In this document: piece by piece, positions 1 to 49,847 of the stretch | Layout: each line of letters starts with the position of its first letter | Position numbering within the stretch: the first letter of the stretch is position 1 | Sequence record: NC_054893.1 | Source of the DNA: Escherichia phage vB_EcoS_W011D | Strand: one strand, 5' to 3' | Length of the DNA stretch: 49,847 nt | Translations under genes and position numbers: made by a program | Notes under the pieces: generated by a model | What the model saw: only the letters and a program-made list of their open reading frames with translations | What the model was told of the DNA's origin: nothing | Database searches by the model: none

Positions 1-81
1 CGACGGGAATATGAATCCACGCTCTCACCTTCCTGTTTCATAGCGCCGTCAAGCGTCATAAGGTGCAACGTATAGAGCGCA
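1..81. repeat. Terminal duplication: 1-81 is identical to 49767-49847 (closure overlap of a circular or circularly permuted genome)
   Basis: Direct comparison of the first and last 81 nt of the window; the unique sequence is 1-49766. Confidence 0.9.
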
Positions 82-290
82 ACTGCTTTGGGGTATGAGT
101 CTTTAAAGCGCTTCACGCAAACAAACTCTTTAGCCAGTTCAACCCATGCCGTTAATAAGTCTGGATCGATTTGCTTCATTGGTGGCGCTATCTTTTGGAT
201 CTGCTCCGCAATTTCAATATCGGTGTATAATTCATCGACCATTTTCACTTCCTCCAGATATGACAAAGGGCGCTAATAGCGCCCCAGGGT

Positions 291-563
291 TTAAAACTCG
301 CCGCCGTCCTCTAATTCTTTTCGGCTCTTGCCCTCTTTGGGGTCTTTCTTGCGCTGCTTCTCTACGCGATCTTTGATTTCATTGGTTGCAGTGGAATCGT
401 CTTTGATTACCAGGTCGCCGCGATGAATCAGAGATTCAATGCCTTTATTGGCAAGTTCTTTTTCTGCAATTTCCATTTCGTCACCTGGCAGATAGCGATC
501 ACCTTTGAAGTGAATAGAGCAAACGCCAACATTGGAAAGCACAACAATTTTTTCTTTAGCCAT
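291..563 (-). CDS. Hypothetical protein, 90 aa, immediately downstream of the major capsid gene
   Basis: Track ORF; position in the head module; followed by a perfect hairpin GGGCGCTA/TAGCGCCC at about 268-284. Confidence 0.45.
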   Translation of the reverse strand: MAKEKIVVLSNVGVCSIHFKGDRYLPGDEMEIAEKELANKGIESLIHRGDLVIKDDSTATNEIKDRVEKQRKKDPKEGKSRKELEDGGEF

Positions 564-614
564 TTTTTAATCTCCATAAGTAAAAGGGGAACCCCGAAGG
601 ATTCCCCAATATTA

Positions 615-1586
615 TTACACGCCAGTGATTAACACAATAGTTAATGGGCGATAAATTGTCAGGCCAGTGCATTTAGAGGTGCAAGGCACTTTGAAATGCA
701 GGTCTTTAGGCTGCGCCGGAAGCATGTTAAACGCTTCTGGAATTTCAATAGACATATTCATCGGGTCTTTTTCATAGACCAGTACGCCCTTGTTGCCGTT
801 ACCGTCGTAATCTTCCAGTTCCGCGATTGCTTCAATGGTAATGCCGCCGTTCTGCTTCATGAAATAATCAAGATAGCTTTCGGTGGTTTCCGGCATACGA
901 ACCATAAGAACTTTACGGACGGATGGAGGGATCAGAATGTGAGTTGCTCGGTGCTGCCCGTCAGTTTGGGTTTCCAGCACTTCCAGCGCATCAGTCAGAT
1001 CGTTATAAGCCTGTTCCGCGCGTTTGGTTTTGGTTCCTGCGTCATACCATTTTTCCGCCGCAACAACTTTAGTGATGTTCGGATGTTCGAACACGCTAAT
1101 GATTTTATGAGGCTTGGAGCCTTTAAACACCAGGTGATTGACGAGGTGATCGTGTGCGCTCTGTGCCGCATTCGCTTTACGGTTGCTCAGGCTCTTACCA
1201 GTGCGTTGACCTGCTTTGATCTCGTCAATGGAAATCAGGAACGCGTTACCCAGGCGGAACACTTTACCAAACTCAGTAGACATAAGCGCGTCAACAGTTG
1301 GCAGGTCGTCGGTATAATCAGCGATGATTTTCGCGTAACCAACTTTATCAAAAGTCTGATACTCAAACGTTTTGTCGGTGTCGCTCAGTTCATTGGTAAC
1401 AGGGAACACGCGAAGCGCGGAGCCTACTGGATACTCTTTATTGTAAGCGGTAGAGCGGATCTTGTGTAGCTCTTGCGCCGTCCAAATACCCATATCGGAC
1501 GCATCTGATTTTACGCCTCGCGCTTGAAGATGCGCGGAAACAACGGAAGCGTCGAATTCATCATATTTCTTAGTTTTGCCAGTCAT
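615..1586 (-). CDS. Major capsid protein (presumed HK97-fold)
   Basis: 323-aa ORF with AAGGAGA RBS, placed after the scaffold/decoration genes and before head-tail joining genes; size and position typical of siphovirus major capsid proteins. Confidence 0.7.
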   Translation of the reverse strand: MTGKTKKYDEFDASVVSAHLQARGVKSDASDMGIWTAQELHKIRSTAYNKEYPVGSALRVFPVTNELSDTDKTFEYQTFDKVGYAKIIADYTDDLPTVDALMSTEFGKVFRLGNAFLISIDEIKAGQRTGKSLSNRKANAAQSAHDHLVNHLVFKGSKPHKIISVFEHPNITKVVAAEKWYDAGTKTKRAEQAYNDLTDALEVLETQTDGQHRATHILIPPSVRKVLMVRMPETTESYLDYFMKQNGGITIEAIAELEDYDGNGNKGVLVYEKDPMNMSIEIPEAFNMLPAQPKDLHFKVPCTSKCTGLTIYRPLTIVLITGV

Positions 1587-1630
1587 TGCTAATTCTCCTT
1601 AAAAGGGCTGTTTTAATTGACAGCCCAATG

Positions 1631-1650
1631 ATAGCATTTTTTGTTAAACG
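1631..1650 (+). promoter_or_regulatory. Conserved 20-bp box copy (ATAGCATTTTTTGTTAAACG), plus orientation inside the leftward structural block
   Basis: Matches the genome-wide box; followed 18 nt later by TAGAGC; sits between a decoration-like gene and the major capsid gene next to hairpin 1605-1626. Confidence 0.5.
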
Positions 1651-1662
1651 TGCAACAGATTT

Positions 1663-2472
1663 TTATGGTAGAGCCGGATTTACAAAATCAAGAATGTATG
1701 TATCTGAAACGCCAGAACCATCGTTAGCGTCCCAATTTATAAACACGGTTCCCTCTGCTGTTCCTGTTGGGGTTACAAGTCCATTCTGATCTACATCAGC
1801 AATATTGTGAACCTCGGATGTTCTTGCTTCATCTTCCCAGCATGACCATGTGCCAGTTCTATCCGTTGCATTATCCGGCTTAACGGTTACACGTAATTGA
1901 ATTGGTTTATTGTTAGGTTGCGGGGAATTCTCTGTAATATCAGACTCAATCAACGCCGCTTTAACTGGTACTGGTGGCGGTCCGATTGGTCGCAACTTAA
2001 CAACGGAAAGATTTACGCCAACAAGGTTAAATTGCTTGTCGTATTTCATAAAGTCGCCTGTAAAAGTCCAGCCGTCAACGATTTGACCATTGCCAGCATT
2101 AACAAAACCATCATCAGCAACATAAACAGCTTGACCGTAGTTAGGCGCTGAATCAATTTGCTCTGTCAAAGCCCAAACTCGACCGCGACGAACAACGTTA
2201 ATTGGATCTCCTGAACGGTAAACCATGTAGCCGCTCGACTCGTCAGAATATAAACAAGAGTGAGTGCGCAACGCGATCCCACAAGGCCGGATTTGCTGGC
2301 TGTACTTCGATGTGATCATGCGGTAGCCGTTAACGATTTCATCAACCATCACAACTTTACCAATCAGAATGGTTTCATCTTTGCAAACGCCAGTACCATC
2401 AATAATATAGCGACTTGAATCCAACATGCACCCTGGCTCAGTTGCACCCCACAAAACGCCATAATCAGACAT
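1663..2472 (-). CDS. Capsid decoration-like protein with C-terminal Ig-like (Big_2-type) segment
   Basis: 269-aa ORF with GGAGAT RBS; N-terminal half is paralogous to the 2535-3023 product (shared GRVW and TGDF motifs); position between scaffold and capsid genes. Confidence 0.5.
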   Translation of the reverse strand: MSDYGVLWGATEPGCMLDSSRYIIDGTGVCKDETILIGKVVMVDEIVNGYRMITSKYSQQIRPCGIALRTHSCLYSDESSGYMVYRSGDPINVVRRGRVWALTEQIDSAPNYGQAVYVADDGFVNAGNGQIVDGWTFTGDFMKYDKQFNLVGVNLSVVKLRPIGPPPVPVKAALIESDITENSPQPNNKPIQLRVTVKPDNATDRTGTWSCWEDEARTSEVHNIADVDQNGLVTPTGTAEGTVFINWDANDGSGVSDTYILDFVNPALP

Positions 2473-2534
2473 AATTTTATCTCCTATGAAAATAAAAAAG
2501 GCACTCTAAAAAGAGTGCCTATTATATCGCGAGA

Positions 2535-3023
2535 TTATGCGCCGAACAACTTCACCTCAATGAGATTGAGATCCTGGAATTTGGTAAAGTCACCAGTTGC
2601 GATCCAATCCGTTTCGATATCTCCGCCAGCGGTATCAGCAAAACCAGTTGCGGATTCAATTTTAACAGGGGTATCGTACTGCGGCGCTACTGCGTCTTTT
2701 GAAATCATCCAAACGCGCCCCTCGGTAATTACGTTGATGCCGCCGCCGTCCTCGTAAACCATTCGGCCATTTTCGCCAGTAGTCTGGAAGTGTGAGCGAA
2801 TCGCAACCCCGTAAGCGTGATCGCCAGCGCTGGTGATCGGCTTGATGATTTTGTTACCCATTGCATCAACGCCGCCATGCTTAACAGCAACGCCAACAAA
2901 AATAGACTTGCCGCCCTCGGTATTCAGAACACAAGCGCCGTCGATGTTATATGCGGAAGTGTCAGCAACTTGACCAGGTAAAGCGCGTGCCATGTTCTTT
3001 TGATAATATGCCGGAATAGCCAT
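2535..3023 (-). CDS. Capsid decoration-like protein (paralogue of 1663-2472)
   Basis: 162-aa ORF with AAGGAGA RBS; shares MVYxxG..INV..GRVW and TGDF segments with the neighbouring gene. Confidence 0.5.
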   Translation of the reverse strand: MAIPAYYQKNMARALPGQVADTSAYNIDGACVLNTEGGKSIFVGVAVKHGGVDAMGNKIIKPITSAGDHAYGVAIRSHFQTTGENGRMVYEDGGGINVITEGRVWMISKDAVAPQYDTPVKIESATGFADTAGGDIETDWIATGDFTKFQDLNLIEVKLFGA

Positions 3024-3035
3024 CTTTATTTCTCC

Positions 3036-4148
3036 TTACTTGTTAAGTTTAGCCAGGCGCGCATTCGGATCTAAAACCGTTTCGCCGTCCTGTTTTTCTT
3101 GTGCCGCATCGCCTTTGGTTGCGATACGTTGAGCCGCCATTTTATCAGAATCTTTAGCCAGATCAAAGGCAACATCAATGTAAGCGTCTGCTTTCATGGA
3201 AATGTCAGCGCCTGTAACCTCTTTGACGTAAGCAACTTTGATTGCTTTTGCGTCCAGGCCATCAGTTTTCACGCCTACTTCCTCGGCAACTTTTACAAGC
3301 TCTGCATGTGCTTCCGCGTCTGCTTTAGCCTGTGCAACGGCTTTTTCGATCTCAGCCGGAATGCCGTCAACTTTGGTTTTCAGTGCATCGCGCTCTGCTT
3401 CCAGGCCATCGGCTTTTACTTTTGCCGCTTCTGCGTCTGCTTTCACGTTTTCAATGAAGGTTGCAACTTCTTTTGGCACATCGAATTCAACAGCGCCGTC
3501 CAGTTTAATTTTTACAGTCATTACATGATCCTCTTTGTTTGAAATTTCGGTGTTATCATACGGGAATTCTTGCTCGCTATCAAGATTCAATTTTGCGATA
3601 CCCGCGCGACCTTTAAACACCATAGCGATATGGTTTACGCTGATATTGGTTTGCACCGCATCAAATCTAACCCAATCCGCGCTGTCTGCTTTCCATCCTT
3701 CCGGCATATCTTCATCAAAGAAATATTCACCAGTTGCGTTGTTGCCCCAGCCTGGTTTGTCAATATCAACGGAAGTGTAACCGACTGACAATTCGGCGGT
3801 TTGCTTTTTCTTCGCGCTCTGAATGGCTCGCTTGTCGTAAATGCTTAACGGAACCTCTACGCCAACCCCATTTGGCACGCCAGCACCAGCGCACGCGCCC
3901 ACAACAACATCCTTTGCATTCTCCGGCGTTACTGTGACGTGTCCGATTGTGATCGGCTTGCCGGAAAACGTTTCCAGTGAATCAGCCTTGAAAACCTCGG
4001 ACGCGGGGCGGAATTCTCGCCGCTCTCCGAAAGGTGTTTTGTAAATCTGCAACCCGATACGGGCAACAATCGGACGGTCTACCAGAAAACCATGTTCATC
4101 AATCTTTGCTTTTACCTGTACGCTATCAAAGCGTTGCACTTTTTTCAT
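3036..4148 (-). CDS. Scaffolding protein candidate with Ala/Lys/Glu-rich coiled-coil C-terminus
   Basis: Track ORF 3036-4205; start moved to internal Met (MKKVQRF) preceded by AAAGGAGAAA RBS; lies between head morphogenesis and decoration/capsid genes. Confidence 0.5.
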   Translation of the reverse strand: MKKVQRFDSVQVKAKIDEHGFLVDRPIVARIGLQIYKTPFGERREFRPASEVFKADSLETFSGKPITIGHVTVTPENAKDVVVGACAGAGVPNGVGVEVPLSIYDKRAIQSAKKKQTAELSVGYTSVDIDKPGWGNNATGEYFFDEDMPEGWKADSADWVRFDAVQTNISVNHIAMVFKGRAGIAKLNLDSEQEFPYDNTEISNKEDHVMTVKIKLDGAVEFDVPKEVATFIENVKADAEAAKVKADGLEAERDALKTKVDGIPAEIEKAVAQAKADAEAHAELVKVAEEVGVKTDGLDAKAIKVAYVKEVTGADISMKADAYIDVAFDLAKDSDKMAAQRIATKGDAAQEKQDGETVLDPNARLAKLNK

Positions 4149-4161
4149 CTTGATTTCTCCT

Positions 4162-4911
4162 TTACCATTTAGGGATCGCCCAACAGCGGCAACCGTACTC
4201 CTCACCTGGGAACGGGTGAATGTCGTTTAAATCGATCTCTTTTCCTTCCCATCGTAAGTGTTTTAGTCGCTCGCGCTCGTCAAGCATACCATGCCAGAAA
4301 TAAGAATTCACCCCTGCATCATAAAGGCGTTGCCGCATCAGGCGACTATTCCACGATCCAATAATTCCGGTTGCGCGGTTGCCAGCCCAGGAAGAATAAA
4401 CAGCAAAACGTTTCTCCGCTATATCATCAACCTGATCGGCATTCTTTCCGGTGAAATTTGCTTGCCGAATGTTTGCCGCCCAATCCTGAATGATGTTTGT
4501 GAATAGCTTGTCGAATGAATCTGCACTCATTGTGTGCCATTCGCCGTATAACTTTTGATACCAGCTTTCTCCCTGATTGGCTCCGATTGCGATCAACAAT
4601 ATTACGGATGGATTAGCCGAGCCGCCTGTTGATTTTGCTACGTTAACAAACTGCTTTGAGTTGAATTTATAAACAGACTCCGCCAGCGACGGAAGCAAAC
4701 CAATCAGCGACAACGCCAGATTTTTTGCAAGCTCTCTGATTTCATCCTCAGCCGTGGTGATTTCCTGATCCGTTGCGTCAAACTTCATAGCTCGCGTCTT
4801 GCTACGCATAAACACAACCAGATCGCGCACCGCTCGTTTAATTGAGCGGGATAAATCCCGCTCGCTTGCTTCTGGAAATCGCCATTGCTTAACAATGCCG
4901 TTTACCTTCAT
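4162..4911 (-). CDS. Head morphogenesis protein (SPP1 gp7 / Mu F-like minor head protein)
   Basis: 249-aa ORF directly downstream of portal with ATGA start/stop overlap; GGAGAA RBS. Confidence 0.55.
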   Translation of the reverse strand: MKVNGIVKQWRFPEASERDLSRSIKRAVRDLVVFMRSKTRAMKFDATDQEITTAEDEIRELAKNLALSLIGLLPSLAESVYKFNSKQFVNVAKSTGGSANPSVILLIAIGANQGESWYQKLYGEWHTMSADSFDKLFTNIIQDWAANIRQANFTGKNADQVDDIAEKRFAVYSSWAGNRATGIIGSWNSRLMRQRLYDAGVNSYFWHGMLDERERLKHLRWEGKEIDLNDIHPFPGEEYGCRCWAIPKW

Positions 4912-6185
4912 TGATTATTCTCCGTTCCTGGCTCCGGCTCCGTTTCCGGTTTCGGTAGCTTGATGTTATCAGTGTCTTTGATTTTGATAATCGAACCCAT
5001 AGATCGCAATGTGTCGCGCGCTTCCTCGGTGTCGATTAGCTGATCCTGCACCAGCTTAGTGACTGAATCAACGTTTTTGTTTAAAACTTCCGCCTGATCT
5101 TTATCGCTCGGAACCGAAAGCGGCTCAAACACAATAGACCATTCTGATTCATTCACCAGGAAAGGGAGGATGAATTCTAAAACTGGCTTGTATTCCTCGC
5201 CACGCTTGCGATCAATCAGCTTGTGATAAGTCTCAAGTGCGGTGTTTTGGCTTGCGCTTACGCCGCCAGTGTTCTTGTTTTTAAGCACGATCTCATGAAT
5301 GCCAGTTAGGGCAACAATGCGATCAAACTTGCTTTGCAGGAATTCAGGCACGCCGGAAACGTCAGAATTCAACACCGCGTATTCTTCATCTTCCGCATCA
5401 ATACCAATTGCCTTACCCACTCCGCTTTCGTCGTCAACCTGTGCCAAACGCAAACGCGCCGCCGCAACCCCTTCGTCGTCGTCGCATAAATCCGCAAGGC
5501 CTCGCGCTTTCCATACTGCTTGTTGCTTGCGCCGCAAAAGCTGGCTTGCTAACTCCTCGCAGTAGTTATAATCGCGAATCGCTTCAATCAGCCGCTTGTT
5601 GAGGATTGAGCCGCCCCAGCCATCATTATTCTTGCGCTGCTCGTTTGGGAGTCGCTCGCCGTCAATGATGCAAATGCGCGTGTAATGAACATCATATTCT
5701 GGAATGTCATTCCCAGGCGTAATTGTGTACAAAACAGGCTCGCCATAACGAACGCTCCGCGCGTTTGTTTCTCGCTTGCTAACTCTGATTTGGTATCGAT
5801 CATAAACGCGAATATCTTCTAACACCGCACCTTCTCTTACTGGCGATTTCAACATGCGCCCATCTTGCACGATTGCAACAATCCCAGAACCGCCAAACAA
5901 GCGCGACCAGCAAAGCGCATCAATGATTTTTGCGTTGAGTCGCTTTTCATCCCATAGCGATCTGAATGCTGCCTCGTCTGCGATACCCTCAACCTTAAAC
6001 CCTGGCGTAACCATATCCTCTGGAATTACGTCGATGATTTTTTTTGCTAACCCGTCTTGCTCATAGAATGATGCAAGTGATGTTTTAGCAAGACCTTGCA
6101 TATAGAACGGCTGTTCAACTCGCTTTTCACCTTTGAAAATTTCGTTGTAGCCATCGGCCTTAACGATCTTATTTTTATCAGTCAT
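4908..6185 (-). CDS. Portal protein
   Basis: 425-aa ORF immediately after large terminase; acidic C-terminus; GGAGAT RBS. Confidence 0.75.
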   Translation of the reverse strand: MTDKNKIVKADGYNEIFKGEKRVEQPFYMQGLAKTSLASFYEQDGLAKKIIDVIPEDMVTPGFKVEGIADEAAFRSLWDEKRLNAKIIDALCWSRLFGGSGIVAIVQDGRMLKSPVREGAVLEDIRVYDRYQIRVSKRETNARSVRYGEPVLYTITPGNDIPEYDVHYTRICIIDGERLPNEQRKNNDGWGGSILNKRLIEAIRDYNYCEELASQLLRRKQQAVWKARGLADLCDDDEGVAAARLRLAQVDDESGVGKAIGIDAEDEEYAVLNSDVSGVPEFLQSKFDRIVALTGIHEIVLKNKNTGGVSASQNTALETYHKLIDRKRGEEYKPVLEFILPFLVNESEWSIVFEPLSVPSDKDQAEVLNKNVDSVTKLVQDQLIDTEEARDTLRSMGSIIKIKDTDNIKLPKPETEPEPGTENNQ

Positions 6186-6202
6186 GTCCTGATCTCCATA
6201 AT

Positions 6203-6227
6203 AAAAAAGGGCTGGAAAGTCCAGCCC
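6203..6227 (-). terminator. Hairpin GGGCTGGA/TCCAGCCC with T-run on the minus strand, between terL and portal (likely attenuator)
   Basis: Perfect 8-bp stem followed by TTTTTTATT on the transcribed strand. Confidence 0.5.
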
Positions 6228-6240
6228 TGATTATATCAGC

Positions 6241-6260
6241 TTTTTAGCAATTAGTGCTAT
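6241..6260 (-). promoter_or_regulatory. Conserved 20-bp box copy (ATAGCACTAATTGCTAAAAA, minus orientation)
   Basis: Box overlaps the terL TAG stop; TATAAT lies only about 4 nt downstream, then the attenuator hairpin. Confidence 0.5.
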
Positions 6261-7825
6261 TTCTTCAAACCTGCCAGCTTTTTCATGCGTGCAACTGGAT
6301 CGTCTGCAAGGTTCATTTCGACGTTAACCGCATCAACGATGTTATCAACTATGTCGTCGTGAGGGTGTGAATCGTCGAATGTGAACGCCGCCACCTCTGC
6401 AAGCAATTCCGCTAACATCGGGTGATTCTCCGGTAACGCAACGCGCCCCGCTCGCATTACTGGCGCTGCATCCATAGCGCGCGTTACTTTGTCCGTGTTA
6501 CGCTGAACGGGATTTATATCAATAGGCAATTTCTTTTTAGCGCCCTGAATCAAACCCGTACCGCTAGCCTTATCCTCAACGTGGATTCTGCGCAATGTTC
6601 CACATTCTTTGTTGCGTTTCCAGCACTGATTAACGAAAGCAACAAAGTTTGTGTCAAGATCCGGCGCTTCCCATTTGCCGCGCACGCCGTCGATAAAGTA
6701 AACACGGTTTTTGTACATTCCCCAATAACAAAACACGGTGTAGTCGTTTAACTCTCCTACTTTCTGCGCCGTATCCGCTGTGATGAATGTATATTCAAAG
6801 CGATCTGGTTTTGGTAGTGTGCATTTCTCGCCGCCGCCGTAATACTGGAACCATTCCACCTTGAACACGTTACCACCCAGCGCGATTGGCTGTTGTTGGT
6901 ACTGTGAAAGGAATGTGTATGGATCAGCAAGCCATAACTCACGCAGTGATTTTGCGCTTTCCTTTGCAGGCCAAAAAGAAAAATACTCTACGCCATCAAC
7001 AACAACAGGCTCGCTTGTCAGAACATCGCGATCAAATTCAGGCTTTAACCAGTCAGGAAGCGTTTCGCGGTATTCGCGAGTAACCAGCGCCGGAATGCTT
7101 ACAACCTCAAACTCAATACCACCCATCCCGCCATTTAACAGGAACCAGGTAGAATCATTGACGTGCAACCGCTGCTGAACAACAACACAAGGAGTGGTGT
7201 CTTTCATGCGACGTGATCGGACGGTGTTTTTTAGGCGCGTGTGAATCGACGCTCGTCGCACTGCGGAAAACATATCATCAGGCTTGTCGGGGTCGTCAAG
7301 CGTCAACATTCCCGTAAAACCATCATCCATGTAACCGCCACGCAAACCTGTTACCTGTCCACCAATGGCGCGGGAGTTTAGTTGCAACCAAACTTTGCCA
7401 TCACGATTTAACGCCGTGATATCCTTTGCGCTTGCCTTTGACAGCTTGCAAGGCCAAAGCTCTTGGAATTCTGGCGATCCGATAATCTCTTTCACGCGCA
7501 TTGAGTTTTGTTGCACCAGCCCATCACTAAATGAAAGGTTTAGGTTGCGCACTTTCTTTCGGCGCTGCATACAATGCACTGGCATGTGAATAGAAAAAAT
7601 TTCCGTCTTGCCGGAACCAGGCGTGATATTAAAGATCACGTTTTGCGCTTCACCTGCAATGATTTGCTCAACCTTCCAGCACAAATAGCTAAAATGCCAG
7701 TTACCCAAAAACTTTTGCCCCTGGAGGAGTTGAAACCAAATGCGGATCATTTTTTCAAATGAGATCTCGCTCATTTCTTTAATGGCGCGTTTCTGCGCCG
7801 CTGTCAAATCTTCCCAAATCAACAT
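6257..7825 (-). CDS. Terminase large subunit
   Basis: 522-aa ORF with Walker A-like PGSGKT near the N-terminus and acidic nuclease-type C-terminal half; follows terS by 2 nt. Confidence 0.85.
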   Translation of the reverse strand: MLIWEDLTAAQKRAIKEMSEISFEKMIRIWFQLLQGQKFLGNWHFSYLCWKVEQIIAGEAQNVIFNITPGSGKTEIFSIHMPVHCMQRRKKVRNLNLSFSDGLVQQNSMRVKEIIGSPEFQELWPCKLSKASAKDITALNRDGKVWLQLNSRAIGGQVTGLRGGYMDDGFTGMLTLDDPDKPDDMFSAVRRASIHTRLKNTVRSRRMKDTTPCVVVQQRLHVNDSTWFLLNGGMGGIEFEVVSIPALVTREYRETLPDWLKPEFDRDVLTSEPVVVDGVEYFSFWPAKESAKSLRELWLADPYTFLSQYQQQPIALGGNVFKVEWFQYYGGGEKCTLPKPDRFEYTFITADTAQKVGELNDYTVFCYWGMYKNRVYFIDGVRGKWEAPDLDTNFVAFVNQCWKRNKECGTLRRIHVEDKASGTGLIQGAKKKLPIDINPVQRNTDKVTRAMDAAPVMRAGRVALPENHPMLAELLAEVAAFTFDDSHPHDDIVDNIVDAVNVEMNLADDPVARMKKLAGLKK

Positions 7826-7827
7826 GA

Positions 7828-8343
7828 TTAGATTTCCTCTAAGATATCGCGCACCGCCTCTTTTACTTCATCAGCCGTTACAGTTTCAACGCTGGCGTTT
7901 GCTTCAACGTTAATGCTTGCTGGCTTATCAACGCCGATATCTTTTGCGATGAATGCAGCGTTAACAAGGTTGTTTGCGGCAAGCTGGAATTTCTGCTCGT
8001 TGATTACGGTGTCGATGAAATCCATCACCTCACTGAATCCAGGCTCTTTGCGCCACTTGAGAGTTACAGACTCTGAAAACCCGCAAAACAGCCGCAAGCC
8101 GTTAAGGGTAAAGATTCGCGGTTTATGGATCTTGGATTCGAACACATCACCCTGAAAGGATGCAGTTTCCGCCGCCTCAATGTGATTCTTTTCCGCCCAT
8201 TCGAAATAGCGGATCGCCAGATCAAAAACCTGCTCCGGCGTTATGGTGTGCGCGTTATTCAGTCGCGCAATGTCGCCATATCGTTTGTTGTATAGTTCTT
8301 TGAAGTTAAGCGCCTTAACAACAGGCTCAATGTTTTTAGCCAT
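7828..8343 (-). CDS. Terminase small subunit
   Basis: Track ORF 7828-8400 trimmed to MAKNIEP start preceded by AAAGGAGGG RBS; immediately upstream of terL. Confidence 0.55.
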   Translation of the reverse strand: MAKNIEPVVKALNFKELYNKRYGDIARLNNAHTITPEQVFDLAIRYFEWAEKNHIEAAETASFQGDVFESKIHKPRIFTLNGLRLFCGFSESVTLKWRKEPGFSEVMDFIDTVINEQKFQLAANNLVNAAFIAKDIGVDKPASINVEANASVETVTADEVKEAVRDILEEI

Positions 8344-8383
8344 AATAATTGCCCTCCTTTGTTGGAGTCCGATTATAACAGGC

Positions 8384-8407
8384 AATAAAAAACCCCGCAA
8401 ATGCGGG
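8384..8407 (-). terminator. Rho-independent terminator (CCCCGCAAATGCGGGG plus T-run) ending the early leftward operon, followed by TGTTATAAT extended -10 upstream of terS
   Basis: Perfect 6-bp GC stem followed by TTTTTTATT on the minus strand; TTGACA upstream and TATAAT downstream of the hairpin. Confidence 0.65.
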
Positions 8408-8415
8408 GTTTGTTG

Positions 8416-8646
8416 TCAATCCATATACTTGACCGATTTAACGCCTGTTAGCTTTTCGGTTTGAATACCTGTAAAAATCTTGCCGGAAATCGCCAGGTAT
8501 GAGCCGCGAACCTTCCAAACTTTTTCTTTATCGCTCCACATCGCGGAGGCGTACCAGCCTTTTTTAACTGCGTATTTTGTAGCCAGTGAGCCAGCAAACA
8601 TCATCAGGATAACGGCAACGAGAAAACCAATGGAAAACATTAACAT
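8416..8646 (-). CDS. Small membrane protein (76 aa, N-terminal transmembrane helix)
   Basis: Track ORF with AAGAGGT RBS; hydrophobic N-terminus MLMFSIGFLVAVILMMFAGSL. Confidence 0.5.
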   Translation of the reverse strand: MLMFSIGFLVAVILMMFAGSLATKYAVKKGWYASAMWSDKEKVWKVRGSYLAISGKIFTGIQTEKLTGVKSVKYMD

Positions 8647-8648
8647 AA

Positions 8649-8831
8649 TTAAATACCTCTTACATAGTTGATTGAAAATTGGTGCGTTTCTGGATCTGCA
8701 CCTGATAAGCGCTTTGCAAGGTTGACTGCGTGATGTTCGTCAAATGCTGCAACCTCGCATTCAAATTCCTGTTTGCATGATCTGCAATTTCGCCCCATGC
8801 GCCTGATAGTAAGTTTAACCTTGTACACCAT
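8649..8831 (-). CDS. Hypothetical small protein with CxxC pair
   Basis: 60-aa track ORF with AAGAGGA RBS. Confidence 0.45.
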   Translation of the reverse strand: MVYKVKLTIRRMGRNCRSCKQEFECEVAAFDEHHAVNLAKRLSGADPETHQFSINYVRGI

Positions 8832-8982
8832 CCGGCTTATCCTCTTGCAACTTCACCATGAAATCACCGATCCGGCCTAACATCGCCTCGCCTTTGTTGA
8901 ATCGTTTTTTGTAGCGAGTCTTTACGCCGTTACGCTCAACCGTGATTGTTACTTTGATTTCTTCTGTTTGGTGTCGATTCAT
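8815..8982 (-). CDS. Hypothetical small basic protein
   Basis: Track ORF 8815-9027 trimmed to internal Met with AGGAGA RBS. Confidence 0.4.
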   Translation of the reverse strand: MNRHQTEEIKVTITVERNGVKTRYKKRFNKGEAMLGRIGDFMVKLQEDKPDGVQG

Positions 8983-9152
8983 CGTTGATTCTCCTGAATG
9001 GTTGCGGGTTACGGTTCCCGCTGGCATCGGGGCGCGTTGCGCTCTCCCTGCCCGATTTGGGTTTTGCAGCTATCGCGCTGCGCGTTGCTCTATAGAGCCT
9101 CTTTTGTTTACGCCGTCAATGTTAACCAATCAGCGGCGGTGCGTCAATGCTG

Positions 9153-9383
9153 TTACTCGTAATCGGCTACTTTTGAACCAACACGCCCCGCCAAATATCC
9201 AGCCGTCCAAACGAATTTGTAACGGTCAATCAGTGGCGCAATTGGCGCATGATGTTTGGTGATTATATCGATCACAATCTTTTCATTCTTGCGGTCGCCT
9301 TTCGGTAGTTCACTGATTGCGTCATTAAGACCGCGAGCCGCGCGTTTTACTACGTTCCAGTGTCCCTCTGACAATCCAAACAT
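9153..9383 (-). CDS. Hypothetical protein
   Basis: Track ORF 9153-9422 trimmed to internal Met (MFGLSEGHW) with AGAGGG RBS. Confidence 0.4.
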   Translation of the reverse strand: MFGLSEGHWNVVKRAARGLNDAISELPKGDRKNEKIVIDIITKHHAPIAPLIDRYKFVWTAGYLAGRVGSKVADYE

Positions 9384-9572
9384 TTTAAAGCCCTCTTGAG
9401 ATCCAAAGCTGATACATTTCAAAGTAGTGCAATGCTGTGTCTGTGTCGCCGCGCTCTAGCGCTTCCTCTTGCTTCTGTGCGCACCACTGCGACGGTTTTA
9501 TGTAGTTAGGCATACAATCACCTTTCCAAAATTAGCGCCTCTTAGAATGCGATTTAGGCGATTTTAGGGCTA

Positions 9573-9887
9573 TCAAATTTCGTTTAAATATTCGCGGAAT
9601 TTATTCAACGTCGCAACCTTTGCGCAATCCCATTCTGTGGAACCTGGTTCCTCCCACGGCGAACCAGGGCCGTGATTTGTCATGTCGTCAATCAAGCATG
9701 AAATTTCATCAACAATCAGATCTTTCGTGTGCTCATTAACTGCAATGTTTTCTACTGATTCAAACGCCTGAATCACTCCACCCAAAACGCGCTGCTGCGC
9801 TAATGCTTCATCTAACGTGTCGCAAATTGCTCTGCGCTCAATCTTGTTGTCGTTGGTTCCGATCTTGTATGTGTGAACGTAAATCAT
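9573..9887 (-). CDS. Hypothetical acidic protein
   Basis: 104-aa track ORF with GAGGAGG RBS; 4-nt overlap with the upstream gene. Confidence 0.45.
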   Translation of the reverse strand: MIYVHTYKIGTNDNKIERRAICDTLDEALAQQRVLGGVIQAFESVENIAVNEHTKDLIVDEISCLIDDMTNHGPGSPWEEPGSTEWDCAKVATLNKFREYLNEI

Positions 9888-10120
9888 AAACCCGCCTCCT
9901 CTGCTGTTTCGTTTTTACGCTTCCACTCCTCAATGGCTCTTTCATTCAATCCGCTTTCGTGCATCCATACTGCCAACCCTGCCGCATCAGTGCTGCGCGG
10001 GTAAATCTGATTTTCAATCTGATTTGAGATTTCTGCGATAACCCCGTTTATTGGGGTAAAGTCTCCAACTGTATTCATGAAAACTTTCGCTTGCTCAACT
10101 GAAAGGTTAATCGTGATCAT
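9884..10120 (-). CDS. Hypothetical protein
   Basis: 78-aa track ORF with GGAGAA RBS; ATGA overlap with the neighbouring gene. Confidence 0.45.
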   Translation of the reverse strand: MITINLSVEQAKVFMNTVGDFTPINGVIAEISNQIENQIYPRSTDAAGLAVWMHESGLNERAIEEWKRKNETAEEAGL

Positions 10121-10338
10121 TCTTCGTTCTCCACTTTATCAAATTTCACTTTCGGATTGTCACGCAGAAAAACAACGTCGTTATCGTATGCGTCAACTCG
10201 AATTTCGAAAACATCACCAGTTTCGCTATCAATCAGATAATCAGAATCCTCGGCAAGTATTAGCTCGTAGTGATTACCCTCAACAACAGCGCCGTAATCC
10301 TTGCGAGCCTCAAACATAGTTCCGGTATAAACTGCCAT
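10117..10338 (-). CDS. Small strongly acidic protein (DNA-mimic / anti-restriction candidate)
   Basis: Track ORF trimmed to ATG with GAGGAGA RBS; about a quarter of residues are Asp/Glu with a C-terminal ENEE tail. Confidence 0.4.
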   Translation of the reverse strand: MAVYTGTMFEARKDYGAVVEGNHYELILAEDSDYLIDSETGDVFEIRVDAYDNDVVFLRDNPKVKFDKVENEE

Positions 10339-10395
10339 TTTCAAATCTCCTCGTTTCGCTTCAATGAGGACACTTTAACAAATGTCCTCGCGGAA

Positions 10396-10415
10396 GTTTT
10401 AGCAATTCGTGCTAT
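10396..10415 (-). promoter_or_regulatory. Conserved 20-bp box copy (ATAGCACGAATTGCTAAAAC)
   Basis: Overlaps the TAG stop of the upstream gene; followed by hairpin GAGGACA/TGTCCTC with TAAAGT in the loop region and the conserved leader GCGAAACGAGGAG. Confidence 0.6.
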
Positions 10416-11149
10416 TTGACTTTTTGCAGTTCAAGAAACGCATCAGAGAAGATTTTCGCACTCTTGACGGCTGCAATTAGTTGCTCTGCATTTCGCACCT
10501 GCGGGAACATGTCATAAAGCTGATCAATTACTGCCTCCGCCTTGATGCAATCAGCCTTGTGTTGTTCCGCTTCCTTTTCCAGTTTTGCGATCTGGCTTTC
10601 GGTGTACTGCTTACCATTCAGCGCAACGGTTAGCTCACTCGGTTTAAAGTTGCCGCTGGTGATTTGCATACCTGCATTGTGAACTCGCCAACCCTCACCT
10701 TTTACCGCCGTAGCATCAACGTTGCCGATTGTTACAACAAGCTCGCCATCTTTCCACTGCTCCAACTGGCCTTTGCTGTTGAGGAAATAACCGTTTTTCG
10801 GGTATGCAAATTGAGCCACCAGCTTTGCCGCGTTATCAGCGATTTGGCGAGCCGCCTTTAAGTGATCGCTTTCCCTTGCCGCGTTATAGATGGTTCCGCC
10901 AGGCTTGCACTCAGTTCTCAACACTGACGCCGTTACGTGCTTAACTGCTTCCTCAATGGTCGGGAATTCAACCAGGTTGAACTTTCCGCCGCGCAACCGC
11001 AACGAGCCTTTATCACCGATGTTAACGATCTGCTTTTTGCCTTTGTCGTTGCGCACTTCAACTTGATTTTCACCATAAGAGAAAAGCACTTCGTAAAGTT
11101 TGCCAGCCGTGAAGTTTTCGCCGTTAGTGGTAGGTTTTACATATTTCAT
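10412..11149 (-). CDS. Hypothetical protein (245 aa)
   Basis: Track ORF trimmed to MKYVKP start with GGGAGA RBS. Confidence 0.45.
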   Translation of the reverse strand: MKYVKPTTNGENFTAGKLYEVLFSYGENQVEVRNDKGKKQIVNIGDKGSLRLRGGKFNLVEFPTIEEAVKHVTASVLRTECKPGGTIYNAARESDHLKAARQIADNAAKLVAQFAYPKNGYFLNSKGQLEQWKDGELVVTIGNVDATAVKGEGWRVHNAGMQITSGNFKPSELTVALNGKQYTESQIAKLEKEAEQHKADCIKAEAVIDQLYDMFPQVRNAEQLIAAVKSAKIFSDAFLELQKVK

Positions 11150-11358
11150 TCTACAATCTCCCAATCTTTACCAATTAAGTGAACTGAACTTTTCAGTCTT
11201 GTGTAAAATGGGGAACCCAATTCCCCATCAGCTTTGTAACACCCTGCAAACTTGCCTGATTTCTCAAGCGTTGCGTCGTAAACCTTTCCGGCCTGAATCC
11301 ACGGCGAGCCGTCATAATCAGTGCGGATTTTAACCGCTTCCGGCTTGTCGCTTACCAT
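11146..11358 (-). CDS. Hypothetical protein
   Basis: 70-aa track ORF with GAGGAGGAAG RBS. Confidence 0.45.
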   Translation of the reverse strand: MVSDKPEAVKIRTDYDGSPWIQAGKVYDATLEKSGKFAGCYKADGELGSPFYTRLKSSVHLIGKDWEIVE

Positions 11359-11630
11359 GCGTTTACTTCCTCCTCTGCGTATGCGTCGAAATCGTGTTGT
11401 GTCAGCGGGATACCTGCGCGCTGTGCATCTTCGATCATTTCTAGCAGTGAATCCGGCATAAGAATATGATTTTCAGGCATATAGTTTGCAGCCATGCAAC
11501 GCGCCCATTCTCTCAAAGAGTTGAACCCCTGGCGGCGTGCCGTGTATGGCGTTTTCAATCCATCATCCCAGCCATACGCTTTGCCTACGTTTTCGAATGC
11601 GTTTACCAGGTGCTTGCGAATGGTTGCCAT
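11352..11630 (-). CDS. Hypothetical protein
   Basis: 92-aa track ORF with AGAGGAG RBS; first gene after a box copy. Confidence 0.45.
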   Translation of the reverse strand: MATIRKHLVNAFENVGKAYGWDDGLKTPYTARRQGFNSLREWARCMAANYMPENHILMPDSLLEMIEDAQRAGIPLTQHDFDAYAEEEVNAW

Positions 11631-11696
11631 CTTGTTTTCTCCTCTGATTGGTTGCTTAACTCAACGAGGAGCACTATAACAAATGCTCCTGATTTA

Positions 11697-11716
11697 GTTT
11701 TAGCAATTCGTGCTAT
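11697..11716 (-). promoter_or_regulatory. Conserved 20-bp box copy (ATAGCACGAATTGCTAAAAC)
   Basis: Followed by hairpin AGGAGCA/TGCTCCT with TATAGT 18 nt after the box. Confidence 0.6.
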
Positions 11717-11901
11717 TTTCGGCGCTTCATCAATTCGAACACTTCACGCCCTCCGGCCTTTTTGCCATCATAGTAAGCGGGTATTGAGTAGGCCAGGGCA
11801 AGCACCGCCGCGCCTAAGTGGTTTGTAAAACCTGGCTCCATGATCACGATACCAATCACCGCGATAGCCAACGTTAACAACAGCTTTTTCCAATTCCACA
11901 T
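11713..11901 (-). CDS. Small membrane protein (62 aa, two hydrophobic segments)
   Basis: Track ORF with GAGGAA RBS. Confidence 0.45.
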   Translation of the reverse strand: MWNWKKLLLTLAIAVIGIVIMEPGFTNHLGAAVLALAYSIPAYYDGKKAGGREVFELMKRRK

Positions 11902-12152
11902 TATTCGAATTCCTCGCCATCAAAACGAATCAACATGCTTACTTCATACTCGCGGTATTCGTGCATAACATCAATGAACATAAACGCGCTCATTACCGAT
12001 TCAAACTCAATAGCGCCTAATACGTCGCTAACATAGTGCCACTTGCGCCCAAAAATGTTTTTGCGTTGGATGTACACCGCGCCGTTTTCGCTCATTTCGA
12101 TGATTACGCGGTACTCCGGTTTAAACAGTCGTTTTAGTGCATTGCGAACCAT
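11901..12152 (-). CDS. Hypothetical protein
   Basis: 83-aa track ORF with AAGAGGTG RBS. Confidence 0.45.
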   Translation of the reverse strand: MVRNALKRLFKPEYRVIIEMSENGAVYIQRKNIFGRKWHYVSDVLGAIEFESVMSAFMFIDVMHEYREYEVSMLIRFDGEEFE

Positions 12153-12241
12153 AAAACACCTCTTATGCCATACATTACAGTTAGGATAGCAAGGCCAATA
12201 ATCATGGCCTTGTGAAAGTCAAATGGTGGTTGTGCGTGCAT
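12134..12241 (-). CDS. Candidate micro-ORF (about 35 aa, hydrophobic core)
   Basis: ATG one nt after the stop of gene 12243-12641; weak GGGAAA RBS; overlaps the next gene start; found by manual translation. Confidence 0.25.
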   Translation of the reverse strand: MHAQPPFDFHKAMIIGLAILTVMYGIRGVLWFAMH

Positions 12242-12242
12242 G

Positions 12243-12641
12243 TTATTTCCCTAAGCGGCGAGCCAGGCTATTCAGGATCTTAAACTCATAGCTCCCGCGC
12301 TCGCTTGTTTTTAACATCTGGCGGATATATCGACGCATACGGCGGAAATCCTGCTTTTCTTTCAGCTTGCGGCATGTGTCGCGCTTAGTGTAACGGCCTT
12401 TGTTGTCTTTTACCATAATGAATCTTGCGATCATGGTTGCACCCTCTACGCCGTAATACTTGCCTCGCTGGTAGTTGAGCGCAAAGCCTCCGTTAATATC
12501 GGGGCATCCCTGGTTATAATCGGTGATTGTGCAACGCTCAGTATGGTAATGCTTTCCGACAATGAAGTTGTTAGAGTTGGAAGAAATGCACTTCATCACA
12601 TAACCAGCGTCGTGAGTGTCGAGGCGTTTTGAGCTATTCAT
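12243..12641 (-). CDS. Hypothetical protein with Cys/His cluster and basic C-terminus
   Basis: 132-aa track ORF with AAGGAAACGAAACA leader. Confidence 0.45.
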   Translation of the reverse strand: MNSSKRLDTHDAGYVMKCISSNSNNFIVGKHYHTERCTITDYNQGCPDINGGFALNYQRGKYYGVEGATMIARFIMVKDNKGRYTKRDTCRKLKEKQDFRRMRRYIRQMLKTSERGSYEFKILNSLARRLGK

Positions 12642-12698
12642 TGTTTCGTTTCCTTGTTTGGTTGGTATGGGTGCATTATAGCGGGACTGATTGCCCCG

Positions 12699-12718
12699 CT
12701 TTTAACATTTCGTGCTAT
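12699..12718 (-). promoter_or_regulatory. Conserved 20-bp box copy (ATAGCACGAAATGTTAAAAG)
   Basis: Overlaps the TAG stop of the kinase gene. Confidence 0.55.
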
Positions 12719-13293
12719 TTCGCCAGGTGATCGCGTATAATTTCCTCAACCGTTACCATTGGGTTTTTATCCATTAGGTAATAGTCATATTCGCAATATC
12801 CGCTTACGTTGTCGCGCGCGCTACTGATTCGGATGTAGTCGCGGCTATCGCCCTGGAAAGTGAACCCCTCGCGATGGAGGCGGCAAACTTTTACCTCGTG
12901 ACCTCCTCTGATTAGTTCGATCACTTCATCGGGAAAACCGCCATCAGTGCAAATAACCGGAATGTCGCTGCGCTCCGCTTCCTCTGCAAACCGCTTGCCG
13001 AAATACCCATTGCCGAAACGCGGCTTGATTACTTCCTCGCTAATCCAGATCATGAACTGGCGGCAACTCATACCATTCAGGAAGTCATGCGGCTTTTCTT
13101 TCTGTTCGCGGTCATTATACGCCGCCAAGAATTCGCGGTACTTACCAGGTCCAAGCATGGCAAGTGCGATCTCAAACATCGGTTGTTTGAAGCTCAACAG
13201 TCGCAACGGTACTGGTGATTCATCCTTAACCAGCGATCCGATTGTGTCTTTTCCAGCGCCTGGCGGTGCATTCAGAATGATGATTTTAGCCAT
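12715..13293 (-). CDS. P-loop kinase (polynucleotide 5'-kinase-like)
   Basis: N-terminal Walker A LNAPPGAGKDT right after the start, as in the kinase domain of T4 Pnk; GGGGAGAA RBS. Confidence 0.55.
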   Translation of the reverse strand: MAKIIILNAPPGAGKDTIGSLVKDESPVPLRLLSFKQPMFEIALAMLGPGKYREFLAAYNDREQKEKPHDFLNGMSCRQFMIWISEEVIKPRFGNGYFGKRFAEEAERSDIPVICTDGGFPDEVIELIRGGHEVKVCRLHREGFTFQGDSRDYIRISSARDNVSGYCEYDYYLMDKNPMVTVEEIIRDHLAK

Positions 13294-13820
13294 TAGTGTT
13301 TCTCCCCAACTTTGATTGTGCTGATCTGGTGTTCGTATTTTTCAATTTTATACGCCGTCGCATCATAAACGGTTTGCTTTGAAATCTGCAAATTGTCAAC
13401 GCAAACAACACCCTTCTCAATGTCATCAGCCAGATTGCGAAGTATTTCGGCGTACTTTGCGCGAACTTCATCAACACTGCTTGGTTCAATAAATCTCATC
13501 TCATTTCTCCTTTGTTGATTGCTTTCAATAAGGCCGCTCGCAAACGGCCTTGCGAAAAGTCTTATGGGCAACTGCCAAACACATTCTTTCCAGTTTTCTG
13601 GATCGTCAAGTTTGCCGCAATAAATCACTGCGCGATTTTCCTCACCATCGCCGGATTGCCATTCTGGAAAATGCGCCATGTGCTCAGGCTCGCCCTTGTA
13701 TCCGAACACGGAACCATCTTCATCTTGCGCAAGGTGCGTTGCGCCGCTAATAAGGATCTTGTTTTTGGTGGTCACGCCGTACTTTTCAATTTCGGTGAAA
13801 ATCTGCTCTAAAGTTTTCAT
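13293..13820 (-). CDS. Hypothetical protein (175 aa) between kinase and phosphatase
   Basis: Track ORF trimmed to MKTLEQIF start with CGAGGAA RBS. Confidence 0.4.
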   Translation of the reverse strand: MKTLEQIFTEIEKYGVTTKNKILISGATHLAQDEDGSVFGYKGEPEHMAHFPEWQSGDGEENRAVIYCGKLDDPENWKECVWQLPIRLFARPFASGLIESNQQRRNEMRFIEPSSVDEVRAKYAEILRNLADDIEKGVVCVDNLQISKQTVYDATAYKIEKYEHQISTIKVGEKH

Positions 13821-13874
13821 GCTTAGTTCCTCGTTGTTTGGTGTGGGGCTACTATACCGCAACCCCAATTTCGT

Positions 13875-13894
13875 GTTTTAGCAATTCGTGCTAT
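13875..13894 (-). promoter_or_regulatory. Conserved 20-bp box copy (ATAGCACGAATTGCTAAAAC)
   Basis: Box follows the TAA-TAG end of a 27-aa micro-ORF. Confidence 0.55.
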
Positions 13895-13977
13895 TACGCG
13901 CCGCTTACAATGATAGCAATGACAATGCTATTAATGATCATGATTGCGGCAAAAACCATCATTTGATATGTGTTCAT
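13894..13977 (-). CDS. Micro-ORF, 27-aa hydrophobic peptide (MNTYQMMVFAAIMIINSIVIAIIVSGA)
   Basis: ATG overlaps the phosphatase TAA stop (TAATG); AGGAG RBS inside the 3' end of the phosphatase gene; manual translation. Confidence 0.4.
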   Translation of the reverse strand: MNTYQMMVFAAIMIINSIVIAIIVSGA

Positions 13978-14513
13978 TATTTCAACTCCTCCACGCCGTG
14001 AGATTTCAGGTGATTGTGTATATTCTCGCCGTAGTCAGTGACCGCGTAAGTTGTGATCCCCAGGCTGCGCATATGCTTAATAACCGTTGGCGAATCGTCA
14101 AAGGCGCACACAATGTTATCCAGGCCGATAGCGCGCAAAACCTCCTCTTTGATGATCGTGTCTTTGCGGTTGTCAAAACTCCGGCGCATGATGATGTGAT
14201 CGTAATGCACGCCGTTATCAGTGAGCCAATCGACTGATTCTTTCATTACCTCGTCGCTGCGCCCTGTTAGGATGATAACCGCAAAGCCTGACACCCAAAG
14301 GCCGTTGATAATGGCGATTGTGCTTCTGATTGGTAAATCATTAACGGCTGCGCGGTTAAATTCGCTCCATGATTCAGTTAGGTGCAAATCCTTTGTCGGT
14401 AGCAGGTGCAAGCGGTGTTTCCCGTCGCTCAACGTGCCATCGTAATCAACAATCACGATCCCTTTGTGGCGTGATGGCATAATGTAGGTTTGATCCCAAA
14501 TCTCAAATTGCAT
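13977..14513 (-). CDS. HAD-family phosphatase (polynucleotide 3'-phosphatase-like)
   Basis: HAD motif I DYDGTL near the N-terminus (T4 Pnk phosphatase domain has DVDGTL); AGGAG RBS. Confidence 0.6.
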   Translation of the reverse strand: MQFEIWDQTYIMPSRHKGIVIVDYDGTLSDGKHRLHLLPTKDLHLTESWSEFNRAAVNDLPIRSTIAIINGLWVSGFAVIILTGRSDEVMKESVDWLTDNGVHYDHIIMRRSFDNRKDTIIKEEVLRAIGLDNIVCAFDDSPTVIKHMRSLGITTYAVTDYGENIHNHLKSHGVEELK

Positions 14514-14778
14514 TGTGCAAAGCTCCTGATTTTAGTTTATTCCAGAATGCGAACGGGTTTTCATTGATAACCTCGATTTCATCATAAGTAAAGAAAAGCG
14601 TTGGCTGCGACTCTATAGGCCATGCCGCCTCGTCACGGTATAATTTATCTGGATCGTATTTCACAGATTCGCCAACCGGAATCATCCAGCCGCTATAGCC
14701 TTTCTCAGCCATCACTATTTTACCAACGGCGTGATTGAATGAAGAATAATCCGAATGTAAGATCCTAACCTTTTGCAT
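14503..14778 (-). CDS. Hypothetical protein
   Basis: 91-aa track ORF with AGAGGAAAGG RBS. Confidence 0.45.
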   Translation of the reverse strand: MQKVRILHSDYSSFNHAVGKIVMAEKGYSGWMIPVGESVKYDPDKLYRDEAAWPIESQPTLFFTYDEIEVINENPFAFWNKLKSGALHNAI

Positions 14779-14833
14779 TGCCTTTCCTCTCGTTGGTTGA
14801 TGCGGTCATGATACCAATCAGCACACATGACCG

Positions 14834-14851
14834 CTTAACATTTCGTGCTAT
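14834..14851 (-). promoter_or_regulatory. Conserved box copy, slightly truncated (ATAGCACGAAATGTTAAG)
   Basis: Immediately downstream of the 55-aa membrane ORF stop. Confidence 0.45.
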
Positions 14852-15018
14852 TACATGAACCAGCCCATGATTGCGCCAGCAGGAGCGATAACAGCGCCAA
14901 CCGCGCGAATGATTAGTTCGTTAGTAGAAATCTCGCCAAACATTGCAACGATATTCATGATCCAGCCGATAACACCAGCAATCCAAAGAGCGATAAAGCC
15001 AAAGCCTAAAGTTTTCAT
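14851..15018 (-). CDS. Small membrane protein, about 55 aa, missed by the 60-aa track cut-off
   Basis: ATG with GAGGAAATAACT RBS; two hydrophobic segments; the plus-strand ORF 14855-15103 here is judged spurious. Confidence 0.45.
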   Translation of the reverse strand: MKTLGFGFIALWIAGVIGWIMNIVAMFGEISTNELIIRAVGAVIAPAGAIMGWFM

Positions 15019-15073
15019 AGTTATTTCCTCGTTTGTTGTCGATGGGTGTATTATGCCGGATTGCTCCGGCGAT

Positions 15074-15093
15074 GTTTTAACAAAAAGTGCTAT
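15074..15093 (-). promoter_or_regulatory. Conserved 20-bp box copy (ATAGCACTTTTTGTTAAAAC)
   Basis: Box contains the TAG stop of the 28-aa micro-ORF. Confidence 0.55.
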
Positions 15094-15176
15094 TTATTCA
15101 TAGCCCATATAAACCATGCTATATGCGCCACATACACAACGCCAATTGATATGGCAAACACTGCATCAATGTTCAT
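15090..15176 (-). CDS. Micro-ORF, 28-aa hydrophobic peptide (MNIDAVFAISIGVVYVAHIAWFIWAMNK)
   Basis: ATGA overlap with the upstream 49-aa ORF; stop is the TAG of the box; manual translation. Confidence 0.35.
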   Translation of the reverse strand: MNIDAVFAISIGVVYVAHIAWFIWAMNK

Positions 15177-15322
15177 TTTAGTAAGCAAAACGCCCTTGCA
15201 TTGTATGCGTGTTTCATTACCACCTCGCGAGCCTCCAGGCAACGCGCTTTGCTGTGGAATTCCTGCGTTGTAACCGCCTCGCCTTGCATGGTGGAAATAA
15301 CCAGGATTAGAACGTGAATCAT
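15173..15322 (-). CDS. Small ORF, about 49 aa
   Basis: ATGA overlap with the stop of gene 15319-15606; GGAGA RBS; manual translation. Confidence 0.35.
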   Translation of the reverse strand: MIHVLILVISTMQGEAVTTQEFHSKARCLEAREVVMKHAYNARAFCLLK

Positions 15323-15606
15323 CCGAAAGTCTCCATTATGCCAAAAAGTGAAATCAGCGATTTATTGCGCTTCCTGCGATATTTGCGCATAACCATGCTA
15401 ACATCGCCTATCTGATGGCCTAACGTAATCGGCATTTCCGATCCGTCGCCATAGTCGTTTTCGCCTTTCTTGGGCTTGTTCTGCCAGGCCTGGATAAATC
15501 CGAACTTGTCGCGTGTAACATAGCGGTATATGTTCGGGAGGTGAATCTTGATGCCCTCAAAATCAACCTCCGCGCTATAGCTCCTGAAATTAAGCGTGGA
15601 ATTCAT
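15319..15606 (-). CDS. Hypothetical protein (start uncertain: 15606 or 15627)
   Basis: Track ORF 15319-15630 whose listed first codon is not ATG; internal ATG starts are possible. Confidence 0.35.
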   Translation of the reverse strand: MNSTLNFRSYSAEVDFEGIKIHLPNIYRYVTRDKFGFIQAWQNKPKKGENDYGDGSEMPITLGHQIGDVSMVMRKYRRKRNKSLISLFGIMETFG

Positions 15607-15748
15607 AAACAACAACCCCCATTTCATCAATCACTTGCGCCTTGTAGTAACCGCCGTTTGCCGCCAGCAAATACGCCTGGCTCAGTGTTTCAAACTCGCG
15701 GGTTACTGGCTGGCTTTGCTCGTGTTCCCAAGTAATCAAAGTGGTCAT
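15590..15748 (-). CDS. Small hypothetical protein (52 aa)
   Basis: Track ORF 15590-16057 trimmed to internal Met (MTTLITWEHE) preceded by CGAGGATTTAGCA leader; the upstream part of the track ORF overlaps the lipoprotein gene. Confidence 0.45.
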   Translation of the reverse strand: MTTLITWEHEQSQPVTREFETLSQAYLLAANGGYYKAQVIDEMGVVVYEFHA

Positions 15749-15803
15749 TGCTAAATCCTCGTTTCGTTTCGATGGGGTTACTATATCGCAACCCCTGAAT
15801 CGA

Positions 15804-15823
15804 GTTTTAACAAAAAGTGCTAT
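15804..15823 (-). promoter_or_regulatory. Conserved 20-bp box copy (ATAGCACTTTTTGTTAAAAC)
   Basis: Followed by hairpin GGGGTT/AACCCC with TATAGT between the arms, then leader CATCGAAACGAAACGAGGA. Confidence 0.6.
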
Positions 15824-15903
15824 CTTGCGATAATCCACGCGATCCAGAATATGACCGTAAGCCAGATAAAAATTCCTATTGCAAATTGTCCAGGCTCTTT
15901 CAT
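15820..15903 (-). CDS. Micro-ORF, 27-aa hydrophobic peptide (MKEPGQFAIGIFIWLTVIFWIAWIIAR)
   Basis: ATG overlaps the lipoprotein TAA stop (TAATG); stop is the TAG inside the box; manual translation. Confidence 0.4.
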   Translation of the reverse strand: MKEPGQFAIGIFIWLTVIFWIAWIIAR

Positions 15904-16223
15904 TATCGCTCGTCCTGGCGAGTGCAACCCTTGCCGCAAGCGTGCGATCCTGTTTCGGTGATACCAACACCAGAAACGCCGATGTACTCTTTGCCAGTCT
16001 GCTTGTCGGTGATGATGTAAATCCCGCGCTTGTCGTTGTACGCCAGGCCATCAGCAAATTCAGTTAACTTGCGCACACTCACGCGGTCGTGATCTGCTCC
16101 TGTTTCAACCTGCATTCTAATGCGTGCATGTTCCGGCGTGCGGGTGTCGCTATCGCAACCAGTCAGCATCACCACGCCAGCAACAACCAGGATTGCGCCT
16201 AACGCTACTTTGAATTTGTTCAT
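15903..16223 (-). CDS. Lipoprotein (signal peptide with lipobox MLTGC)
   Basis: 106-aa ORF; N-terminal MNKFKVALGAILVVAGVVMLTGC fits a signal peptidase II substrate; GGAGGG RBS. Confidence 0.6.
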   Translation of the reverse strand: MNKFKVALGAILVVAGVVMLTGCDSDTRTPEHARIRMQVETGADHDRVSVRKLTEFADGLAYNDKRGIYIITDKQTGKEYIGVSGVGITETGSHACGKGCTRQDER

Positions 16224-16471
16224 TTCTTGCCCTCCACTGGTTCAACTGTGAATTTCTCACCCTCACGCATAAGCGCATTCATTGCCGTTTCAAGCGCTGG
16301 CGATCCGACAATATATTCAATATTCAAATCGCCGGACACCAGGCGAACGCGTGGCTGTTGCAGGTGATGAACATCTTTGATAATCAGATCCCAGCATTTA
16401 GAGTTAGGGCGGTGTTCGCCCAGGATTTCAACGATCTGCTCTGCTACTTTGCGAATGTCTGCGTGGTTCAT
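16220..16471 (-). CDS. Hypothetical protein
   Basis: 83-aa track ORF with AAAGGAGAA RBS. Confidence 0.45.
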   Translation of the reverse strand: MNHADIRKVAEQIVEILGEHRPNSKCWDLIIKDVHHLQQPRVRLVSGDLNIEYIVGSPALETAMNALMREGEKFTVEPVEGKK

Positions 16472-16474
16472 GGT

Positions 16475-16933
16475 TTATTCTCCTTTGATCATATTTTCAA
16501 TAATTGCCTGGTAACGCTGCGCCATAATAAGCGCGCCCTCTGCTTTCTCGCCGCTCAAATCTGCAATGTTCGGCATGGTATGCAGCAAACCGCGCATCGC
16601 TTTTGCCACTGCCTTTTGTTCGATTGCGCTCACATCTTCGCTGGTCAGCACCTTACGCTTTGCATCGCGATTCAGGCGGAACACGTAAAACCGCTCGTCG
16701 TCCGTTTCCTCAACCTTAATGCTGATTGTGCCAGCCGCTTTCACTTCCGGCACGCGGTTGATAATTGTCCTGGAATACGAAACGCTTTTCGTGATCTTGT
16801 AGTAATCATCGCCGTTGTGGTTGCTGGCGAGAATATCAAGCGATAGGCGATACTCCTCAACCTCACCGTCTGCCAGCCGCTTTCCCAGCGCTCGCAACCA
16901 ATTGCAATAATCTTTCGTGGTTTTTTCTTCCAT
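16475..16933 (-). CDS. Hypothetical protein, first gene of the leftward early operon
   Basis: Track ORF trimmed to MEEKTTKD start with GAGGAGGAA RBS, just downstream of a consensus promoter. Confidence 0.45.
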   Translation of the reverse strand: MEEKTTKDYCNWLRALGKRLADGEVEEYRLSLDILASNHNGDDYYKITKSVSYSRTIINRVPEVKAAGTISIKVEETDDERFYVFRLNRDAKRKVLTSEDVSAIEQKAVAKAMRGLLHTMPNIADLSGEKAEGALIMAQRYQAIIENMIKGE

Positions 16934-16964
16934 CGTGATTCCTCCTCTGATTGGTTCGGGAGCC

Positions 16965-16992
16965 ATTATAATCAGGCCGCGCGACGTGTCAA
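16965..16992 (-). promoter_or_regulatory. Consensus sigma70-type early leftward promoter (TTGACA - 16 nt - TATAAT)
   Basis: On the minus strand: TTGACA at about 16987-16992 and TATAAT at about 16965-16970 with a 16-nt spacer; A-rich upstream tract. Confidence 0.6.
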
Positions 16993-17029
16993 TGTTTATT
17001 TTGTTTAACAGACGACTACAACCGCACAA

Positions 17030-17650
17030 AAAGACAAAACAGCGCCTAAGTCATTGAAAACAGGCTGTCTTTTTTTCTGTTAACGCTGTTAACGAGTTGC
17101 GGAGGATTAAATATATATAGATGCGCACACGCCACCCCACCCAGGCGAGCGCATACCCATATATCACTATACATCAATCCAGACACTACCCCATATCCAC
17201 CATAAACAGTGTGAACAATAAAAACAACAAATAGATATATATAAATAAATATACTTTAATTTCAATGTATTATAGAGGATTTATAGTGTTTATTTTGTTT
17301 ACTCAACACCGAAAAACGGCGCGGAAACAATGCGGAGAAATCTGTGAACACCCATGAACAAGAGGAGACAAAGCGCCATGGCGAGAGCGAAAACTTGACA
17401 CTTGCGAACCAGGTTTCACCATTCCCCACACAATCAGTAAAAATTCACACTAATTATTGTCTAAACTGCAACAATCACTATCTTGCATGATGTGCAACGA
17501 TATGCGGCTATCATTTCAGATTTTGCAATGGTGCTGCAAAGCGGTTGTTTTATACACAATCCATCAATAGCACTTTTTGTTAAAAGCGATCGGATCTGAT
17601 TTGCTATAGTTACTTCATCGAAACGGGATACCCAATCAGGAGCAAGCAAG
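17030..17650. other. 620-bp AT-rich non-coding region between the divergent early operons, carrying a ~150-bp element homologous to one in 36530-36990
   Basis: No ORF of 60 aa or more with an RBS; contains ACAAATAGATATATATAAATAAATA and GTGAACAC boxes shared with the second region. Confidence 0.6.
17567..17586 (+). promoter_or_regulatory. Conserved 20-bp box copy (ATAGCACTTTTTGTTAAAAG), first of the rightward early block
   Basis: Followed 18 nt later by TATAGT and the CATCGAAACGGGA leader before the 17652 start. Confidence 0.6.
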
Positions 17651-17651
17651 C

Positions 17652-17927
17652 ATGAACATCAGCAAAACTACTTTCAACTTTGCCAAGAAACGCGGTCTGG
17701 ATCTGACTGTTGAGGATTTCGGCGACGGTCTGCAACTGTGCATTTGGGAAGCTGATAACGATTGCGAATGGCTTTGCTCCTACCGCATCAACTATGACAA
17801 CTTAACCTGGCATGGCAACGTTTACCTCCCGCAAGAGATTAAAGAGGAATTACCAGCAACTATTAGCAACGAGGTTTTCTTGCGCCAGGTGCTGAAATTC
17901 ATCAGCGACGAAATGAAAAAGGCTTGA
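17652..17927 (+). CDS. Hypothetical protein
   Basis: 91-aa track ORF with AGGAG RBS. Confidence 0.45.
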   Translation: MNISKTTFNFAKKRGLDLTVEDFGDGLQLCIWEADNDCEWLCSYRINYDNLTWHGNVYLPQEIKEELPATISNEVFLRQVLKFISDEMKKA

Positions 17928-17946
17928 TAGCACTTTTTGTTAAAAC
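17927..17946 (+). promoter_or_regulatory. Conserved 20-bp box copy (ATAGCACTTTTTGTTAAAAC)
   Basis: Starts at the stop of the upstream gene; followed by hairpin GGGGTT/..CCCC with TGGCATAAT. Confidence 0.6.
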
Positions 17947-18001
17947 TGGATCGGGGTTAGTTGGCATAATAGCCCCATCAACCAATCAGGAGAATCGAAC
18001 G

Positions 18002-18223
18002 ATGAACTTTGAACAACAAACCCAATTCGAAACAGTAGTTACCGAACGTGACGCTACCCACGAGAAAGGATTATTCAAGAAGGGCGCACAAATCACCGTC
18101 GATATTGAGGATATGGTTGCATATCACGGCGGCATCACCTGGAATATCGCAGTGGTTGAGCCGGGCAAGAAATTTAAACTTCTGGCATTCAATACCGTGT
18201 TTGAAACTGTGGAAGGTGAATAA
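18002..18223 (+). CDS. Hypothetical protein
   Basis: Track ORF trimmed to MNFEQQ start with CAGGAGAA RBS. Confidence 0.45.
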   Translation: MNFEQQTQFETVVTERDATHEKGLFKKGAQITVDIEDMVAYHGGITWNIAVVEPGKKFKLLAFNTVFETVEGE

Positions 18224-18429
18224 TGAAACTACGCTGCATCAAAGCCGAAAACGATAATTTGAACGTGTGGCGATTCACTGAGGGCAAAGAGTACAGATTG
18301 CGCGGTCGCTGGGAAAATGATCCGCATATCATCGACGATAACGGGTTGGAATTGTGGCTTTTCCGGTACGATCATGTAATTCGTGGTGCTGGCATTGACA
18401 ATTATCACTTTGAGGAGATCGCAAAATGA
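18223..18429 (+). CDS. Hypothetical protein
   Basis: 68-aa track ORF; TAATG overlap with the upstream gene. Confidence 0.45.
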   Translation: MKLRCIKAENDNLNVWRFTEGKEYRLRGRWENDPHIIDDNGLELWLFRYDHVIRGAGIDNYHFEEIAK

Positions 18430-18620
18430 CATTTACAAAAGAGCAATTCAGCGAGTTTTTCCGACTTGTGCAAATGAGCGGAAGCTGTAACCAAATGGAT
18501 CGCATAAACAGCCGTCTTGATATGCCAAAATTTATTAAGGAGCATGGGCGCGATAAATGCAATGAAATGTGGAGGCTTATCGAGTCCGGCGTTACGCCAT
18601 CAACTCTGGAGATTGGTTAA
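18426..18620 (+). CDS. Hypothetical protein
   Basis: 64-aa track ORF; ATGA overlap; GAGGAG RBS. Confidence 0.45.
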   Translation: MTFTKEQFSEFFRLVQMSGSCNQMDRINSRLDMPKFIKEHGRDKCNEMWRLIESGVTPSTLEIG

Positions 18621-18853
18621 TGGCACGCCACCAGGTAACATGCACCTGCACCGCTTACGATTTCCCGCATAGGTTCGGCGGCGGTCGGTGCAATGGGTTG
18701 TCGATAGTTGATGAGCATTGCGGCGGCTGGCTGTGCCAACACTGCAACCTATTCAATCAGGGTTGCGAGGTGATGAAAGGCCAGGAGGAGCCGAAAGAGT
18801 GCCCTTACGTGATCGAGTTTTGCGAGTACAACGAAATAAGGCTCCCTAAATGA
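18620..18853 (+). CDS. Cysteine-rich small protein (putative zinc-binding)
   Basis: Track ORF trimmed to MARHQVT start; Cys clusters CTCTA, HCGGWLCQHC, GCEV, ECPYVIEFC. Confidence 0.45.
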   Translation: MARHQVTCTCTAYDFPHRFGGGRCNGLSIVDEHCGGWLCQHCNLFNQGCEVMKGQEEPKECPYVIEFCEYNEIRLPK

Positions 18854-19047
18854 TTAGATATGCTGCGTATCTTGTAAGCAGGATTGACAGGAACGACAAA
18901 ACGCTAATTGCAACCGCTAACAACCTGGTTAACGCAATCCAGGCGTTTGAGGACTACAACACGCATCACATCAACCGGAATTACAAAAAGGTTGTAGAGC
19001 GTCAGCGCTGCGAGTGGGTAACGGAAGATAAAATCACATATCTTTGA
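18850..19047 (+). CDS. Hypothetical protein
   Basis: 65-aa track ORF; ATGA overlap with the upstream gene. Confidence 0.4.
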   Translation: MIRYAAYLVSRIDRNDKTLIATANNLVNAIQAFEDYNTHHINRNYKKVVERQRCEWVTEDKITYL

Positions 19048-19048
19048 A

Positions 19049-19068
19049 ATAGCACTTTTTGTTAAAAC
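19049..19068 (+). promoter_or_regulatory. Conserved 20-bp box copy (ATAGCACTTTTTGTTAAAAC)
   Basis: Followed by hairpin GCGCCC/GGGCGC with TGGTATAAT between the arms. Confidence 0.6.
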
Positions 19069-19126
19069 GAAATCACGCGCCCTGGTATAATGGGCGCATC
19101 AACAAACGAAACAAGGAAATAAAGCA

Positions 19127-19348
19127 ATGAAAATCAAAACTGAATCAATCATGAAACTGGTCAAAGCAAACGGTAAAGCGGTGCTCAAAATGGATCGCGC
19201 TTCTGGTTTCCATCAGTTGACGATTACCAAAATCAAAACAGGCTACGCGGTAGGCGAGCACCCAGGCGGAAAGATTCGCCGCATGACGGAAAGCGATGCT
19301 TACGCGATGATTGATGATCTGTCTTTCTTGATTGAAAAATGGTTCTGA
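19127..19348 (+). CDS. Hypothetical protein
   Basis: 73-aa track ORF with AAGGAAATAAAGCA leader. Confidence 0.45.
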   Translation: MKIKTESIMKLVKANGKAVLKMDRASGFHQLTITKIKTGYAVGEHPGGKIRRMTESDAYAMIDDLSFLIEKWF

Positions 19349-19410
19349 TTCCTGATTGGTTCAAAGGGCGGATTTTGCGCCGCCCAACAATAATTGCGAG
19401 GTGAAATTAA

Positions 19411-19635
19411 ATGGCTCAAGATGGTTTCTTTGCGCGACTGCATGAAGCGGAGGCGGCTGGACTAAACAAAGAGGCTGCGTTAGAGGTTGCGTATAAATTA
19501 ATCAGCCTTGATGATGCGTTGGGTGCAATGGACATGGATCAAGAATGTGGCGCTATTCTTGCAGATCCGACAACAATCATTAACGATTGCGGCTGCAATT
19601 TCGATCCATCATGCAAGCGTTGTTTTCCATTCTGA
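19411..19635 (+). CDS. Small acidic protein with C-terminal Cys cluster
   Basis: 74-aa track ORF with GAGGTGAAATTAA RBS. Confidence 0.45.
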   Translation: MAQDGFFARLHEAEAAGLNKEAALEVAYKLISLDDALGAMDMDQECGAILADPTTIINDCGCNFDPSCKRCFPF

Positions 19636-19644
19636 GGGTGAATT

Positions 19645-20340
19645 ATGGTTATTTGGTCACTGTTTGACGGCTCCGGCATTATGGGCCTGGATTGGGCGAA
19701 AGCTGGTCACACTGTTTTCTGTTTCAATGCTGATACAGCGGATCACGGCGAATACGAAATCAAGATGCAGCATGAAAACCTGCATTATGTGAATGCCTGG
19801 ATTGATGAAACGTTTGATCCGGCTGGCTCGGTGGCTTACCTATCAGGGAACCAGCAAAAGGTAATCAGCAAGCCTGACATTATTTTTGCTTTCCCGTCAT
19901 GCACTGAGTTAGCGCATAGTGGGCGCAAGCATGAGCGCAACGAGGACGCTGTTGATCTGGCTGTCAGTAATGCAAAACTGGTTGAGGCGTTAGGCAATCG
20001 CTATGGTTGCCCCTGGATGGTGGAAAATCCCGTGGGGCTTCTGTCAACTAAATGGCGCAAACCAAACCATTACTTTCACCCGTTCGAATACGGCGGATAC
20101 ATGCGAGAGGATGAAAAGCCTTATCATCCAAAAATGCCAGCTTTCGACGGGTACACAAAGAAAACTTGCATTTGGTGCGGTAACGGTTTTGTTATGCCTG
20201 ATAAAGTACCAGGCCCGATCAATATAGGTTTCTTTTGGGCGTGGAAGTATTTAGGCGGAAAGTCTGCCAGGACAAAGCAATTGCGCTCACTCACCCCTCG
20301 CGGCTTTTCGCGTGCCGTCATGATCTTTAATTCAAAATAG
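19645..20340 (+). CDS. Short SAM-dependent methyltransferase-like protein, possibly cytosine-C5 type (atypical motifs)
   Basis: 231 aa; LFDGSGIMG resembles MTase motif I, FPSCTE resembles a catalytic Cys motif (not canonical PCQ), ENPVG resembles the ENV motif; too short for a classical target-recognition domain. Confidence 0.4.
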   Translation: MVIWSLFDGSGIMGLDWAKAGHTVFCFNADTADHGEYEIKMQHENLHYVNAWIDETFDPAGSVAYLSGNQQKVISKPDIIFAFPSCTELAHSGRKHERNEDAVDLAVSNAKLVEALGNRYGCPWMVENPVGLLSTKWRKPNHYFHPFEYGGYMREDEKPYHPKMPAFDGYTKKTCIWCGNGFVMPDKVPGPINIGFFWAWKYLGGKSARTKQLRSLTPRGFSRAVMIFNSK

Positions 20341-20356
20341 CACTTTTTGTTAAAAG
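20337..20356 (+). promoter_or_regulatory. Conserved 20-bp box copy (ATAGCACTTTTTGTTAAAAG)
   Basis: Box contains the TAG stop of the upstream gene; followed by hairpin GCCAGG/CCTGGC then CATAAT. Confidence 0.6.
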
Positions 20357-20412
20357 CCAGGTGTAAAAGCCTGGCATAATACAACCACACCAAACGAAAG
20401 GAGCAAATCAAA

Positions 20413-20832
20413 ATGGCTAAGACAATCAAACTCAAATGCACATCAACCATCACCGAATCTTTCATTGAAAACCGCCTGTATTCCGCTCGCGTTGATGATG
20501 AAGGCAATATTTCTATCGGAAAAGGCAAGGGTAAAATTTTCCTGGCTGTTGGTGTTTGCGGCGAGATTGCTTGCGTATCAAAAGGTTGCATTGCTGCAAG
20601 ATTCGTTGAGTTAAAAACCAAAACGATTAAATGCACTTGGGTAAATCACTCAATGCAGATCAAGAAAACTTTCAAAGCTGGCAAGCGCTACCAGATCGAA
20701 CAAGGGCGCGTGCTGGGTGGCGTTGCTGGTTATGTATTCGACGAGGACGGCGACCGCTTGACGCTTTATCGTGAGGAGGTCGGATTCTCTGCCGCTGGTG
20801 GTGCTTATCTGTTTGAGGCGAAATATTCATGA
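20413..20832 (+). CDS. Hypothetical protein
   Basis: 139-aa track ORF with AAAGGAG RBS. Confidence 0.45.
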   Translation: MAKTIKLKCTSTITESFIENRLYSARVDDEGNISIGKGKGKIFLAVGVCGEIACVSKGCIAARFVELKTKTIKCTWVNHSMQIKKTFKAGKRYQIEQGRVLGGVAGYVFDEDGDRLTLYREEVGFSAAGGAYLFEAKYS

Positions 20833-21077
20833 GTGAAAAGCGTTATTTAGGCGTTGGCGACGTGCAAAAGGAATGGCGCTATAAAGTCATAGATGGCGAA
20901 ACTTCCTGCATGAAAGTTGGCGATATTATCAAGCCAATTAAGGTTGTTGGCGGCAAATGGCAGATCGGACACAATTACCGCCAATCGTTACCTTTTGAGC
21001 GAATAGATAGCGTTACGGCTGAATGCGTTAGCTCACTGACCGGAAAACTAATGGCTCGCATAGAGCGGATCAAATAG
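20829..21077 (+). CDS. Hypothetical protein
   Basis: 82-aa track ORF; ATGA overlap with the upstream gene. Confidence 0.45.
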   Translation: MSEKRYLGVGDVQKEWRYKVIDGETSCMKVGDIIKPIKVVGGKWQIGHNYRQSLPFERIDSVTAECVSSLTGKLMARIERIK

Positions 21078-21093
21078 CACTTTTTGTTAAAAC
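21074..21093 (+). promoter_or_regulatory. Conserved 20-bp box copy (ATAGCACTTTTTGTTAAAAC)
   Basis: Contains the TAG stop of the upstream gene; followed by hairpin GTTGCCG/CGGCAAC with TATAAT in the loop. Confidence 0.6.
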
Positions 21094-21146
21094 AGGGTAG
21101 TATTGTTGCCGTTATAATTAGCGGCAACAAGAAAGGAGATTTTCAG

Positions 21147-22727
21147 ATGTACGATTTTGAACAAAAACGCTTATCACCAAAAGATATTATCGACACTGCC
21201 GAAAGCCTGGGCGTTTCGCCTCTGCGTGTTGCAATCAACGCAAACGGCTACCGCCAATCATCCAGCTTTTGGGGCGATGTTCAAGATGTTAATTCAGGCA
21301 ATGACCGCTACCCTGTAATTTCGTTGGGAAACGATATTGACGTTGTAGGAAAACTTTCAAGCAATATTGCAAAATCAGTTCAGTTTCCGGCCTCATCAGC
21401 CTATATGCACTTTGTAGGTTGCGTGTCTGCTGCAATGCTCGGTCGTTTTACTGTTGATTATCATGGAACCGATCAGCCAACGGCGCTGTATGTTGTGACA
21501 AGCCAGCCGCCGTCAACTGGTAAATCTGCGATCAACAGCCTGGCGATTGCTCCTATGGTTTGCGAGGTTGAGCGAATCAACGAACAACGCAAGAAAGAGC
21601 GCAAAAAGATTATGGCTAAACTCGCTGGCCTTGCTAAAGAAATGAAAAGCGAGAGATCAGGCGCTGATATGGCGGCACTGTATGAGGAAAAGGAAGAATT
21701 AGAGGAGAAATTGCAAAAACTGTGTGATGTTGTTTTTCCTGTTTCCGACACCACGCCAGAAGGTTTGGCGAAAATCAACAACCGCCAAGGAAATTTTGCG
21801 GTTATCTCGGATGAAGCAACCAGTATTAACAGCTTATTGGGATTGACCTACGCCAACAGCGAGCGCAAAACTAACAGCGAATTGGTGTTAAAAGCATGGG
21901 ATGCGGGACACGTTTCTATTGCTCGTGCCAACGCAGAAAATAACATGAGTTTTAAAGCGCTGGGTTGCATGAGCGTAATTGCTCAGGATGAAACGATAAG
22001 CGGCATTATGGAGGCTGGTTCACGCGGTATCGGTGTTAGTGAGCGTTTCTTGCTGGTTCGTGAAGAATCGTTTTTAGGTCGCCGCACGTTCATTGATGAT
22101 GATGGTGATTCAACCTTTGAGCCAGTAGATCCGACACTGAAAGCGCAATATTATCAACTTATTCATAACATCATGACGGAGGCGGAAGTTTCATTGAAGA
22201 TCAGCAAATCCGCAATGAAATGCTTAAACCGCGCTCGCCAGGAAATGGAGCCAGATCTTGCAGACGGCGGAAAATATTCACATACCATGTTGCGCGGTGC
22301 GCTGGGTAAAATGGATAAGCAAGTTATTCGCATTGCATCAGTTCTGCATGTAATCCGCAACTGGTTCAATGAAAGCGGATCGCCTCAGAAGTCGAGAGAA
22401 ATTGAACTGGAAACTATGCAAGAGGCTTTAATCATGTTCCAGGAGTTGAGCAAAACATACATCAGTGCGGCGAATGCTTCCGGTCACGCTGGCGATGATG
22501 CCGAAATGAGCAAGTTAATCGACATTATCACGCGCCACGGCAAAGCCAACAAAGGGATCTTAAGTGTTCGCGCAATTTACGAATCGGCACGCAAGGTTAA
22601 ACCATTCCTGGGGCAAGCTGGCATTATGAAGCGCATAGAGGAAAATTTACTGCCAATGCTTGAAGATCGAAACTATGTTTGCGTAATCAATGGGCGTGTC
22701 TTTGTGAATCCTGCTTTATTGGGGTGA
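21147..22727 (+). CDS. Large ATPase with Walker A-like PSTGKS (replication-associated, DUF3987-like guess)
   Basis: Track ORF 21084-22727 trimmed to MYDFEQ start with AAAGGAGA RBS; P-loop-like TSQPPSTGKSAIN about 130 aa from the start. Confidence 0.4.
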   Translation: MYDFEQKRLSPKDIIDTAESLGVSPLRVAINANGYRQSSSFWGDVQDVNSGNDRYPVISLGNDIDVVGKLSSNIAKSVQFPASSAYMHFVGCVSAAMLGRFTVDYHGTDQPTALYVVTSQPPSTGKSAINSLAIAPMVCEVERINEQRKKERKKIMAKLAGLAKEMKSERSGADMAALYEEKEELEEKLQKLCDVVFPVSDTTPEGLAKINNRQGNFAVISDEATSINSLLGLTYANSERKTNSELVLKAWDAGHVSIARANAENNMSFKALGCMSVIAQDETISGIMEAGSRGIGVSERFLLVREESFLGRRTFIDDDGDSTFEPVDPTLKAQYYQLIHNIMTEAEVSLKISKSAMKCLNRARQEMEPDLADGGKYSHTMLRGALGKMDKQVIRIASVLHVIRNWFNESGSPQKSREIELETMQEALIMFQELSKTYISAANASGHAGDDAEMSKLIDIITRHGKANKGILSVRAIYESARKVKPFLGQAGIMKRIEENLLPMLEDRNYVCVINGRVFVNPALLG

Positions 22728-22731
22728 CTTA

Positions 22732-23124
22732 ATGATGTTTCTCTTAGATCTGTATAAATTTTGTGAAAGTTACGATTGGTTTAACCGTCAACATTTGGCA
22801 AAGTTTGTTTTTCAGCACAAAGAGTGTGAGCGGCTCGCGAGAGCCGCAAACATGACACCGCGTAAATTCGCCTCAAGCGTTTCTCTTGAGTTTATCCCGC
22901 GAATGGCTACATTGGGATACCTTGATATAAAAAACGGCGTGGTGACGTGCTACGGCTCGAAAAAACGGCCTTTCCGGTTTGAGTTGTATAGTCTGGAAGG
23001 TGAGAGCAATAAATACATTTACGATCTATTTCACCTGAATGAGTTAAGCGATGAAGAATTATTCTGCTCAAAAACTAATCGACGAGATATTGAAGCATTG
23101 CGCCGTAAATTCAATCTCACATGA
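22732..23124 (+). CDS. Hypothetical protein
   Basis: 130-aa track ORF starting 4 nt after the upstream stop. Confidence 0.4.
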   Translation: MMFLLDLYKFCESYDWFNRQHLAKFVFQHKECERLARAANMTPRKFASSVSLEFIPRMATLGYLDIKNGVVTCYGSKKRPFRFELYSLEGESNKYIYDLFHLNELSDEELFCSKTNRRDIEALRRKFNLT

Positions 23125-23245
23125 TGATCTGATTTATGCGCTGTTAACCATAATGCGAGCCGACATGAAAGCGTTTGGCGACAAGGAGCATAATTTATGT
23201 GATGGTGATGGCGTGATATTGGTTAACGTCAGATTGCTTGAATAG
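23051..23245 (+). CDS. Possible overlapping small ORF (64 aa); may be spurious or a frameshift partner
   Basis: Overlaps 22732-23124 by 74 nt in another frame; weak RBS; its stop lies in the next box copy. Confidence 0.2.
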   Translation: MKNYSAQKLIDEILKHCAVNSISHDDLIYALLTIMRADMKAFGDKEHNLCDGDGVILVNVRLLE

Positions 23246-23261
23246 CACTTTTTGTTAAAAA
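23242..23261 (+). promoter_or_regulatory. Conserved 20-bp box copy (ATAGCACTTTTTGTTAAAAA)
   Basis: Followed by hairpin ACCCGAT/ATCGGGT then TATATT and the CATCGAAACGAAAC leader. Confidence 0.6.
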
Positions 23262-23322
23262 ACCCGATCTTGTATCGGGTATATTTGTTTCATCGAAACG
23301 AAACACACAAAAGGAAATCACC

Positions 23323-23550
23323 ATGAGCACCAAATTTGTTGCAGTTCGCGTAAACCACTTTGCAAACGGTCAATCAATCGAGGTTCAAACCGTTTACAAC
23401 AAGGCTAATGGATGGAGCCATTACGACGCGCTGAAAGTTGAGCACGATATTGCAAAGCGTTTTGGCTGGGAGGTTTACGAAGTCTACATTAAACCATACG
23501 ACGAAAACGACAAGCCGACAAATGAATCTCATGAGTGGCAAGACGCATAA
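23323..23550 (+). CDS. Hypothetical protein, last gene of the rightward early block
   Basis: 75-aa track ORF with AAAAGGAAATCACC RBS; followed by a bidirectional terminator. Confidence 0.45.
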   Translation: MSTKFVAVRVNHFANGQSIEVQTVYNKANGWSHYDALKVEHDIAKRFGWEVYEVYIKPYDENDKPTNESHEWQDA

Positions 23551-23556
23551 AAAAAA

Positions 23557-23572
23557 GGAGCCGTTAGGCTCC
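23557..23572. terminator. Bidirectional rho-independent terminator GGAGCCGTTAGGCTCC
   Basis: Perfect 6-bp stem with A8 upstream and T-rich tract downstream; the stop codon and last codons of the u-spanin gene lie inside the hairpin. Confidence 0.7.
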
Positions 23573-23956
23573 TTTCTTGTTTCTACCGTAACCGATAGCA
23601 ACCAGCATGATAGCGATTGCAGCGAAAAACAAAACGCTCGTTTGCCAATCCAGGCCGCTATCTGAATTACGGATCTCTATCTTATCCGCCGTTATGGTTT
23701 CAGCCTGAATGCTTGAGGCGCTCACCTTCTTTTTGTTTGAGGTGTCAACCTTGCCAACGGCTGAATCCTTAATCGTGCTTTCCTGCTTGCTGCTGGTGTC
23801 CTGCTTTGCCGTTACGCCTACCGTTTGTTTTACGTTTTCTGCTCCGGCTTGTGCTGTGATTTCCGGCTTACTGCCAATCAAACCAGTCAGCGCGCTTGAT
23901 GCCGAACAACCGGAAAGCATTACCGAAACTGCAATTGCTGTGATTACTCGTTTCAT
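23564..23956 (-). CDS. Unimolecular spanin (T1 gp11-type): lipoprotein signal plus C-terminal transmembrane helix
   Basis: 130 aa; N-terminal signal with lipobox LSGC; C-terminal hydrophobic helix [16 protein letters not shown] followed by basic tail; directly downstream of endolysin with ATGA overlap. Confidence 0.65.
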
Positions 23957-24447
23957 TTTTTCAGATCCTTAACGCAATATTTGAACTCAACAGCGCGGCG
24001 GTTGTGTAAGCCTTTCGACTTCTCTTTTTTTCCGGTGCGCGGGTTTGTGTAATACGTCCAACTCCATAGCTGATCGCACGCCTCATACAATCGCCCCTGG
24101 TTAATCAGTTTCAGCATGGTTGACTTGCGAAACGCTCCGATTCCGGCGTTGTATGTGAATGAGTATAGAGCCGCTCGCATGGTGTCTGGAATATCCACCT
24201 TAACGCGCTTATCAACTTCATCCTTTGCGATCTTGATATGCTTTGCCAATAGCGCATCGCATTCGCGCTGCGTGTACGTCTTGCCTAAAACCACATCCTT
24301 TCCTGTGATGCCAGCGCATACCGTCCAGATTCCAGCAATATCCTTGTAAGGCTTATACCTGATTCCCTCGATCTCCTCCAGTAGTGGAGAAGTTAAGGCG
24401 AGCGCCACGCCAAAAGCACCCGCCGTGATTCTCGTCTTAATCGTCAT
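23953..24447 (-). CDS. Endolysin, T4-lysozyme-like (GH24) muramidase with hydrophobic N-terminal SAR-like segment
   Basis: Catalytic spacing E-8aa-D-5aa-T present ([16 protein letters not shown]); N-terminal [17 protein letters not shown] segment; between holin and spanin. Confidence 0.8.
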
Positions 24448-24662
24448 TATTTACCCCTGATTTTGATTGCCTCTTGAATGTCTCCGCGATCTAGTGCTTC
24501 CTGAAACGCCTTGCTATCTTTCCAGCGAAGATAAGCGCCCCATAAACCAAAAGCCGCCATCAACACCAGGCTTGCAACAGCAATTGTGATCTGCCCCGTT
24601 GCCGCGCTGGTTAATGATGATCCGCCAGTACCCATTGTTGCGGCGTTGATAAATTCTTTCAT
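24447..24662 (-). CDS. Holin (single transmembrane helix, charged C-terminus)
   Basis: 71 aa with one hydrophobic helix [21 protein letters not shown] and a Lys/Glu/Asp-rich tail; immediately upstream of endolysin. Confidence 0.6.
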
Positions 24663-24735
24663 GATTAGATCCTCAAAGTTAAATTGTCAATAAATATGTG
24701 AATATATACTAACCAGCCTTGAACGAAAACGGAAC

Positions 24736-24765
24736 AATAAAAAAGGGGCTGGCAAATGCCAACCC
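24736..24765 (-). terminator. Rho-independent terminator upstream of the lysis cassette (minus strand)
   Basis: GC-rich inverted repeat GGGGTTGGC/GCCAGCCCC (one mismatch) followed by TTTTTTATT on the minus strand. Confidence 0.55.
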
Positions 24766-24959
24766 CTATCAAGTTGATGATTTAATTATGTTTTATAGTG
24801 GCGAAAAAGTCAGATAATGCCCGTTTAATGGTGCCTGGATTGCGCTTCCTTGACCGTCGCGGATCTCGTATAAATCACCACAAAGTTTCACGGCACGATA
24901 AACAGCGCCAACGATAAACGGTAAAGATTTTGATGTGTTACGGATGCAACGAACTTTCA

Positions 24960-26081
24960 TTATTTGATCTCCATCATTTCAGGGTAGAACATGAAGCGAC
25001 CAATCTCGCCATATTCCTTATCGTAAACAATCACCGCCGCACGACGACGAGAGCGCCAACCACCGCGCGCCGCGTAAGCGTCTTTTGCTGCCATAGTGGA
25101 ATGTACTTCCACAATCCCCAGGCTCGTTTCTGTTACGGTCTGGTGATGCCAATGGCCTACATGCGCATACATGCTCTTTGAGTTTCCGAAATCCTCCCGC
25201 CAATCTGCCGCGCACATCATCAACAGCGTTTCAGGCTTGCGGATCGTATGTCCATGATGGTAAGCCAGGAACGTTTTACCATATTGCGTGTGATGCACAA
25301 CGCGCGGAGACACATCAACGTTTACGCGAGGCTCGTTTTCGTATGCCGCCGCCATTGCAGCACGTAGCCAGATCATTCCTGATTGGTCGTGATTACCTTC
25401 AATGATTTGCACCTCAACCTCTTTATGCTTTGTCAGCATGAGGCTAATTGCGCGGCGCGTGGCTCGGATTGCAACGTAAACTAATTTTGCGTAACGGCTA
25501 TCTTGATCCAGAACGTGACCGCTTGCAGGTGTTACAGCCTCCAGGCCGTCACTGTGAAGCATATCGCCACCAATCAGGAGCACCGCCTTTTCACTGTTTG
25601 GCGATTTACTAACTGCATAATCGAAAAAGTTATTCATAACCCTTTCCGCCGTTGCGGTGTCGTAGTTCTCGCCGCACTCATGCTTGTGAGCCATTGCCCC
25701 CAGGTGCATATCAAAGATCGGATATAAAGCCAGGCTTTCAGAATAATCAGCGCGTGATTCCGGCTGAGGCTCCAAGCGTGGCACTTCCTCTGCGAAAGCA
25801 TCCATAGCGGCTTGCATGAGAGCCTCTAATTGCTCTTTGTCTTTATTGGTGATAGTCCATCTCATGACTTCCTCACCATTTGCGCGAGTTAAAACAGACT
25901 CGCGCACAACTGCATAACCTGGAGCGCCTTTAATTTCAGTCTCACCAGAACGCGCAAGGCGTGACGCTCGACGCTCGACACTGCGAACATTAAGGCCGAA
26001 CTCCTCTGCGATCTGCTTGTAGGTTTTCCCCTCTTTGCGTGCTTTAATAAACTGCTCGTCGGTGATTTTTCGTACAGCCAT
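24960..26081 (-). CDS. Calcineurin-like metallophosphoesterase with N-terminal helix-turn-helix domain
   Basis: 373 aa; N-terminal HTH-like KTYKQIAEEFGLNVRSVERR; phosphoesterase motifs FDMH, GGDMLHSD and GNHD in order; AAGAGGAA RBS. Confidence 0.6.
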   Translation of the reverse strand: MAVRKITDEQFIKARKEGKTYKQIAEEFGLNVRSVERRASRLARSGETEIKGAPGYAVVRESVLTRANGEEVMRWTITNKDKEQLEALMQAAMDAFAEEVPRLEPQPESRADYSESLALYPIFDMHLGAMAHKHECGENYDTATAERVMNNFFDYAVSKSPNSEKAVLLIGGDMLHSDGLEAVTPASGHVLDQDSRYAKLVYVAIRATRRAISLMLTKHKEVEVQIIEGNHDQSGMIWLRAAMAAAYENEPRVNVDVSPRVVHHTQYGKTFLAYHHGHTIRKPETLLMMCAADWREDFGNSKSMYAHVGHWHHQTVTETSLGIVEVHSTMAAKDAYAARGGWRSRRRAAVIVYDKEYGEIGRFMFYPEMMEIK

Positions 26082-26178
26082 TTCAAAATTCCTCTTACAT
26101 CATTACCAAATAATACATTGCCAGCCATCCAGCAATCGGCGCAAATACTACAGCAAAATAACCACGCATACAATCAAC

Positions 26179-26427
26179 CTACCTTCTTTTTTGTGCTTTC
26201 TTTGCCGCGTCCTCTTTTGCCTTTTCCTCTCGGAAAAATTGCAGGGAAGGAATCGCCGGAACCCTGTGAACCTTTCGCGGCCTTTCGTCAATATATGACA
26301 GCTTTCCGTTGCCAATAATACTAACGTCTTTAATATCGAAATATTTAGCAATTAGTGCGATCCCTTCATCTAAACCGCACTCTTTTGCATGTTGCCAAAC
26401 TGCCTGGCGTCCGGTTTCAATCTTCAT
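26179..26427 (-). CDS. Hypothetical basic protein (82 aa)
   Basis: Track ORF 26179-26505 trimmed to MKIETGRQ start. Confidence 0.4.
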   Translation of the reverse strand: MKIETGRQAVWQHAKECGLDEGIALIAKYFDIKDVSIIGNGKLSYIDERPRKVHRVPAIPSLQFFREEKAKEDAAKKAQKRR

Positions 26428-26572
26428 AACCGTAAGCCTTTTTAAGTAATTCCATTGCATCATTCCAAAGGATTTGCGCAATAACTTTAGGGGTTTTGCG
26501 CTCAAGCATAAACAATGATTCCCTTGCTAACCATTGAGCATCTTTGAAATATTCAACATTAACAATTTTCAT
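26417..26572 (-). CDS. Small ORF, about 51 aa
   Basis: ATG preceded by the CGAAACGAAACGAGGA leader downstream of a box copy; overlaps the next gene start; manual translation. Confidence 0.4.
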   Translation of the reverse strand: MKIVNVEYFKDAQWLARESLFMLERKTPKVIAQILWNDAMELLKKAYGYED

Positions 26573-26628
26573 TTTGCAAATCCTCGTTTCGTTTCGTTGA
26601 AATGATTATGCCCCACTTTCGCGGGGCT

Positions 26629-26648
26629 GTTTTAACATTTCGTGCTAT
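26629..26648 (-). promoter_or_regulatory. Conserved 20-bp box copy (ATAGCACGAAATGTTAAAAC)
   Basis: Contains the TAG stop of 26645-26878; followed by hairpin CCCCGC/GTGGGG then ATAATC and the conserved leader. Confidence 0.6.
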
Positions 26649-26878
26649 TTGTGCATATCGATCATTTCTTGCAGGTCTTTTGCGATCTGTTCTTGCCACC
26701 TCTCAAGAGGTAACGACCTTGTTTCTTCAAAGCTCATATCGAGCGCGCTTGAATACTCCCACGGGTCGCAATCAATAATCTCCTTTGCGTGCGGGTTTTT
26801 ATCTAGCGCCTCGCATACCATTGCGCGGAATAACAACCACTCGCCAGTTTCATTAAGCAACAAGGCTCTTTCTTTCAT
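26645..26878 (-). CDS. Small acidic protein
   Basis: 77-aa track ORF; ATGA overlap with the upstream micro-ORF. Confidence 0.45.
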   Translation of the reverse strand: MKERALLLNETGEWLLFRAMVCEALDKNPHAKEIIDCDPWEYSSALDMSFEETRSLPLERWQEQIAKDLQEMIDMHK

Positions 26879-26988
26879 GATAACGCCTCAACGATTGAAT
26901 AAACAAATTTTACAAACATAGCCGAACAAAACACGCCAGCCGCCATCACTGCAACAGTAACAAATAAAACTTTTGCATTAAATTTCAT
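26875..26988 (-). CDS. Micro-ORF, 37-aa membrane peptide
   Basis: Track ORF 26875-27099 trimmed to internal Met (MKFNAKVLFVTVAVMAAGVF) with AAGGAG RBS; starts 1 nt after the Dam stop. Confidence 0.4.
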   Translation of the reverse strand: MKFNAKVLFVTVAVMAAGVFCSAMFVKFVYSIVEALS

Positions 26989-26989
26989 A

Positions 26990-27736
26990 TTAAAAACTCC
27001 TTGCCTTTGCTCTGCGATTCTTAACAGAAGGGCAAATTTCAGTAATTGTAACGTAGTGAGTTTGCTGTTGCTCACCCTCTTTAAGTTGGCGCATAACAAA
27101 AATCACACTTCCTTTGTTATTTCCTTGCACTGGTTCGCCAGTAAGACCAGAAATAAAGGCAAGGCGTCCAGTTCTTGAATATTCGCGCCCATCCTCTCCT
27201 TTCCAGGTGTCGCCAGTAATCCAGATAATTTCCGCCGCGTTTTTCTGTGCATCCTTAAACCATGCTGTTGAGTTATCAGCGGGTAATAAAATATCAATCT
27301 GGTTATCGTGCTCCATTTGCTCAATTGCTTTTAACACAAAAGGATCTGGATTGCTGTATGGTGGATTAAGCCAAACATGTTTTTTGGAACCCCACCAGCG
27401 CTTTAAACAGTTAGTTTCCTTACTGTAAAACTTATCGCAAACTTTATTATCATCACTTGCCGCCGCGTCAAGATCATATTTACCGTAACGCTCTTGCATA
27501 TATTCTACAACCTCGCGAGGAGTAGCCCACAAGTCGCGCACAACGTCCGGCGTATTACTTCCGGCGTAACGGTTGCCGCTAACTTTGAAATAAGTGTTTT
27601 CCCTCACTGGCTGATAATGACCACCAGAACGCAACGCAATATCTGAATATCTGCCGTGTTGTAATTCGTGAAAATCCATTTCGTCAACCTGCGCCACGCC
27701 GTCAATGGTTGCATTGTCTAAAATATCTTTTGCCAT
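26990..27736 (-). CDS. DNA N6-adenine methyltransferase (phage Dam-like)
   Basis: Track ORF trimmed to MAKDILDN start with GAGGACA RBS; motifs DLDAAAS and WLNPPYS (NPPY catalytic motif). Confidence 0.65.
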   Translation of the reverse strand: MAKDILDNATIDGVAQVDEMDFHELQHGRYSDIALRSGGHYQPVRENTYFKVSGNRYAGSNTPDVVRDLWATPREVVEYMQERYGKYDLDAAASDDNKVCDKFYSKETNCLKRWWGSKKHVWLNPPYSNPDPFVLKAIEQMEHDNQIDILLPADNSTAWFKDAQKNAAEIIWITGDTWKGEDGREYSRTGRLAFISGLTGEPVQGNNKGSVIFVMRQLKEGEQQQTHYVTITEICPSVKNRRAKARSF

Positions 27737-27791
27737 TTTAAATGTCCTCGCTTGTCTTGATGTGTGCATTATGGCGCATTCCGTTGCGCCT

Positions 27792-27811
27792 GTTTTAACA
27801 AAAAATGCTAT
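27792..27811 (-). promoter_or_regulatory. Conserved 20-bp box copy (ATAGCATTTTTTGTTAAAAC)
   Basis: Contains the TAG stop of the VRR-NUC gene; upstream of Dam. Confidence 0.55.
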
Positions 27812-28239
27812 TTATAGAAAAGATCCGCAATAGCCAGTTTGAATTGTTCGAACCCATAAGCCACAGCCGCAAATCCTCCGCGCTGGCGAACATCACGCAA
27901 AAAAGCCTTTTGTTCGTCGCTGACAGGTGATGCCTTTCCCTTTCCAGATTTGTTCACGCGCTTTAATTCAATAGCTGCAAACGGGTATGGCATATCGCTA
28001 TAAGACGGATCACCAATCAAGATAACGAAATCAGAAACACCCTTTCGCAATCCGGCTTGTTCATCCCTCAATGCGCTGGTAATCGTCTTTTGCCCCTCAT
28101 TTACCGTGTGCCAAAATAAAAGTTGCGGGTAATGGTGGCGCAACCACGCCACGCAATCAACCTGGTGCGAATCCTCTTTCCTGGTATCACTCGGATCGCG
28201 TTCGTAATACTCCAGGTAATCTCCCTTATCAGTAATCAT
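27808..28239 (-). CDS. VRR-NUC-type PD-(D/E)xK nuclease
   Basis: 143 aa with SDFVIL ... AAIELK arrangement typical of VRR-NUC; directly downstream of the helicase. Confidence 0.5.
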   Translation of the reverse strand: MITDKGDYLEYYERDPSDTRKEDSHQVDCVAWLRHHYPQLLFWHTVNEGQKTITSALRDEQAGLRKGVSDFVILIGDPSYSDMPYPFAAIELKRVNKSGKGKASPVSDEQKAFLRDVRQRGGFAAVAYGFEQFKLAIADLFYK

Positions 28240-28241
28240 AA

Positions 28242-30242
28242 TTAAAACTCCCGATGATAAATAATATCCTCGCCTTTCGCATTTTTGCGATGCGTAACCT
28301 TAACTGGCGGTAAAATATGATGTGCATAACTCATGATTTTACGCGCATTGCGATAGCTGGCAACCATTCCGGCAATTCTGCGATCTGGAATATGTTTAAG
28401 CGCCGTTTGTCGCCATTTCGTTTTGCAGATCTGGCTATCTGACTCAGGGAAAAACTTTTCGTAAGCCTTAAATGTTTCTCCGTGTGCCTCCAATTCATAG
28501 CAGAACACGATCCCTTTTTGGTTTTTCGTCATATCGACACGGAACGATTTCACATTGCACCAATCGTTTTTGGTGTAGTGCTTGCCGGATAACTTTTCGT
28601 TAGGGTCTATTAGTGACACATCACAATGACGGCAAATTCTCGCTACAACATCATTTTTTGTTCCGCAACCATGCACAATAACTTTTTTCGTGCGCGGGTC
28701 AATCTGATCTGTGCATTCTCTAAATTTCCAGAAGTGTTCACACCGATTACCATTTTCATCAACCTTTATGCAGCGGCGAGCGTAGAATGAATTTTCAGTG
28801 CCGCAAATCGGGCAATGTTTCGGATCTTTTCCGTTGTCGTGTCGGCGCTGAAACTGCGCTTGCTCCAGGATAGGATCAAAATAAAGTTGCCCTAATTCAT
28901 CCATGCATCCGGCAAAGTCTAAAACAAGATGATCGCTTTTCTTGAATCCCTGCTCAACATGCCATTTTTTAAGCAGTCGCATTCCGCGCCCTAAAAGCTG
29001 AATCAGCAACGTGAGCGATCCGATTTTTCGAAGAATAACGGATGTATCCCAAAACGGAACGTTAACGCCAGTTGTTAAGGCCATGACCTGGAAAATATAT
29101 TTCACTTTTCCCTCGTATGCCTCGCGTAACCATTCCTTACGCTGTTTTTCTCCTGTCTTGCCAGTGATAATGCGGTATGTTGTGCCAGGCGGTAAAGCCG
29201 CCGCCGCCTCTTTGCAATGTCGCTCACCAGCGCAAGTTACCAACACGCCGTTTCTGTCTTTGCAGATCTCATGCACGCGAGCCATAATTTTTTGTGTCAT
29301 GGTTGCGTCATTGTGGATCTTCTCCTCCATCTTGCGGAGTGTTTTCTGATCGAAGTCGGCAACGCCATCCTCGCTTGATGCCGTGAACTCTGAAAGGTCA
29401 TACCCCAGGCCATCAACATTGCCAAAATTCGTTGGCACAACAGAACCGAACTCGATCAAATAATTTGTGTCGATGTTCGTTACCTGCTCACGCCAGAAAC
29501 CTTTCTGCTTTTTATCCTCAACCAGAATTGGTACAACACCGCGAAATTCCGATCCAGTCATTCCAAAAATTCGCAACTCATGCCCGTAAGCCTCTTTACA
29601 ACGTCGCTGCATTTCACGAATGATTATTGTGTATTGGCTGCGTCCTGTTCCCTCCATTGGTTCACCGTCTTTTGTGAAAACTTGCGAGCCATCACCATTC
29701 AGGACGCGAACGCCTTTTTTAGTGGTCATTTGCTCGAATGTTTCCTCGCTTTCGATTGAATCCGCTAAATCTTCCCAATCGACCTGGTGACATTCGTCAA
29801 TACCGATAACATGCGGCACATAATCGCCAAGAGCCTTAAACAGACCATTTGCAACAGTTCCCTCGGAACCAACTACAATTGGAAAGTATGCGCTTTTGGT
29901 GTTGAGTCCTGCGCAATAGATAGAGTTTGGCACACCGAAGTTTGTGATCTCCTCTGAATCCTGATCCACAATTTCGGCCTGGCGAGCCAGCACCATCATT
30001 TTTAGCCCCATCTTTTTACACTGCGCGGCAACCATAGCAAAGATGATTGTTTTACCAGCGGAAACGGAAGCCTTTACGAAAAACGGATCGTTGTATTTAC
30101 TCAGGCGCTTTGCGATCTCAGCGTATGCAACGCACTGATAAGGATATGGCTTAATGTCGCCAACGGTAAAGCGATCCTGAATCGCCTTTATCACCGCATC
30201 GCCTAATGTAGATAATTGCTTTTTAATGTTTGGAATTGCCAT
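28242..30242 (-). CDS. SF2 (DEAD/DEAH-type) DNA helicase with C-terminal zinc-finger region
   Basis: 666 aa; Walker A SVSAGKT, DExH box IGIDECHQV, and C-terminal CPICG/CRHC cysteine pairs. Confidence 0.75.
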   Translation of the reverse strand: MAIPNIKKQLSTLGDAVIKAIQDRFTVGDIKPYPYQCVAYAEIAKRLSKYNDPFFVKASVSAGKTIIFAMVAAQCKKMGLKMMVLARQAEIVDQDSEEITNFGVPNSIYCAGLNTKSAYFPIVVGSEGTVANGLFKALGDYVPHVIGIDECHQVDWEDLADSIESEETFEQMTTKKGVRVLNGDGSQVFTKDGEPMEGTGRSQYTIIIREMQRRCKEAYGHELRIFGMTGSEFRGVVPILVEDKKQKGFWREQVTNIDTNYLIEFGSVVPTNFGNVDGLGYDLSEFTASSEDGVADFDQKTLRKMEEKIHNDATMTQKIMARVHEICKDRNGVLVTCAGERHCKEAAAALPPGTTYRIITGKTGEKQRKEWLREAYEGKVKYIFQVMALTTGVNVPFWDTSVILRKIGSLTLLIQLLGRGMRLLKKWHVEQGFKKSDHLVLDFAGCMDELGQLYFDPILEQAQFQRRHDNGKDPKHCPICGTENSFYARRCIKVDENGNRCEHFWKFRECTDQIDPRTKKVIVHGCGTKNDVVARICRHCDVSLIDPNEKLSGKHYTKNDWCNVKSFRVDMTKNQKGIVFCYELEAHGETFKAYEKFFPESDSQICKTKWRQTALKHIPDRRIAGMVASYRNARKIMSYAHHILPPVKVTHRKNAKGEDIIYHREF

Positions 30243-30297
30243 TTTAAACCTTTAACGTTGGTTCGTTTGACGCTATACTACACGCCTAAACATATGG

Positions 30298-30318
30298 GTT
30301 TTTAACAAAAAGTGCTAT
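30298..30318 (-). promoter_or_regulatory. Conserved box copy (ATAGCACTTTTTGTTAAAAAC) in the divergent helicase / regulator intergenic region
   Basis: Only copy that does not follow an upstream gene; followed by TAGTATAGC about 14 nt later, upstream of the helicase start. Confidence 0.55.
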
Positions 30319-30331
30319 TGAGGAATTTACT

Positions 30332-30775
30332 ATGAATCGAATCGCTGTTTCAACTGGTGAAGTGGATAAACGCACAATCAATGGTAATAACGGGACACGT
30401 CGCGGAAAAGACAAAAAGCCGCGCAAGCGCAAAACAGGTTACTACGTGCTGAAAGATGAAGTAAAGGCCGGATTGCGTGCGCGCCTTGATATCTTACTGG
30501 AGTATTACGGAACGCAAGCCGAAATGTCGCGCCGTTTGAAGGTGTCGTGTCAGACCATTAACCAATGGAAGAAACGAGGCATGATTTCCGCCAGCGGAGC
30601 GCACAAGGTTCATCAGGACTATAAGCGCCAGGGGTGCAAGGGCTATCGCGCTTCATTCTGCCGCCCCGATCTGAAATTCGATTCAAACGGCAAGCCGTTA
30701 ACACTCAAGTGTGAAAAGCGCGAAATGCTCCGCGTTGTTCGCGCCTCAGATTTCGAAAACAGCACAAATAGCTAA
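30332..30775 (+). CDS. Helix-turn-helix DNA-binding regulator candidate
   Basis: 147 aa; basic N-terminus; HTH-like AEMSRRLKVSCQTINQWKKRGMIS; first gene of the rightward primase operon. Confidence 0.45.
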   Translation: MNRIAVSTGEVDKRTINGNNGTRRGKDKKPRKRKTGYYVLKDEVKAGLRARLDILLEYYGTQAEMSRRLKVSCQTINQWKKRGMISASGAHKVHQDYKRQGCKGYRASFCRPDLKFDSNGKPLTLKCEKREMLRVVRASDFENSTNS

Positions 30776-30782
30776 AACACTG

Positions 30783-30818
30783 ATCGCGTATCTGGTATCA
30801 TCCGGCTACGCGATTTTT
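30783..30818 (+). terminator. Hairpin ATCGCGTA/TACGCGAT plus T-run between the regulator and primase genes (attenuator candidate)
   Basis: Inverted repeat followed by TTTTTTATT on the plus strand. Confidence 0.4.
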
Positions 30819-30831
30819 TATTGGTGATGTT

Positions 30832-31779
30832 ATGAGCGAAATGCACGAAAACATGATGTTTCAGAAAGAGGATGTTTTACCTTACATGAAAGGAATGTGG
30901 CGTGATGCGCTACAAAGCATTTGCGGACTACATTCTGACGTGTTCAATAAAAAACATCAGCCTTGCCCTAACTGCGGCGGCAAAGACCGTTTTAGATGGA
31001 CTGATAAACTTGATAGTGATGGCGACGGCGGCGCGATCTGCAACGGATGCGGTAATGATTCCGGCGTTGGCTGGATGATGAAACTTACTGGCGAGCCTTA
31101 CAGTGAAGTGATTAACATCCTGGGGCGCTTTCTTGGTAAGGTTCCGCAAGAGTACCGGATAAAGGCAAATAAACGCGCATCGCGTGCATCAGGTTACAGT
31201 TTCGGATCTCAGGCTCCGCACGAGAATTGCGTTGCTGTAATGGAGCGAACCGAACTGCGCCACAAAACGCCGTTAAGCGTTTTTGAGGGTATAGCGCCGC
31301 CAGATGATGAAATGTATTCCGTAGGTGTGAAAACTCTGGAGGATGGCGAAGAATCGTTAATTCACGCCATACCGTGTTACCTGGTGCATGATGATGAATT
31401 GGATGATGAAATGTGCAACATTCTTTTCATTGACGACAACGGAAATCAAAGTTTTTACGCAAAGGATTACACGCGCGGCTCGGTTGCGGTGACGGGTAAA
31501 ACTGACAAGACGATCTATCTTTGCGTTGATTGGGTTGATGCTCAACACATCCACTTATCGACGGGGCAAGAGGTTTGGGCGTGCTTCTCACAATACAATC
31601 TTGAAATGGTTGCATATCGCTATAAAGGAGATCGCAAAATGCGTGTCGTGTGCAAGCCTACCGATCAGGATGTGATAATCTCAGCGGAGGAAAGGGGACT
31701 TGACGTGATGATCCCGATTAACGATAATTTCAAACAAGGGATAGAGCGGAAGTTATACAAACCCGAATCTTTCCTTTAG
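30832..31779 (+). CDS. DNA primase candidate with N-terminal zinc-binding motif
   Basis: 315 aa; CPNCGGKDRFRW ... ICNGCGN zinc-ribbon arrangement near the N-terminus; adjacent to the helicase region. Confidence 0.5.
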   Translation: MSEMHENMMFQKEDVLPYMKGMWRDALQSICGLHSDVFNKKHQPCPNCGGKDRFRWTDKLDSDGDGGAICNGCGNDSGVGWMMKLTGEPYSEVINILGRFLGKVPQEYRIKANKRASRASGYSFGSQAPHENCVAVMERTELRHKTPLSVFEGIAPPDDEMYSVGVKTLEDGEESLIHAIPCYLVHDDELDDEMCNILFIDDNGNQSFYAKDYTRGSVAVTGKTDKTIYLCVDWVDAQHIHLSTGQEVWACFSQYNLEMVAYRYKGDRKMRVVCKPTDQDVIISAEERGLDVMIPINDNFKQGIERKLYKPESFL

Positions 31780-31792
31780 TTGCCACTGTTTA

Positions 31793-31816
31793 CCCCGCTA
31801 CGGCGGGGTTTTTTTA
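31793..31816 (+). terminator. Rho-independent terminator after primase
   Basis: CCCCGCTACGGCGGGG followed by TTTTTTTAT. Confidence 0.65.
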
Positions 31817-31865
31817 TGCATTAACAAATGCTATTATCAGGCTTTAACCAACAGGAGAAACAAAG

Positions 31866-33941
31866 ATGGCTATTTATCGCACTGGACAAGCGTCTATGGA
31901 CGCTCAAGGATACATCACCGGATATGATACAAAATGGCGTGAGCAACTTTCATTAATCCGCCCTGGTGCAACAATCTTTTTTATTGATGCTCCTTTTCAA
32001 GCGGCTGTGATTAGTGAGGTTATCAGCGATACACAAATCCGCGCCATCACAACTGGCGGCGCTGAAATTGGGCGAAGCAATTACATCATTTTGCTGCATG
32101 ACTCAATCACGGTTGACGGCCTGGCGCAAGATGTTGCGGAAACTCTGCGCTACTATCAAAGCAAAGAAACTCAGATCGAGGAAGCTATTGAATTTTTCAA
32201 AAACCTTGACCTGAAAACTTTGCAGGATTTGGTTAATCAGATTAAAGGTGATGCAGAAAAAACAGCCGCTGATCGCGCTGCAACTGAACAACTGAAAAAC
32301 GACACTCAACAGATAAAGGATTCTGCTGTCGCTGAAACAAACCAGATCAAGTCCGACACTGACGCAATCAAAAGCCAAACTCAACAGATCAAGGATTCCG
32401 CTGTAAATGAAACGGAAGCCATTAAGCAAGGGGCTTTTGGCGCTCGCGATCAGGCTGAATTGGCGCGTGATGCGGCTGGAAATCATGCCGTTGATGCTAA
32501 TAATGCAAAGGCTGGCGCTGAGACTGCGCGTGATGAAGCGCGTCAATGGGCGCAACAGGTACAGCCTGAAAATCTGTTACATAAAGATCAGAACCTTAAT
32601 GATCTTGCAAACAAAGACCTTGCAAGGGAGGCGTTGAAAGTTGAGGCGGTTAATTCTGTAAAAGGTCAGGCTGCTGGAGATTATAACTCTTTCCGCAACC
32701 CTGCATGGACTTATGAATTGCGGATCGCTAACAATGGCGAATGGCGCGTTGCAAGAAATAGCGATGGATCAACGTCTGCTCTTTCTGTTGGCGCTGGCGG
32801 TACTGGTGCGGAAAACGTAGAAGGCGCAAGGATAAACTTTAGGCTTCAAGGATTTGACACATTGTCAAGTGAGTCAAGGGTATTAAATCCTCAAAATGTA
32901 AGCCAATACATATTTATGAATTCGATTGGTGGTTGGGGTGCTTACGACTCTGAAAATGTAAGAGCAATTCCGCTATCGCTTGGCAATGGTGGAACTGGAG
33001 GTACAGATCAGAATAGCGCTCGCCATAACTTAGGATTATCCATTAATCACTCCCCTGTTTTTGCTGGTATTGATTTGCAAGGTCTTAACGGCACAACGTC
33101 AGGGATCATGGTTTTAAGAAATAGAGATGCTGGAGGCGCTCAAGTTTCATACTCAAGAATTTACCATGAAATTCAGGCTGGAGTTGCCAGAACAACAATA
33201 CAAACAACAAGAGAGGGTGGTGGTACTAACTATTTTCAGATTGATGAAACTGGACTTGTTAATAATGTTAGGGCGATAAGATGTTCTCCGTCAAATGTTG
33301 GTGGCGAGGGATTTACCGTTGGCGTTGTTCCTGGTGGAGGATTTGCAGCCTGGAGAGATCGACCTGCTGGAATGATTGTTGAGCACCCAAGCGATGATGT
33401 TGCGGTTAACGTATTGAAATCTGTCCGTTGGGGCGGAGATTGGGTTATGGGGATTGACGCTGCAAGGTATGGCGCTGGAGGTTGCGAGGTTCATCTAAAT
33501 GTAAGAGGTACTACATATACATTTAATGATGCTGGTTATGCGTCTGCTGTTCAGTGGGTTAACACATCCGATATTCGCCTGAAAGCAAATCTAAAAGAGA
33601 TTGAAAGCGCTAAAGAAAAAGTGAAATCAATAAAAGGTTACACTTATTTCAAGAGGAATAATCTTGATGAAGATGAGCACTCTTTCTACTCTGAGGAAGC
33701 TGGTGTAATAGCTCAAGACGTGCAAAGTGTTTTGCCGGAAGCGGTTTACAAGATTTCAGATTCTGAATATTTAGGTGTTAGCTATGGCGGGGTTACTGCT
33801 CTTTTAGTTAACGCATTCAACGAAATGAGCGATCAGATTGACAAGCAACAAGAGGAGATCGAAACACTGAAATCTGAAATTGCAGATCTTAAAGCGGCGT
33901 TTGAGGCGTTACTCAACAAGCCAACAACGCTGGAAAGTTAA
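31866..33941 (+). CDS. Side tail fibre / receptor-binding protein with C-terminal intramolecular chaperone (peptidase S74-type) domain
   Basis: 691 aa; repeat-rich coiled-coil shaft; C-terminal SDIRLKANLKEI (Ser-Lys dyad motif) followed by a heptad-like coiled coil; AT-rich distal half with AGA/AGG codons. Confidence 0.75.
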   Translation: MAIYRTGQASMDAQGYITGYDTKWREQLSLIRPGATIFFIDAPFQAAVISEVISDTQIRAITTGGAEIGRSNYIILLHDSITVDGLAQDVAETLRYYQSKETQIEEAIEFFKNLDLKTLQDLVNQIKGDAEKTAADRAATEQLKNDTQQIKDSAVAETNQIKSDTDAIKSQTQQIKDSAVNETEAIKQGAFGARDQAELARDAAGNHAVDANNAKAGAETARDEARQWAQQVQPENLLHKDQNLNDLANKDLAREALKVEAVNSVKGQAAGDYNSFRNPAWTYELRIANNGEWRVARNSDGSTSALSVGAGGTGAENVEGARINFRLQGFDTLSSESRVLNPQNVSQYIFMNSIGGWGAYDSENVRAIPLSLGNGGTGGTDQNSARHNLGLSINHSPVFAGIDLQGLNGTTSGIMVLRNRDAGGAQVSYSRIYHEIQAGVARTTIQTTREGGGTNYFQIDETGLVNNVRAIRCSPSNVGGEGFTVGVVPGGGFAAWRDRPAGMIVEHPSDDVAVNVLKSVRWGGDWVMGIDAARYGAGGCEVHLNVRGTTYTFNDAGYASAVQWVNTSDIRLKANLKEIESAKEKVKSIKGYTYFKRNNLDEDEHSFYSEEAGVIAQDVQSVLPEAVYKISDSEYLGVSYGGVTALLVNAFNEMSDQIDKQQEEIETLKSEIADLKAAFEALLNKPTTLES

Positions 33942-33959
33942 CAAAAAAATAATAACAAG

Positions 33960-33985
33960 GCGCGGCTCCGGCTGCGCTTTTTTTC
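33960..33985 (+). terminator. Rho-independent terminator after the tail fibre gene
   Basis: GC-rich imperfect hairpin GCGCGGC/GCTGCGC followed by T7. Confidence 0.55.
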
Positions 33986-34106
33986 GTCTTTATGCCAGTT
34001 GCTTACATTCAACTTACAAATGATTTATATCTTATTTTCAAAATCAGCGTAGAGTTAGCCGTGTGGCAAGTGGATACAAAATAAACTAACTTAATGAGGT
34101 GTTACT

Positions 34107-34205
34107 ATGTCTGATATAACTCTGTTACCAACTGGCGGAGATTTTGGTGGTGAAGCTGGGCGGCTGGCCTTGGCGGTGCTGGGAATGGCAGAAAGCGAAA
34201 AATAA
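34107..34205 (+). CDS. Candidate micro-ORF, 32 aa (MSDITLLPTGGDFGGEAGRLALAVLGMAESEK)
   Basis: ATG with GAGGTG RBS; ends at a terminator hairpin; in the 290-bp gap between the fibre gene and SSB. Confidence 0.25.
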   Translation: MSDITLLPTGGDFGGEAGRLALAVLGMAESEK

Positions 34206-34209
34206 AAAA

Positions 34210-34225
34210 GGAGCCGAAAGGCTCC
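34210..34225. terminator. Terminator GGAGCCGAAAGGCTCC (same hairpin as 37226-37241)
   Basis: Perfect stem with GAAA tetraloop; T-run on the minus strand after the SSB gene, weaker T-tract on the plus strand. Confidence 0.65.
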
Positions 34226-34234
34226 TTTAGTCGT

Positions 34235-34654
34235 TTAAAACGGAATGTCATCATCAAAGGTTTGTTGCGGTGCTGGCTGTCGCTGCGGCTGGCTTTGTTG
34301 CTGCCCTGATTGCTGCGGCGCTGCGGCTCCTCGCTGACTGAACACTAAGCGCGGTTGCTCCATTTGCAATGTTGAGTACATTTGCCCGTTATGCTCGCGA
34401 TTGTTGATTTTTAGCGCCTCACAAGACACGCTAATAACTTTCCCTTGCTGCAATGCTTCATCGTACCATCCGCGCATTGCATCGCTTGAAGCAAAGAACG
34501 TTGCGCTGTAATTGGTATAAATTCGCTCTTGTGTTTGCCGATCCTTAATGCTTTCCGATAGCTCTACAATGTACATCTTGTAAGCGCCGGAATTGTTTTG
34601 CCCCTCTTTAACGTAAGGCTCTTTGCGTAACTCGCCAGTGATAATGTGCGGCAT
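34235..34654 (-). CDS. ssb: Single-stranded DNA-binding protein (SSB)
   Basis: 139 aa; Gln/Pro-rich linker and canonical acidic C-terminal tail DDDIPF. Confidence 0.8.
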   Translation of the reverse strand: MPHIITGELRKEPYVKEGQNNSGAYKMYIVELSESIKDRQTQERIYTNYSATFFASSDAMRGWYDEALQQGKVISVSCEALKINNREHNGQMYSTLQMEQPRLVFSQRGAAAPQQSGQQQSQPQRQPAPQQTFDDDIPF

Positions 34655-34692
34655 TTCTTGATCCTTATCGGGGCGTTGCCGCCCCTGGTTGA

Positions 34693-35355
34693 CTATTCAA
34701 AGTTGGTGATTGATTGCGATTCTACCGCTTTTTTTGGTTCCGGTTCAACCCTTTCAGATTTCGCAACGTTTTGCTGTGGCGCTGCGGGGCTAAATCCGCG
34801 AGCGGTTCCGATTTCAAGATCTGCCTTGCGTTTATCGTAATGCCCTTTGATTACGTTCCGGCTTGCTGCGTCACTTGCCTTGTAAGCTGATTTAAACACC
34901 TCTTGCAAGTCTGTTACGTTGTCGCACTTATCAAGATCGCGCTTCCAATCCTCAGCGGATTTAACGGCAATTTGTGCGTCGTCGTCTGCCTGGCTTAAAC
35001 CAAACGCGGCTGCGAGTGCATAACGCCGCGCATAAGTGAATGCAGATCCTACGCCTTGCGGGTCGTTTTTGACAATCGGGATTTCTGAATAAAATTTCGC
35101 CCATTGGCCTGATATATGAATCACCGTTGTTTCAACCTTGAGTTTTGCGCCGCCCTCGTGATTCTCGATCATGTCCTGCATAACCATCAATTTACTATCG
35201 GTTAGCGCTGGCGTAATCGCATCCAGAACACTATCAAGAGTCGCATATTTGTTTTTAAGGTGCGTATTCTGGCGATCCTTTTTAACCTTTACAAACTGGC
35301 TGCGCGCCTTGTGAAGTGCTGGCAAAATCTCGTCAAACTTCTCTGATAATTTCAT
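34693..35355 (-). CDS. Erf-like single-strand annealing protein
   Basis: 220 aa; [12 protein letters not shown] segment typical of the ERF family; located between exonuclease and SSB. Confidence 0.65.
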
Positions 35356-35410
35356 TTCTCATTCCTCTGGTTAACTTGCGAGATTAATTATAACATCCCG
35401 CTTTTCATTT

Positions 35411-35429
35411 GTTTAGCTATTTGTGCTGT
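35411..35429 (-). promoter_or_regulatory. Degenerate box copy (ACAGCACAAATAGCTAAAC) between exonuclease and Erf genes
   Basis: Conserved flanks AGCAC and GCTAAA(A)C retained; TATAAT lies 18 nt downstream. Confidence 0.45.
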
Positions 35430-36488
35430 TTATAAAAAGCCTTTGAATTGCTTGCGAACCCAATCAGGAGTGTCTAACTCGACTTCCGGCGCGCCGTTTG
35501 CGTAAGAAGGCCAAACATCATGCGCGTTGCACACTGCAAACGTGTTTATCACTCCCATGTATTGTAAGCGTCCGATCTTCAATTGCTCGCTACTCATGCG
35601 GAAAGCCAGCGGTAAAAATGGCTCTTTCTTTTCCTGCGCCAACAGTCTGACAACTACGGGGCGCGTTTCTTCTGGATAGGCTTTCTTAAACAGATCGTGT
35701 TGCAAAGCCATTTTCAAATAATAACCGTGATTGAATGCCAGGCGCGGAAACTCAAGCGGGTTTGCGCTCATTGTCGTTTTGTAGTCAGTGATAACAATCG
35801 CCTCTGGATAAATAATATCCTCGCAAATCGGCTGGCCTTTCTCGTCGTAACCAGTGATAAGCGTTGCGGTTACGTGCTGGCACACATCAACGTGATCCAA
35901 TCGCACCTTAACTTTTACGCCGTTGATAGTGCCGAAAATTGATAGCTCGCGTTGTGCCGTTGGGCTATTCATGCACGCGTTGTGCTCCGGTATGCTTTCC
36001 AGTACACGGCGCATCGTAACGCAAGCGTCGTAATCTTTCGCCGGAACCAATTCAACACCATCAGCCCTGGCCTCAGCCTCTGCGATCATTTCAATCAGCC
36101 ATAACACGTTAAGGCTTTCACCACAATCAACCATCATCTTGATCAGGTCTGGATAGGTTTTCCCTGTTGTACCTTTCAGGCCAAAAGATTTCAATTTAGC
36201 CGCCAATGCCGTTTGGCTTGTGATCAGGTTTTCGTAATCCTCCGGCGCTGGTGCTCTGCGGTATGTCTTGGCGAATAGCTCCGCGCTTTCAAAGTTTGTA
36301 TGTGACTGCGTACCAAAAACCAGCGGCTTTGCGTTTTCCTCGCGTTGACGGAACCGCCATGCAGCCGGACAACTGGAATGGATTTCTGCCAGGCTTGAGC
36401 CGCTTACATACTCAGCCGCCCAGCCTTTCGGATCGTGATACTCGTCGTTGCTTAACTGCGCGCTTGTGAAAACTTTAAAATCACTCAT
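35430..36488 (-). CDS. Recombination exonuclease candidate (RecE/YqaJ-like PD-(D/E)xK guess)
   Basis: Track ORF 35430-36527 trimmed to Met14 (MSDFKV) because the upstream codons overlap the -10 element; GGAG RBS; first gene of the exo-Erf-SSB module. Confidence 0.5.
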   Translation of the reverse strand: MSDFKVFTSAQLSNDEYHDPKGWAAEYVSGSSLAEIHSSCPAAWRFRQREENAKPLVFGTQSHTNFESAELFAKTYRRAPAPEDYENLITSQTALAAKLKSFGLKGTTGKTYPDLIKMMVDCGESLNVLWLIEMIAEAEARADGVELVPAKDYDACVTMRRVLESIPEHNACMNSPTAQRELSIFGTINGVKVKVRLDHVDVCQHVTATLITGYDEKGQPICEDIIYPEAIVITDYKTTMSANPLEFPRLAFNHGYYLKMALQHDLFKKAYPEETRPVVVRLLAQEKKEPFLPLAFRMSSEQLKIGRLQYMGVINTFAVCNAHDVWPSYANGAPEVELDTPDWVRKQFKGFL

Positions 36489-36515
36489 TTCATCATCTCC
36501 GTGTTGGTTTAACAG

Positions 36516-36543
36516 CATTCTAGCCATTTTTCGCGTTTAGTCA
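36516..36543 (-). promoter_or_regulatory. sigma70-type early promoter for the recombination operon (TTGACT - 16 nt - TAGAAT)
   Basis: On the minus strand, TTGACT and TAGAAT separated by 16 nt directly upstream of the exonuclease start. Confidence 0.5.
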
Positions 36544-36990
36544 ATAGGTGTAATGTTATTTTTTGTTTTCTGTTGTTTGTTTTCTATAGTGATAACAAAA
36601 TTGCATCGTAAGTTATTGATTTTGTCTTTGTTGTTTTTGTGTTTACCGTGTTCACAGATTTACGCCGGATATATAGGAATAGATACACATAAACAAAATG
36701 ACCATTACACAAAGTGAAATCACCACAACCAACCAAAAACCAATGAAACATAGAGAACAAAAAGAAACAAATAGATATATATAAATAAATAAACTCTTAT
36801 TTTTCATGTATATAGTAATATTTACTGTATGCTTATTGCTCAATAGCTGATTAAAAAATAAGCTAAATTTACGCCTACGCAAATTCGTGAACACTCTGGA
36901 ACAAAAGAAAACAAACGATAGCACTTTTTGCTAAAACTTCCGGTCGAGATCGTGTATAGTGAGCGCATCTAAACCAAAAGAGGAAAACAA
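36530..36990. other. 460-bp AT-rich non-coding region carrying the second copy of the ~150-bp element shared with 17030-17650
   Basis: No credible ORF; shares ACAAATAGATATATATAAATAAATA and GTGAACAC boxes with the first region, same orientation and spacing. Confidence 0.6.
36917..36936 (+). promoter_or_regulatory. Conserved 20-bp box copy (ATAGCACTTTTTGCTAAAAC) upstream of the Cor-like gene
   Basis: Followed 17 nt later by TGTGTATAGT (extended -10-like). Confidence 0.55.
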
Positions 36991-36991
36991 A

Positions 36992-37219
36992 ATGAAAAAG
37001 ATGATTGCCGTTTTAATTGCAGCCGTTGCCCTGACTGGTTGCGCAAATATGCCGAAACGCGAATGCACCGCAATTTATGAGAATAGCGGAATGGATTATG
37101 AAGTTGCGATCTTTGGCGTTAAGCGAATTAACGATCACACATTCGTGAAGCCTGGCTATCCTTTCAGTTATCATTGGGTTAGCATTGAAAACTTTAAAAA
37201 CGCAGATTGCAGCATTTAA
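36992..37219 (+). CDS. Small lipoprotein, Cor/Llp-like superinfection-exclusion candidate
   Basis: Track ORF trimmed to MKKMIAVL start with AAGAGGAAAA RBS; lipobox LTGC; 75 aa; encoded opposite to and just beyond the tail-fibre genes. Confidence 0.5.
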   Translation: MKKMIAVLIAAVALTGCANMPKRECTAIYENSGMDYEVAIFGVKRINDHTFVKPGYPFSYHWVSIENFKNADCSI

Positions 37220-37225
37220 AACAAA

Positions 37226-37250
37226 GGAGCCGAAAGGCTCCTTTTTTATT
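37226..37250. terminator. Bidirectional terminator GGAGCCGAAAGGCTCC plus T6
   Basis: Identical hairpin to 34210-34225, between convergent genes. Confidence 0.7.
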
Positions 37251-37920
37251 AGTCGTATGCCGCCGTGTTAATTGCTGTAACCGCAACGCCTGTATTTAAA
37301 TAACCCGCTGGCGATCCTCCTGCGGATTGGTTTGAAGCCGCATGAATCCTTGTTGTCGAGCCATTAAAATTTGCTGCCGTATATGCCGAAACGTTAACTA
37401 TTACTGGCTGCTGACCAGGAATGTAAACCTGCACTAAAGTTGCCCCCATTAATCTAGGCATTACAGCGTAAGATCCTGATAATGTTTGATCTATGTAAAT
37501 CCCTCCTCCGCTTCCTGGTGTTCCTATAGTAACGAGATCCGATAATGGCTTGCTCTCATTTGTTAATATACATGTCCCGCTTGCGTCCCATATAGCCATA
37601 CCCCATTTTGGGATTGGTTGAGGAAATCTTGCAAATAAATAACAAGTTATGGTGAATAGCGGAACGTTCCTACCCTGCGCGGAGCCGCTAAAAACAATAT
37701 AATCACCCTGCCTACTACACCCTAAAGCAGCGCCCCAACTACATTTTATAAATCCTATTGCTGAATAGGATGCAGGACAATAAACCCTTGATACAGCACT
37801 AACATATTGAGCCGAATCTCTTGTTGCTACCGCCTCAGTTCTTGAATATAAAACAAAAGGCGTTGATTCAGGAGTAACAAAAGTTTGCCCGTTATAATCT
37901 ATCATTGCACCGTAGGCCAT
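37249..37920 (-). CDS. Hypothetical tail-associated protein (223 aa, AT-rich gene, N-terminus MAYG)
   Basis: Track ORF; last gene after J; AT-rich codon usage unlike the rest of the tail module. Confidence 0.45.
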   Translation of the reverse strand: MAYGAMIDYNGQTFVTPESTPFVLYSRTEAVATRDSAQYVSAVSRVYCPASYSAIGFIKCSWGAALGCSRQGDYIVFSGSAQGRNVPLFTITCYLFARFPQPIPKWGMAIWDASGTCILTNESKPLSDLVTIGTPGSGGGIYIDQTLSGSYAVMPRLMGATLVQVYIPGQQPVIVNVSAYTAANFNGSTTRIHAASNQSAGGSPAGYLNTGVAVTAINTAAYD

Positions 37921-38229
37921 TTAAGCATTCTCCAGATAAACAATTAATTCGCATTGTGACGCTGGGTAATAATTATATCCAAGCTCGGATGTAGTAGCCG
38001 GATGAATAATTATAGAATTGCCTGAAATTTCTATTCTTCTCCCTACTTGCTGGCCTCCAGCGTCAAGACCTACAACATATCCAAGTTTTTTACCTGCCGG
38101 AACATTAAAAGACCATTGACCAGAAGTCTGACCAGATGCAAGAGGGATATTTGATATAACCGAAACAGGCTTGATCCCGTAGTTGTTATAAACCCCGTTT
38201 GCATCCCATGTTGATATACCATAAGCCAT
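37921..38229 (-). CDS. Hypothetical tail-associated protein (102 aa, N-terminus MAYG)
   Basis: Track ORF 37921-38268 trimmed to MAYGISTW start with CAGGAGA RBS; shares the MAYG N-terminus with the next gene. Confidence 0.45.
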   Translation of the reverse strand: MAYGISTWDANGVYNNYGIKPVSVISNIPLASGQTSGQWSFNVPAGKKLGYVVGLDAGGQQVGRRIEISGNSIIIHPATTSELGYNYYPASQCELIVYLENA

Positions 38230-38273
38230 AATAAAATCTCCTGTAAAGGTGGGGTGTCTCCACCCCACATATA

Positions 38274-41200
38274 TTACCAGTATCCGGTTAAACGTCCAAT
38301 CTGAACACGTAAAACGCCGTTTGCATCCCTAACACTGATCGTTTCGTTTGTCATTTTCATGGAACCATCGCCAGGAGTGGAGCCATAGTTTTCAAACGTG
38401 CCGTTTTTATCCAGCCTCCATCCTGATTGGTTCCAAACATAGTTGTTTGATTGGATGAAGTTACCGATCATGGCGTTTGTGATTGAACCGTCTTTCACTA
38501 ACAGGCTGTTAATGAAAACCTGGTTATTCTCTACCACAAAAGGCAACGTATACGTCCCGCCTGTCGAACTTGTCATGATCGCAAATCTTCCGGCATCAAA
38601 CAGGATTTGTGAAATCAACCCTTGCGGGCTGTTTGATAACTGCATGACCATTCCTGCGCTGTACTTCTGCCCGTTGTATGTCAAGCCCAATTTCATTGCG
38701 TATTGAGCGCCAACGCCGCCAACGCCAGCCCATGAATCAAGTTTTTCAGTCAGTGCGGATTCAACATCGCCAAACTTCGCCGTTAACGCTGTATCAGCCG
38801 AAACACGCGCCTCTGTTTCGTTTGCAATAGCTTCCTCAACTCGCGTTAACTGCCCCTGGATATCATCACCAATCTGTGATTTCAATTCCTCAATGGCTGT
38901 TGCTCGCGTTTCTGATTCTGTTGCAATTGCCTGATCAAGTCTCGTTACTTCGCTAGTTATCTCCTCGTCAAATTCAGCCTTGAGTTGCGTCATTGCGGTA
39001 ACGCGCGCCTCCGTTTCATCTGCGATCAATTGGATTGATTGCCTAAACTCTGCTTTGCGCTTGCCGTTTTCCTTCCTCATTATTCTAACGTCCGTATCAT
39101 TCGCCAATGCGTTTTGAATGATGCTTTGCGCCTGATCTTTAATCTTGTTTGCGCTGTCAATGGCGTTTTCCTTGATTTCCTTTCCGCCCTCAGTATTCCA
39201 GATATCGTCTAAAATGTCTCCAATAATATCTGATACATCATCGGAAGCCATGCCGCGCACAAAATCAGACCAGCCGGAAACGTTTCCGATCCTGTCAACA
39301 CTGCGCACGCGATACCACACAACTTTCCCCGCTGGTAGCGTGCTGTGCCAGTATTCAAACTGCGGATATGGGACAAGCGTTAAAAGGCTTGAGTTTTCCG
39401 CCGTTCCATCTGGTGATTGATGCAACTCAATATAGGCCGTGTCTCCGGTTCCCTCTGGCATACCCCATTTTACGCGAATACCGAAAACCTCATTTGTTGA
39501 TGCAGTAAGGTTTATAGGCTTCCCAGGCTCACCAACTTTACCAGTCAGCGATGCGGTAACTATTCCAGACCAGGGCGACGTAGAGCCGGAAGCGGAAACG
39601 GATCGCACGCGAACGTAATAAACTCCAGCGTAAATCCCCTCCACCTCAATCTCTTTGTTTGCCGTCTGTGGGACGTTTAACCAGTTGCTGTTGTCTTTCC
39701 TCCATTGAACCTCGTATAAGCTCGCGTAAGGCACTTTGTCCCAGCTAACAACCATCGTTTCAACGCTAACACCCTGAACAATGCGAGAGTAAGAGGAAAC
39801 GGCAACATTCTCTGGCGGCTGCATTACGTCAGGTTGCACAATGCTTGTTGGCCTGTCGTCGATGTTAACGCCATAATCAATCTCGTCGTATTTGTTCGGA
39901 TCGTATTCAACGGCTGTGATTGAGTAAGTAAACTCGTCCTCGTTGTCTCCCTTGGTGATTGTCGTCACAACGTATTGCTGCAATGCAATGTCTGTGCGGT
40001 CAATCGCAAACACCGTATCTGGCTGAACGTCAAAGCCAAAACCTATGTTTAGCTCAATGGTTTTTCCGTCTGCGCTCACGTTGGCAATGGTGCGTTTTAC
40101 TGGCTTCCCATCTGGCTTATTTACCATGATGAAATCGCCTGGCCGCGCATCTACTTTAAACGGTAGGAAAACTTGCAGACCGGATACCTCCATAACTCGC
40201 CCCGAAAGGTTGAGCGTTAATGCGCTGCTCCAGAAGTTATCCGCAATCGCCACCACATCACCTATTGACGGGATCATGCCCTCAAGACCTGTTGCAAAGT
40301 TTACCGTTGTGCTGCGCAAGTTGGTTTTCAGAACCCATCGCCCACGGCGGTTTGCTTCGCTGCGTCGTGTGCATCCAATCGCTGTAATGCTCGTTGGATT
40401 GTAGCCAAACCGTAACGCCGCCTCCGTTTCAAAAACCCCCTCAACGTCCTGTTGATACATGTTTTGCTCGTCGTCGAAAGTCACATTGCACTGTGTGTAC
40501 ATGCTCTTTTCGCTGGCGAATGTGTAGCTAAAATCTCCATTAACAACGTTATCATTTGTGAAGATGTAAGACGGCTCTCGCGGTCTATCAACGACAATTG
40601 AAAGGCTCTCACCGTTCCAGAAACTCATTCCACGGAAGATTGAACAAATATCCCTTACAAGCTGATACGCTTCAATCTGGCTTTGGATCACAACGTCGCA
40701 AAGGTAACGCGGCTCTGTTCCGCCCTTTCCATCTGGAACCATCTGATCGCAATATTGCCCCGCCTCGTAAATGCTCCACTTATCAAGTGGAATTCCCAAC
40801 TCACGTTGATCGAGTCCGTAACGCTGATTGGTTATCAAGTCATATAGGATGTAAGCCGGATTGTTAGACCATGCTTTTTTCCAGGTTCCATCCCACGCGC
40901 CGTGGTATTCACGCAAAACAGGATCGTAATTGCTCGGAACGTTTATGATCTTCCATTTCTTTTTTACCGCTATCCGTGGGATCTGGTTCGGGAATAGCTC
41001 GGAATCAAATTCCACATAAACAAGACCTGTCAGCGGATAACGAAATTTAGCGTCTACAACTTCCGCGTAGCTCTGCAACTTAATCAGATCTGTAACCTTT
41101 GACGATGTGCTATCAGGAGTAACACGGCGAACGCGAAACAATACTTGCTCGTTAAAAGCTGGCAAATCAATTCTGCGGCTTCTGTCGTAACCGCTGCGAG

Positions 41201-41699
41201 TTTTACCGCTTATCGTGTCGCTCAAAATCTCATTGTATGAGCCGCCATCAACAGCCATATCAACGGCATATGTTACGCTTACACCAACGAGATCGCCGTT
41301 GTCCTCTTGCTTTATACCAGTAGGCATAAGGATTTTTATTCTGATCGCAGATAGGTTTTTGTTGGTTACTGCAATCACATATGGAGTGTCTGTTTCAAGA
41401 TTTCGCGATACTGTTATTTCGCTTGAGGTGTCAGTAAATCCCTGGATGTAATCTTGATCTTGAGTGCCTGGCCTGAACTCAGCCGAAACGCCGCTATAGT
41501 TATAAGTGCCATCGTCATTCATAACCGGAACATCATCAAGATACAGGTCACGCAATGAAAACGTTTCGTCGCACTCACCATCGGAAACAGCAAGTAAGAT
41601 CTTGATTTTGTTTATCGAAATCAGGTTATCTTCCATTTCCTTTGGCACATACGGTTTTGATGAACCGCCTTTACTGCCGCTTATCACATTTTTAGCCAT
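38274..41699 (-). CDS. Central tail fibre / host specificity protein (lambda J-like)
   Basis: 1141-aa ORF directly after the tail assembly I-like gene in the conserved M-L-K-I-J order. Confidence 0.75.
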   Translation of the reverse strand: MAKNVISGSKGGSSKPYVPKEMEDNLISINKIKILLAVSDGECDETFSLRDLYLDDVPVMNDDGTYNYSGVSAEFRPGTQDQDYIQGFTDTSSEITVSRNLETDTPYVIAVTNKNLSAIRIKILMPTGIKQEDNGDLVGVSVTYAVDMAVDGGSYNEILSDTISGKTRSGYDRSRRIDLPAFNEQVLFRVRRVTPDSTSSKVTDLIKLQSYAEVVDAKFRYPLTGLVYVEFDSELFPNQIPRIAVKKKWKIINVPSNYDPVLREYHGAWDGTWKKAWSNNPAYILYDLITNQRYGLDQRELGIPLDKWSIYEAGQYCDQMVPDGKGGTEPRYLCDVVIQSQIEAYQLVRDICSIFRGMSFWNGESLSIVVDRPREPSYIFTNDNVVNGDFSYTFASEKSMYTQCNVTFDDEQNMYQQDVEGVFETEAALRFGYNPTSITAIGCTRRSEANRRGRWVLKTNLRSTTVNFATGLEGMIPSIGDVVAIADNFWSSALTLNLSGRVMEVSGLQVFLPFKVDARPGDFIMVNKPDGKPVKRTIANVSADGKTIELNIGFGFDVQPDTVFAIDRTDIALQQYVVTTITKGDNEDEFTYSITAVEYDPNKYDEIDYGVNIDDRPTSIVQPDVMQPPENVAVSSYSRIVQGVSVETMVVSWDKVPYASLYEVQWRKDNSNWLNVPQTANKEIEVEGIYAGVYYVRVRSVSASGSTSPWSGIVTASLTGKVGEPGKPINLTASTNEVFGIRVKWGMPEGTGDTAYIELHQSPDGTAENSSLLTLVPYPQFEYWHSTLPAGKVVWYRVRSVDRIGNVSGWSDFVRGMASDDVSDIIGDILDDIWNTEGGKEIKENAIDSANKIKDQAQSIIQNALANDTDVRIMRKENGKRKAEFRQSIQLIADETEARVTAMTQLKAEFDEEITSEVTRLDQAIATESETRATAIEELKSQIGDDIQGQLTRVEEAIANETEARVSADTALTAKFGDVESALTEKLDSWAGVGGVGAQYAMKLGLTYNGQKYSAGMVMQLSNSPQGLISQILFDAGRFAIMTSSTGGTYTLPFVVENNQVFINSLLVKDGSITNAMIGNFIQSNNYVWNQSGWRLDKNGTFENYGSTPGDGSMKMTNETISVRDANGVLRVQIGRLTGYW

Positions 41700-41755
41700 A
41701 GCTTTTAACCTTTTGTGCTGTTTATCGGTTTACACATTATACGGGCGCAAAAAAC

Positions 41756-41778
41756 CCCGCGCAAGGCGGGGTGTGCTT
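41756..41778 (-). terminator. Terminator between tail assembly I and J genes, followed by TATAAT and a degenerate box copy (41702-41721) next to the J start
   Basis: CCCCGCCTTGCGCGGGG then TTTTTTG on the minus strand; ACAGCACAAAAGGTTAAAAG lies between TATAAT and the J start codon. Confidence 0.55.
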
Positions 41779-42377
41779 TAAACTTTGTCCTCTGCGTAAC
41801 TACCTGCCGACCAGATAGCGCCGCCCACGGTTCTTTCTCCATACGGTAACGGGATCGGATATCCAGCCGCCGTTGTGTTTACCGCTCCGCCGAACGCATA
41901 AGAAGGTTTGTTTTCTGCGCTCTGCATTTCCATCATAGAGCCGCCTTGCTGCGGTGAAATCATCTGCATTACTCCACCCAGCACCATTGCGCCGCCCATC
42001 ATGAAAGCGGAGGATGCGAGCGCCCCCATAGCCGCCAGCGATGCACCACCAGTAAAAAACGCAGTAGCCATAATAACAGCGCCCAAAACCACCTGAAACA
42101 AACCGCCAGATTTTGAACCTGTTGGAATAGGCAAAATCCTGATCTCTTTGCCGCATTGCCATGCTTTATCGTTATGCTCTCCAACGTTAACGCCGTCAAC
42201 AAAGATTGCGTATTTCATGCGCGATCCGATTTCGCTTTGCATGTAGTCTTTGAATCCTTCAACCTGGCTTGATAGTGCTCGGATTGCCTCTGGAAAGCTA
42301 TCGACGGCGAAACGATGAAAGACACCAAAACGACGCCCCAGGGAGCCGGAAAGTTTGATTGTTTTAACTGTTTCCAT
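41778..42377 (-). CDS. Tail assembly protein (lambda I-like)
   Basis: 199 aa with Gly/Ala/Met-rich hydrophobic C-terminal half; position between K-like and J-like genes. Confidence 0.6.
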   Translation of the reverse strand: METVKTIKLSGSLGRRFGVFHRFAVDSFPEAIRALSSQVEGFKDYMQSEIGSRMKYAIFVDGVNVGEHNDKAWQCGKEIRILPIPTGSKSGGLFQVVLGAVIMATAFFTGGASLAAMGALASSAFMMGGAMVLGGVMQMISPQQGGSMMEMQSAENKPSYAFGGAVNTTAAGYPIPLPYGERTVGGAIWSAGSYAEDKV

Positions 42378-43089
42378 AAATCAGATCCTTATGTCTGCAA
42401 ATCATTTTCGTGTGTTCTTGATACCAGCCGGAATACAAATCAACGCGGGACAACTTGCCGTAAGCGTGGTGCAATAGATGATTGTTCCCCAGGTAAATCC
42501 CTGCGTGGTTCCATACCTGTGATTGCAATTGCATGATGATCATGTCTCCAGGCTGTGGCGGTTGTCCTGTTGGTTCGAATCCCTCTTTCAAGTAATTATC
42601 TTGATAAAGGTTTTCACCATGTTCCGGCTTCCACCATTCGTAAGGCTTGCGGAAATCATTCAAGATCACGCCTTGCTCTTTGTGCCATGCCATCACCAGC
42701 CCCCAGCAATCATAAGAGCCTAAAGCCCAGGGGCGACCAGTCAGCGGCCTTGATTCTGGCTCTATCATTCTCATGTCACCCTCTGGCAATGAAACTATAA
42801 CCCACGTCACACCAATTTCATCACACATACAAGTGTCGTGCGCGCTCGGTAGCGTTGTTGCACCGTCGCCAGTGTGCGAATGCACCACAGCAATTAACTC
42901 GCCGCTATCAAGCGCATGTGCGTATTCTGCCGCATCCATTTCGAAATGATTTTCAGGGTCTGCGTGAACGTTATCGATCCGATGATATTTTTGCACCCTG
43001 CTTTTTTGCGTTACCACCCCGCAACATTCATTGGGGTAAACGTCTTGCGCGTGCTGCATGATTTCAAGTTTGATTTTTGCGTTAATCAT
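42364..43089 (-). CDS. Tail assembly protein (lambda K-like) with JAMM/MPN and NlpC/P60-type motifs
   Basis: Track ORF trimmed to MINAKIK start; HSHTGDG...SAHD metalloprotease-like motif plus a Cys/His-containing C-terminal half; ATGA overlap with the L-like gene. Confidence 0.65.
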   Translation of the reverse strand: MINAKIKLEIMQHAQDVYPNECCGVVTQKSRVQKYHRIDNVHADPENHFEMDAAEYAHALDSGELIAVVHSHTGDGATTLPSAHDTCMCDEIGVTWVIVSLPEGDMRMIEPESRPLTGRPWALGSYDCWGLVMAWHKEQGVILNDFRKPYEWWKPEHGENLYQDNYLKEGFEPTGQPPQPGDMIIMQLQSQVWNHAGIYLGNNHLLHHAYGKLSRVDLYSGWYQEHTKMICRHKDLIYGNS

Positions 43090-43841
43090 TGGTTTTTCCT
43101 CAACAGTGAAGCTACGGCGCAACCGCCAAAATCTAATGGCTGATCAAATCCGAAACGAATTTTGCAAGCCGTTGCGGTTCCTGCGCAATAGTCCTGCGCC
43201 GGATCTGTTACGGGGTTATTGTCTTTGTCGAACATAGCCGCGCCATTATACCCGCAACCCTTACCGCTCCTGTACCAGCCGCGTTGCGCCCAATAACAAA
43301 CGCTTTGGCTAATGCGTGGCGGTATCATGATCCCATCCATATCATAAGGCGATGTGAGATCGAATCGTGCAACGGATTGATTACAGAAGTTTGGGCGCTC
43401 AATGTAATAAACAAGTTTTCTGTAAGCTCCATCTGCAACGCTTCCGTCTGGTTGCAGGAAGTCAGCCGCCGTAATCCAGATCGTAACCTTAGCTTGCATC
43501 ATGCCGTTGTAGGAGCGAATCATTGCGCTAACCTGGCTATCAAGATTAGATAGCGTTAATTGCGGCTTATCCGCCTTTCCGTTACTGGTAAAGCTGATCC
43601 CGCTAATACCGAAAGGCCGCGCGCCGTAAACCTCACCCTGGAAAACAATGTCTTTTGGCGGTAGCACTCCGGTTTCTCTCGCGATCATTAATTCCTCTGC
43701 GGTGTACTGCAAATTCTCAGCGTGGAACCGATAAACGTTAGCGCCAAACTTTGTGCCGTCAACCTCAACAAGCGTGATAATTTCGCCAGGGTAAAGGCTT
43801 TGTAAGCAGTTGGCAAAGTCTTTGTTTAAGTCTGTAGCCAT
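43086..43841 (-). CDS. Minor tail protein (lambda L-like)
   Basis: Track ORF trimmed to MATDLNKD start with AAGAGGAGAA RBS; C-terminal cysteine cluster; position after the M-like gene. Confidence 0.65.
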   Translation of the reverse strand: MATDLNKDFANCLQSLYPGEIITLVEVDGTKFGANVYRFHAENLQYTAEELMIARETGVLPPKDIVFQGEVYGARPFGISGISFTSNGKADKPQLTLSNLDSQVSAMIRSYNGMMQAKVTIWITAADFLQPDGSVADGAYRKLVYYIERPNFCNQSVARFDLTSPYDMDGIMIPPRISQSVCYWAQRGWYRSGKGCGYNGAAMFDKDNNPVTDPAQDYCAGTATACKIRFGFDQPLDFGGCAVASLLRKNQ

Positions 43842-43909
43842 TTGAATTTCTCCTCTTTTAGTGTGCGCATTATAGCACCAATAAAAAAGCCGCACAAAGG
43901 CGGCTTGTC

Positions 43910-44263
43910 TTACTTCATGCTCGTAAACTGCTCTGTGAAAGTTGCTTTCACTTCCTGAACGGTTGGCGAAATCGGCGTTGCTGCAACGCTGCCGCTTTTC
44001 ACTCTAAACAACCCTGGAGATCCGTCCGGCGTAATCCACAAAAACGGCTTTAGCCTGTGATCGTTCATGAACTTGAGCACGTCTTTGTAATCAAGTCCAA
44101 CGTAGGCAATGGAAAACTCACGCCGTACCGTGTTAAATCCAGACGATGCAACTTGCGTGTAACCATTGCCGAAAACAACTTCCCTGTCGTTATTCGTCGT
44201 GGTCATTGCTCCGCCGCTGCTCTGAATTTGCGTACACCATGTAAATTCATCAAGCGCCGCCAT
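43910..44263 (-). CDS. Minor tail protein (lambda M-like)
   Basis: 117-aa ORF immediately after the tape measure gene, overlapping its stop. Confidence 0.6.
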   Translation of the reverse strand: MAALDEFTWCTQIQSSGGAMTTTNNDREVVFGNGYTQVASSGFNTVRREFSIAYVGLDYKDVLKFMNDHRLKPFLWITPDGSPGLFRVKSGSVAATPISPTVQEVKATFTEQFTSMK

Positions 44264-44265
44264 TA

Positions 44266-46956
44266 TTACCCCCTCTTACTATTAACAAAGTTATAAACCT
44301 CGCCGCCTTGCGAGCAAGACCGCTGAATCATTTCCGTGAAAATCATCTTGATTCCTGTTTCCATCCCTTTTGGATCGTTGCCGTTGTTCACGTCAACCAT
44401 GATATCACCGAAATTGAATTGAGATCCAACACCGCCAGCCGCCGCGCCGCGAGAGTATGACGAACCGCCAACACTGCCGCCGTTTGCATATCCACGCATT
44501 AAGCGGTAAAGGTTTTTGGCTCCGATTCGTTGCGTTGCCTCTTTGGTGAAAACAAACTCACCTTTATGAACCACGCCAGCCGGATCATATTTGCCACCAT
44601 CGCCAGTGTAACCGCCTCCCGCAAATCCTTTGGCTAACCCAGCAAACGAGAACGTTGCGCCGCCCATAGCGCCGGATATGGCGTTAAAAATTGCCATCTT
44701 AGCGATCATCTGCACGATCATTTTAATGATGCTCGTTGCAAAGTCTTTAAAGCTTGCTTTTCCGGTAGTCAGGAAATCAGTCATCATGCTTGATAGACCA
44801 TTCAGACCAGCGGTTGCAATTTCGTTGATGTTCGCATAAACGTTTGTTGCCTCAGCGCCATAATCGGCAAACGCCTTTTTAGCACCTGCAACCCAATTGT
44901 TTTGCAACTCGTCTTGCTTGTCGTAAAACGCTTGCTGTTTGGCTAACATATCTTGCAACGTCTGATCATCTTCCTCGCCGCCTTTTGCAACGTAATCGTC
45001 CCTTATCTTCTGCAATTCAAGCTCTCGCTGAATTTGTTGATCTGTCATGCCTTTTTGCTTGAGGTTCAATTCTTCAATCGCTGCGGTTGTCTGCCGGATG
45101 AATTCGACTGAATTTTGCTCAAGTTTGTTTTTGCGCTCCTGAATCAAAATCTGATCGCCTAACTCGGCTTTTTGCCTGGACAACTCAAGCACGCTTTGCT
45201 GTTCGGCAAGTAACTTTTTCTCCGCTGCTGTTAGTCCTCGTTTGCTCTGCGCCTCCTGCAAAATCTCGATCTGTTTTTCAACGCTCCATAGCGATTGGCG
45301 CTGGCGTGAAATTACATCGTTTACAGTTCGGTGCTCTTGCAACGTTTTCAACTGCGCTTGCAAAACGTATAGCTCTTTATCAAGCTGTTCAACAGGACTT
45401 TTGACAATTCCGCCTTTTGTCTTTGTCTTTCCTTTTTTCTCCTCCAGCTTTTTGAGATCCTCAAGCTCTTTACGGCGTAAAGCAACGTTTTCAGCCGCCT
45501 TGCGTTTTAGCTCCTTGTCGGAAGATTGAGCAACATATTTTTCATCTTCAATCGCCTTGTTTAGCGCCTCTTGCGCCGCACGCAAGCGGTTTAATGAAAG
45601 GTTTGTTTTGTCAATCTCTCCAGCACGCTTTGCAAAATCAATGTTGCTTTCTTTCACGATCTTTGCAATATCTGCGTGCGTCTGCTTCGCAATCTCAAGC
45701 CCTCTGTTAATGTGTCCCAATTCCGCATCAGCCAGGGAGCCGCCACCGCCGCCAGTTTGTGAAATGTACTGCTTTTTCTTTTTCAGCACTTCCAACCATG
45801 AATCGCCAAGCTGTAGCACTTTGTTCATGTGATCCGCGATCTCATTGTTGAGGCTCACGAAACTGGATGCGTTTTTGTACTCGTCAACTTTCGCCTTTGC
45901 TTCATCATAGCTATAACCAACGTTAACAAGTTTTTCAATGGCCTGTTGAGCGCTGTCTTTTGTGGTGATGTATGCTTTCGCGATCTCCTCTGCGCTCTTG
46001 CCGGAAGCGTCAGCCAGCGCCTGGATACCTAAAGAAATCTTTTCCGCGAATTCACCGGAAAGCCCAGTTGCATCCTGAACGGTTTTTGATACTTCGTCGA
46101 GCGCCTTTTTAGAACTGTACGCGTTGTAAGTCAGATAACCTAACGTACCAACCAGCGCCGCAAGGCTAACGTTAAACGGCGTGATGAACGTCGCCAGCGC
46201 CTTAAACATCGGAACCAGACCGCCGAAAGAATCTTTGATCTGTCCACCCTGCTGGATAGCGATTAACCAGATAGGCATACCGCCAGCAAGCGACGTTGCA
46301 ACGTCTGTGATCTGCGCCGGAAGCATTCGCATTGCCTGGCGATATTGCCCCATTGAAACGCCCAGCTTTTCAACTTCCTTTTCCTGCGCTCTCAACTGCG
46401 CGATAAATGGCGCTGCTTGCGCGCTTACGCCAAGTTGCGCCGCTTTCATTTCCGTTAGCTCGGCTTGTGTCTTTCCTGCCGCTGCCGCTTGAGCCTCAAG
46501 AGCCGCAATGAATTTCTGCGCCTCAGCCGCCGCCTTTGCTTTCTGCTTTGACTCCTCAAGCGCTGCGCGTCCCTCCTCGGTTAACGCCTTGCGGTTTGCA
46601 GCCAGCTTGTTTGTTTGAGCCTCCAGCATTTCACCCAACTGAAAAAACGTTTCATCAGGGACAATGCCTTTTTTCCATAAGGTATCAAGTTGCTTTGATG
46701 CCTGGCGCAATTTATCCATTTTTGCCGCTGTCGGATCAATTGCATTTTGGATGCTCTGAAACTCTCGGCGCTGTTTTGCTAATTCCTGCGCAAGCTCTTT
46801 GGCTCGTTGCTTTGCAACTTGCTCCTGATCAACAAAGTCCTCAACGCTTTTTGCTGCTTCATTGTTGGCCTGTTTGAATTGCTGCAAGGATTTTACGGCG
46901 TTGTTTACCTGTGAAACGTCAACGCCTAACGATAGCCCAGCGTATTGTTCCGCCAT
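44266..46956 (-). CDS. Tail tape measure protein
   Basis: 896 aa, long Ala/Lys/Glu/Gln-rich coiled-coil regions and a hydrophobic central segment; follows the frameshifted chaperone pair. Confidence 0.85.
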
Positions 46957-46998
46957 GTTTATTCCTCCGATATGAAAAAAGCGCCCGTAGGCGCTTTG

Positions 46999-47439
46999 TT
47001 ATTTGCTTGCGTGCATCATTTCAAGCGCTTTGCTTTCCATTATTCGCAAGTCATTCAATGCCATTTCTTCATCGTCTATTTTATAGATTTTGAACAACAT
47101 AGGCAAAACATTGTAATCAAAGCCGTAAGCACCAGCGCCAGCGGATCGCCATTGAGTTTGCATAGCGCAAAACATATCCCATGATTGCATCATGCTTTCA
47201 TCAAATATGATCTCTGGCGGCTCCTCACCCTCATAATCTGCGCGGGTTAATCCTACGGCCTCCAATTCTGCATCAGTGGGCGGCTTCTGGTAAAACAGGT
47301 TAACCGCCCTTTTTAGTTTTTTACGCGTTGCCCTGCCAGCGCGGAAAGATAGGAACCAGTCAGCGCCAATGCTGCGCCTGGGTAAAACTCCACAAGGGTT
47401 TTTGCGTTTTCCTCGTTGAATTCCTCCTCCAGATCCCAT
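46999..47439 (-). CDS. Tail assembly chaperone, -1 frameshift extension (lambda T-like part of a G-T fusion)
   Basis: ORF in the -1 frame overlapping the 3' end of 47313-47636; slippery heptamer A-AAA-AAC just before the G-frame stop. Confidence 0.6.
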   Translation of the reverse strand: MGSGGGIQRGKRKNPCGVLPRRSIGADWFLSFRAGRATRKKLKRAVNLFYQKPPTDAELEAVGLTRADYEGEEPPEIIFDESMMQSWDMFCAMQTQWRSAGAGAYGFDYNVLPMLFKIYKIDDEEMALNDLRIMESKALEMMHASK

Positions 47440-47636
47440 CCGGTAGCCAGTTTCATGATGAATTCCGAATCGGTCACAATGTTTTCAGATTCATACATCG
47501 CTTGCACTTCTTTTGCCTTGAGGTGTCGAACGGTAAACAGGATCGAACCCTCATTACCATCAGGCATGGTGAATTTAACTGGAAGTTTGAAATCTGGAAG
47601 CGGGGCGAGTGTGAGTTTGAATTTAGCCATTGTCAT
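47313..47636 (-). CDS. Tail assembly chaperone (lambda G-like)
   Basis: 107-aa ORF between the major tail gene and tape measure gene; ends VKN-stop right at the slippery site. Confidence 0.65.
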   Translation of the reverse strand: MTMAKFKLTLAPLPDFKLPVKFTMPDGNEGSILFTVRHLKAKEVQAMYESENIVTDSEFIMKLATGWDLEEEFNEENAKTLVEFYPGAALALTGSYLSALAGQRVKN

Positions 47637-47645
47637 TTCTCCTGA

Positions 47646-47665
47646 ATAGCATTTTTTGTTAAAAT
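47646..47665 (+). promoter_or_regulatory. Conserved 20-bp box copy (ATAGCATTTTTTGTTAAAAT), plus orientation inside the leftward tail module
   Basis: Followed 18 nt later by TAGAGT; sits between the major tail gene terminator and the chaperone gene, opposite to the gene direction. Confidence 0.5.
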
Positions 47666-47699
47666 CCAGTTTGATTATTTTGGTAGAGTGATTCTACAG

Positions 47700-47725
47700 C
47701 AATAAAAAAAGGGGCGCAATGCCCC
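47700..47725 (-). terminator. Rho-independent terminator after the major tail protein gene
   Basis: GGGGCGCAATGCCCC followed by TTTTTTTATT on the minus strand. Confidence 0.65.
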
Positions 47726-47731
47726 TTGTGA

Positions 47732-48391
47732 TTAACCTTGCGCCGATGGCAAGAAAGTAAAGCGACCTTTCAGCGAGCAAGAAAGGGAAACGGTTTCCAT
47801 TTCGTTGACTGCGGTCTGTGGGATCTCGTTAAACGAGAGTACGCCAGCCCATGCGCGGATCTCTTTTGCTTTCGGAACGTACATGCGCAATGCTTTAACT
47901 TCGCCGGATTCATCAGCCTTACGCAACAGCGGATAGATCGGGTTGCCGTATTCGTGCGCGAAAGTATACGTTAGAGAAACAGCGCTCTTGTAGGTCGGTA
48001 ACTGCTGCTCCTGGTCGTCGGACAAGCACTGATAAGTGTAATACTGTTGCTCGCCTCCGTCCTGCGCCAGATCCTGGACGCATGGGATCTCAGTCCACGC
48101 GCTGATTTTAGCGATTGACGCGGTAGCGCCAGCTGGAAACACGTTTTGATCTGTGGTGTCGATTCCCTCAGCGGTAATGCTTGCGTTGTCGCTAACCTCT
48201 TTCACTCGCAGAACGCGATCAAGCAATTTACCCCAGGAGGAAACAGTTACAATGAAAATATCACCTTTAGCAAGGCCGGAAGTATCCGCAATGCTCATTA
48301 CTGGATTTTCAGCATTGGTGATCGCTGTTACTTGCTTTTCCGCCTCGCGGGTGCTTTCAATAAAAATCTGTGAACCGTTTGGAAGGTGCAT
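47732..48391 (-). CDS. Major tail protein
   Basis: 219-aa ORF followed by a terminator and then the frameshifted chaperone genes; AAGAGGA RBS. Confidence 0.65.
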   Translation of the reverse strand: MHLPNGSQIFIESTREAEKQVTAITNAENPVMSIADTSGLAKGDIFIVTVSSWGKLLDRVLRVKEVSDNASITAEGIDTTDQNVFPAGATASIAKISAWTEIPCVQDLAQDGGEQQYYTYQCLSDDQEQQLPTYKSAVSLTYTFAHEYGNPIYPLLRKADESGEVKALRMYVPKAKEIRAWAGVLSFNEIPQTAVNEMETVSLSCSLKGRFTFLPSAQG

Positions 48392-48393
48392 TT

Positions 48394-48795
48394 TTAGATC
48401 CTCTTTTCTTCAACTCTAACACTGAAACGAACCGGAACAAGCCAGCCTGTTTCACTTTTCTGAACGGGTCGAACTTCTCCGCCCTCATATATATAACCAT
48501 GCTCAAGCATTTTACCATCTTCAAAGAAATCAGCAATATTTTTTGCCAGCCTCCGCGCCTTGTCGGTTCCAGCGCCAGGGGCAAAAATGATGTTTACTTG
48601 AACAAGGCCGATGTAGGATCGGCACTTTCGATCAAGAGATAAATAATCGCTGCTCACTTCTTTATAGTGAAAAGCCAACCACGGCGAGCCGTCATTAGGT
48701 GGCACAAACTCAACGTTTTCATATGCGATCTTGAATGTGTTTTCGTATTCCTCAGCAAGCGCCTTACGCGCCGCGAGCATTAATTCATAGTGCAT
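48394..48795 (-). CDS. Tail terminator / tail completion-like protein
   Basis: 133-aa ORF immediately upstream of the major tail gene; GAGGG RBS. Confidence 0.45.
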   Translation of the reverse strand: MHYELMLAARKALAEEYENTFKIAYENVEFVPPNDGSPWLAFHYKEVSSDYLSLDRKCRSYIGLVQVNIIFAPGAGTDKARRLAKNIADFFEDGKMLEHGYIYEGGEVRPVQKSETGWLVPVRFSVRVEEKRI

Positions 48796-49225
48796 TTTTA
48801 GCCCTCGACTCTTTTATTGCTTCCGCCATGAATGATCGCAACCTTATTGCAACGATACCGACAACACCAGCGGGAGCCTGTTTAGAATGACCATACTCAA
48901 GCGCATTAGCGTAAATGAGCATGTTTGAAAAGTGGATTGACCTAACCGCGCCGCCGCCGCGCATGATTGCATAAATGGCTCGCTTGCCCTCTGCAATAGT
49001 CTGTTGCCCGTCTTTGTCGTACTGGTTGAGCGCGTACAATGGCGGCTTGTTGGCTGTTACTTGCCAGTTGCCTTTAAATCGTCCTGTATCAACTGGCGAG
49101 CCGTTTACTAGTGCCTCTTGTACCTTTCCTGCGAATATCTCAATGCAATCAGTCAGGCCGCTATCAACCGCATTAATCCACTTATCTATGTTGCCATGAA
49201 ATTGACGGATCGAATAGTTAGCCAT
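48785..49225 (-). CDS. Head-tail joining (neck) protein candidate
   Basis: Track ORF 48785-49297 trimmed to MANYSIRQ start with GGAGGA RBS; position between head and tail genes. Confidence 0.4.
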   Translation of the reverse strand: MANYSIRQFHGNIDKWINAVDSGLTDCIEIFAGKVQEALVNGSPVDTGRFKGNWQVTANKPPLYALNQYDKDGQQTIAEGKRAIYAIMRGGGAVRSIHFSNMLIYANALEYGHSKQAPAGVVGIVAIRLRSFMAEAIKESRAKNAL

Positions 49226-49589
49226 GAACCGAAATCCTCCGCATAATCGGACGGTAGGCAACTGTCGTGCTGGTTTGCCTGATTGGTCGTGCTTCAACTA
49301 TCACGTAGCGCTCGCCGTCAATATCGATCTGGTATCCGTTTTTTATTTCAACAGCATTGTTGAATACCCCCAATTTATCAGTAACGCGGATTGTTTCGCC
49401 GTCAACCTCTCGCGTGCGAGGCGAACGCACAAGACCTTTAATCTCAGTTGAAACTTCCGGCTTTTCCACCTCAACGCCGCCAACGATATCAACGCCGCCC
49501 TGTTGAATAATCAGCTTAAACACGCCATCTTTATCACTGAAAAATGCGATCCCAGCCGTAGCCATTCGCGCAATACTTGAGTAATCCAT
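49218..49589 (-). CDS. Head closure / head-tail joining protein candidate
   Basis: Track ORF trimmed to ATG start with CCGGAGGG RBS; TAATG overlap with the upstream gene. Confidence 0.4.
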   Translation of the reverse strand: MDYSSIARMATAGIAFFSDKDGVFKLIIQQGGVDIVGGVEVEKPEVSTEIKGLVRSPRTREVDGETIRVTDKLGVFNNAVEIKNGYQIDIDGERYVIVEARPIRQTSTTVAYRPIMRRISVHG

Positions 49590-49847
49590 TAACAAACCCT
49601 CCGGCGACGTAAACCAGACACAAGGCCAAAGCCGCCGCCTTTCTTCCGGTTTAATGTTTCATACATTTTGCCCCACGGTGTTTGTCGGATTTCTTTGCCG
49701 GATGAATCAGCGGAAACGCGATCAAACGTCTGTGAAAATTCACCACTCAGGGAAAATGACGCAACTCGACGGGAATATGAATCCACGCTCTCACCTTCCT
49801 GTTTCATAGCGCCGTCAAGCGTCATAAGGTGCAACGTATAGAGCGCA
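49589..49847 (-). CDS. Head-tail adaptor-like protein spanning the window ends (true gene is about 139 aa; N-terminal part at 82-242)
   Basis: Track ORF 49589-49834 starts at the window edge; in the circular genome the same frame extends upstream to an ATG near 242 with GGAGGAAG RBS. Confidence 0.45.

Follow-up and report, generated by a model that had tools for sequence, protein, structure and literature searches.

Two copies of a cassette of ∼400 bp lie 19.5 kb apart in the genome of Escherichia phage vB_EcoS_W011D (NC_054893.1), at 16988-17377 and 36530-36934 of the window, by which we mean the whole 49,847-nucleotide stretch of DNA that was analysed. Judging from the anatomy and conservation of the cassettes, we hold the chances to be about even that they are cis-acting replication sites, acting either as two origins or as one origin and a second required site. 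Elements of this kind are known, and it appears to be the identification of candidates in the T1-like family that is new.

The two intergenic regions that hold the cassettes are related well beyond the expectation for AT-rich DNA. A local alignment of one region against the other, in the same orientation, scored 80, whereas dinucleotide shuffles scored 23.1 ± 2.6 with a maximum of 32. The preliminary description, made from the same DNA, had proposed a homologous element of ∼150 bp in both regions; it was right about the homology but considerably underestimated the size of the element. The aligned core (17203-17294 vs 36745-36837) includes an exact 28-mer, AACAAATAGATATATATAAATAAATA, in both regions, and MAFFT also aligns the parts of the two copies to the left of the core that had first been noticed. 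We built a profile HMM on recE-upstream sequences taken from 14 other phages, excluding the window and its close relative; with nhmmer it matched 16988-17377 with an E value of 2.9e-33 and 36530-36934 with an E value of 5e-55 and gave no other plus-strand match in the window. Region-against-region scores within other genomes were 94 for Stevie, 119 for an unclassified contig, 66 for T1, and 141 for Rtp, with shuffle maxima of 27 to 36. The reading that the similarity is a chance likeness of functionless AT-rich DNA draws on the low complexity of the sequence and on the fact that unrelated cores are already ∼0.6 to 0.7 identical. The alignment scores in all five genomes and both profile E values speak against it, as does the retention of position and internal order in three subfamilies, and we regard it as already refuted by the shuffle and profile results.

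The first intergenic region matches Escherichia phage PaulSarasin (Drexlerviridae, Tempevirinae, Changchunvirus) at 98.6%, and the gene order matches that of T1. This region spans 16937 to 17651 (∼715 bp), with the ATG of the flanking gene at 16936 according to the PaulSarasin annotation, rather than the 620 bp from 17030 to 17650 initially assigned to it, while the second region spans 36528 to 36992. The first region divides two diverging arms of small early genes, of which the rightward one leads to a Dcm methylase and a DUF3987 helicase. The second lies upstream of recE-erf-ssb and adjoins the tail-fibre and cor genes. As originally noted, neither region has a credible ORF: the longest ORFs in 25 homologous regions range from 36 to 104 codons and vary in strand, place, and length, with no conserved ORF among them. 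Short hypothetical proteins are annotated in both regions in the records of PaulSarasin (bas09_0063), PMBT35, KLB26, BananaBelafonte, and G3B1; their strand and position vary by record, and they are probably over-calls. The ends of the window carry an exact 81-nt direct repeat (1-81 and 49767-49847), which is most likely the assembly overlap of a circularly permuted genome and not a biological terminal repeat; the genome is therefore complete and was assembled as a circle.

Alignments of 16 second and 9 first regions, together with a map of the hexamers, gave the anatomy of the cassettes. The features of the first copy are as follows.

16988-17377, plus strand: cassette copy 1 (nhmmer match over model positions 24-384; local alignment to copy 2).
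16965-16992, minus strand: leftward sigma-70 promoter of copy 1, TTGACA-16-TATAAT, the sole 12/12 consensus match in the window, heading the leftward early operon.
16993-17009, minus strand: array A1, T-rich hexamers directly upstream of the -35 (hexamer map; conserved alignment block of the first region).
17067-17094, minus strand: array B1, GTCTTTTTTTCTGTTAACGCTGTTAACG, which aligns with array B of copy 2 and is conserved in other phages.
17097-17123, unstranded: G+C clamp TTGCGGAGG followed by a TATATATA box (conserved as TTTRCGSNGG plus TATATA in both regions of many phages).
17124-17202, plus strand: A+C-rich, G+T-poor stretch, read directly, with the same bias at this position in all aligned phages.
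17203-17230, plus strand: array C1, three DRAACR hexamers with 9-bp spacing directed toward the AT core.
17231-17278, unstranded: AT core 1, candidate unwinding element (z of 4.6 to 5.2 at 30, 50, and 100 bp), the best conserved block of the region.
17284-17302, minus strand: array D1, hexamers directed back to the AT core (hexamer map; conserved alignment block).
17338-17373, plus strand: array E1, AAATCTGTGAACAC-CCAT-GAACAAGAGGAGACAAAG.

The second copy has the following features.

36530-36934, plus strand: cassette copy 2 (nhmmer match; ∼70% DNA identity, 188 phage records).
36517-36544, minus strand: leftward sigma-70 promoter of copy 2, TTGACT-16-TAGAAT, heading recE-erf-ssb.
36553-36584, minus strand: array A2 (hexamer map and alignment).
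36621-36661, minus strand: array B2, with GTGTTCACAGATTT as its final element (local alignment and hexamer map).
36659-36686, unstranded: G+C clamp TTTACGCCGGAT and TATATA box (alignments of second regions).
36745-36770, plus strand: array C2, GAAACA-TAGA-GAACAAAAAGAAACAA (hexamer map).
36771-36824, unstranded: AT core 2, the other candidate unwinding element (z of 4.2 to 5.2, in the two lowest ranks of duplex stability).
36881-36916, plus strand: array E2, AAATTCGTGAACAC-TCTG-GAACAAAAGAAAACAAAC, conserved in TLS-like phages in which it is followed by neither a rightward gene nor a promoter.

The gene downstream of the copy 2 promoter is annotated as exonuclease VIII in relatives. The order common to the cassettes is a leftward promoter, arrays A and B, a G+C clamp with TATATA, the A+C-rich stretch (about 60 to 80 nt on the plus strand), array C, the AT core, array D, a second clamp, and array E. 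Each cassette has five arrays of the degenerate DRAACR hexamer, and the T-rich hexamers of arrays A and B are DRAACR read on the minus strand. Array D, on the minus strand, is readily recognised in copy 1 and in many phages but decayed in copy 2 here. Within the arrays the hexamers start 8 to 10 bp apart and form triplets, e.g., TGAACA/GGAACA/AAAACA, and a spacing of 9 to 10 bp therefore places the repeats on the same helical face. Triplets adjoining the core face inward from both sides and those on the flanks face outward.

The GTGAACAC box on which the preliminary description had focused is real, although incomplete, since it is merely the first hexamer of a phased array, that of array E. 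The pair of boxes described is present (AAATCTGTGAACAC at 17338-17351 and AAATTCGTGAACAC at 36881-36894), and so is the inverted box, GTGTTCACAGATTT at 36648-36661, which matches 17338-17351 at 14 of 14 positions. A further inverted box placed near 17207-17215 turned out to be in direct orientation (GTGAACA at 17211-17217, inside array C1). In the window, the two 390-nt segments richest in this class of hexamer are the cassettes, with 12 each against a mean of 3.6 ± 2.1. The two regions make up 2.4% of the sequence and contain four of the seven GTGAACA heptamers in the window and three of the four copies of GTGAACAC.

By nearest-neighbour energies, no duplex segment in the genome is less stable than the two AT cores, which take the first two ranks at 30, 50, and 100 bp, with z values of 4.2 to 5.2, whereas the next-ranked segment reaches 3.4 to 3.6. 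The cores are ∼50 bp long, rich in (TA)n, and follow the pattern ATAGATATATATAAATAAATA...TGTATTATAG. The third least stable segment, at 24661-24711, lies upstream of the holin gene, has no hexamer arrays, and overlaps a 10/12 match to a leftward sigma-70 promoter (24690 to 24661).

The duplicated design is present in Tempevirinae, Tunavirinae, and Braunvirinae. With blastn, 188 phage records matched the second region and 83 the core of the first, and the cassette profile matched the first region of phage tonijn with an E value of 3e-40. The two least stable 50-bp segments of T1 and of Rtp again fall inside the two regions. The repeat words change between lineages: GTGAACA is common to this genome and Stevie, and GAAACA is found in the unclassified contig. 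In T1, none of the six copies of TGTAACA or the eight of TATATATA lies outside the two regions, and those of Rtp hold all six copies of CCGCGGA together with phased GCGTAAC. In T1 and Rtp the GGCGTAAT and GCGTAAC repeats are spaced 10 to 11 bp apart. Words that differ by lineage and yet are restricted to both regions point to one sequence-specific factor per lineage that would act at both sites.

T1 and Rtp also carry GGCGTAA(T/C) repeated with a 10- to 11-bp period beside the AT core (Rtp, 45750-46219 with 1-545 and 27918-28259; T1, 48675-48836 with 1-538 and 29851-30377). The complement of this word in Tempevirinae is the conserved clamp TTTACGCC (36659-36666 and 36869-36876 in the window), and it may represent a second, family-wide class of repeat beside the lineage-specific hexamers.

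The two copies inside a genome are 0.75 to 0.78 identical and copies across lineages 0.72 to 0.77. Intragenome identity is thus not above that between lineages, from which it follows that the duplication is old and that both copies have been retained. Concerted evolution was considered and set aside on the same comparison, with no clear gene conversion. The region is alignable across genera while its flanking small protein is only 44% identical, which argues for purifying selection on it. An exact 25-mer from the core was found in IMG/VR only in this genome and one close relative, a rarity of matching that makes exact-word searches uninformative for the cassette. A locus search with the flanking 152-aa protein gave only four loci, and BLAST matches were used instead. 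No blastn match to the cassette was found in Escherichia coli genomes and plasmids, and there was thus no sign of a satellite or plasmid sharing it.

Of the three functions suggested in the preliminary description, a candidate origin fits the anatomy best, a regulatory region remains a rival, and a pair of small RNA genes fares poorly. Two features of iteron origins are found in the cassettes, namely, an AT segment of low stability and short repeats spaced at about a helical turn. If the cassettes are replication sites, a phage protein would bind the phased repeats, bend or wrap the DNA, and open the core. The helicase would then load head to head at the opened core, and the P4 alpha-type primase would begin synthesis. 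The strong built-in host-type promoter would fire away from the core early in infection, and the negative supercoiling that this leaves could aid opening. At the lambda origin, transcription aids opening. Three proteins of the phage are candidate partners in such a scheme.

21084-22727, plus strand: DUF3987 (MCM-like, SF6) helicase (Pfam DUF3987, E value of 2e-41).
30832-31779, plus strand: P4 alpha-type primase (BLASTP E value of 6e-13; Pfam Zn_Ribbon_Prim).
30332-30775: Cro/YdaS-like protein, another candidate binder, encoded beside the primase gene and conserved across the family.

The likeliest binder would be the winged-helix tail of the helicase, with the Cro-like protein less likely. 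The last 86 residues of the helicase match a separate PHROG, and an AF2 model of this tail, made from a shallow alignment (seven close relatives found), is a winged helix with a pLDDT of about 90. Foldseek returned generic winged-helix matches for the tail, including the MCM4 WH domain. Kazlauskas et al. grouped DUF3987 with the MCM-like SF6 helicases and noted a C-terminal winged helix (PMC4889955). The tail is about 38% conserved relative to T1, against 58% for the helicase overall, which is compatible with a change in specificity. A PDB sequence search with the helicase gave nothing relevant. By eye, matches to DnaA boxes and IHF sites in the cassettes were weak and unconserved.

Several observations weigh against an origin. 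The AT core is conserved in its very sequence as well as in its composition, whereas composition alone would suffice for a passive unwinding element. The repeats are degenerate and A-rich, and arrays A and E sit at positions of upstream elements or activators. Both cassettes coincide with early promoter regions, so that transcription could be what the AT-richness and curvature are for. The winged helix of the helicase tail is of a generic type only, and BLASTP shows no likeness to the P4 origin-binding region. GC skew is uninformative here because the first cassette is also the switch point of transcription. On the side of an origin, none has been reported for T1 or its relatives in the literature searched. 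The 2024 TLS paper sought origin-like repeats and found none, and it does not mention the cassette (PMC11447400). Searches on the T1 origin, transcriptome, and pac gave nothing past that paper, and the Lamassu preprint concerns only the lambda origin.

The nearest working analogy is the ori/crr pair of satellite phage P4, which is not of the same family and whose resemblance is only a lead. In both systems, one short repeat recurs at two separate cis sites, where it flanks AT-rich DNA in both orientations. In the P4 record the type 1 repeat TGTTCACC, to which the alpha primase-helicase binds, has 6 copies in ori and 10 in crr, spaced 9 to 11 bp apart, with the variant TGTTCACA in crr. Among the boxes of the present phage, three have the form TGTTCACA and one TGTTCACG; an array holds one or two of them, compared with the 6 and 10 of P4. 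Between the phage primase and the N-terminal primase part of P4 alpha (residues 20-243) there is homology over 235 residues (E value of 6e-13), whereas the helicase here is of the DUF3987 (MCM-like) and not the P4 type. When P4 alpha was compared by BLASTP with the helicase and with the HTH protein, no similarity emerged that would reveal the origin-binding domain of alpha, and the cassette profile had no match in P4 DNA. Since T1 and Rtp use other repeat words, the octamer match to P4 is probably a coincidence or convergence.

Two further systems offer partial parallels. In Bacillus phage SPP1, Missich et al. in 1997 reportedly described oriL and oriR as distant sites with the same boxes and an AT-rich region, both bound by the origin-binding protein G38P. 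Like the present phage, SPP1 is a virulent siphovirus of the pac type, similar in size, in which two origin-like copies of one design lie far apart; its replication proteins are not known to be related, and one of its origins is located within the initiator gene, in contrast to the intergenic position of both sites here. The origins of staphylococcal pathogenicity islands are reported by Ubeda et al. in 2007 and 2012 to consist of two sets of short iterons that flank an AT-rich stretch and are bound by a helicase whose specificity resides in its C-terminal part, alongside a separate primase. The islands share with this phage a split primase and helicase, a separable C-terminal helicase domain, and repeats flanking an AT core, and differ in having a single origin beside the helicase gene and a helicase of another family. 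A more specific form of the replication reading can be drawn, in which the cassettes would be paired, co-evolving origins: the MCM-like helicase would load itself, its winged-helix tail would read the inward repeats and melt the (TA)n core, and the two sites would cooperate through looping, like P4 ori/crr. We consider this specific form unlikely.

The main rival to the replication reading is that the cassettes are duplicated upstream regulatory regions of the early promoters, through which the two leftward early operons are tuned in strength and timing. The A-rich phased arrays would then be UP-like or curved DNA, or else operators at which the Cro-like protein (30332-30775) or nucleoid proteins of the host bind. 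We regard this as a possibility of some weight, if on the improbable side. It would account for the leftward sigma-70 promoter in each cassette, one of them the only perfect consensus in the genome, and for the position of array A next to the promoter -35 and of array E next to the 21-nt repeat promoter, and it could draw on a Cro/YdaS-like protein that is conserved family-wide. It accounts less well for a conserved unit that reaches ∼370 bp upstream of the promoter, well past usual upstream elements, or for core-flanking arrays that face inward at a segment with no predicted promoter. Array E is retained in TLS-like phages that lack a rightward gene or promoter and is therefore not merely a promoter element. 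T1 and Rtp also keep the AT core and repeats where, by eye, there is no clear leftward consensus promoter (first region of T1 and second region of Rtp).

Transcription could have a more direct role if the core were a transcription-primed origin or a small untranslated RNA gene, with a promoter at its right edge (a minus-strand TATAAT, e.g., the complement of 17269-17274) reading into the G+T-rich minus strand and the leftward transcript acting as an R-loop primer or a regulatory RNA. Of 10 cores inspected, 8 have the minus-strand TATAAT at the right edge, both T1 copies among them, and the plus strand to the left of the core is A+C-rich in all the phages, so that a leftward RNA would be G+U-rich. 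Against this, a TATAAT is expected by chance in (TA)n-rich DNA, it has no -35 match, and promoter and terminator prediction gave no call inside the cores. RNA folding of both strands of both cores gave no signal (z of -0.6 to -1.5), and Rfam gave no match at the gathering threshold for the whole window or at E≤1 for 16900-17700. Such a transcript at the core is in our view quite unlikely. The pair of small RNA genes suggested earlier finds no support in the same results, which gave no core promoter, terminator, folding signal, or match to a known family.

Promoter-coupled origins, of which lambda ori with pR, the T7 primary origin, and T4 oriF and oriG are examples, share with the cassettes an AT-rich unwinding segment, here a candidate element, near an active promoter. 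The cassettes differ in that their promoter is directed outward from the core and that prediction gives no transcript running through it.

An intergenic direct repeat of 21 nt, aaATAGCACnnnTTGnTAAAA, is known in T1-like phages, typically ∼76 nt before a start codon, and unexplained (TLS paper, PMC11447400). In the window, this repeat (ATAGCACnnnTTGnTAAAA) has 21 copies spread over the genome, where 0.2 would be expected, nearly always along the direction of the neighbouring genes and each upstream of a start codon. Examples are 6242-6260 (minus), 15075-15093 (minus), 17567-17585 (plus), 21074-21092 (plus), 30300-30318 (minus), and 36918-36936 (plus). One copy closes each of the two regions, at 17567-17585 and 36918-36936. 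The cassette is a different element and is without the repeat, which sits just to the right of each cassette copy. In the first region ∼200 bp of additional sequence precedes the closing repeat promoter, whereas the second region runs directly into its copy.

In aligned first regions, the 21-nt repeat lies ∼19 nt before a -10-like hexamer (TATAGT, TACATT, or CATAAT), followed by a conserved leader, CATCGAAACGAA, and is therefore at the -35 position. In this it resembles the MotA box, which occupies the -35 position in T4 middle promoters. At leftward copies, a G+C-rich hairpin lies between the repeat and a -10-like CATAAT (10371-10417, 11672-11718, 12674-12720, 13850-13896, 15049-15095, 26604-26650, and 27767-27813), with a sequence that varies per copy (e.g., GCCGGATTGCTCCGGC and GCGGGACTGATTGCCCCGC) and with TTTTAAC after it on the other strand. 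It could be either a terminator nested inside a promoter or a stem-loop that is part of the promoter. Separately, three two-way terminator hairpins, AAAAAAGGAGCCGAAAGGCTCCTTT, lie at gene convergences (23551-23575, 34204-34228, and 37220-37244) and are 92 to 100% alike, which is unusually high for independent terminators.

The additional ∼200 bp bears on a further reading, in which the cassette is the recognition site of the terminase for packaging (pac). The GenBank records of T1, TLS, and Rtp all open within the first intergenic region, adjoining GCAACAATCA and TTGCA-N5-TGCAA motifs, and the basis of the start point is documented for TLS: pac was mapped by restriction analysis and placed at AGATTT, and the start of the record was set accordingly (PMC11447400). 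These starts, however, fall in the ∼200 bp unique to the first region, with array E on one side and the 21-nt repeat promoter on the other, outside the duplicated unit, and a second copy 19.5 kb away conflicts with the single headful series described for T1-like phages. That the cassette itself is pac is thus highly improbable. In the window, 17467-17498 (within 17378-17560) carries TGCAACAATCAC and the near-palindrome TTGCATGATGTGCAA, and T1 has GCAACAATCACATC twice and TTGCACACCATGCAA exactly at the start of its GenBank record. The segment around 17467-17498, conserved between subfamilies in surroundings that do not align, is likely the pac region. The first region appears to combine the cassette, the pac region, and a promoter, which would account for its greater length relative to the second.

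T1 is one of the original T phages, and the candidate sites are precisely bounded, which makes the question of its origin directly testable. If the cassettes are paired origins of the kind outlined above, they would be the first defined origin for an MCM-like helicase of a bacterial virus and would offer a bacterial parallel to the eukaryotic viral initiator-helicases that assemble head to head on inverted sites. The cassettes would then be a natural substrate for studying the loading of the DUF3987 (MCM-like) phage helicase. Phage engineers working with these phages, which are widely used as models and as therapy candidates, could avoid or exploit the two regions. Should the cassettes prove to be regulatory, the control regions of the early operons would be defined all the same.

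Follow-up and report, generated by a model that had tools for sequence, protein, structure and literature searches.

Promoter-early stem-loops (PeSLs) are known from T4-like myoviruses, including those of the RB49/phi1 (Krischvirus) type (Arbiol et al. 2010, PMC2839356; Comeau et al. 2014, PMC4122927). These reports present PeSLs as composite promoter-terminator cassettes whose stem-loops are variable in sequence and located "between the -35 and -10 or overlapping the -10", and one phi1/RB49 PeSL stem-loop gave termination comparable to rrnB T1 in a lacZ assay (PMC2839356). Variants with TTTACW or TTGYVH, as well as Mot-box versions called PmSLs, are also described there (PMC4122927). In phage TLS and other T1-like phages, a "21-nt direct repeat" (aaATAGCACnnnTTGnTAAAA, of which T, G and A subtypes exist) follows the direction of transcription and is found about 76 nt upstream of start codons; its function has been listed as an open question, with a stoperator, an enhancer site or a UP element as candidates (PMC11447400). 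In the literature, searches on T1-like transcriptomics and on the sequence of this box led only to the TLS paper (PMC11447400), and we found no paper linking PeSLs to T1-like phages. The DNA analyzed here, referred to as the window, is a stretch of 49,847 nt from a T1-like phage (Drexlerviridae) with 98.8% identity to Escherichia phage PaulSarasin.

A relaxed pattern search of the window gave approximately 22 plausible cassettes, in which the order of elements is a box (ATAGCACnnnTTGnTAAAA), a spacer of 18-20 nt, an extended -10, a C-rich stretch, A(+1)TC, a leader, an SD and ATG (Table 1). The approximately ten copies listed in a first-pass annotation of the sequence are real and every arm pair given for them is present, but the census is larger; the distance between box and -10, put there at 17-19 nt, was measured as 18-20 nt from the box end to the hexamer, mostly 19. 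The same annotation designated minus-strand copies by the low-coordinate end of the box. Among 450 unique cassette copies from related phages (IMG/VR loci L002-L121), 388 have a spacing of 19, and the consensus of these contains a sigma-70-type -10 with a near-invariant A and T at hexamer positions 2 and 6, respectively, and with a G at -14 in 87% of the copies. TTAAAA is found 19 bp and TTGnTA 22 bp from the -10, a non-canonical geometry for the predicted promoter. The upstream, A/T-rich part of the cassette holds the stop codon of the preceding gene, which in 11 of the 17 hairpin-bearing window copies is the TAG of the box itself, and the ORFs downstream mostly encode hypothetical proteins of 51-250 aa. 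A search of the whole window against Rfam at the gathering threshold gave no matches, and the "repeat region" annotated in T1 (MK213796), considered as a related feature, corresponds to the terminal redundancy and is irrelevant.

The cassette at 17927-17995 (+) follows an ORF whose stop codon, TGA, ends at 17927. Its spacer, CTGGATCGGGGTTAGTTGG, is found between the box and CATAAT, and the -10 sits in the loop and 3' arm of a hairpin that also has an outer stem, GAU/AUC (17949-17951/17977-17979). The fold reaches -12.2 kcal/mol (z -2.0) on the sense strand and only -6.6 kcal/mol (z -0.4) on the antisense strand. CATAAT is followed by AGCCCC and then by ATC, with the A at 17977 as the predicted start.

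Table 1. Cassettes and cassette elements in the window, with folding energies in kcal/mol.
Feature	Position	Strand	Hairpin or sequence	Remarks
Conserved box	17927..17945	+	ATAGCACTTTTTGTTAAAA	"21-nt direct repeat" of T1-like phages
Hairpin	17949..17979	+	GGGGUUA/UAGCCCC	core 17953-17959/17970-17976, one G:U
-10 hexamer	17965..17970	+	CATAAT	preceded by TGG (extended -10)
Leader and ATG	17977..18004	+	ATCAACCAATCAGGAGAATCGAACG	GGAG 17989-17992; ATG 18002-18004; 73-aa ORF
Cassette	19049..19098	+	GCGCCC/GGGCGC (19077-19097)	around TATAAT (19086-19091); -13.0
Cassette	20337..20387	+	GCCAGG(U)/GCCUGGC (20356-20375)	-13.9 sense, -9.8 antisense
Cassette	21074..21129	+	GTTGCCG/CGGCAAC (21104-21129)	around TATAAT; spacing 20
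Cassette	23242..23292	+	ACCCGAT/ATCGGGT (23262-23280)	then ATATTTGTTT
Cassette	15769..15823	-	GGGGTT/AACCCC and outer CGAT/ATCG (15803-15769)	-17.6
Cassette	15043..15093	-	CCGGA-GCAA-UCCGG (15070-15055)	GNRA loop
Cassette	14801..14851	-	GGTCATG/CATGACC (14832-14804)	box ATAGCACGAAATGTTAAGC
G-type cassette	13844..13894	-	GGGGUUGC/GUAGCCCC (13867-13844)	
Cassette	12668..12718	-	GCGGGG/CCCGC (12699-12681)	adjoining box
G-type cassette	11663..11716	-	AGGAGCA/TGCTCCT	loop TTTGTTATAG, extended -10
G-type cassette	10365..10415	-	GAGGACA/TGTCCTC	loop TTTGTTAAAG
Cassette	26598..26648	-	CCCCGC-GAAA-GUGGGG (26627-26610)	GNRA loop, one G:U; -15.4 sense, -10.7 antisense
Cassette	27761..27811	-	GGCGCA/TGCGCC (27790-27773)	
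A-type cassette	30759..30818	+	ATCGCGTA../..TACGCGAT, then TTTTTT	canonical terminator over -10 and start
A-type cassette	35378..35429	-	GCGGGAU/AUCUCGC	one G:U; around TATAAT
Box and canonical terminator	6208..6260	-	GGGCTGGA..TCCAGCCC and T6	between terminase large subunit and portal genes
Hairpin-less cassette	17567..17620	+		first rightward, after ~600-nt non-coding control region; -4.6, z +0.2
Cassette without comparable hairpin	30265..30318	-		first leftward promoter of block (predicted); helicase gene
Hairpin-less cassette	36918..36970	+		divergent from exonuclease VIII gene; no co-directional gene upstream

Copies were scored as hairpin-bearing when the 34 nt after the box folded with an MFE of -9 kcal/mol or lower. 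This applied to 17 of 23 candidate copies in the window, compared to 6.0% of 14,234 34-mers from the genome (binomial p ~1e-16), 4.9% of shuffles, and a single copy out of 23 for the flanking 34-mers directly upstream and likewise directly downstream; inverted repeats with differing arms are thus found in most copies, as had been proposed from the sequence. The threshold was also reached by 61% of the 450 unique copies from relatives. Spacer columns 1-16 carry almost zero sequence information. Column-pair covariation over all 367 spacing-19 copies yielded weak signals only, because the hairpins occupy different registers, and was superseded by an in-register subset. In these 81 copies, which were selected on four core pairs and many of which are phylogenetically related, 93% of cells were paired, compared to 74% after shuffling and 44-55% when the partners were slid, and double-sided changes amounted to 146 against 38 expected; pairs 12-27 and 13-26 are each represented by at least three Watson-Crick types. 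The first-pass annotation had claimed that pairing is conserved without conservation of sequence and had called for a covariation analysis with copies from related phages; in this analysis the arms stay complementary. This supports the view that pairing, and not one protein-binding sequence, is under selection.

Two positions are preferred for the 3' ends of the hairpins: the first base of the -10 (n=70), as in the 20337 copy where the hairpin occupies the spacer and ends on the first base of CATAAT, and -1 before the start (n=75). The location of the -10 in the loop or 3' arm of several copies, remarked on earlier, was seen again. The loops TTTGTTAAAG and TTTGTTATAG, which had been interpreted as echoes of the box core, are indeed present at 10415 (-) and 11716 (-), but represent the TGn-extended -10: the matching loops of in-register copies from related phages read TTTGATATAG, TTTGATAGAA or TTTGGTAAAG, corresponding to the T-rich end of the spacer followed by TGn and TAnAnT and not to a copy of the box.

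The pairing is strand-specific. Sense-strand folds had an MFE of -9.7 kcal/mol and antisense folds -7.7 (Wilcoxon p 1e-31; shuffles +0.3 and -0.2), a sense advantage of about 2 kcal/mol that is unexplained by base composition. GNRA tetraloops occurred 37 times in sense and never in antisense orientation (13/51 versus 0/37 per gene cluster), UUCG loops twice versus never, and among mismatches G:T outnumbered A:C (18 versus 6). Selection thus acts on the sense-strand RNA. Of the two structures envisaged in the first-pass annotation, a hairpin in read-through RNA is therefore favored, whereas a cruciform or single-stranded promoter DNA is argued against by this asymmetry and by the context in which the hairpins occur.

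That context is a co-directional gene upstream, on which the hairpins depend. All 17 hairpin copies in the window follow an ORF ending at box position -4 to +14, and the five hairpin-less copies (1631+, 17567+, 30318-, 36918+ and 47646+) have no co-directional gene upstream; the fold of the copy at 30265..30318 (-) reaches -5.8 kcal/mol in the 34-nt test window and -8.1 kcal/mol if extended past the start. In the relatives, the orientation of the upstream gene was classified by a codon-usage score, as stop-to-stop ORF length was a noisy classifier (73% versus 40%). Hairpins were found in 74% of 272 copies preceded by co-directional coding sequence but in 3% of 37 copies preceded by coding sequence on the opposite strand (cluster-level Mann-Whitney p 1.4e-7), and the difference also holds when co-directional copies are compared to opposite-strand copies plus those with non-coding sequence upstream, of which together 34/118 carry a hairpin (Fisher p 8e-17). 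About one quarter of the cassettes with a co-directional upstream gene have no strong hairpin. In TLS, the cassette before the same gene as window copy 15823 (-) is the first in its block, and there the hairpin is absent.

With respect to known intrinsic terminators, the cassette hairpins share GC-rich stems of 5-9 bp, frequent GNRA or UUCG loops and a location just past a stop codon, but differ in that approximately 97% are followed by the -10 (AUAAU) or by AUCGAAAC rather than by a U-tract. Just 10 of the 417 unique spacers combine a hairpin with a subsequent TTTT, including the textbook example CCCGC-UUCG-GCGGG-UUUUG. Hairpins enclosing the -10 (~60%) continue into AUCGAAAC, with about one U in the next 8 nt. 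Hairpins of the spacer class have a mean of 3.3 T in the next 8 nt, with no T enrichment over hairpin-less cassettes, and a role of the -10 as a selected U-tract was rejected on this ground. Most cassettes thus lack a GC-rich hairpin directly before a U-tract. A full U-tract (hairpin and T6) was found in the window at 30759+ and 6260-, the latter being a "half" cassette because it has no -10 at the usual spacing, and TLS terminators T62 and T57 adjoin DR12 and DR10. U-tract terminators are also used by the phage at converging blocks (23554+ and 24767-). The box at 30759+ overlaps the stop codon of an HTH regulator ORF (30332-30775); this protein was considered as a partner of the box, but it gave just weak NinH/YdaS-like matches and no tie to the box.

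Taken together, these elements are probably PeSL-type composite cassettes, in which the hairpin would attenuate or terminate read-through and/or form a nuclease-resistant 3' end on the upstream message. Each cassette is placed exactly between two small genes, with the upstream gene ending in or just before the box. Host sigma-70 RNA polymerase is predicted to start at the A of ATC, 7 nt past the TGn-extended -10, and initiation here would express the downstream gene. The 19-nt spacer and the discriminator are the only DNA in this compact layout free of sequence constraints, and it is here that a small GC-rich hairpin is encoded. As the hairpin precedes the cassette's own start or extends just up to it, it would be missing from the cassette's own transcript and present only in read-through RNA, and whichever way it acts, each promoter-gene module would be semi-insulated. 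Any fitting stem would work, and the arms would therefore be free to drift as long as they covary and stay paired. That the hairpins terminate or attenuate transcription is presumed by analogy with a single phi1/RB49 PeSL stem-loop for which lacZ data are published, and promoter activity and start sites are predicted from the consensus. A literature search retrieved no mapped transcript ends, 5' or 3', from T1-like phages.

The hairpins could instead be barriers to RNA processing or decay and not terminators, blocking 3'-5' exonucleases and so stabilizing the upstream cistron once the RNA has been cut in the A-rich leader, and/or protecting the downstream cistron of read-through RNA as a 5' stem-loop. 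The sense-RNA signature and the context rule would fit this equally, and the absence of a U-tract in ~97% of copies, the lack of T enrichment past the stems, the use of true U-tract terminators elsewhere in the phage and the exact coincidence of hairpin ends with leader position -1 or +4 in ~60% of copies all speak for it. On the other hand, one phi1/RB49 PeSL stem-loop reduced downstream lacZ about as much as rrnB T1 (PMC2839356), and some cassette hairpins are canonical terminators; we regard a pure RNA barrier as possible but somewhat unlikely. Terminators of antisense transcription, with the box complement TTTTAACAAAAA following on the opposite strand, are very improbable. A consensus scan did flag 15054-15071 (+), 26610-26627 (+), 27773-27790 (+) and 23280-23262 (-), opposite the cassette strand, but terminator-like matches in the region were in no excess (20 versus 23 in shuffles), antisense folds are weaker and never have GNRA loops, and the idea suits only hairpins adjoining the box whereas ~60% end near the start site.

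Structure at the DNA level, by which cruciform extrusion, or help or hindrance of -10 melting, would tune initiation, is equally hard to reconcile with the data. The repeat overlaps the -10 and discriminator in ~60% of the hairpin copies, and the geometry from box elements to -10 is non-canonical (19 or 22 bp). However, a cruciform is strand-symmetric and the observations are not (~2 kcal/mol, GNRA 37 versus 0, G:T above A:C), the hairpin position relative to the -10 varies between two classes, stems of 5-9 bp are short for extrusion, and the same box and -10 without an upstream gene come with no hairpin. Hairpin or cruciform promoters, such as those of the N4 virion RNA polymerase type and single-strand initiation promoters, have a conserved stem and loop read as DNA and strand-symmetric pairing, in contrast to the diverse stems and sense-RNA asymmetry found here. 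There is similarly little to suggest that the hairpins are functionless, either as passengers of duplicated cassettes, with a G4...C4 design common to PeSLs, or as palindromic protein sites. A large subfamily does have GGATCGGGGTA...TACCCCATCG across phages, even in Krischvirus, but many stems are unrelated, covariation involves at least three pair types, cassettes before the same gene carry different hairpins at different positions, and hairpin loss is specific to first-in-block contexts; arm diversity and G:U pairs are also unlike the site of a single dimeric binding protein.

At the sequence level, the cassettes are similar to Krischvirus PeSLs. Scanned over 50 kb of Krischvirus MIZ2, a PWM of the T1-like -10-to-leader region gave seven gene-strand matches of at least 16 bits, where 0.05 were expected, and six of the seven are located behind TTGAC. 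One of the MIZ2 cassettes reads TTGACA CTGGATCGGGGATATAT CATAAT GTCCCC ATCG, compared to TTAAAA CTGGATCGGGGTTAGTTGG CATAAT AGCCCC ATCA at 17927 in the window. When the 50 kb of MIZ2 were compared to the window by tblastx, polynucleotide kinase was the sole match, and there is therefore no evidence of genes co-transferred with the cassettes. Within the T1-like phages, 123 of 423 same-gene cassette pairs have unrelated sequence up to the box and 84 of these keep the spacer, with the reverse pattern seen once, although gene-boundary mosaicism would yield similar numbers. Compared to PaulSarasin, one breakpoint coincides with the edge of the box (15095), and at 13894 homology is limited to the cassette while the flanks differ. 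We tentatively raise the idea that T1-like cassettes and Krischvirus PeSLs might form one cross-family pool exchanged between Drexlerviridae and Straboviridae, with the -35 swapped for a lineage-specific, factor-recruiting box. If so, the "enigmatic 21-nt repeat" would act as a mobile regulatory module, serving both to insulate transcription units and to drive the shuffling of genes. The cassettes also delimit approximately 20 predicted transcription units per genome, usable for the annotation of T1-like phages, and are candidate parts for very compact promoters/insulators.

When compared to RB49/phi1 PeSLs, the cassettes have in common that they are repeated between genes, start at the upstream stop codon in an A/T-rich stretch, contain a sigma-70-type -10 and a varying, non-conserved stem-loop (often Gn-loop-Cn) between the -35 and -10 or over the -10, and finish at the 3' end with the SD and ATG belonging to a small ORFan; both occur in plastic early regions, PeSLs at gene-replacement junctions and the T1-like cassettes perhaps likewise, and the sequence match runs from the spacer through the -10, the C-rich discriminator and ATC to a CGAAAC leader. 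They differ in the host lineage, Straboviridae for PeSLs and a Drexlerviridae siphovirus here, and in the upstream element, as TTGACA-N17 of PeSLs is replaced by TTAAAA-N19 embedded in the box ATAGCACnnnTTGnTAAAA; a near-consensus -35 at 17 nt is thus not found, with TTAAAA at 19 nt and TTGnTA at 22 nt. As the 2014 PeSL paper already admits variants, we consider this a subtype difference and not grounds for exclusion. The PmSLs of vibriophage nt-1 likewise have a regulator box in place of the -35, followed by a -10 and a stem-loop, and set an example of PeSL-like cassettes that lack a canonical -35, although their Mot box (TGCTT) is nearer to the -10 (PMC4122927). Selection on the sense RNA and dependence on a read-through context appear to be new relative to the PeSL papers, as far as their available sections extend. 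The 21-nt repeat of TLS is the same box as found here; the TLS paper is confined to the repeat and makes no mention of stem-loops (PMC11447400), whereas our analysis suggests a role for this repeat as the upstream half of a compact promoter/stem-loop cassette. The PeSL concept, so far described only in T4-like myoviruses, would thereby reach a second, unrelated phage family.

The window (49,847 bp) belongs to a T1-like siphovirus (Drexlerviridae, Tempevirinae), also represented in IMG/VR; in the region compared, it shares 98.8% identity with Escherichia phage PaulSarasin/Bas09. The conserved repeat upstream of its genes, here termed the box, reads ATAGCACTTTTTGTTAAAA at 17927, and a search of both strands with the relaxed pattern ATAGCAnnnnTTGnTAAAA gave approximately 22 plausible cassettes with a common layout, in which the box and a spacer of 18–20 nt (19 in most) precede a TAnnnT hexamer, generally with a G at −14. 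Next come six bases, for the most part C-rich, then A-T-C, a leader rich in A (e.g. CGAAACGAAAC), SD and ATG. Of the 17 cassettes with a hairpin (among them 20337, 21074, 23242, 15823(−) and 26648(−)), 11 have an upstream ORF that terminates at the invariant TAG of the box (aTAGcac); in the remainder the stop of this ORF is found 2–4 nt 5′ of the box, except for 30759(+), which has a TAA at box position 14. The box has been published before, in phage TLS, which carries 18 intergenic copies of aaATAGCACnnnTTGnTAAAA approximately 76 nt 5′ of start codons; their role was given as an open question, with stem-loops unmentioned (PMC11447400).

All inverted repeats listed in the first-pass annotation were found in the window, and its proposal that pairing rather than sequence is under selection proved right, as the spacer is unconserved and the arms covary. 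The 34 nt following the box folded at ≤ −9 kcal/mol in 17 of 23 candidate copies, compared to 6.0% of genomic 34-mers and 4.9% of shuffled sequences (binomial p ~1e-16), and no excess folding was seen in the 34-mers flanking either side. Scanning IMG/VR with the exact box yielded 120 loci with 450 unique cassettes from related phages, 61% of which folded at this threshold. Spacer columns 1–16 held almost no sequence information, and pairing is thus conserved while sequence is not. In 81 copies sharing one register, selected on four core pairs and related to one another, paired cells amounted to 93% (74% in shuffles, 44–55% with slid partners), double-sided changes numbered 146 where 38 were expected, and unselected pairs showed at least three Watson-Crick types; pair 13-26, for instance, was AU in 36 copies, CG in 25 and GU in 14. 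Even upstream of the same gene, hairpins of different phages can differ markedly in sequence and position: for the gene 3′ of 17927, the hairpin surrounds the −10 (GGGG...CCCC) in the window phage and in phage Stevie, and lies within the spacer (GCCGGA...UCCGGC) in TLS-like phages. Rfam gave no match in the window.

Three strand-specific tests agree in pointing to sense-strand RNA, lending support to the read-through RNA among the structures offered in the first-pass annotation. The sense fold exceeded that of the reverse complement in stability by a mean of 2.0 kcal/mol (Wilcoxon p 1e-31; stronger in 256 copies, weaker in 56; at 17927, −12.2 and −6.6 kcal/mol), with differences of only +0.3 and −0.2 in composition-preserving shuffles. 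Among 101 tetraloops, 37 were GNRA (29 GAAA) and none its complement, or 13/51 against 0/37 when counted per downstream-gene cluster, and single stem mismatches were G:T in 18 cases and A:C in 6. A cruciform should show symmetry and a terminator of antisense transcription the opposite bias; the observed sense bias argues against both.

The hairpin depends on what lies upstream. Every hairpin-bearing window cassette (17/17) directly follows a co-directional ORF, the stop of which falls at box position −4 to +14, while of the five without a hairpin, three are the first promoters of divergent blocks (17567+, 30318−, 36918+) and two lie antisense within the late region (1631+, 47646+). Among 432 cassettes from relatives, assigned with a codon-usage classifier, a hairpin was present in 74% of the 272 preceded by co-directional coding sequence and in 3% of the 37 preceded by coding sequence on the opposite strand (Fisher p 8e-17 when the co-directional class is set against the opposite-strand and non-coding classes pooled, 34/118); at gene-cluster level the values were 74% of 131 and 6% of 16 (p 1.4e-7). 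The gene 3′ of 15823(−) is a natural experiment: internal to its block in the window phage it has a hairpin of −17.6 kcal/mol, whereas in TLS, where it is first in its block (repeat copy DR18), the spacer folds at only −2.2 kcal/mol. Hairpins end at or 5′ of the predicted start, with one peak on the base that opens the −10 (n = 70) and another at −1 (n = 75), although outer CGAT/ATCG pairs reach +4 in some copies; the hairpin would therefore be absent from the cassette's own mRNA and present only in read-through RNA.

Most cassette hairpins are not textbook terminators. One such terminator, CCCGC-UUCG-GCGGG-UUUUG, occurs inside a spacer, TLS terminators T62 and T57 adjoin repeat copies DR12 and DR10, and a hairpin with a T6 run is found at 30759+ and 6260− of the window, but a U-tract was present in only 10 of 417 unique spacers. 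Spacer hairpins showed no extra T enrichment 3′ of the stem, hairpins enclosing the −10 are followed by AUCGAAAC, and proper U-tract terminators are used by the phage at converging blocks. We favour partial termination, or attenuation, of read-through transcription as the hairpin's effect, only because one stem-loop from the related phi1/RB49 cassettes lowered read-through into lacZ to the same extent as rrnB T1 (PMC2839356). A role as an RNA-end stabilisation or processing element is also plausible, and our literature search found no transcript-end data for T1-like phages.

Features of the window and of Krischvirus MIZ2 PeSLs (promoter-early stem-loops)
Feature	Position	Strand	Description
Antisense box copies	1631-1683, 47646-47725	+	ATAGCAT subtype, −10 TAGAGC/TAGAGT, no hairpin
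Box with strong canonical terminator	6208-6260	−	between terminase large subunit and portal genes; no −10 at usual spacing
Divergent control region	16940-17560		~600 nt, non-coding, A/T-rich
Perfect consensus sigma-70 promoter	16992-16965	−	TTGACA-16-TATAAT
Direct repeats	16993 and 17287		TGTTTATTTTGTTTA; within control region
147-aa ORF	30332-30775	+	putative transcriptional regulator (PaulSarasin annotation)
Window cassette	17927	+	TTAAAA CTGGATCGGGGTTAGTTGG CATAAT AGCCCC ATCAACC
MIZ2 PeSL			TTGACA CTGGATCGGGGATATAT CATAAT GTCCCC ATCGAAAAC
MIZ2 PeSL			TTGACG CGGGGAGAAATCCCCGC TATAAT ACAACC ATC; GNRA spacer hairpin, like 26648(−)

Several individual sites were also recorded. The two antisense copies oppose late structural genes, adjoining the major capsid and major tail genes. 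The second, which meets the tail-gene terminator GGGGCGCAATGCCCC approximately 15 nt 3′ of its predicted start, could thus give rise to a very short antisense transcript; in TLS, DR7 and T35 are arranged likewise. Expression of the first leftward genes relies on the consensus sigma-70 promoter in the control region, and not on a box cassette. The Dam site GATC was present in 107 of the 429 unique spacers from the relatives and the window (~8% expected; e.g. 17949-17952, 17589-17592), concentrated at offsets 3 and 12 from the box; the excess is in part shared ancestry of the GGATCGGGG subfamily. Dam- and Dcm-like methyltransferases are encoded by the phage. The 147-aa ORF terminates within the 30759 box, and its product may be a box-binding factor; it had only weak HTH-type Pfam matches (NinH, YdaS-like) below curated cut-offs, and no link between it and the box was found.

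The cassettes resemble the PeSLs of T4-like phages, repeated intergenic units in which the stop codon of the preceding gene lies in an A/T-rich stretch, and which further comprise a sigma-70 promoter, a stem-loop whose sequence varies and, for a small ORFan, the SD and ATG, with roles in transcription termination and modular shuffling (PMC2839356; PMC4122927). Comparable shuffling may also occur in T1-like phages, as sequence comparison hints: in 123 of 423 same-gene cassette pairs unrelated sequence runs right up to the box, 84 of these keeping the same spacer, with one reverse case; in the comparison with PaulSarasin, a few breakpoints coincide with the edges of cassettes. The box with terminator at 6208 resembles "half" or degraded PeSLs reported from T4-like phages. 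Small accessory genes are common to Drexlerviridae and Krischvirus: a polynucleotide kinase (13995-14459(−); 1977-2441 of the MIZ2 locus; 41% amino acid identity) is the only protein shared by the window and 50 kb of MIZ2, and Stevie gp57 has homologues of ~37% identity in Krischvirus FL37 and MIZ2, as well as others in further Drexlerviridae and a 155-kb myovirus.

The MIZ2 PeSLs, reached via a "Phi1 like" annotation in Stevie and read directly from the MIZ2 sequence, are alike in design and partly in sequence. When 50 kb of MIZ2 was scanned with a position weight matrix derived solely from T1-like cassettes, from the −10 to the leader, seven matches of at least 16 bits lay on the gene strand (0.05 expected), six of them just 3′ of TTGAC. 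Upstream the two differ, with TTAAAA-N19 inside the conserved box where the PeSL has TTGACA-N17; described PeSLs include variants with a different −35, and in "PmSLs" a Mot box takes the place of this element (PMC4122927). In alignment with the Krischvirus PeSLs, TGTTAAAA of the box (17927-17945) stands opposite TGTTGACA; TGnTAAAA, the core of the box, is also similar to an extended −10 without its final T. Judged from such alignments, the T1-like cassette looks like a PeSL with a degraded −35 (TTAAAA) 2 bp farther off and ATAGCACnnnT added 5′. In the literature searched, PeSLs were mentioned only for T4-like or jumbo myoviruses, with no link to T1-like phages. The "mystery repeat" published for the latter is probably explained as half of a PeSL-type cassette.

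Follow-up and report, generated by a model that had tools for sequence, protein, structure and literature searches.

The window analysed here is the whole stretch of 49,847 nucleotides from Escherichia phage vB_EcoS_W011D (NC_054893.1). The features considered are listed in Table 1, and the central one is a reading frame for a short methyltransferase-like protein in a block of rightward genes. On its left this block is bounded by a divergent promoter-like region near 16.9 kb, and on its right by a terminator-like hairpin (23262-23280). Judged from its homologues, the reading frame is a genuine gene: its product matches phrog_757 ('DNA methyltransferase', E 1.2e-79, residues 1-229), a large protein database holds 1171 matches to it, and an exhaustive profile search (E ≤ 1e-3) collected 1819 clusters of relatives at 50% identity, which together exclude a chance frame. 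The gene is probably translationally coupled to the 74-residue reading frame upstream, as suggested by a GAGG that overlaps the preceding stop codon 7 nt ahead of the ATG.

Table 1. Features of the methyltransferase locus and the Dam-like gene in the window.
Feature	Position	Strand	Remarks
CDS of the predicted minimal C5-cytosine DNA methyltransferase (orthologue of bas09_0053)	19645..20340	+	ATG start, 231 aa
GAGG, putative ribosome-binding site	19634-19637	+	Read from the sequence; overlaps TGA of the upstream ORF (19633-19635), ATG 7 nt further
74-aa ORF (phrog_9323)	19411..19635	+	Ends in Cys-rich tail CGCNFDPSCKRCFPF; frequent neighbour of the methyltransferase
Motif I, F7-D-G-S-G11 (FxGxG, predicted SAM-binding loop after strand 1)	19663..19677	+	D8, G9, S10 and G11 invariant in alignment A1
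Motif IV variant, F83-P-S-C86-T87	19891..19905	+	Predicted catalytic cysteine C86; family consensus FPPCT
Motif VI variant, E127-N-P-V-G131 (ENV with an extra proline)	20023..20037	+	E127 and P129 invariant
Motif VIII-like strand, Y170-T-K172-K173-T-C-I-W177	20152..20175	+	Y170, K172, T174 and W177 invariant
Segment of ~30 residues (178-207) in the place of the target-recognition domain	20176..20265	+	Conserved P185, W198, W200, G204 and G205
Motif IX-like segment, R214-S-L-T-P-R-G-F-S-R-A-V225	20284..20319	+	6 residues before the end of the protein
Dam-like N6-adenine methyltransferase	26990..27769	-	Start annotated in Bas09 gives 26990-27736; contains WLNPPYS

A perfect sigma-70 consensus (TTGACA, 16 nt, TATAAT) is located at 16992-16965 on the minus strand. 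A weaker promoter-like site lies opposite it on the plus strand (16882-16911), and the pair (16882-16992) is probably a divergent early control region for both blocks. The sequences AAAAGCCAGG and AAAAGCCTGG, near-repeats of each other, lie directly 3′ of the stop codon of the methyltransferase gene (20352-20375). A 6-bp hairpin can form between the GCCAGG and CCTGGC that they contain, so that each arm carries a CCWGG sequence. A T-run is absent after this hairpin, and the terminator scan gave no call for it.

The original prediction had described a 231-residue protein in the rightward block with the segments LFDGSG, FPSCTE and ENPVG, in addition to a Dam-like enzyme with an NPPY motif. These statements were borne out. 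The three segments correspond to residues L6-G11, F83-E88 and E127-G131, the gene is located within the block delimited above, and the Dam-like protein matches the Pfam Dam family (PF05869, E 1.5e-62). The implied novelty of a second methyltransferase did not survive comparison with published phages. A 2.1-kb stretch of the window around the gene (19000-21100) shares 98.9% identity with Escherichia phage PaulSarasin (Bas09; GenBank MZ501099), which belongs to Drexlerviridae, Tempevirinae, Changchunvirus. The protein differs at two amino acids (99.1% identity) from bas09_0053 of that phage, a 'Dcm-like C5 cytosine methyltransferase' by annotation. The two are effectively the same gene, and the Bas09 annotation was made by similarity. 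As the Dam-like gene is likewise annotated in the Bas09 record, the second methyltransferase was already on record for this type of phage. The BASEL paper moreover describes N6-adenine and C5-cytosine methyltransferases as abundant in Drexlerviridae.

The family of the protein is large, and nearly all of the 1819 clusters contain proteins of 200-260 residues. The family profile covers the whole protein, and its end coincides with the C-terminus of the relatives themselves. The small size is thus native to the family and does not result from truncation. Homologues are present in 1503 phage records (tblastn), including Klebsiella siphoviruses, Salmonella 9NA, mEp021, large Escherichia phages of about 136-165 kb and smaller siphoviruses such as KarlBarth. 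A homologue from bacterial Salmonella is located within a prophage, and no nuclease family was called in its vicinity. In the window the enzyme is likewise an orphan, as its neighbours are small hypothetical reading frames and a helicase, with no cognate restriction endonuclease among them.

The neighbouring helicase served as the anchor for 63 evaluable Drexlerviridae-type loci, in which the distribution of the gene was assessed. The gene is found at the same place in 54 of them and is absent in nine (L023, L027, L030-L032, L034, L036, L059 and L066), a patchy distribution within Drexlerviridae. Two of the nine, L036 and L059, are among Klebsiella-type relatives that otherwise carry the small methyltransferase. 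Phage T1 (L004, NC_005833) has no copy of the gene.

Single-protein searches against Pfam, NCBIfam and PDB sequences gave no useful match. The original prediction had proposed a search against PF00145, and in this search the protein has no match at E ≤ 10. Weak PF00145 matches were obtained for eight of 27 relatives (best 3e-6), and for P0005 and P0013 the match is confined to the N-terminal half. A profile of 27 sequences found nothing in the PDB, and a profile of 64 sequences reached M.HaeIII weakly (E 0.32). The structural check also raised in the original prediction had a positive outcome. The fold of the protein is Rossmann-like, as in class I SAM-methyltransferases, and of the C5 type, and the closest solved folds are those of the DNMT3 enzymes.

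The motifs can be placed on this fold with the help of alignments to canonical enzymes, all of them weak. Motif I is in register with motif I of both M.HaeIII and E. coli Dcm in such weak alignments. The FPpCT segment is aligned to PPC71Q of M.HaeIII, again weakly, with C86 opposite C71, and ENPV is in register with ENV of E. coli Dcm in a weak alignment. Near the C-terminus, hhalign paired motif IX (RSLTPRGFSRAV) with RRLTPRECARLM (residues 398-411) of E. coli Dcm. The profile-profile comparison with the single E. coli Dcm sequence gave alignments at the level of motifs, with a score that is not significant. Within the family, C86, E127, P129, P146, Y170, K172, T174, W177 and P185 are invariant among 64 sequences with identities down to 28%.

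The departures from the canonical motifs were correctly noted in the original prediction, with FPSCTE in the place of PCQ and ENPVG in the place of ENV. The residue before C86 is a serine, where the family consensus has a proline, and the proline at position -2 is conserved. The canonical QxRxR of motif VIII is absent, and the strand reads Y170-T-K-K-T174 instead; its lysines may do the job of QxRxR, as K175A and K176A are among the changes of the inert K42 mutant described below. Motif X (GNxV) is not recognisable in the protein, the last helix of which (residues 219-229) might occupy its structural position. The protein had also been judged too short for a normal target-recognition domain, and this is correct, the motif VIII-like segment being only about 30 residues away from the motif IX-like one. 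Canonical C5 enzymes have about 80 or more residues between these motifs. We infer that the short segment 178-207 is the DNA-recognition element. Its architecture is one of the smallest known to us for a C5 DNA methyltransferase.

Any functional link of the Cys-rich 74-residue reading frame to the methyltransferase would be putative. The two adjoin in 33 of the 54 related loci with the methyltransferase, and the counterpart in locus L002 is located at 40807-41031 on the minus strand. In three homologues (P0005, P0013 and P0068), the methyltransferase itself continues at its C-terminus into a fused tail of this kind, with TPF or IPF at the end. The terminal IPF or FPF of the tail presumably recalls the C-terminal tip of SSB (DDDIPF). 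By eye, from the two translations, the 74-residue protein looks better conserved between the window and phage KarlJaspers than the methyltransferase does.

Experiments on an orthologue come from a retron preprint of 2023, which reportedly appeared later in Cell Rep (2024;43:114857). According to that preprint, the phage studied was K42, with a genome 95% identical to that of KarlJaspers (Bas06), and in all four K42 escapers from retron Ec86 (Eco1) a dcm gene of 711 bp was lost or silenced (10.1101/2023.08.16.553469). With escape mutations located 9 bp ahead of dcm the retron was no longer triggered, and expression of dcm was toxic in retron-carrying cells only. The preprint also reports that K42 Dcm raised the level of 5mC on Ec86 msDNA in LC-MS, with a product that co-migrates with the 5mC standard, and that the C82A/E128A/K175A/K176A mutant is inert (10.1101/2023.08.16.553469). 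It further gives Dcm as encoded by 34 of the 35 Ec86-sensitive phages of the collection (10.1101/2023.08.16.553469). Later retron papers take the activation of Ec86 by Dcm as established. The four residues mutated in K42 Dcm correspond to C86, E127, K172 and K173 in the protein of the window.

As a whole, these observations are best explained by an active, SAM-dependent orphan DNA cytosine-5 methyltransferase of minimal architecture, a reading to which we assign a probability of about 0.85. It is mainly the experiments on the K42 orthologue that lead us to regard the protein as active on DNA, and the step from the orthologue to this protein is an extrapolation. The protein would be expressed from the rightward block, coupled in translation to the small upstream reading frame, and consists of a single Rossmann-type catalytic domain in which about 30 residues replace the target-recognition domain. 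By the usual C5 mechanism, Cys86 would attack C6 of a flipped-out cytosine, Glu127 would protonate N3 of this base, the strand with K172 and K173 would hold the base and the backbone, and the methyl group of SAM would be transferred to C5. A short specific site would be marked in the replicating DNA of the phage as well as in all other DNA of the cell. The presumed gain is protection from the restriction enzymes that the mark blocks. The cost, documented for the orthologue, would be that methylated msDNA of retron Eco1 triggers abortive infection.

Several features do not sit easily with this reading, namely the serine of the PSC segment, the lysines in place of QxRxR, the unrecognisable motif X, and the absence of PF00145, NCBIfam and PDB matches. 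The non-canonical motifs, together with the lack of motif X and of a Pfam match, could also point to an inactive methyltransferase-like protein that serves as a decoy, binds DNA or inhibits a host factor. The catalytic cysteine and glutamate and the SAM loop are nevertheless invariant or nearly so over about 1800 clusters, which is not expected of an inactive protein, and the K42 orthologue makes 5mC, its active-site mutant being inert. We therefore consider an inactive mimic very unlikely. Methylation of RNA instead of DNA, for example of a tRNA cytosine as by DNMT2, is improbable to the same degree because the structure is matched better by DNA enzymes and DNA is the substrate of the orthologue. 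Thus, among the three options of the original prediction, the minimal cytosine methyltransferase stands, on the strength of the fold, the invariant catalytic residues and the work on K42, and the non-DNA methyltransferase and the inactive mimic do not.

Still less probable is a transfer of the carboxymethyl group from carboxy-SAM, made by the host CmoA, to give 5-carboxymethylcytosine. This reaction is carried out by CmoX (8yf3), a phage DNA cytosine C5-carboxymethyltransferase that uses Cx-SAM via an active-site arginine. CmoX is typically found beside a phage CmoA and a CmoY ligase, and neither is annotated in the 18.7 kb of Bas09 around the gene. The product of the K42 orthologue, as noted above, co-migrated with 5mC. 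The Cx-SAM-selecting arginine of CmoX is at the position equivalent to N374 of M.MpeI. We take this position to be in motif X, the motif that is not recognisable in the phage protein. The conserved arginine in the family segment GF(A/S)RAV was considered as its counterpart and rejected; by sequence this segment is motif IX and not motif X, so that the comparison with the CmoX arginine is inapplicable.

The target site of the predicted C5 methyltransferase is probably CCWGG. In the preprint, changes of CCTGG in the msDNA stem to AATGG, ACTGG or CATGG abolished the defence against K42 (10.1101/2023.08.16.553469). There CCWGG is assumed by analogy with E. coli Dcm, the methylated base is unmapped, and the low 5mC of control msDNA from the dcm+ host MG1655 is left unexplained (10.1101/2023.08.16.553469). 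A direct mapping of the recognition sequence of the family was not found in the literature consulted.

In the window, CCWGG occurs 140 times, compared to 51 ± 7.5 in dinucleotide shuffles (2.8-fold), and only 1.09-fold over the maximal-order Markov expectation. The abundance fits a protected site without proving one. CCSGG occurs once in the window, twice in KarlJaspers and 65 times in T1, which is without the gene. A complementary avoidance, in which methylated CCWGG is kept and unmethylated CCSGG is purged, fits these three genomes but fails on the 70 helicase-anchored IMG/VR loci used for the comparison, as many carriers of the gene are rich in CCSGG and several non-carriers avoid it. Consequently, the specificity is not readable from composition. 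The median enrichment of CCWGG over the zero-order expectation is 1.62 with the gene and 1.31 without it, a slight difference in which lineage and GC content act as confounders.

An active C5 DNA methyltransferase with a target other than CCWGG is possible though doubtful. The site would then be a different or a shorter one, set by the recognition segment, by DNMT3A-like dimerisation or by a partner. The assumed and unmapped status of CCWGG in K42 and the low 5mC of the control msDNA leave room for this alternative. Residues 178-205 are the most divergent part of the window protein and K42 Dcm, with a gapped alignment, and owing to this marked difference the specificity need not be common to both. 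The nearest solved folds point the same way, since DNMT3A and DNMT3B are enzymes with a short recognition region that work as oligomers. Against it are the effects of the msDNA stem changes and the number of CCWGG sites in the window, and the sensitivity of Bas09 to EcoRI-type enzymes speaks against a very broad methylation. More speculative, and rather unlikely in our view, is the idea that the phage enzymes of 200-260 residues form a distinct minimal class, lacking both target-recognition domain and motif X, in which the site is set by dimerisation or by a small partner, for example the Cys-rich upstream protein, and not by recognition of CCWGG by the monomer. If true, these small phage enzymes would have a specificity other than the one assumed in the retron literature.

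The avoidance of palindromic restriction sites in the window is extreme. CCGCGG, CTGCAG, GCATGC, GCCGGC, GGATCC, GGCGCC, GTGCAC and TCCGGA, each expected 7-27 times, have zero copies. The single CCSGG is at 18161 (22 expected), GGWCC occurs twice (1979 and 13148), and GGSCC is found at 9667, 19683 and 20212. CTAG has 9 copies compared to 48 expected, and GGCC has 64 compared to 160. GATC (293 sites) and CCWGG are not avoided. Klebsiella-phage-like loci (L035-L073, GC about 0.51), with a 58-60% identical methyltransferase, have 0-2 GGWCC sites per 12-22 kb, yet many CCSGG and GGSCC sites. Close relatives can also differ sharply from each other, as among L006-L022 and L069 (GC about 0.48-0.49), where some have 23-43 CCSGG and 25-38 GGSCC sites and others 0-2 of each.

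The broader protection that the original prediction expected from two modification enzymes is hypothetical. The methyltransferase may have an anti-restriction role, as is usually assumed on thin support, and its protective effect would be narrow at best, because a high sensitivity of Bas09 to type II and type III restriction is reported and the BASEL paper saw no simple relation between methyltransferase genes and resistance to restriction. Olsen 2020, the reference given in BASEL for anti-restriction by methyltransferases, discusses dam only. The sensitivity of Bas09 is compatible with a narrow mark at specific sites, distinct from those tested in these studies. The better documented consequence of the enzyme, the triggering of retron Eco1, would be harmful to the phage.

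As a discovery the gene is minor. It is already known, being annotated in the near-identical phage Bas09, and the family is experimentally anchored in the literature both for its activity and for its role as the trigger of retron Eco1. Its interest lies elsewhere. With about 1800 clusters at 50% identity the family is very large, and many of its members escape Pfam and NCBIfam, so that they will often go unnoticed in automated annotation. A widely cited model of retron activation depends on its recognition sequence, and the small C5 architecture could interest enzyme engineers.

Compared to canonical PF00145 enzymes such as E. coli Dcm, M.HhaI and M.HaeIII, the protein is about 100-240 residues shorter, has about 30 residues in place of the target-recognition domain and lysines in motif VIII, and lacks a recognisable motif X. 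It has 12-13% identity to the catalytic domains of DNMT3A and DNMT3B, a likeness of fold from which neither function nor origin can be read. In DNMT3, which forms working oligomers with DNMT3L, motif X is clear, whereas it is unrecognisable in the phage protein. The closest comparison with an enzyme of documented activity is with Dcm of K42 and KarlJaspers (bas06_0055), which has 236 residues, compared to 231 here, and is 46% identical over the full length. The residue preceding the catalytic cysteine is a proline in K42 Dcm and a serine in the window protein. The location of the gene is common to both phages, after a highly similar 74-residue Cys-rich reading frame and before a putative helicase.

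Follow-up and report, generated by a model that had tools for sequence, protein, structure and literature searches.

Rho-independent terminators have been annotated in the genome of phage T1 at 43966-43988, 32632-32664 and 29602-29628 (taken here from the GenBank features of NC_005833), where the spanin gene faces the early leftward genes, the gene for the single-strand DNA-binding protein (SSB) faces the tail fibre gene, and gp31 faces cor. T1-like phages encode neither an RNA polymerase nor a sigma factor (PMC11447400), and hairpins of this kind would therefore be signals for the host enzyme. In Escherichia coli, one hairpin element has been reported to set both 3' ends of convergent gene pairs (Ju et al. 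2019; bioRxiv 10.1101/2022.10.23.513370). The lambda terminator tR2 is almost fully repressed in vivo by translating ribosomes at a spacing of 8-9 nt and requires more than 30 nt for full efficiency (PMC4824070). The T1-type unimolecular spanins (u-spanins) have been defined as a family in a survey of spanins (PMC6139136), and all terminators of phage TLS were described as intergenic when that genome was re-annotated (PMC11447400).

The DNA analysed here (the window, 49,847 nt in full) is that of a T1-like siphophage that is 97-98% identical to Escherichia phage PaulSarasin (Bas09; L103 in our comparison set), which is classified in Drexlerviridae, Tempevirinae, Changchunvirus. The first and the last 81 nt of the window (1-81 and 49767-49847) are identical, which points to a circularly closed or permuted assembly rather than to true ends. 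Gene identities were taken from PHROG matches and from the annotations of relatives. Hairpins are present at the same three junctions as in T1, and terminators at these junctions are thus not new, as they are already annotated in the T1 record. The three hairpins of the window are predicted to be bidirectional Rho-independent (intrinsic) terminators for host RNA polymerase (probability roughly 0.75); their positions, structure, conservation, covariation and distribution were observed, and from these we infer actual termination and its efficiency.

Hairpins at the three convergent junctions

The pattern GGAGCC-N4-GGCTCC (GGAGCCNNNNGGCTCC) had three matches in the window, at 23557-23572 (site 1), 34210-34225 (site 2) and 37226-37241 (site 3), and no others. 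Since 100 dinucleotide-preserving shuffles yielded 0 matches (expected number, 0), a chance origin of the three copies was rejected, and the use of one stem at three sites, reported in a preliminary description of this DNA, was confirmed. When the sites were read directly, the palindrome proved to be longer than the GGAGCC core, spanning 22 nt (AAAGGAGCC-NNNN-GGCTCCTTT) at 23554-23575, 34207-34228 and 37223-37244. Each copy forms a perfect 9-bp stem, which consists of the 6-bp GGAGCC/GGCTCC core (five of its pairs are G-C) and three A-T pairs, and is closed by a loop of four nucleotides, which reads GTTA at site 1 and GAAA at the other two sites. Sites 2 and 3 had been described as identical over 34210-34225 and 37226-37241, and their identity extends to exactly 22 nt. 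RNA folding at all sites and in both orientations gave minimum free energies (MFE) of -14.2 to -21.3 kcal/mol, with z-scores of -3.2 to -4.8. A search of the entire window against Rfam at the gathering score returned 0 matches. The AAGGAG within the stem was considered as a ribosome-binding site and rejected, there being no plausible start codon or open reading frame (ORF) downstream on either strand at any site; it is treated as the consequence of an A-run followed by a stem that starts with GG.

According to the ORF map of the window and the complete annotation of PaulSarasin, the genome has exactly three convergent gene junctions. The hairpins occupy precisely these three, in agreement with the preliminary description, which had placed them at the ends of converging units. 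All six of the converging stop codons lie inside a hairpin or within 6 nt of its stem. Every hairpin stands between an A-run and a T-run (AAA...TTT), so that RNA from either strand ends in a hairpin and a U-tract; such symmetric flanks between convergent genes are the mark of a bidirectional terminator. The features of an intrinsic terminator were likewise found at all three sites: the hairpins directly follow the last genes on both strands, and hence stand at the 3' ends of transcription units; the stem-loops are GC-rich, within the range of about 5-14 bp, and have short loops; and a U-rich tract lies 3' of the stem, its quality varying with site and strand. The terminator scan gave the same picture and flagged all three hairpins, site 3 on both strands. 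The promoter/terminator consensus scan as a whole was not above shuffles (25 versus 21.1, 21 versus 19.6, and 21 versus 19.3), and its individual top-ranked matches alone were used.

Site 2 (AAAGGAGCC-GAAA-GGCTCCTTT, 34207-34228, both strands; found by pattern match, scan and RNA fold) lies beyond the SSB gene (34235-34654, - strand; PHROG 44, E=1.5e-30, and the PaulSarasin annotation), which is the last gene of the recE-erf-ssb unit and has its stop at 34235-34237, 6 nt from the stem. The tail in the SSB sense, UUUUUUAUUUUU on the - strand, is strong and was rated excellent. The + strand tail, UUUAGUCGUUU, is weak, with merely UUU before AGUCG. Symmetric AAA...TTT hairpins, with at least five different stems, followed the SSB gene in 26 of the 27 sequences with an SSB end that were compared (the window and 26 relatives); in contrast to site 2, the co-directional terminator between primase and tail fibre genes in the relatives has no A-run.

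On the other side of site 2 is a 32-amino-acid (aa) ORF on the + strand (34107-34205), the stop of which (34203-34205) is 1 nt ahead of the stem. Comparison with PaulSarasin identifies this ORF as a deletion scar, in which the N terminus of the 'sugar-binding protein' encoded by PaulSarasin runs on into the final ∼11 codons of bas09_0029. The missing ∼1.7 kb corresponds to PaulSarasin 14587-16305 (region compared, 14511-16338), with a 9-nt overlap at the joint, and in PaulSarasin it holds most of four accessory genes that follow the tail fibre gene. A one-way terminator that was found by the scan, AAGGCGCGGC-TCCG-GCTGCGCTTT followed by a T-run, is located directly after the tail fibre gene of the window (33957-33980, + strand). 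Site 2 is thus only a second stop for + strand transcription.

Site 3 (AAAGGAGCC-GAAA-GGCTCCTTT, 37223-37244; flagged by the scan on both strands and supported by RNA folding) separates a gene for a Cor-like superinfection-exclusion lipoprotein (36959-37219, + strand; PHROG 1119, E=2.8e-26; 51% identity to T1 Cor) from the gene for a homologue of T1 gp31, a membrane-associated protein (37249-37920, - strand; PHROG 425, E=2.3e-58). The stop of the Cor-like gene (37217-37219) is 3 nt ahead of the stem. The gp31-like gene is the last of the long - strand tail operon and ends ..AAYD* (GCA TAC GAC TAA), its stop at 37249-37251 lying 4 nt from the stem. The DNA tails at this site are UUUUUUAUUAG (+ strand, cor sense) and UUUGUUUUAAAUG (- strand, tail-operon sense), and the corresponding RNA tails were rated excellent on the + strand (UUUUUUAUU) and good on the - strand (UUUGUUUU).

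The gp31-like and gp32-like genes after the tail-tip gene J (37249-38268) diverge from their PaulSarasin counterparts (19383-20346), with ∼46% protein identity for the gp31-like gene, and the flanking DNA is 96-99% identical. The region looks like a swapped mosaic cassette with the site 3 hairpin as one of its borders. In the related contigs L188 to L192, the hairpin at the end of the J-like gene, AAAGGGGGCC-AATC-GGCTCCCTTT, has a G-U pair in the middle of the stem when read in the sense of the gene and an A-C mismatch on the other strand, which suggests a terminator that acts at the RNA level and chiefly in one direction.

The u-spanin stop codon in the hairpin loop

Site 1 (AAAGGAGCC-GTTA-GGCTCCTTT, 23554-23575, both strands; 9-bp stem; MFE, -17.3 kcal/mol on the + strand and -21.3 kcal/mol on the - strand) differs in its loop and in its relation to the coding sequence. 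The + strand unit that reaches it ends with a 75-aa ORF (23323-23550; PHROG 27210; bas09_0047 of PaulSarasin), the stop of which (23548-23550) is 3 nt ahead of the stem. The gene on the - strand (23564-23956) encodes a u-spanin of 130 aa (PHROG 1804, 'Rz-like spanin', E=1.5e-47; annotated as a u-spanin in PaulSarasin). The protein has a lipobox, LSGC (within MLSGC), near its N terminus and a C-terminal hydrophobic membrane segment, and ends ..GRNKKGA; its gene follows those for the holin and the endolysin. A lipoprotein signal, a C-terminal membrane segment and a place as the last gene of the lysis cassette, all found here, are what define a T1-type unimolecular spanin. The gap between the two converging stops, 13 nt, is shorter than the hairpin.

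The last codons of the u-spanin gene on the - strand are AGA AAC AAG AAA GGA GCC TAA (R N K K G A stop). The final three sense codons, AAA GGA GCC, are the 5' arm of the hairpin, and the TAA (23564-23566) fills positions 1 to 3 of the - strand loop, TAAC. The preliminary description had placed the final codons and the stop of the spanin inside the hairpin and given the C terminus as KKGA, and both statements were correct (codons AAG AAA GGA GCC TAA). The - strand RNA reads GGCUCCUUUUUUUUAUG. The U-tract of the spanin-sense terminator corresponds to a run of eight A residues on the + strand (23549-23556) that starts within the TAA stop of the 75-aa ORF, and this U8 tail was rated excellent. The + strand terminator has a U-rich tail, TTTCTTGTTTCT (23573-23584; RNA tail, UUUCUUGUUUCU), which is interrupted. 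Read on the other strand, TTTCTTGTTTCT gives the spanin codons AGA AAC AAG AAA, which encode the basic tail (R-N-K-K) after the C-terminal membrane segment.

The same layout was found throughout the T1-like spanin genes. Ninety-seven T1-like loci that encode relatives of the spanin (72 from IMG/VR, together with others) gave 57 distinct 3' ends, and in 55 of these 57 the last three codons form the 5' arm of a perfect hairpin (8 bp or longer) whose loop holds the TAA; the background for such hairpins near random positions in T1-like genomes was 0.46%. The three terminal residues are K-G/E/A-A/Q, the protein ending in KGA, KEA, KAA or KAQ according to the type of stem. At least seven types of stem were recognized (GGAGCC, GGGGCA, GGGGCT, GGGGC, GGCGGC, GGAGGC and GGCCC), each with its own noncoding 3' arm. 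Hairpins folded from their own arms averaged -14.9 kcal/mol, compared with -11.6 kcal/mol when the 3' halves were swapped between stem classes.

Covariation was scored on an alignment of equal-length 22-mers from sites 1 and 2 (alignment A3). Two-sided changes were found in six of the nine pairs, and the score was 0.46, compared with 0.11 for shuffled alignments, none of 500 of which reached it. The alignment was drawn from hairpins that the hairpin search had already detected, and the percentage of paired positions is therefore partly a product of its construction; it also holds two out-of-register 23-nt hairpins (site 2 of PHB17 and of T1), which were counted as unpaired. Two MAFFT alignments, one anchored on codons (A1) and one of the hairpins only (A2), were discarded for pair counting because the registers fell in different columns.

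Two of the distinct ends were exceptions. L126 has a different C terminus and no hairpin. L199, from IMG/VR, ends ..RRKK TAA, and GGAGCC-GAAA-GGCTCC follows 2 nt later, an un-overlapped state. The claim that the C terminus of the spanin is tied to the structure of the terminator thus holds for the window and is general, given the 55 of 57 ends, the covarying stems and the low background. Judged from these comparisons, the T1-type u-spanin gene inherited its stop-in-loop layout from its ancestor, and the phage of the window is not peculiar in having it. This layout has been kept across at least two subfamilies (Tunavirinae and Tempevirinae), and drift of the stem by compensatory change drags the last residues along (GA, EA, AA, AQ). 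The last two residues of the spanin are variable and look like a side effect of the stem. Neither the spanin survey (PMC6139136) nor the TLS re-annotation (PMC11447400) mentions an overlap of spanin and hairpin. With about 25 nt shared by coding sequence, terminator stem and the template of the opposing U-tract, the site is a compact natural example.

Recurrence of the stem and origin of the three copies

The exact 22-mer with the GAAA loop (AAAGGAGCC-GAAA) was found in 102 viral stretches of IMG/VR, about two thirds of which (∼70) are unrelated to the phage of the window. In the unrelated viruses it lay between convergent ORF ends in 36 cases, between co-directional genes in 18 and after one gene end in 11; only one copy was inside an ORF. 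Among bacteria, the same 22-mer is present in at least 120 genomes, which represent many phyla, with Vibrio, Enterobacter, Clostridia, Bacteroidota, Leptospira and Prochlorococcus among the matches listed. A variant with one changed pair, GGGGCC (AAAGGGGCC-GAAA), was present in 50 IMG/VR viral stretches, whereas no IMG/VR stretch contained AAAGCGAGC-GAAA-GCTCGCTTT, a stem with the same bases in permuted order. The counts of 102 and 50, compared with none for the permuted stem, point to a strong preference for GG...CC stems beside an A-run and a T-run. With so many occurrences in unrelated viruses and in bacteria, identity alone is no proof of descent, and the identical stems of the window were most likely drawn from a limited set of favoured stems of the AAAGG..CC kind, which turn over at the three junctions and have arisen again and again in unrelated genomes. 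In general, with one and the same 22-mer arising in phages and bacteria that are unrelated, identity of terminator sequence is by itself weak evidence of common ancestry.

It was also considered that the hairpins are true copies of one element, spread by recombination within and between T1-like genomes and serving as short, conserved linkers for the exchange of modules. The reuse of one terminator at module boundaries had been taken in the preliminary description as a mark of modular assembly, and some observations are in its favour. Sites 2 and 3 are identical at 22 of 22 positions, and on the - strand ACGACT(AA) closely precedes both hairpins; these letters belong to the end of the gp31-like gene at site 3 and to noncoding DNA at site 2. 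This hints at copying and is suggestive only, the probability of the ACGACT match by chance being only about 0.003 and the match unreplicated. Similarity to PHB17 begins exactly at 23551 and at 34239, and similarity to PaulSarasin stops at 37278, beyond which the gp31-like gene is 46% identical. In the 20-44 kb region, 14 of 388 ends of high-scoring segment pairs (HSPs) fell within 40 nt of the three hairpins, compared with ∼5 expected. A distant lineage (L198; IMGVR_UViG_3300045988_049800) resembles the window in that GGAGCC is present at the ends of spanin, SSB and J, and other T1-like contigs carry the 22-mer at a fourth position, upstream of the tail fibre gene, where the window has ACCCCGC-TACG-GCGGGGT.

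Against descent from one element, besides the wide occurrence of the 22-mer in unrelated genomes, stands the patchy turnover of hairpin types among T1-like relatives, in which each junction varies independently of the others. PHB17, of the same genus, has GGAGCC at the spanin only, KLB26 and BubbaBully have it at the SSB junction only, the clade L188 to L193 has GGAGCC at the spanin and GGGGCC at SSB, and T1 has GGAGGC, GCCCCGC and GCCCC at the three equivalent junctions. The presence of GGAGCC at the spanin did not predict the 22-mer elsewhere (2/10 versus 16/62 among IMG/VR contigs with the spanin locus), and with this lack of association homogenization of hairpins within a genome was dropped as the main explanation. 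From rough frequencies within the family of ∼0.4, 0.5 and 0.17, a triple match would be expected in ∼0.5 of 15 lineages, and two were seen. Breakpoints at operon ends are, moreover, expected in any mosaic phage. Nor do the hairpins have the character of an element of the REP or MITE type, there being three copies only, with identity over 22-25 nt, all at convergent ends.

Spread of copies of one element is thus an unlikely explanation, though not a negligible one, and the three identical stems are probably not descended from one mobile 'module'. The earlier proposal is partly supported, in that similarity breakpoints between the window and its relatives lie at or beside the hairpins; the stem types at the junctions turn over independently from phage to phage. 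In our reading, the hairpins stand at the ends of operons, where the boundaries of a mosaic genome are naturally placed, and the stem that they share is one of a small number of favoured solutions; occasional copying from site to site may have occurred.

T1 (NC_005833, L107) repeats one hairpin, CCCGCCTTGCGCGGG with a T-run, at 22793-22816 and 24972-24994, co-directionally within the tail operon; at the equivalent position upstream of J, the window has ACCCCGCCTTGCGCGGGGT (41754-41772). From this double use in T1, reuse of identical terminator stems within a genome seems to be common in Drexlerviridae.

The window also contains another repeat of ∼20 nt, AATAGCAC-N5-TGTTAAAA, at ∼20 sites and always oriented with local transcription. 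Examples on the + strand are 17558-17585, 19040-19067, 20328-20355, 23233-23260, 36909-36936 and 47637-47664, and examples of the reverse complement lie at 6242, 10397, 11698, 12700, 13876, 15075, 15805, 26630, 27793 and 30300. It matches the 21-nt direct repeat aaATAGCACnnnTTGnTAAAA reported in TLS and T1 (PMC11447400). Several copies are followed by a short GC hairpin and then by a -10-like hexamer (27759-27815 and 26596-26652, - strand sense), as in TTGTTAAAAC-A-GGCGCAACGGAATGCGCC-ATAATG on the - strand. The T1 equivalents (NC_005833 38973-39001, 39998-40024 and 41980-42007) are annotated as rho-independent terminators, although they have no U-tract. These hairpins look more like part of a promoter, with the hairpin in a spacer of ∼22 nt, than like terminators.

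Predicted function and comparison with known systems

If the three hairpins act as bidirectional terminators, RNA from either strand would end in a stable hairpin followed by a U-rich tract, polymerases would be stopped before running antisense into the facing operon, and each mRNA would be left with a protective 3' hairpin. At site 1, the Lys, Asn and Arg codons of the spanin would double as the template for the U-tract of the opposing terminator. No 3'-end or read-through mapping for any Drexlerviridae phage was found in the literature searched. The poor U-tracts, at site 2 on the + strand (UUU before AGUCG) and at site 1 on the + strand (interrupted), count against this reading, and so does the nearness of all six stop codons to the stems: in view of the repression of tR2 by ribosomes (PMC4824070), termination of well-translated messages could be leaky, and the hairpins may then serve in part to protect 3' ends or to pause polymerases that meet head-on.

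It is conceivable, though rather unlikely, that ribosomes run up to the hairpins and make them poor terminators in vivo, the main role of the hairpins being to protect mRNA 3' ends from exonucleases or to pause polymerases for head-on collisions that would fix where transcription ends. The stops lie inside the hairpin or 1-6 nt from the stem, and ribosomes this near repressed tR2 (PMC4824070). Hairpin pausing combined with polymerase collision has also been proposed for the terminators of convergent genes in E. coli (bioRxiv 10.1101/2022.10.23.513370). However, canonical U-tracts directly after a hairpin of -14 to -21 kcal/mol, in both orientations, are the classical intrinsic signal, and the annotated one-way terminators of T1 as a rule show equally tight spacing between stop and hairpin. 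Protection or pausing and termination are, besides, not mutually exclusive roles.

The proximity of the ribosome could also be put to use. Selection for a two-way terminator that ribosomes gate, and not mere tolerance, may account for the family-wide stop-in-loop layout, but we regard this as doubtful. A ribosome finishing the spanin ORF would then melt the hairpin, and termination of the late lysis transcript or protection of its 3' end, together with antisense read-through into the unit opposite, would depend on the level of spanin translation. The terminal G/E/A-A dipeptide would in that case be a by-product of the stem and no functional part of the protein. In a second reading, compatible with such gating and likewise doubtful, the few terminator stems that T1-like phages share may serve as micro-homology linkers for the exchange of modules.

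It is very unlikely that the 22-bp palindrome is a DNA site (the operator of a dimeric regulator, or a cruciform or recombination site) instead of an RNA signal, since, although it is a perfect palindrome at three defined places and a putative transcriptional regulator is encoded at 30332-30775, the junctions of relatives carry unrelated GC stems in which the sequence has been replaced and the pairing kept, which fits a conserved structure and not sequence-specific binding, the sites are at the 3' ends of genes and not at promoters, the A-run and T-run flanks are always present, and unrelated bacteria and phages without this regulator carry the identical sequence.

Read as bidirectional intrinsic terminators, the hairpins give a clean map of transcription units with three convergent ends, each closed by a predicted two-way terminator, which is of value for annotation. 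The hairpin with the stop in its loop offers a test case for the effects of ribosomes on intrinsic termination, and a natural bidirectional terminator of 22 nt is a candidate for use in synthetic biology. The hairpins themselves are an ordinary kind of signal, and the detail worth keeping is the family-wide u-spanin with its stop in the loop and its covarying stems.

Among the closest systems already described is T1. It shares the symmetry of AAA-stem-loop-stem-TTT with the window, and its terminator at 43966-43988 overlaps the end of gene 11 (AAA AAG GAG GCG TAA GCC TCC TTT), with the stop in the loop. The three T1 stems differ from the GGAGCC used at all three junctions in the window, the frame in which the hairpin is read differs by 1 nt, so that T1 ends ..KKEA and the window ..KKGA, and the terminator at the end of the spanin gene is annotated in one direction only in T1. 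The terminators of convergent genes in E. coli are alike in that a single hairpin lies between two converging genes; however, that class was described as noncanonical and collision-driven, whereas the phage hairpins are canonical, with hairpin and U-tract on both strands. In the lambda tR2 study (PMC4824070), as here, the stop was a few nucleotides from the hairpin, and a terminating ribosome covers the stem; there the close spacing was engineered and deleterious, whereas in T1-like phages the stop in the loop, the tightest spacing that there can be, is conserved across the family. Elements of the REP type are also repeated palindromes at gene 3' ends, often between convergent genes, but those of the window differ in being three copies with perfect 9-bp stems, an A-run and a T-run, conservation over no more than 22-25 nt and no associated transposase.

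Follow-up and report, generated by a model that had tools for sequence, protein, structure and literature searches.

Lysis cassettes of T1-like phages have been described in several members of the group. In T1, TLS and KanT1 the cassette is described as consisting of a pinholin, an endolysin of the signal-anchor-release (SAR) type and a unimolecular spanin, or u-spanin (PMC11447400, PMC13164509), and all but two of the T1 gp11-family u-spanins lie in cassettes that combine a pinholin with a SAR endolysin (Kongari et al. 2018, PMC6139136). The same survey clustered spanins into families where identity to a member reached 40% or more across no less than 40% of the length, predicted that the periplasmic domain of T1 gp11-family spanins is built mainly of β-strands, and examined LSGC, the wild-type T1 gp11 lipobox, by substitution; for T1 gp11 it reports lipidation, a dual-membrane topology and complementation of lambda Rz/Rz1 nulls. 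The T1 record gives the holin a single transmembrane domain (TMD), whereas the TLS paper reads two and classes the protein as a class II pinholin (PMC11447400).

The window, the whole stretch of 49,847 nucleotides from Escherichia phage vB_EcoS_W011D (NC_054893.1) that we analysed, is 97-98% identical in nucleotides to Escherichia phage PaulSarasin (Bas09, MZ501099), and the region of its lysis cassette is 98.8% identical across 1601 bases. It comes from a T1-like siphophage of the Drexlerviridae, subfamily Tempevirinae, genus Changchunvirus, and is essentially PaulSarasin/Bas09; T1 itself belongs to a different subfamily, Tunavirinae. PaulSarasin genes bas09_0044 to 0046 are annotated as holin, endolysin and u-spanin, with the same order, overlaps and flanking genes as in the window, and their products match at 100% (holin), 100% (endolysin) and 99% (spanin), the spanins differing by one substitution (S13 for A13) within the signal peptide. 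A literature search on PaulSarasin/Bas09 found nothing relevant. The cassette and its surroundings contain the following features.

24447..24662, minus strand: gene for a 71-aa holin orthologous to T1 gp13 (ORF, PHROG 2877, identity to T1 and PaulSarasin)
23953..24447, minus strand: endolysin gene, 164 aa; by homology an R21-type GH24 lysozyme (class II SAR endolysin) orthologous to T1 gp12
23564..23956, minus strand: gene for a 130-aa unimolecular spanin orthologous to T1 gp11 (PHROG 1804, identity to T1 gp11 and PaulSarasin)
24670..24674, minus strand: Shine-Dalgarno-like GAGGA, 7 nt 5' of the holin ATG (direct reading)
23554..23575, either strand: bidirectional intrinsic terminator hairpin, GGAGCC-loop-GGCUCC (sequence scan, RNA folding)
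24744..24767, minus strand: terminator-like hairpin and T-run upstream of the holin gene (scan; fold of -19.8 kcal/mol, z -4.8)
24793..24960, minus strand: gene for a 55-aa DUF7244 (SH3-clan) protein orthologous to T1 gp14 (PF23896, E 1.6e-28; 61% identical to T1 gp14)

Three overlapping minus-strand open reading frames (ORFs) thus fill positions 23564-24662, from the stop codon of the spanin to the start codon of the holin, and the order holin, GH24 lysozyme, single spanin given in a preliminary description of this DNA is borne out by the ORFs and by family profile matches. The holin and endolysin genes overlap by 1 base (TAATG) and the endolysin and spanin genes by 4 bases (ATGA). Ahead of all three starts lies a Shine-Dalgarno-like element rich in G and A. 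The genes are gene-for-gene orthologues of T1 genes 13, 12 and 11, in the same order and with 58%, 63% and 46% identity, respectively, and in our view they very probably make up a T1-like siphophage's late lysis cassette, orthologous to T1 13-12-11. T1 also has a 71-aa holin, an LSGC lipobox and a DUF7244 gene upstream and, unlike the window, carries an HNH endonuclease gene inserted between its exonuclease gene and its DUF7244 gene. Within the same subfamily as the window phage, Gp67-Gp69 of TLS (genus Tlsvirus) are described as class II pinholin, SAR endolysin and u-spanin of the T1 family (PMC11447400). The window proteins share 45%, 75% and 64% identity with Tlsvirus homologues, and Tlsvirus lacks the DUF7244 gene that the window has.

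The hairpin at the distal end of the cassette includes the last codons of the spanin gene and its UAA stop, with a run of U8 following on the minus-strand side; it folds at -17.1 kcal/mol on the minus strand (z -4.1) and at -15.3 kcal/mol on the plus strand (z -3.6). An annotated terminator overlaps the end of T1 gene 11 in the same place. The second hairpin sits between the DUF7244 gene and the lysis cassette. A promoter scan returned three sites against 2.9 expected by chance, and because the count was at chance level and the best site overlapped the holin ATG, no promoter was assigned to the cassette. The DUF7244 gene, whose homologues occur in 168 phage records, lies just upstream of the holin gene with the terminator in between and is a candidate member of the cassette only; its product has been proposed as an auxiliary component of the lysis module (PMC13164509, 2026).

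The spanin matches PHROG 1804 ('Rz-like spanin') over its full length (E 1.5e-47) and has homologues in 1128 phage records; there was no NCBIfam model for it and no Pfam match above the cutoff. Two segments would anchor it to the two membranes.

23906..23956, minus strand: lipoprotein signal peptide with lipobox LSGC (Cys17), codons 1-17 (sequence; family alignment)
23585..23647, minus strand: C-terminal transmembrane helix, codons 104-124, followed by the basic tail RNKKGA (hydropathy)

Both the LSGC lipoprotein signal and the C-terminal transmembrane helix that had been noted in this one protein are present, judged by sequence and hydropathy. All 11 aligned family members have G16 and C17, and the residue at position +2 is serine, consistent with predicted sorting to the outer membrane. 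Regular-expression lipobox matches at IIAC and ILAC (Cys8) in two homologues were dismissed, as the aligned lipoboxes are VSGC and MTGC. The C-terminal helix spans 19-21 residues, with a Kyte-Doolittle value of 2.14 and a Hessa sum of -0.3 (19-mer) to -1.7 (17-mer); a hydrophobic C-terminal segment and basic tail occur in 11 of 11 aligned homologues, the sequence of the segment not being conserved. The lipobox Cys17 is the only cysteine of the protein, so that it has no periplasmic cysteine, unlike two-component spanins. Its conserved periplasmic core (KPxxTAQxGAENxKQ...) aligns with that of T1 gp11, to which the protein is 46% identical over its full length in a 3-sequence alignment and 43% in an 11-sequence alignment; relative to T1 gp11, its signal peptide is 5 residues shorter and the sequence of the C-terminal TMD is not conserved. 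T1 gp11 is reported, in a 2018 study in J Virol, to have internal in-frame starts that give a shorter, inhibitory product.

These identities place the protein within the T1 gp11 family by the clustering rule of PMC6139136, and it is encoded by the last gene of the cassette, with no separate i-spanin/o-spanin pair. By its sequence, the spanin is a true member of the T1 gp11 family, beyond mere architectural likeness. Between 23300 and 24900 no other ORF of at least 20 aa on either strand bears a lipobox, and since the spanin is the sole lipobox ORF there, we find no hidden Rz1-like gene. The assignment to the T1 gp11 type rather than the two-gene Rz/Rz1 system therefore stands, now on orthology as well as on the lack of a second lipobox ORF. 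DLP12, by comparison, carries an embedded two-gene rzpD/rzoD pair.

The endolysin matches Pfam Phage_lysozyme (PF00959, E 2e-37) and PHROG 7 (E 1.3e-54), and its best relative of solved structure is the prototype SAR endolysin R21 (PDB 3HDE, E 4e-44), with RrrD (4ZPU) at E 3.5e-43. Two parts of the protein carry its assignment.

24322..24369, minus strand: catalytic E27-X8-D36-X5-T42, codons 27-42, invariant in 12 aligned sequences including RrrD
24379..24447, minus strand: putative SAR domain, codons 1-23, MTIKTR followed by 17 uncharged residues, without cysteine (hydropathy, R21 alignment)

E27, D36 and T42 align with E35, D44 and T50 of R21 and RrrD, in agreement with the E-8-D-5-T triad noted earlier. 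In the HMMER alignment to 3HDE the match starts at endolysin residue 5 (chain residue 11) and so covers the SAR segment, and the protein is 47.6% identical to RrrD over 164 columns with the N-terminal segment included. K4 and R6 precede the 17-residue uncharged stretch, which has a mean Kyte-Doolittle value of 1.72 and is 53% Gly/Ala/Ser/Thr, as expected from the hydrophobic, Gly/Ala-rich N-terminus first described. Residues 1-43 contain no cysteine. Ten T1-like homologues keep this layout: one or two basic residues are followed by 15-19 uncharged residues (37-56% Gly/Ala/Ser/Thr), the stretch is free of cysteine and it ends 0-3 residues before the catalytic glutamate. Lacking a cysteine in the SAR segment, unlike the disulfide-caged P1 Lyz type, the endolysin belongs on its sequence to the R21-type SAR class. 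The preliminary reading of a SAR endolysin is supported by homology to R21 through the SAR segment and by the conserved layout, and agrees with the published description of the T1 family.

The endolysins of phage 21 and DLP12 (R21 and RrrD) are homologous to that of the window, with the same E-D-T triad and a cysteine-free SAR segment. The window segment is 7 residues shorter than that of RrrD (17 versus 24 uncharged residues), lacks the 6-residue linker TGPSGN and is less hydrophobic, with a Hessa sum of +2.6 versus +0.15 for the RrrD SAR segment. Its value falls between those of real TMDs (-1.05 for the holin and -1.7 for the spanin) and soluble sequence. Because the segment is shorter, less hydrophobic and without the linker, details of tethering and activation may differ from RrrD. 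A single-sequence AlphaFold2 model of the endolysin was poor (mean pLDDT 58, with residues 1-54 almost all below 50).

The holin matches PHROG 2877 ('holin') across positions 1-71 of 71 (E 1.3e-33), and full-length homologues occur in 824 phage records; as with the spanin, there was no NCBIfam model and no Pfam match above the cutoff. Residues 4-45 form 42 uncharged residues in a row, Gly/Ala/Ser/Thr-rich over 4-23 and then strongly hydrophobic in a helix at 25-45 (Hessa-scale sum -1.05), with no charged loop between the N-terminal part and the strong TMD and with a conserved charged tail after the helix. In the family alignment the N-terminal segment, with its TGG and TGQ motifs, equals the TMD in conservation, and its Hessa sum of about 5-7 is comparable to the 6.5 of EssD TMD1. 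A single-sequence AlphaFold2 model has one long helix at 17-58 and no hairpin (pLDDT 74, pTM 0.37, residues 1-20 of low confidence), a model too weak to tell one TMD from two. The single transmembrane helix of the preliminary description is in line with the T1 record and at odds with the two TMDs of the TLS paper. For TLS-type holins a dual start has been proposed, at the motif M1RDFLLM7. In the window holin the only methionines are Met1 and Met10; a dual-start (antiholin) motif was rejected here, as Met10 is not conserved, being shared with one other aligned homologue only, and has no Shine-Dalgarno element upstream.

Whether the holin is a pinholin bears on how the cassette would work. The stop codon of the holin gene overlaps the start codon of an R21-type endolysin gene, which pairs the holin with a predicted SAR endolysin, and the holin S21 (EssD) of phage 21 and DLP12 is likewise 71 aa long with the same hydropathy layout. 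There is no detectable homology between S21 and the window holin: BLASTP with relaxed settings gave a best E of 1.5 against the S21-type pinholin EssD and of 9.4 against the class II holin of SEN22 (Salmonella). Without detectable similarity to either protein, we infer the label 'pinholin' from the partner and the hydropathy layout. The pinholin-like character suggested earlier is thus favoured by analogy, from the S21-like layout, the SAR partner and the published label, but not by any similarity to the EssD or SEN22 holins.

The holin might instead form large holes in the canonical manner or belong to a distinct class, the cassette otherwise being as described. The missing similarity to EssD and the SEN22 holin would fit this, as would the single TMD of the T1 record and the one long helix of the single-sequence model. 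Depolarisation alone suffices for SAR endolysins, phage P1 Lyz being an example of one that needs only membrane depolarisation, and any holin supplies it. U-spanins, moreover, function with either type of holin-endolysin system (Kongari et al., PMC6139136). Against this, the layout mirrors that of S21, in which a marginally hydrophobic, Gly/Ala/Ser/Thr-rich segment is followed by a strong TMD and a charged tail; the N-terminal segment is as hydrophobic on the Hessa scale as EssD TMD1 and equals the holin's own TMD in conservation; and the Young laboratory survey (PMC6139136) and the TLS (PMC11447400) and KanT1 (PMC13164509) papers all class the T1 holin as a pinholin. Pinholins of the S21 type form channels of ~2 nm that depolarise the membrane and hold back a soluble endolysin; the papers examined reported no such channels for any T1-family holin. 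On this evidence we consider a holin other than a pinholin somewhat unlikely, and keep to the reading of a probable pinholin.

Alternatives for the other two proteins fare worse. The N-terminus of the endolysin could be a conventional cleavable Sec signal peptide that yields a soluble periplasmic enzyme regulated in some other way: K4 and R6 would make up an n-region, the h-region would be short, A15-L16-A17 resembles an AXA signal peptidase site, and a preprint reports a SignalP-detected signal peptide in a homologue. At position 17, however, the aligned homologues have A, T, M, L, V or I, so the rule of a small residue at -1 is not conserved, and the counterpart of the segment in R21 is the SAR domain, which is present uncleaved in the full-length crystal structure 3HDE. 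A freely secreted, active lysozyme would, moreover, be expected to cause premature lysis. We give a cleavable signal very little probability. It is just as improbable, in our judgement, that the endolysin is a canonical cytoplasmic enzyme with an N-terminal helix that simply belongs to the fold and lacks the length and hydrophobicity to engage Sec. The uncharged stretch is indeed just 17 residues long and scores clearly less favourably than that of RrrD on the Hessa scale, but homology to R21 extends over the full length, the basic residues and uncharged stretch are conserved throughout the family, and a preprint describes azide-sensitive (Sec-dependent) lysis by a Drexlerviridae endolysin with the N-terminus MKQKLLISAATAAAIYIAAP. 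That N-terminus is nearly the same as the aligned SU57 sequence, and the SU57 protein is 45% identical to the window endolysin. A SAR endolysin thus remains the preferred reading. As for the spanin, a two-component Rz/Rz1 system might be hidden in another frame, with the 130-aa protein serving another function, for instance as a Cor-like exclusion lipoprotein; a weak match to PHROG 1119 ('Cor superinfection exclusion', E 4.6e-4) covers residues 1-53 only, which comprise the signal peptide and the first part of the mature chain. The PHROG 1804 match, by contrast, spans the full length, the protein is orthologous to T1 gp11, which complements lambda RzRz1 (PMC6139136), and the search for a second lipobox ORF effectively refutes the idea, to which we attach a negligible probability. 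The 130-aa protein is best taken as the u-spanin.

The analysis shows how the genes are arranged, their orthology, their motifs, the hydropathy of the proteins and the conservation within the families. A pathway can be modelled by homology and after phage 21 and T1, in which export and tethering, lipidation, the size of the pinholes and the fusion of the membranes are predicted steps. The three overlapping genes would be co-expressed and translationally coupled on a transcript bounded by the two intrinsic terminators. The Sec system would export the endolysin, uncleaved and tethered to the membrane, while the holin would build up in the inner membrane until programmed lesions, probably small pinholes, collapse the proton motive force. 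Depolarisation would then free the SAR segment, which, as in R21, may fold back against the body of the lysozyme and so render the E-D-T triad active, and the activated endolysin would degrade the murein. The spanin would receive its lipid at Cys17 and go to the outer membrane while its C-terminal helix remains in the inner membrane, its single chain passing through the murein with some 88 residues in the periplasm. Loss of the murein would leave the spanin free to oligomerise and collapse, which would fuse the two membranes and let the virions out.

Two further ideas reach beyond this pathway. The T1-family holin (PHROG 2877) might be a distinct, convergent pinholin in which the TGG...TGQ segment acts as a releasable regulator, and, separately, the DUF7244 protein might take part in lysis as a fourth factor, modulating the SAR endolysin. 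Taken jointly we consider them rather unlikely, and neither is specific to this window. The cassette itself is an ordinary T1-type lysis module, previously annotated and described; it holds nothing new, since the near-identical PaulSarasin record annotates it and surveys describe the cassettes of the T1 family. Its significance is accordingly limited: the phage carries a textbook T1-type module of the kind that surveys of spanins and of T1-like phages already cover.

We confirmed the lysis cassette of the preliminary description: the interval 23564–24662 consists of exactly three consecutive minus-strand ORFs, and its interpretation as a T1-type cassette is supported. The features of this region are as follows.

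24960–26081, minus strand: 373-aa ORF, annotated elsewhere as a phosphoesterase, 'DNA repair exonuclease' or DNA polymerase II small subunit
24793–24960, minus strand: 55-aa DUF7244 (SH3-clan) ORF directly upstream of the holin (E 1.6e-28)
24767–24744, minus strand: strong hairpin with T-run upstream of the holin (−19.8 kcal/mol, z −4.8)
24447..24662, minus strand: holin ORF, 71 aa
23953..24447, minus strand: endolysin ORF, 164 aa
23564..23956, minus strand: spanin ORF, 130 aa
23554–23575, both strands: bidirectional terminator hairpin at the spanin end (minus-strand fold −17.1 kcal/mol, z −4.1)

The holin and endolysin ORFs overlap by one base (TAATG) and the endolysin and spanin ORFs by four (ATGA), with a GA-rich Shine–Dalgarno-like element 5′ of every start (GAGGA, AGGGG and AAGGA for holin, endolysin and spanin, respectively), a layout that would be expected for a translationally coupled operon. 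The last three spanin codons and the UAA stop sit within the 23554–23575 stem-loop, which is followed on the minus strand by eight U residues and is shared with a convergent 75-aa gene (23323–23550, plus strand). T1 has the same arrangement, with a terminator annotated across the end of gene 11. As promoter-scan matches in the region were no more numerous than in shuffled sequence and the top match overlaps the holin ATG, we assigned no promoter to the cassette.

Escherichia phage PaulSarasin (Bas09, MZ501099; Drexlerviridae, Tempevirinae, Changchunvirus) shares 98.8% identity with the 1.6-kb cassette region, and its record already annotates the same three genes as holin, endolysin and unimolecular spanin (u-spanin). 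The sole protein difference across the three is Ser13 for Ala13 in the spanin signal peptide (codon 13, 23918–23920). Because both halves of the window match the PaulSarasin record (98.0% and 96.9% identity), the window is a T1-like siphophage genome. Position 8344 aligns with the final base of the linear PaulSarasin record (1–8343 versus 8344–49847), so the window is circularly permuted relative to it, as would be anticipated of a T1-like genome with terminal redundancy. Phage T1 (NC_005833) has the same cassette gene order, with 58%, 63% and 46% identity to gp13 (holin), gp12 (endolysin) and gp11 (spanin), respectively. Cassette homologues are common among sequenced phages, tblastn finding the holin in 824 records, the lysozyme in 2897 and the spanin in 1128. 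About 21 'Campylobacter phage' records (for example, MG065669 and MG065671) carry this T1-like cassette at 74–83% identity, which is unusual for a family of enterobacterial phages; contamination or a wrongly assigned host may be the cause.

The endolysin matched Pfam Phage_lysozyme (E 2e-37), and among solved structures it is closest to R21 of phage 21 (3HDE, E 4e-44) and RrrD of DLP12 (4ZPU), both signal-anchor-release (SAR) endolysins; it shares 47.6% identity with RrrD across 164 aligned columns. The E-8-D-5-T pattern noted earlier was borne out, with E27, D36 and T42 aligning to E35, D44 and T50 and invariant in 12 sequences. The structure alignment starts at residue 5 and therefore includes the N-terminal segment, which is Gly/Ala-rich as described: MTIKTR precedes 17 uncharged residues (53% Gly/Ala/Ser/Thr) that lack Cys and end three residues ahead of the catalytic Glu. 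On the Hessa scale this segment sums to +2.6, compared with +0.15 for the RrrD SAR segment, −1.05 for the holin helix and −1.7 for the spanin helix, and is therefore marginally hydrophobic, like SAR domains. All ten T1-like homologues examined share this N-terminal layout and, unlike R21 and RrrD, lack a TGPSGN linker. Residues A15-L16-A17 are readable as a signal peptidase cleavage site, but in the family alignment the small residue at position 17 is not conserved. Homology, including the N-terminal segment aligned to R21 and RrrD, thus lends good support to the proposed SAR endolysin, and the lack of Cys in the segment would place it in the R21-type class rather than the disulfide-caged class of P1 Lyz. 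According to Sun and colleagues in 2009, the SAR domain of R21 reportedly folds back into the body of the enzyme once released, shifting the catalytic Glu to a new position. A 2026 preprint describes azide-sensitive lysis by an endolysin from a Veterinaerplatzvirus (Drexlerviridae); the N-terminus of that enzyme is almost the same as that of SU57, an endolysin homologue 45% identical to that of the window.

The spanin N-terminus, [19 protein letters not shown], is a lipoprotein signal with the LSGC previously noted (Cys17, Ser at +2), and the C-terminal transmembrane helix also held up as a hydrophobic helix, [21 protein letters not shown], followed by a basic tail; about 88 predicted periplasmic residues, devoid of cysteine, lie between them. 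A PHROG 1804 match spans the full length (E 1.5e-47). In an alignment of 11 homologues (six named Drexlerviridae genera, two Drexlerviridae without a genus and a single podophage, a Drulisvirus), there is no or almost no variation in the lipobox Gly-Cys or in a periplasmic core, KPxxTAQxGAENxKQ..G, with the C-terminal helix conserved in character only. Wild-type gp11 has an LSGC lipobox and complements lambda RzRz1, u-spanins lack periplasmic cysteines, and the T1gp11 family is delimited by 40% identity over 40% of length (Kongari et al. 2018, PMC6139136). As the window spanin shows all sequence criteria of this family, it is, by sequence, a member. A two-gene Rz/Rz1 system was the alternative; no other lipobox ORF of at least 20 aa occurs on either strand in 23300–24900, so that a hidden Rz1-type gene, whether embedded or overlapping, is ruled out. 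Autographiviridae podophages, too, have a spanin of the T1 gp11 family (38% identical), seen in Klebsiella phage NNA-G4 (Drulisvirus; locus L013, 2001–3232), where the order, unlike here, is spanin, holin, endolysin.

The holin matched PHROG 2877 'holin' over its full length (E 1.3e-33). Residues 4–45 are uncharged, with 4–23 rich in Gly/Ala/Ser/Thr and weakly hydrophobic and 25–45 forming a strong helix (Kyte–Doolittle 2.07); the last third of the protein carries charges and shows high conservation. The single transmembrane helix first assigned to it agrees with the T1 record (NC_005833: 'single transmembrane domain') but conflicts with the TLS paper (PMC11447400), which gives two transmembrane domains (TMDs) and a class II pinholin. 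A single-sequence AlphaFold model, itself weak evidence, has one long helix (17–58) and a poorly defined N-terminus. EssD, an S21-type pinholin, has a similar layout, with a SAR-like TMD1 of about equally weak hydrophobicity, yet sequence similarity to EssD or a Salmonella class II holin was undetectable, and the predicted holin falls outside the S21 family. Neither sequence nor family alignment revealed a conserved dual-start motif. Given the partner enzyme, the layout, the conserved N-terminal motifs (TGG, TGQ) and the published classification (PMC11447400, PMC6139136, PMC13164509), the suggested pinholin is somewhat the likelier reading.

In the lysis mechanism we infer for the cassette by homology, the SAR segment would tether the exported endolysin in an inactive state until holin triggering depolarizes the membrane; the segment would then exit the bilayer, activating the enzyme to break down the murein. 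The spanin, with a lipid anchor in the outer membrane and its helix in the inner one, would be free to fuse both membranes once the murein is gone, a step that follows the gp11 model in the literature (including PMC6139136).

The upstream DUF7244 protein is 61% identical to T1 gp14, and in a 2026 paper (PMC13164509) it is put forward as an auxiliary, 'shell' part of the lysis module in Drexlerviridae, with most occurrences in Tunavirinae, Braunvirinae and Rogunavirinae. The genome that carries it here belongs to Tempevirinae (Changchunvirus); the Tlsvirus and Hanrivervirus loci examined lack the gene, which occurs in 168 phage records versus 824 for the holin. The stop of the preceding 373-aa gene and the DUF7244 start codon share one base, and the terminator hairpin (24744–24767, minus strand) stands between the DUF7244 gene and the holin, an arrangement that favours its being expressed together with the upstream gene rather than the cassette; it may therefore be part of the upstream transcription unit. 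The 373-aa ORF has a weak N-terminal helix-turn-helix match resembling sigma-70 region 4 (residues 17–41, E 1.3e-5), just under the Pfam cutoff.

The whole cassette is already known: a near-identical genome carries the annotations, and the same features have been described for the T1 family. The topology of the holin and the size of its hole, the mechanism of u-spanin fusion and the role of DUF7244 are matters for the whole family, reaching beyond this window alone.
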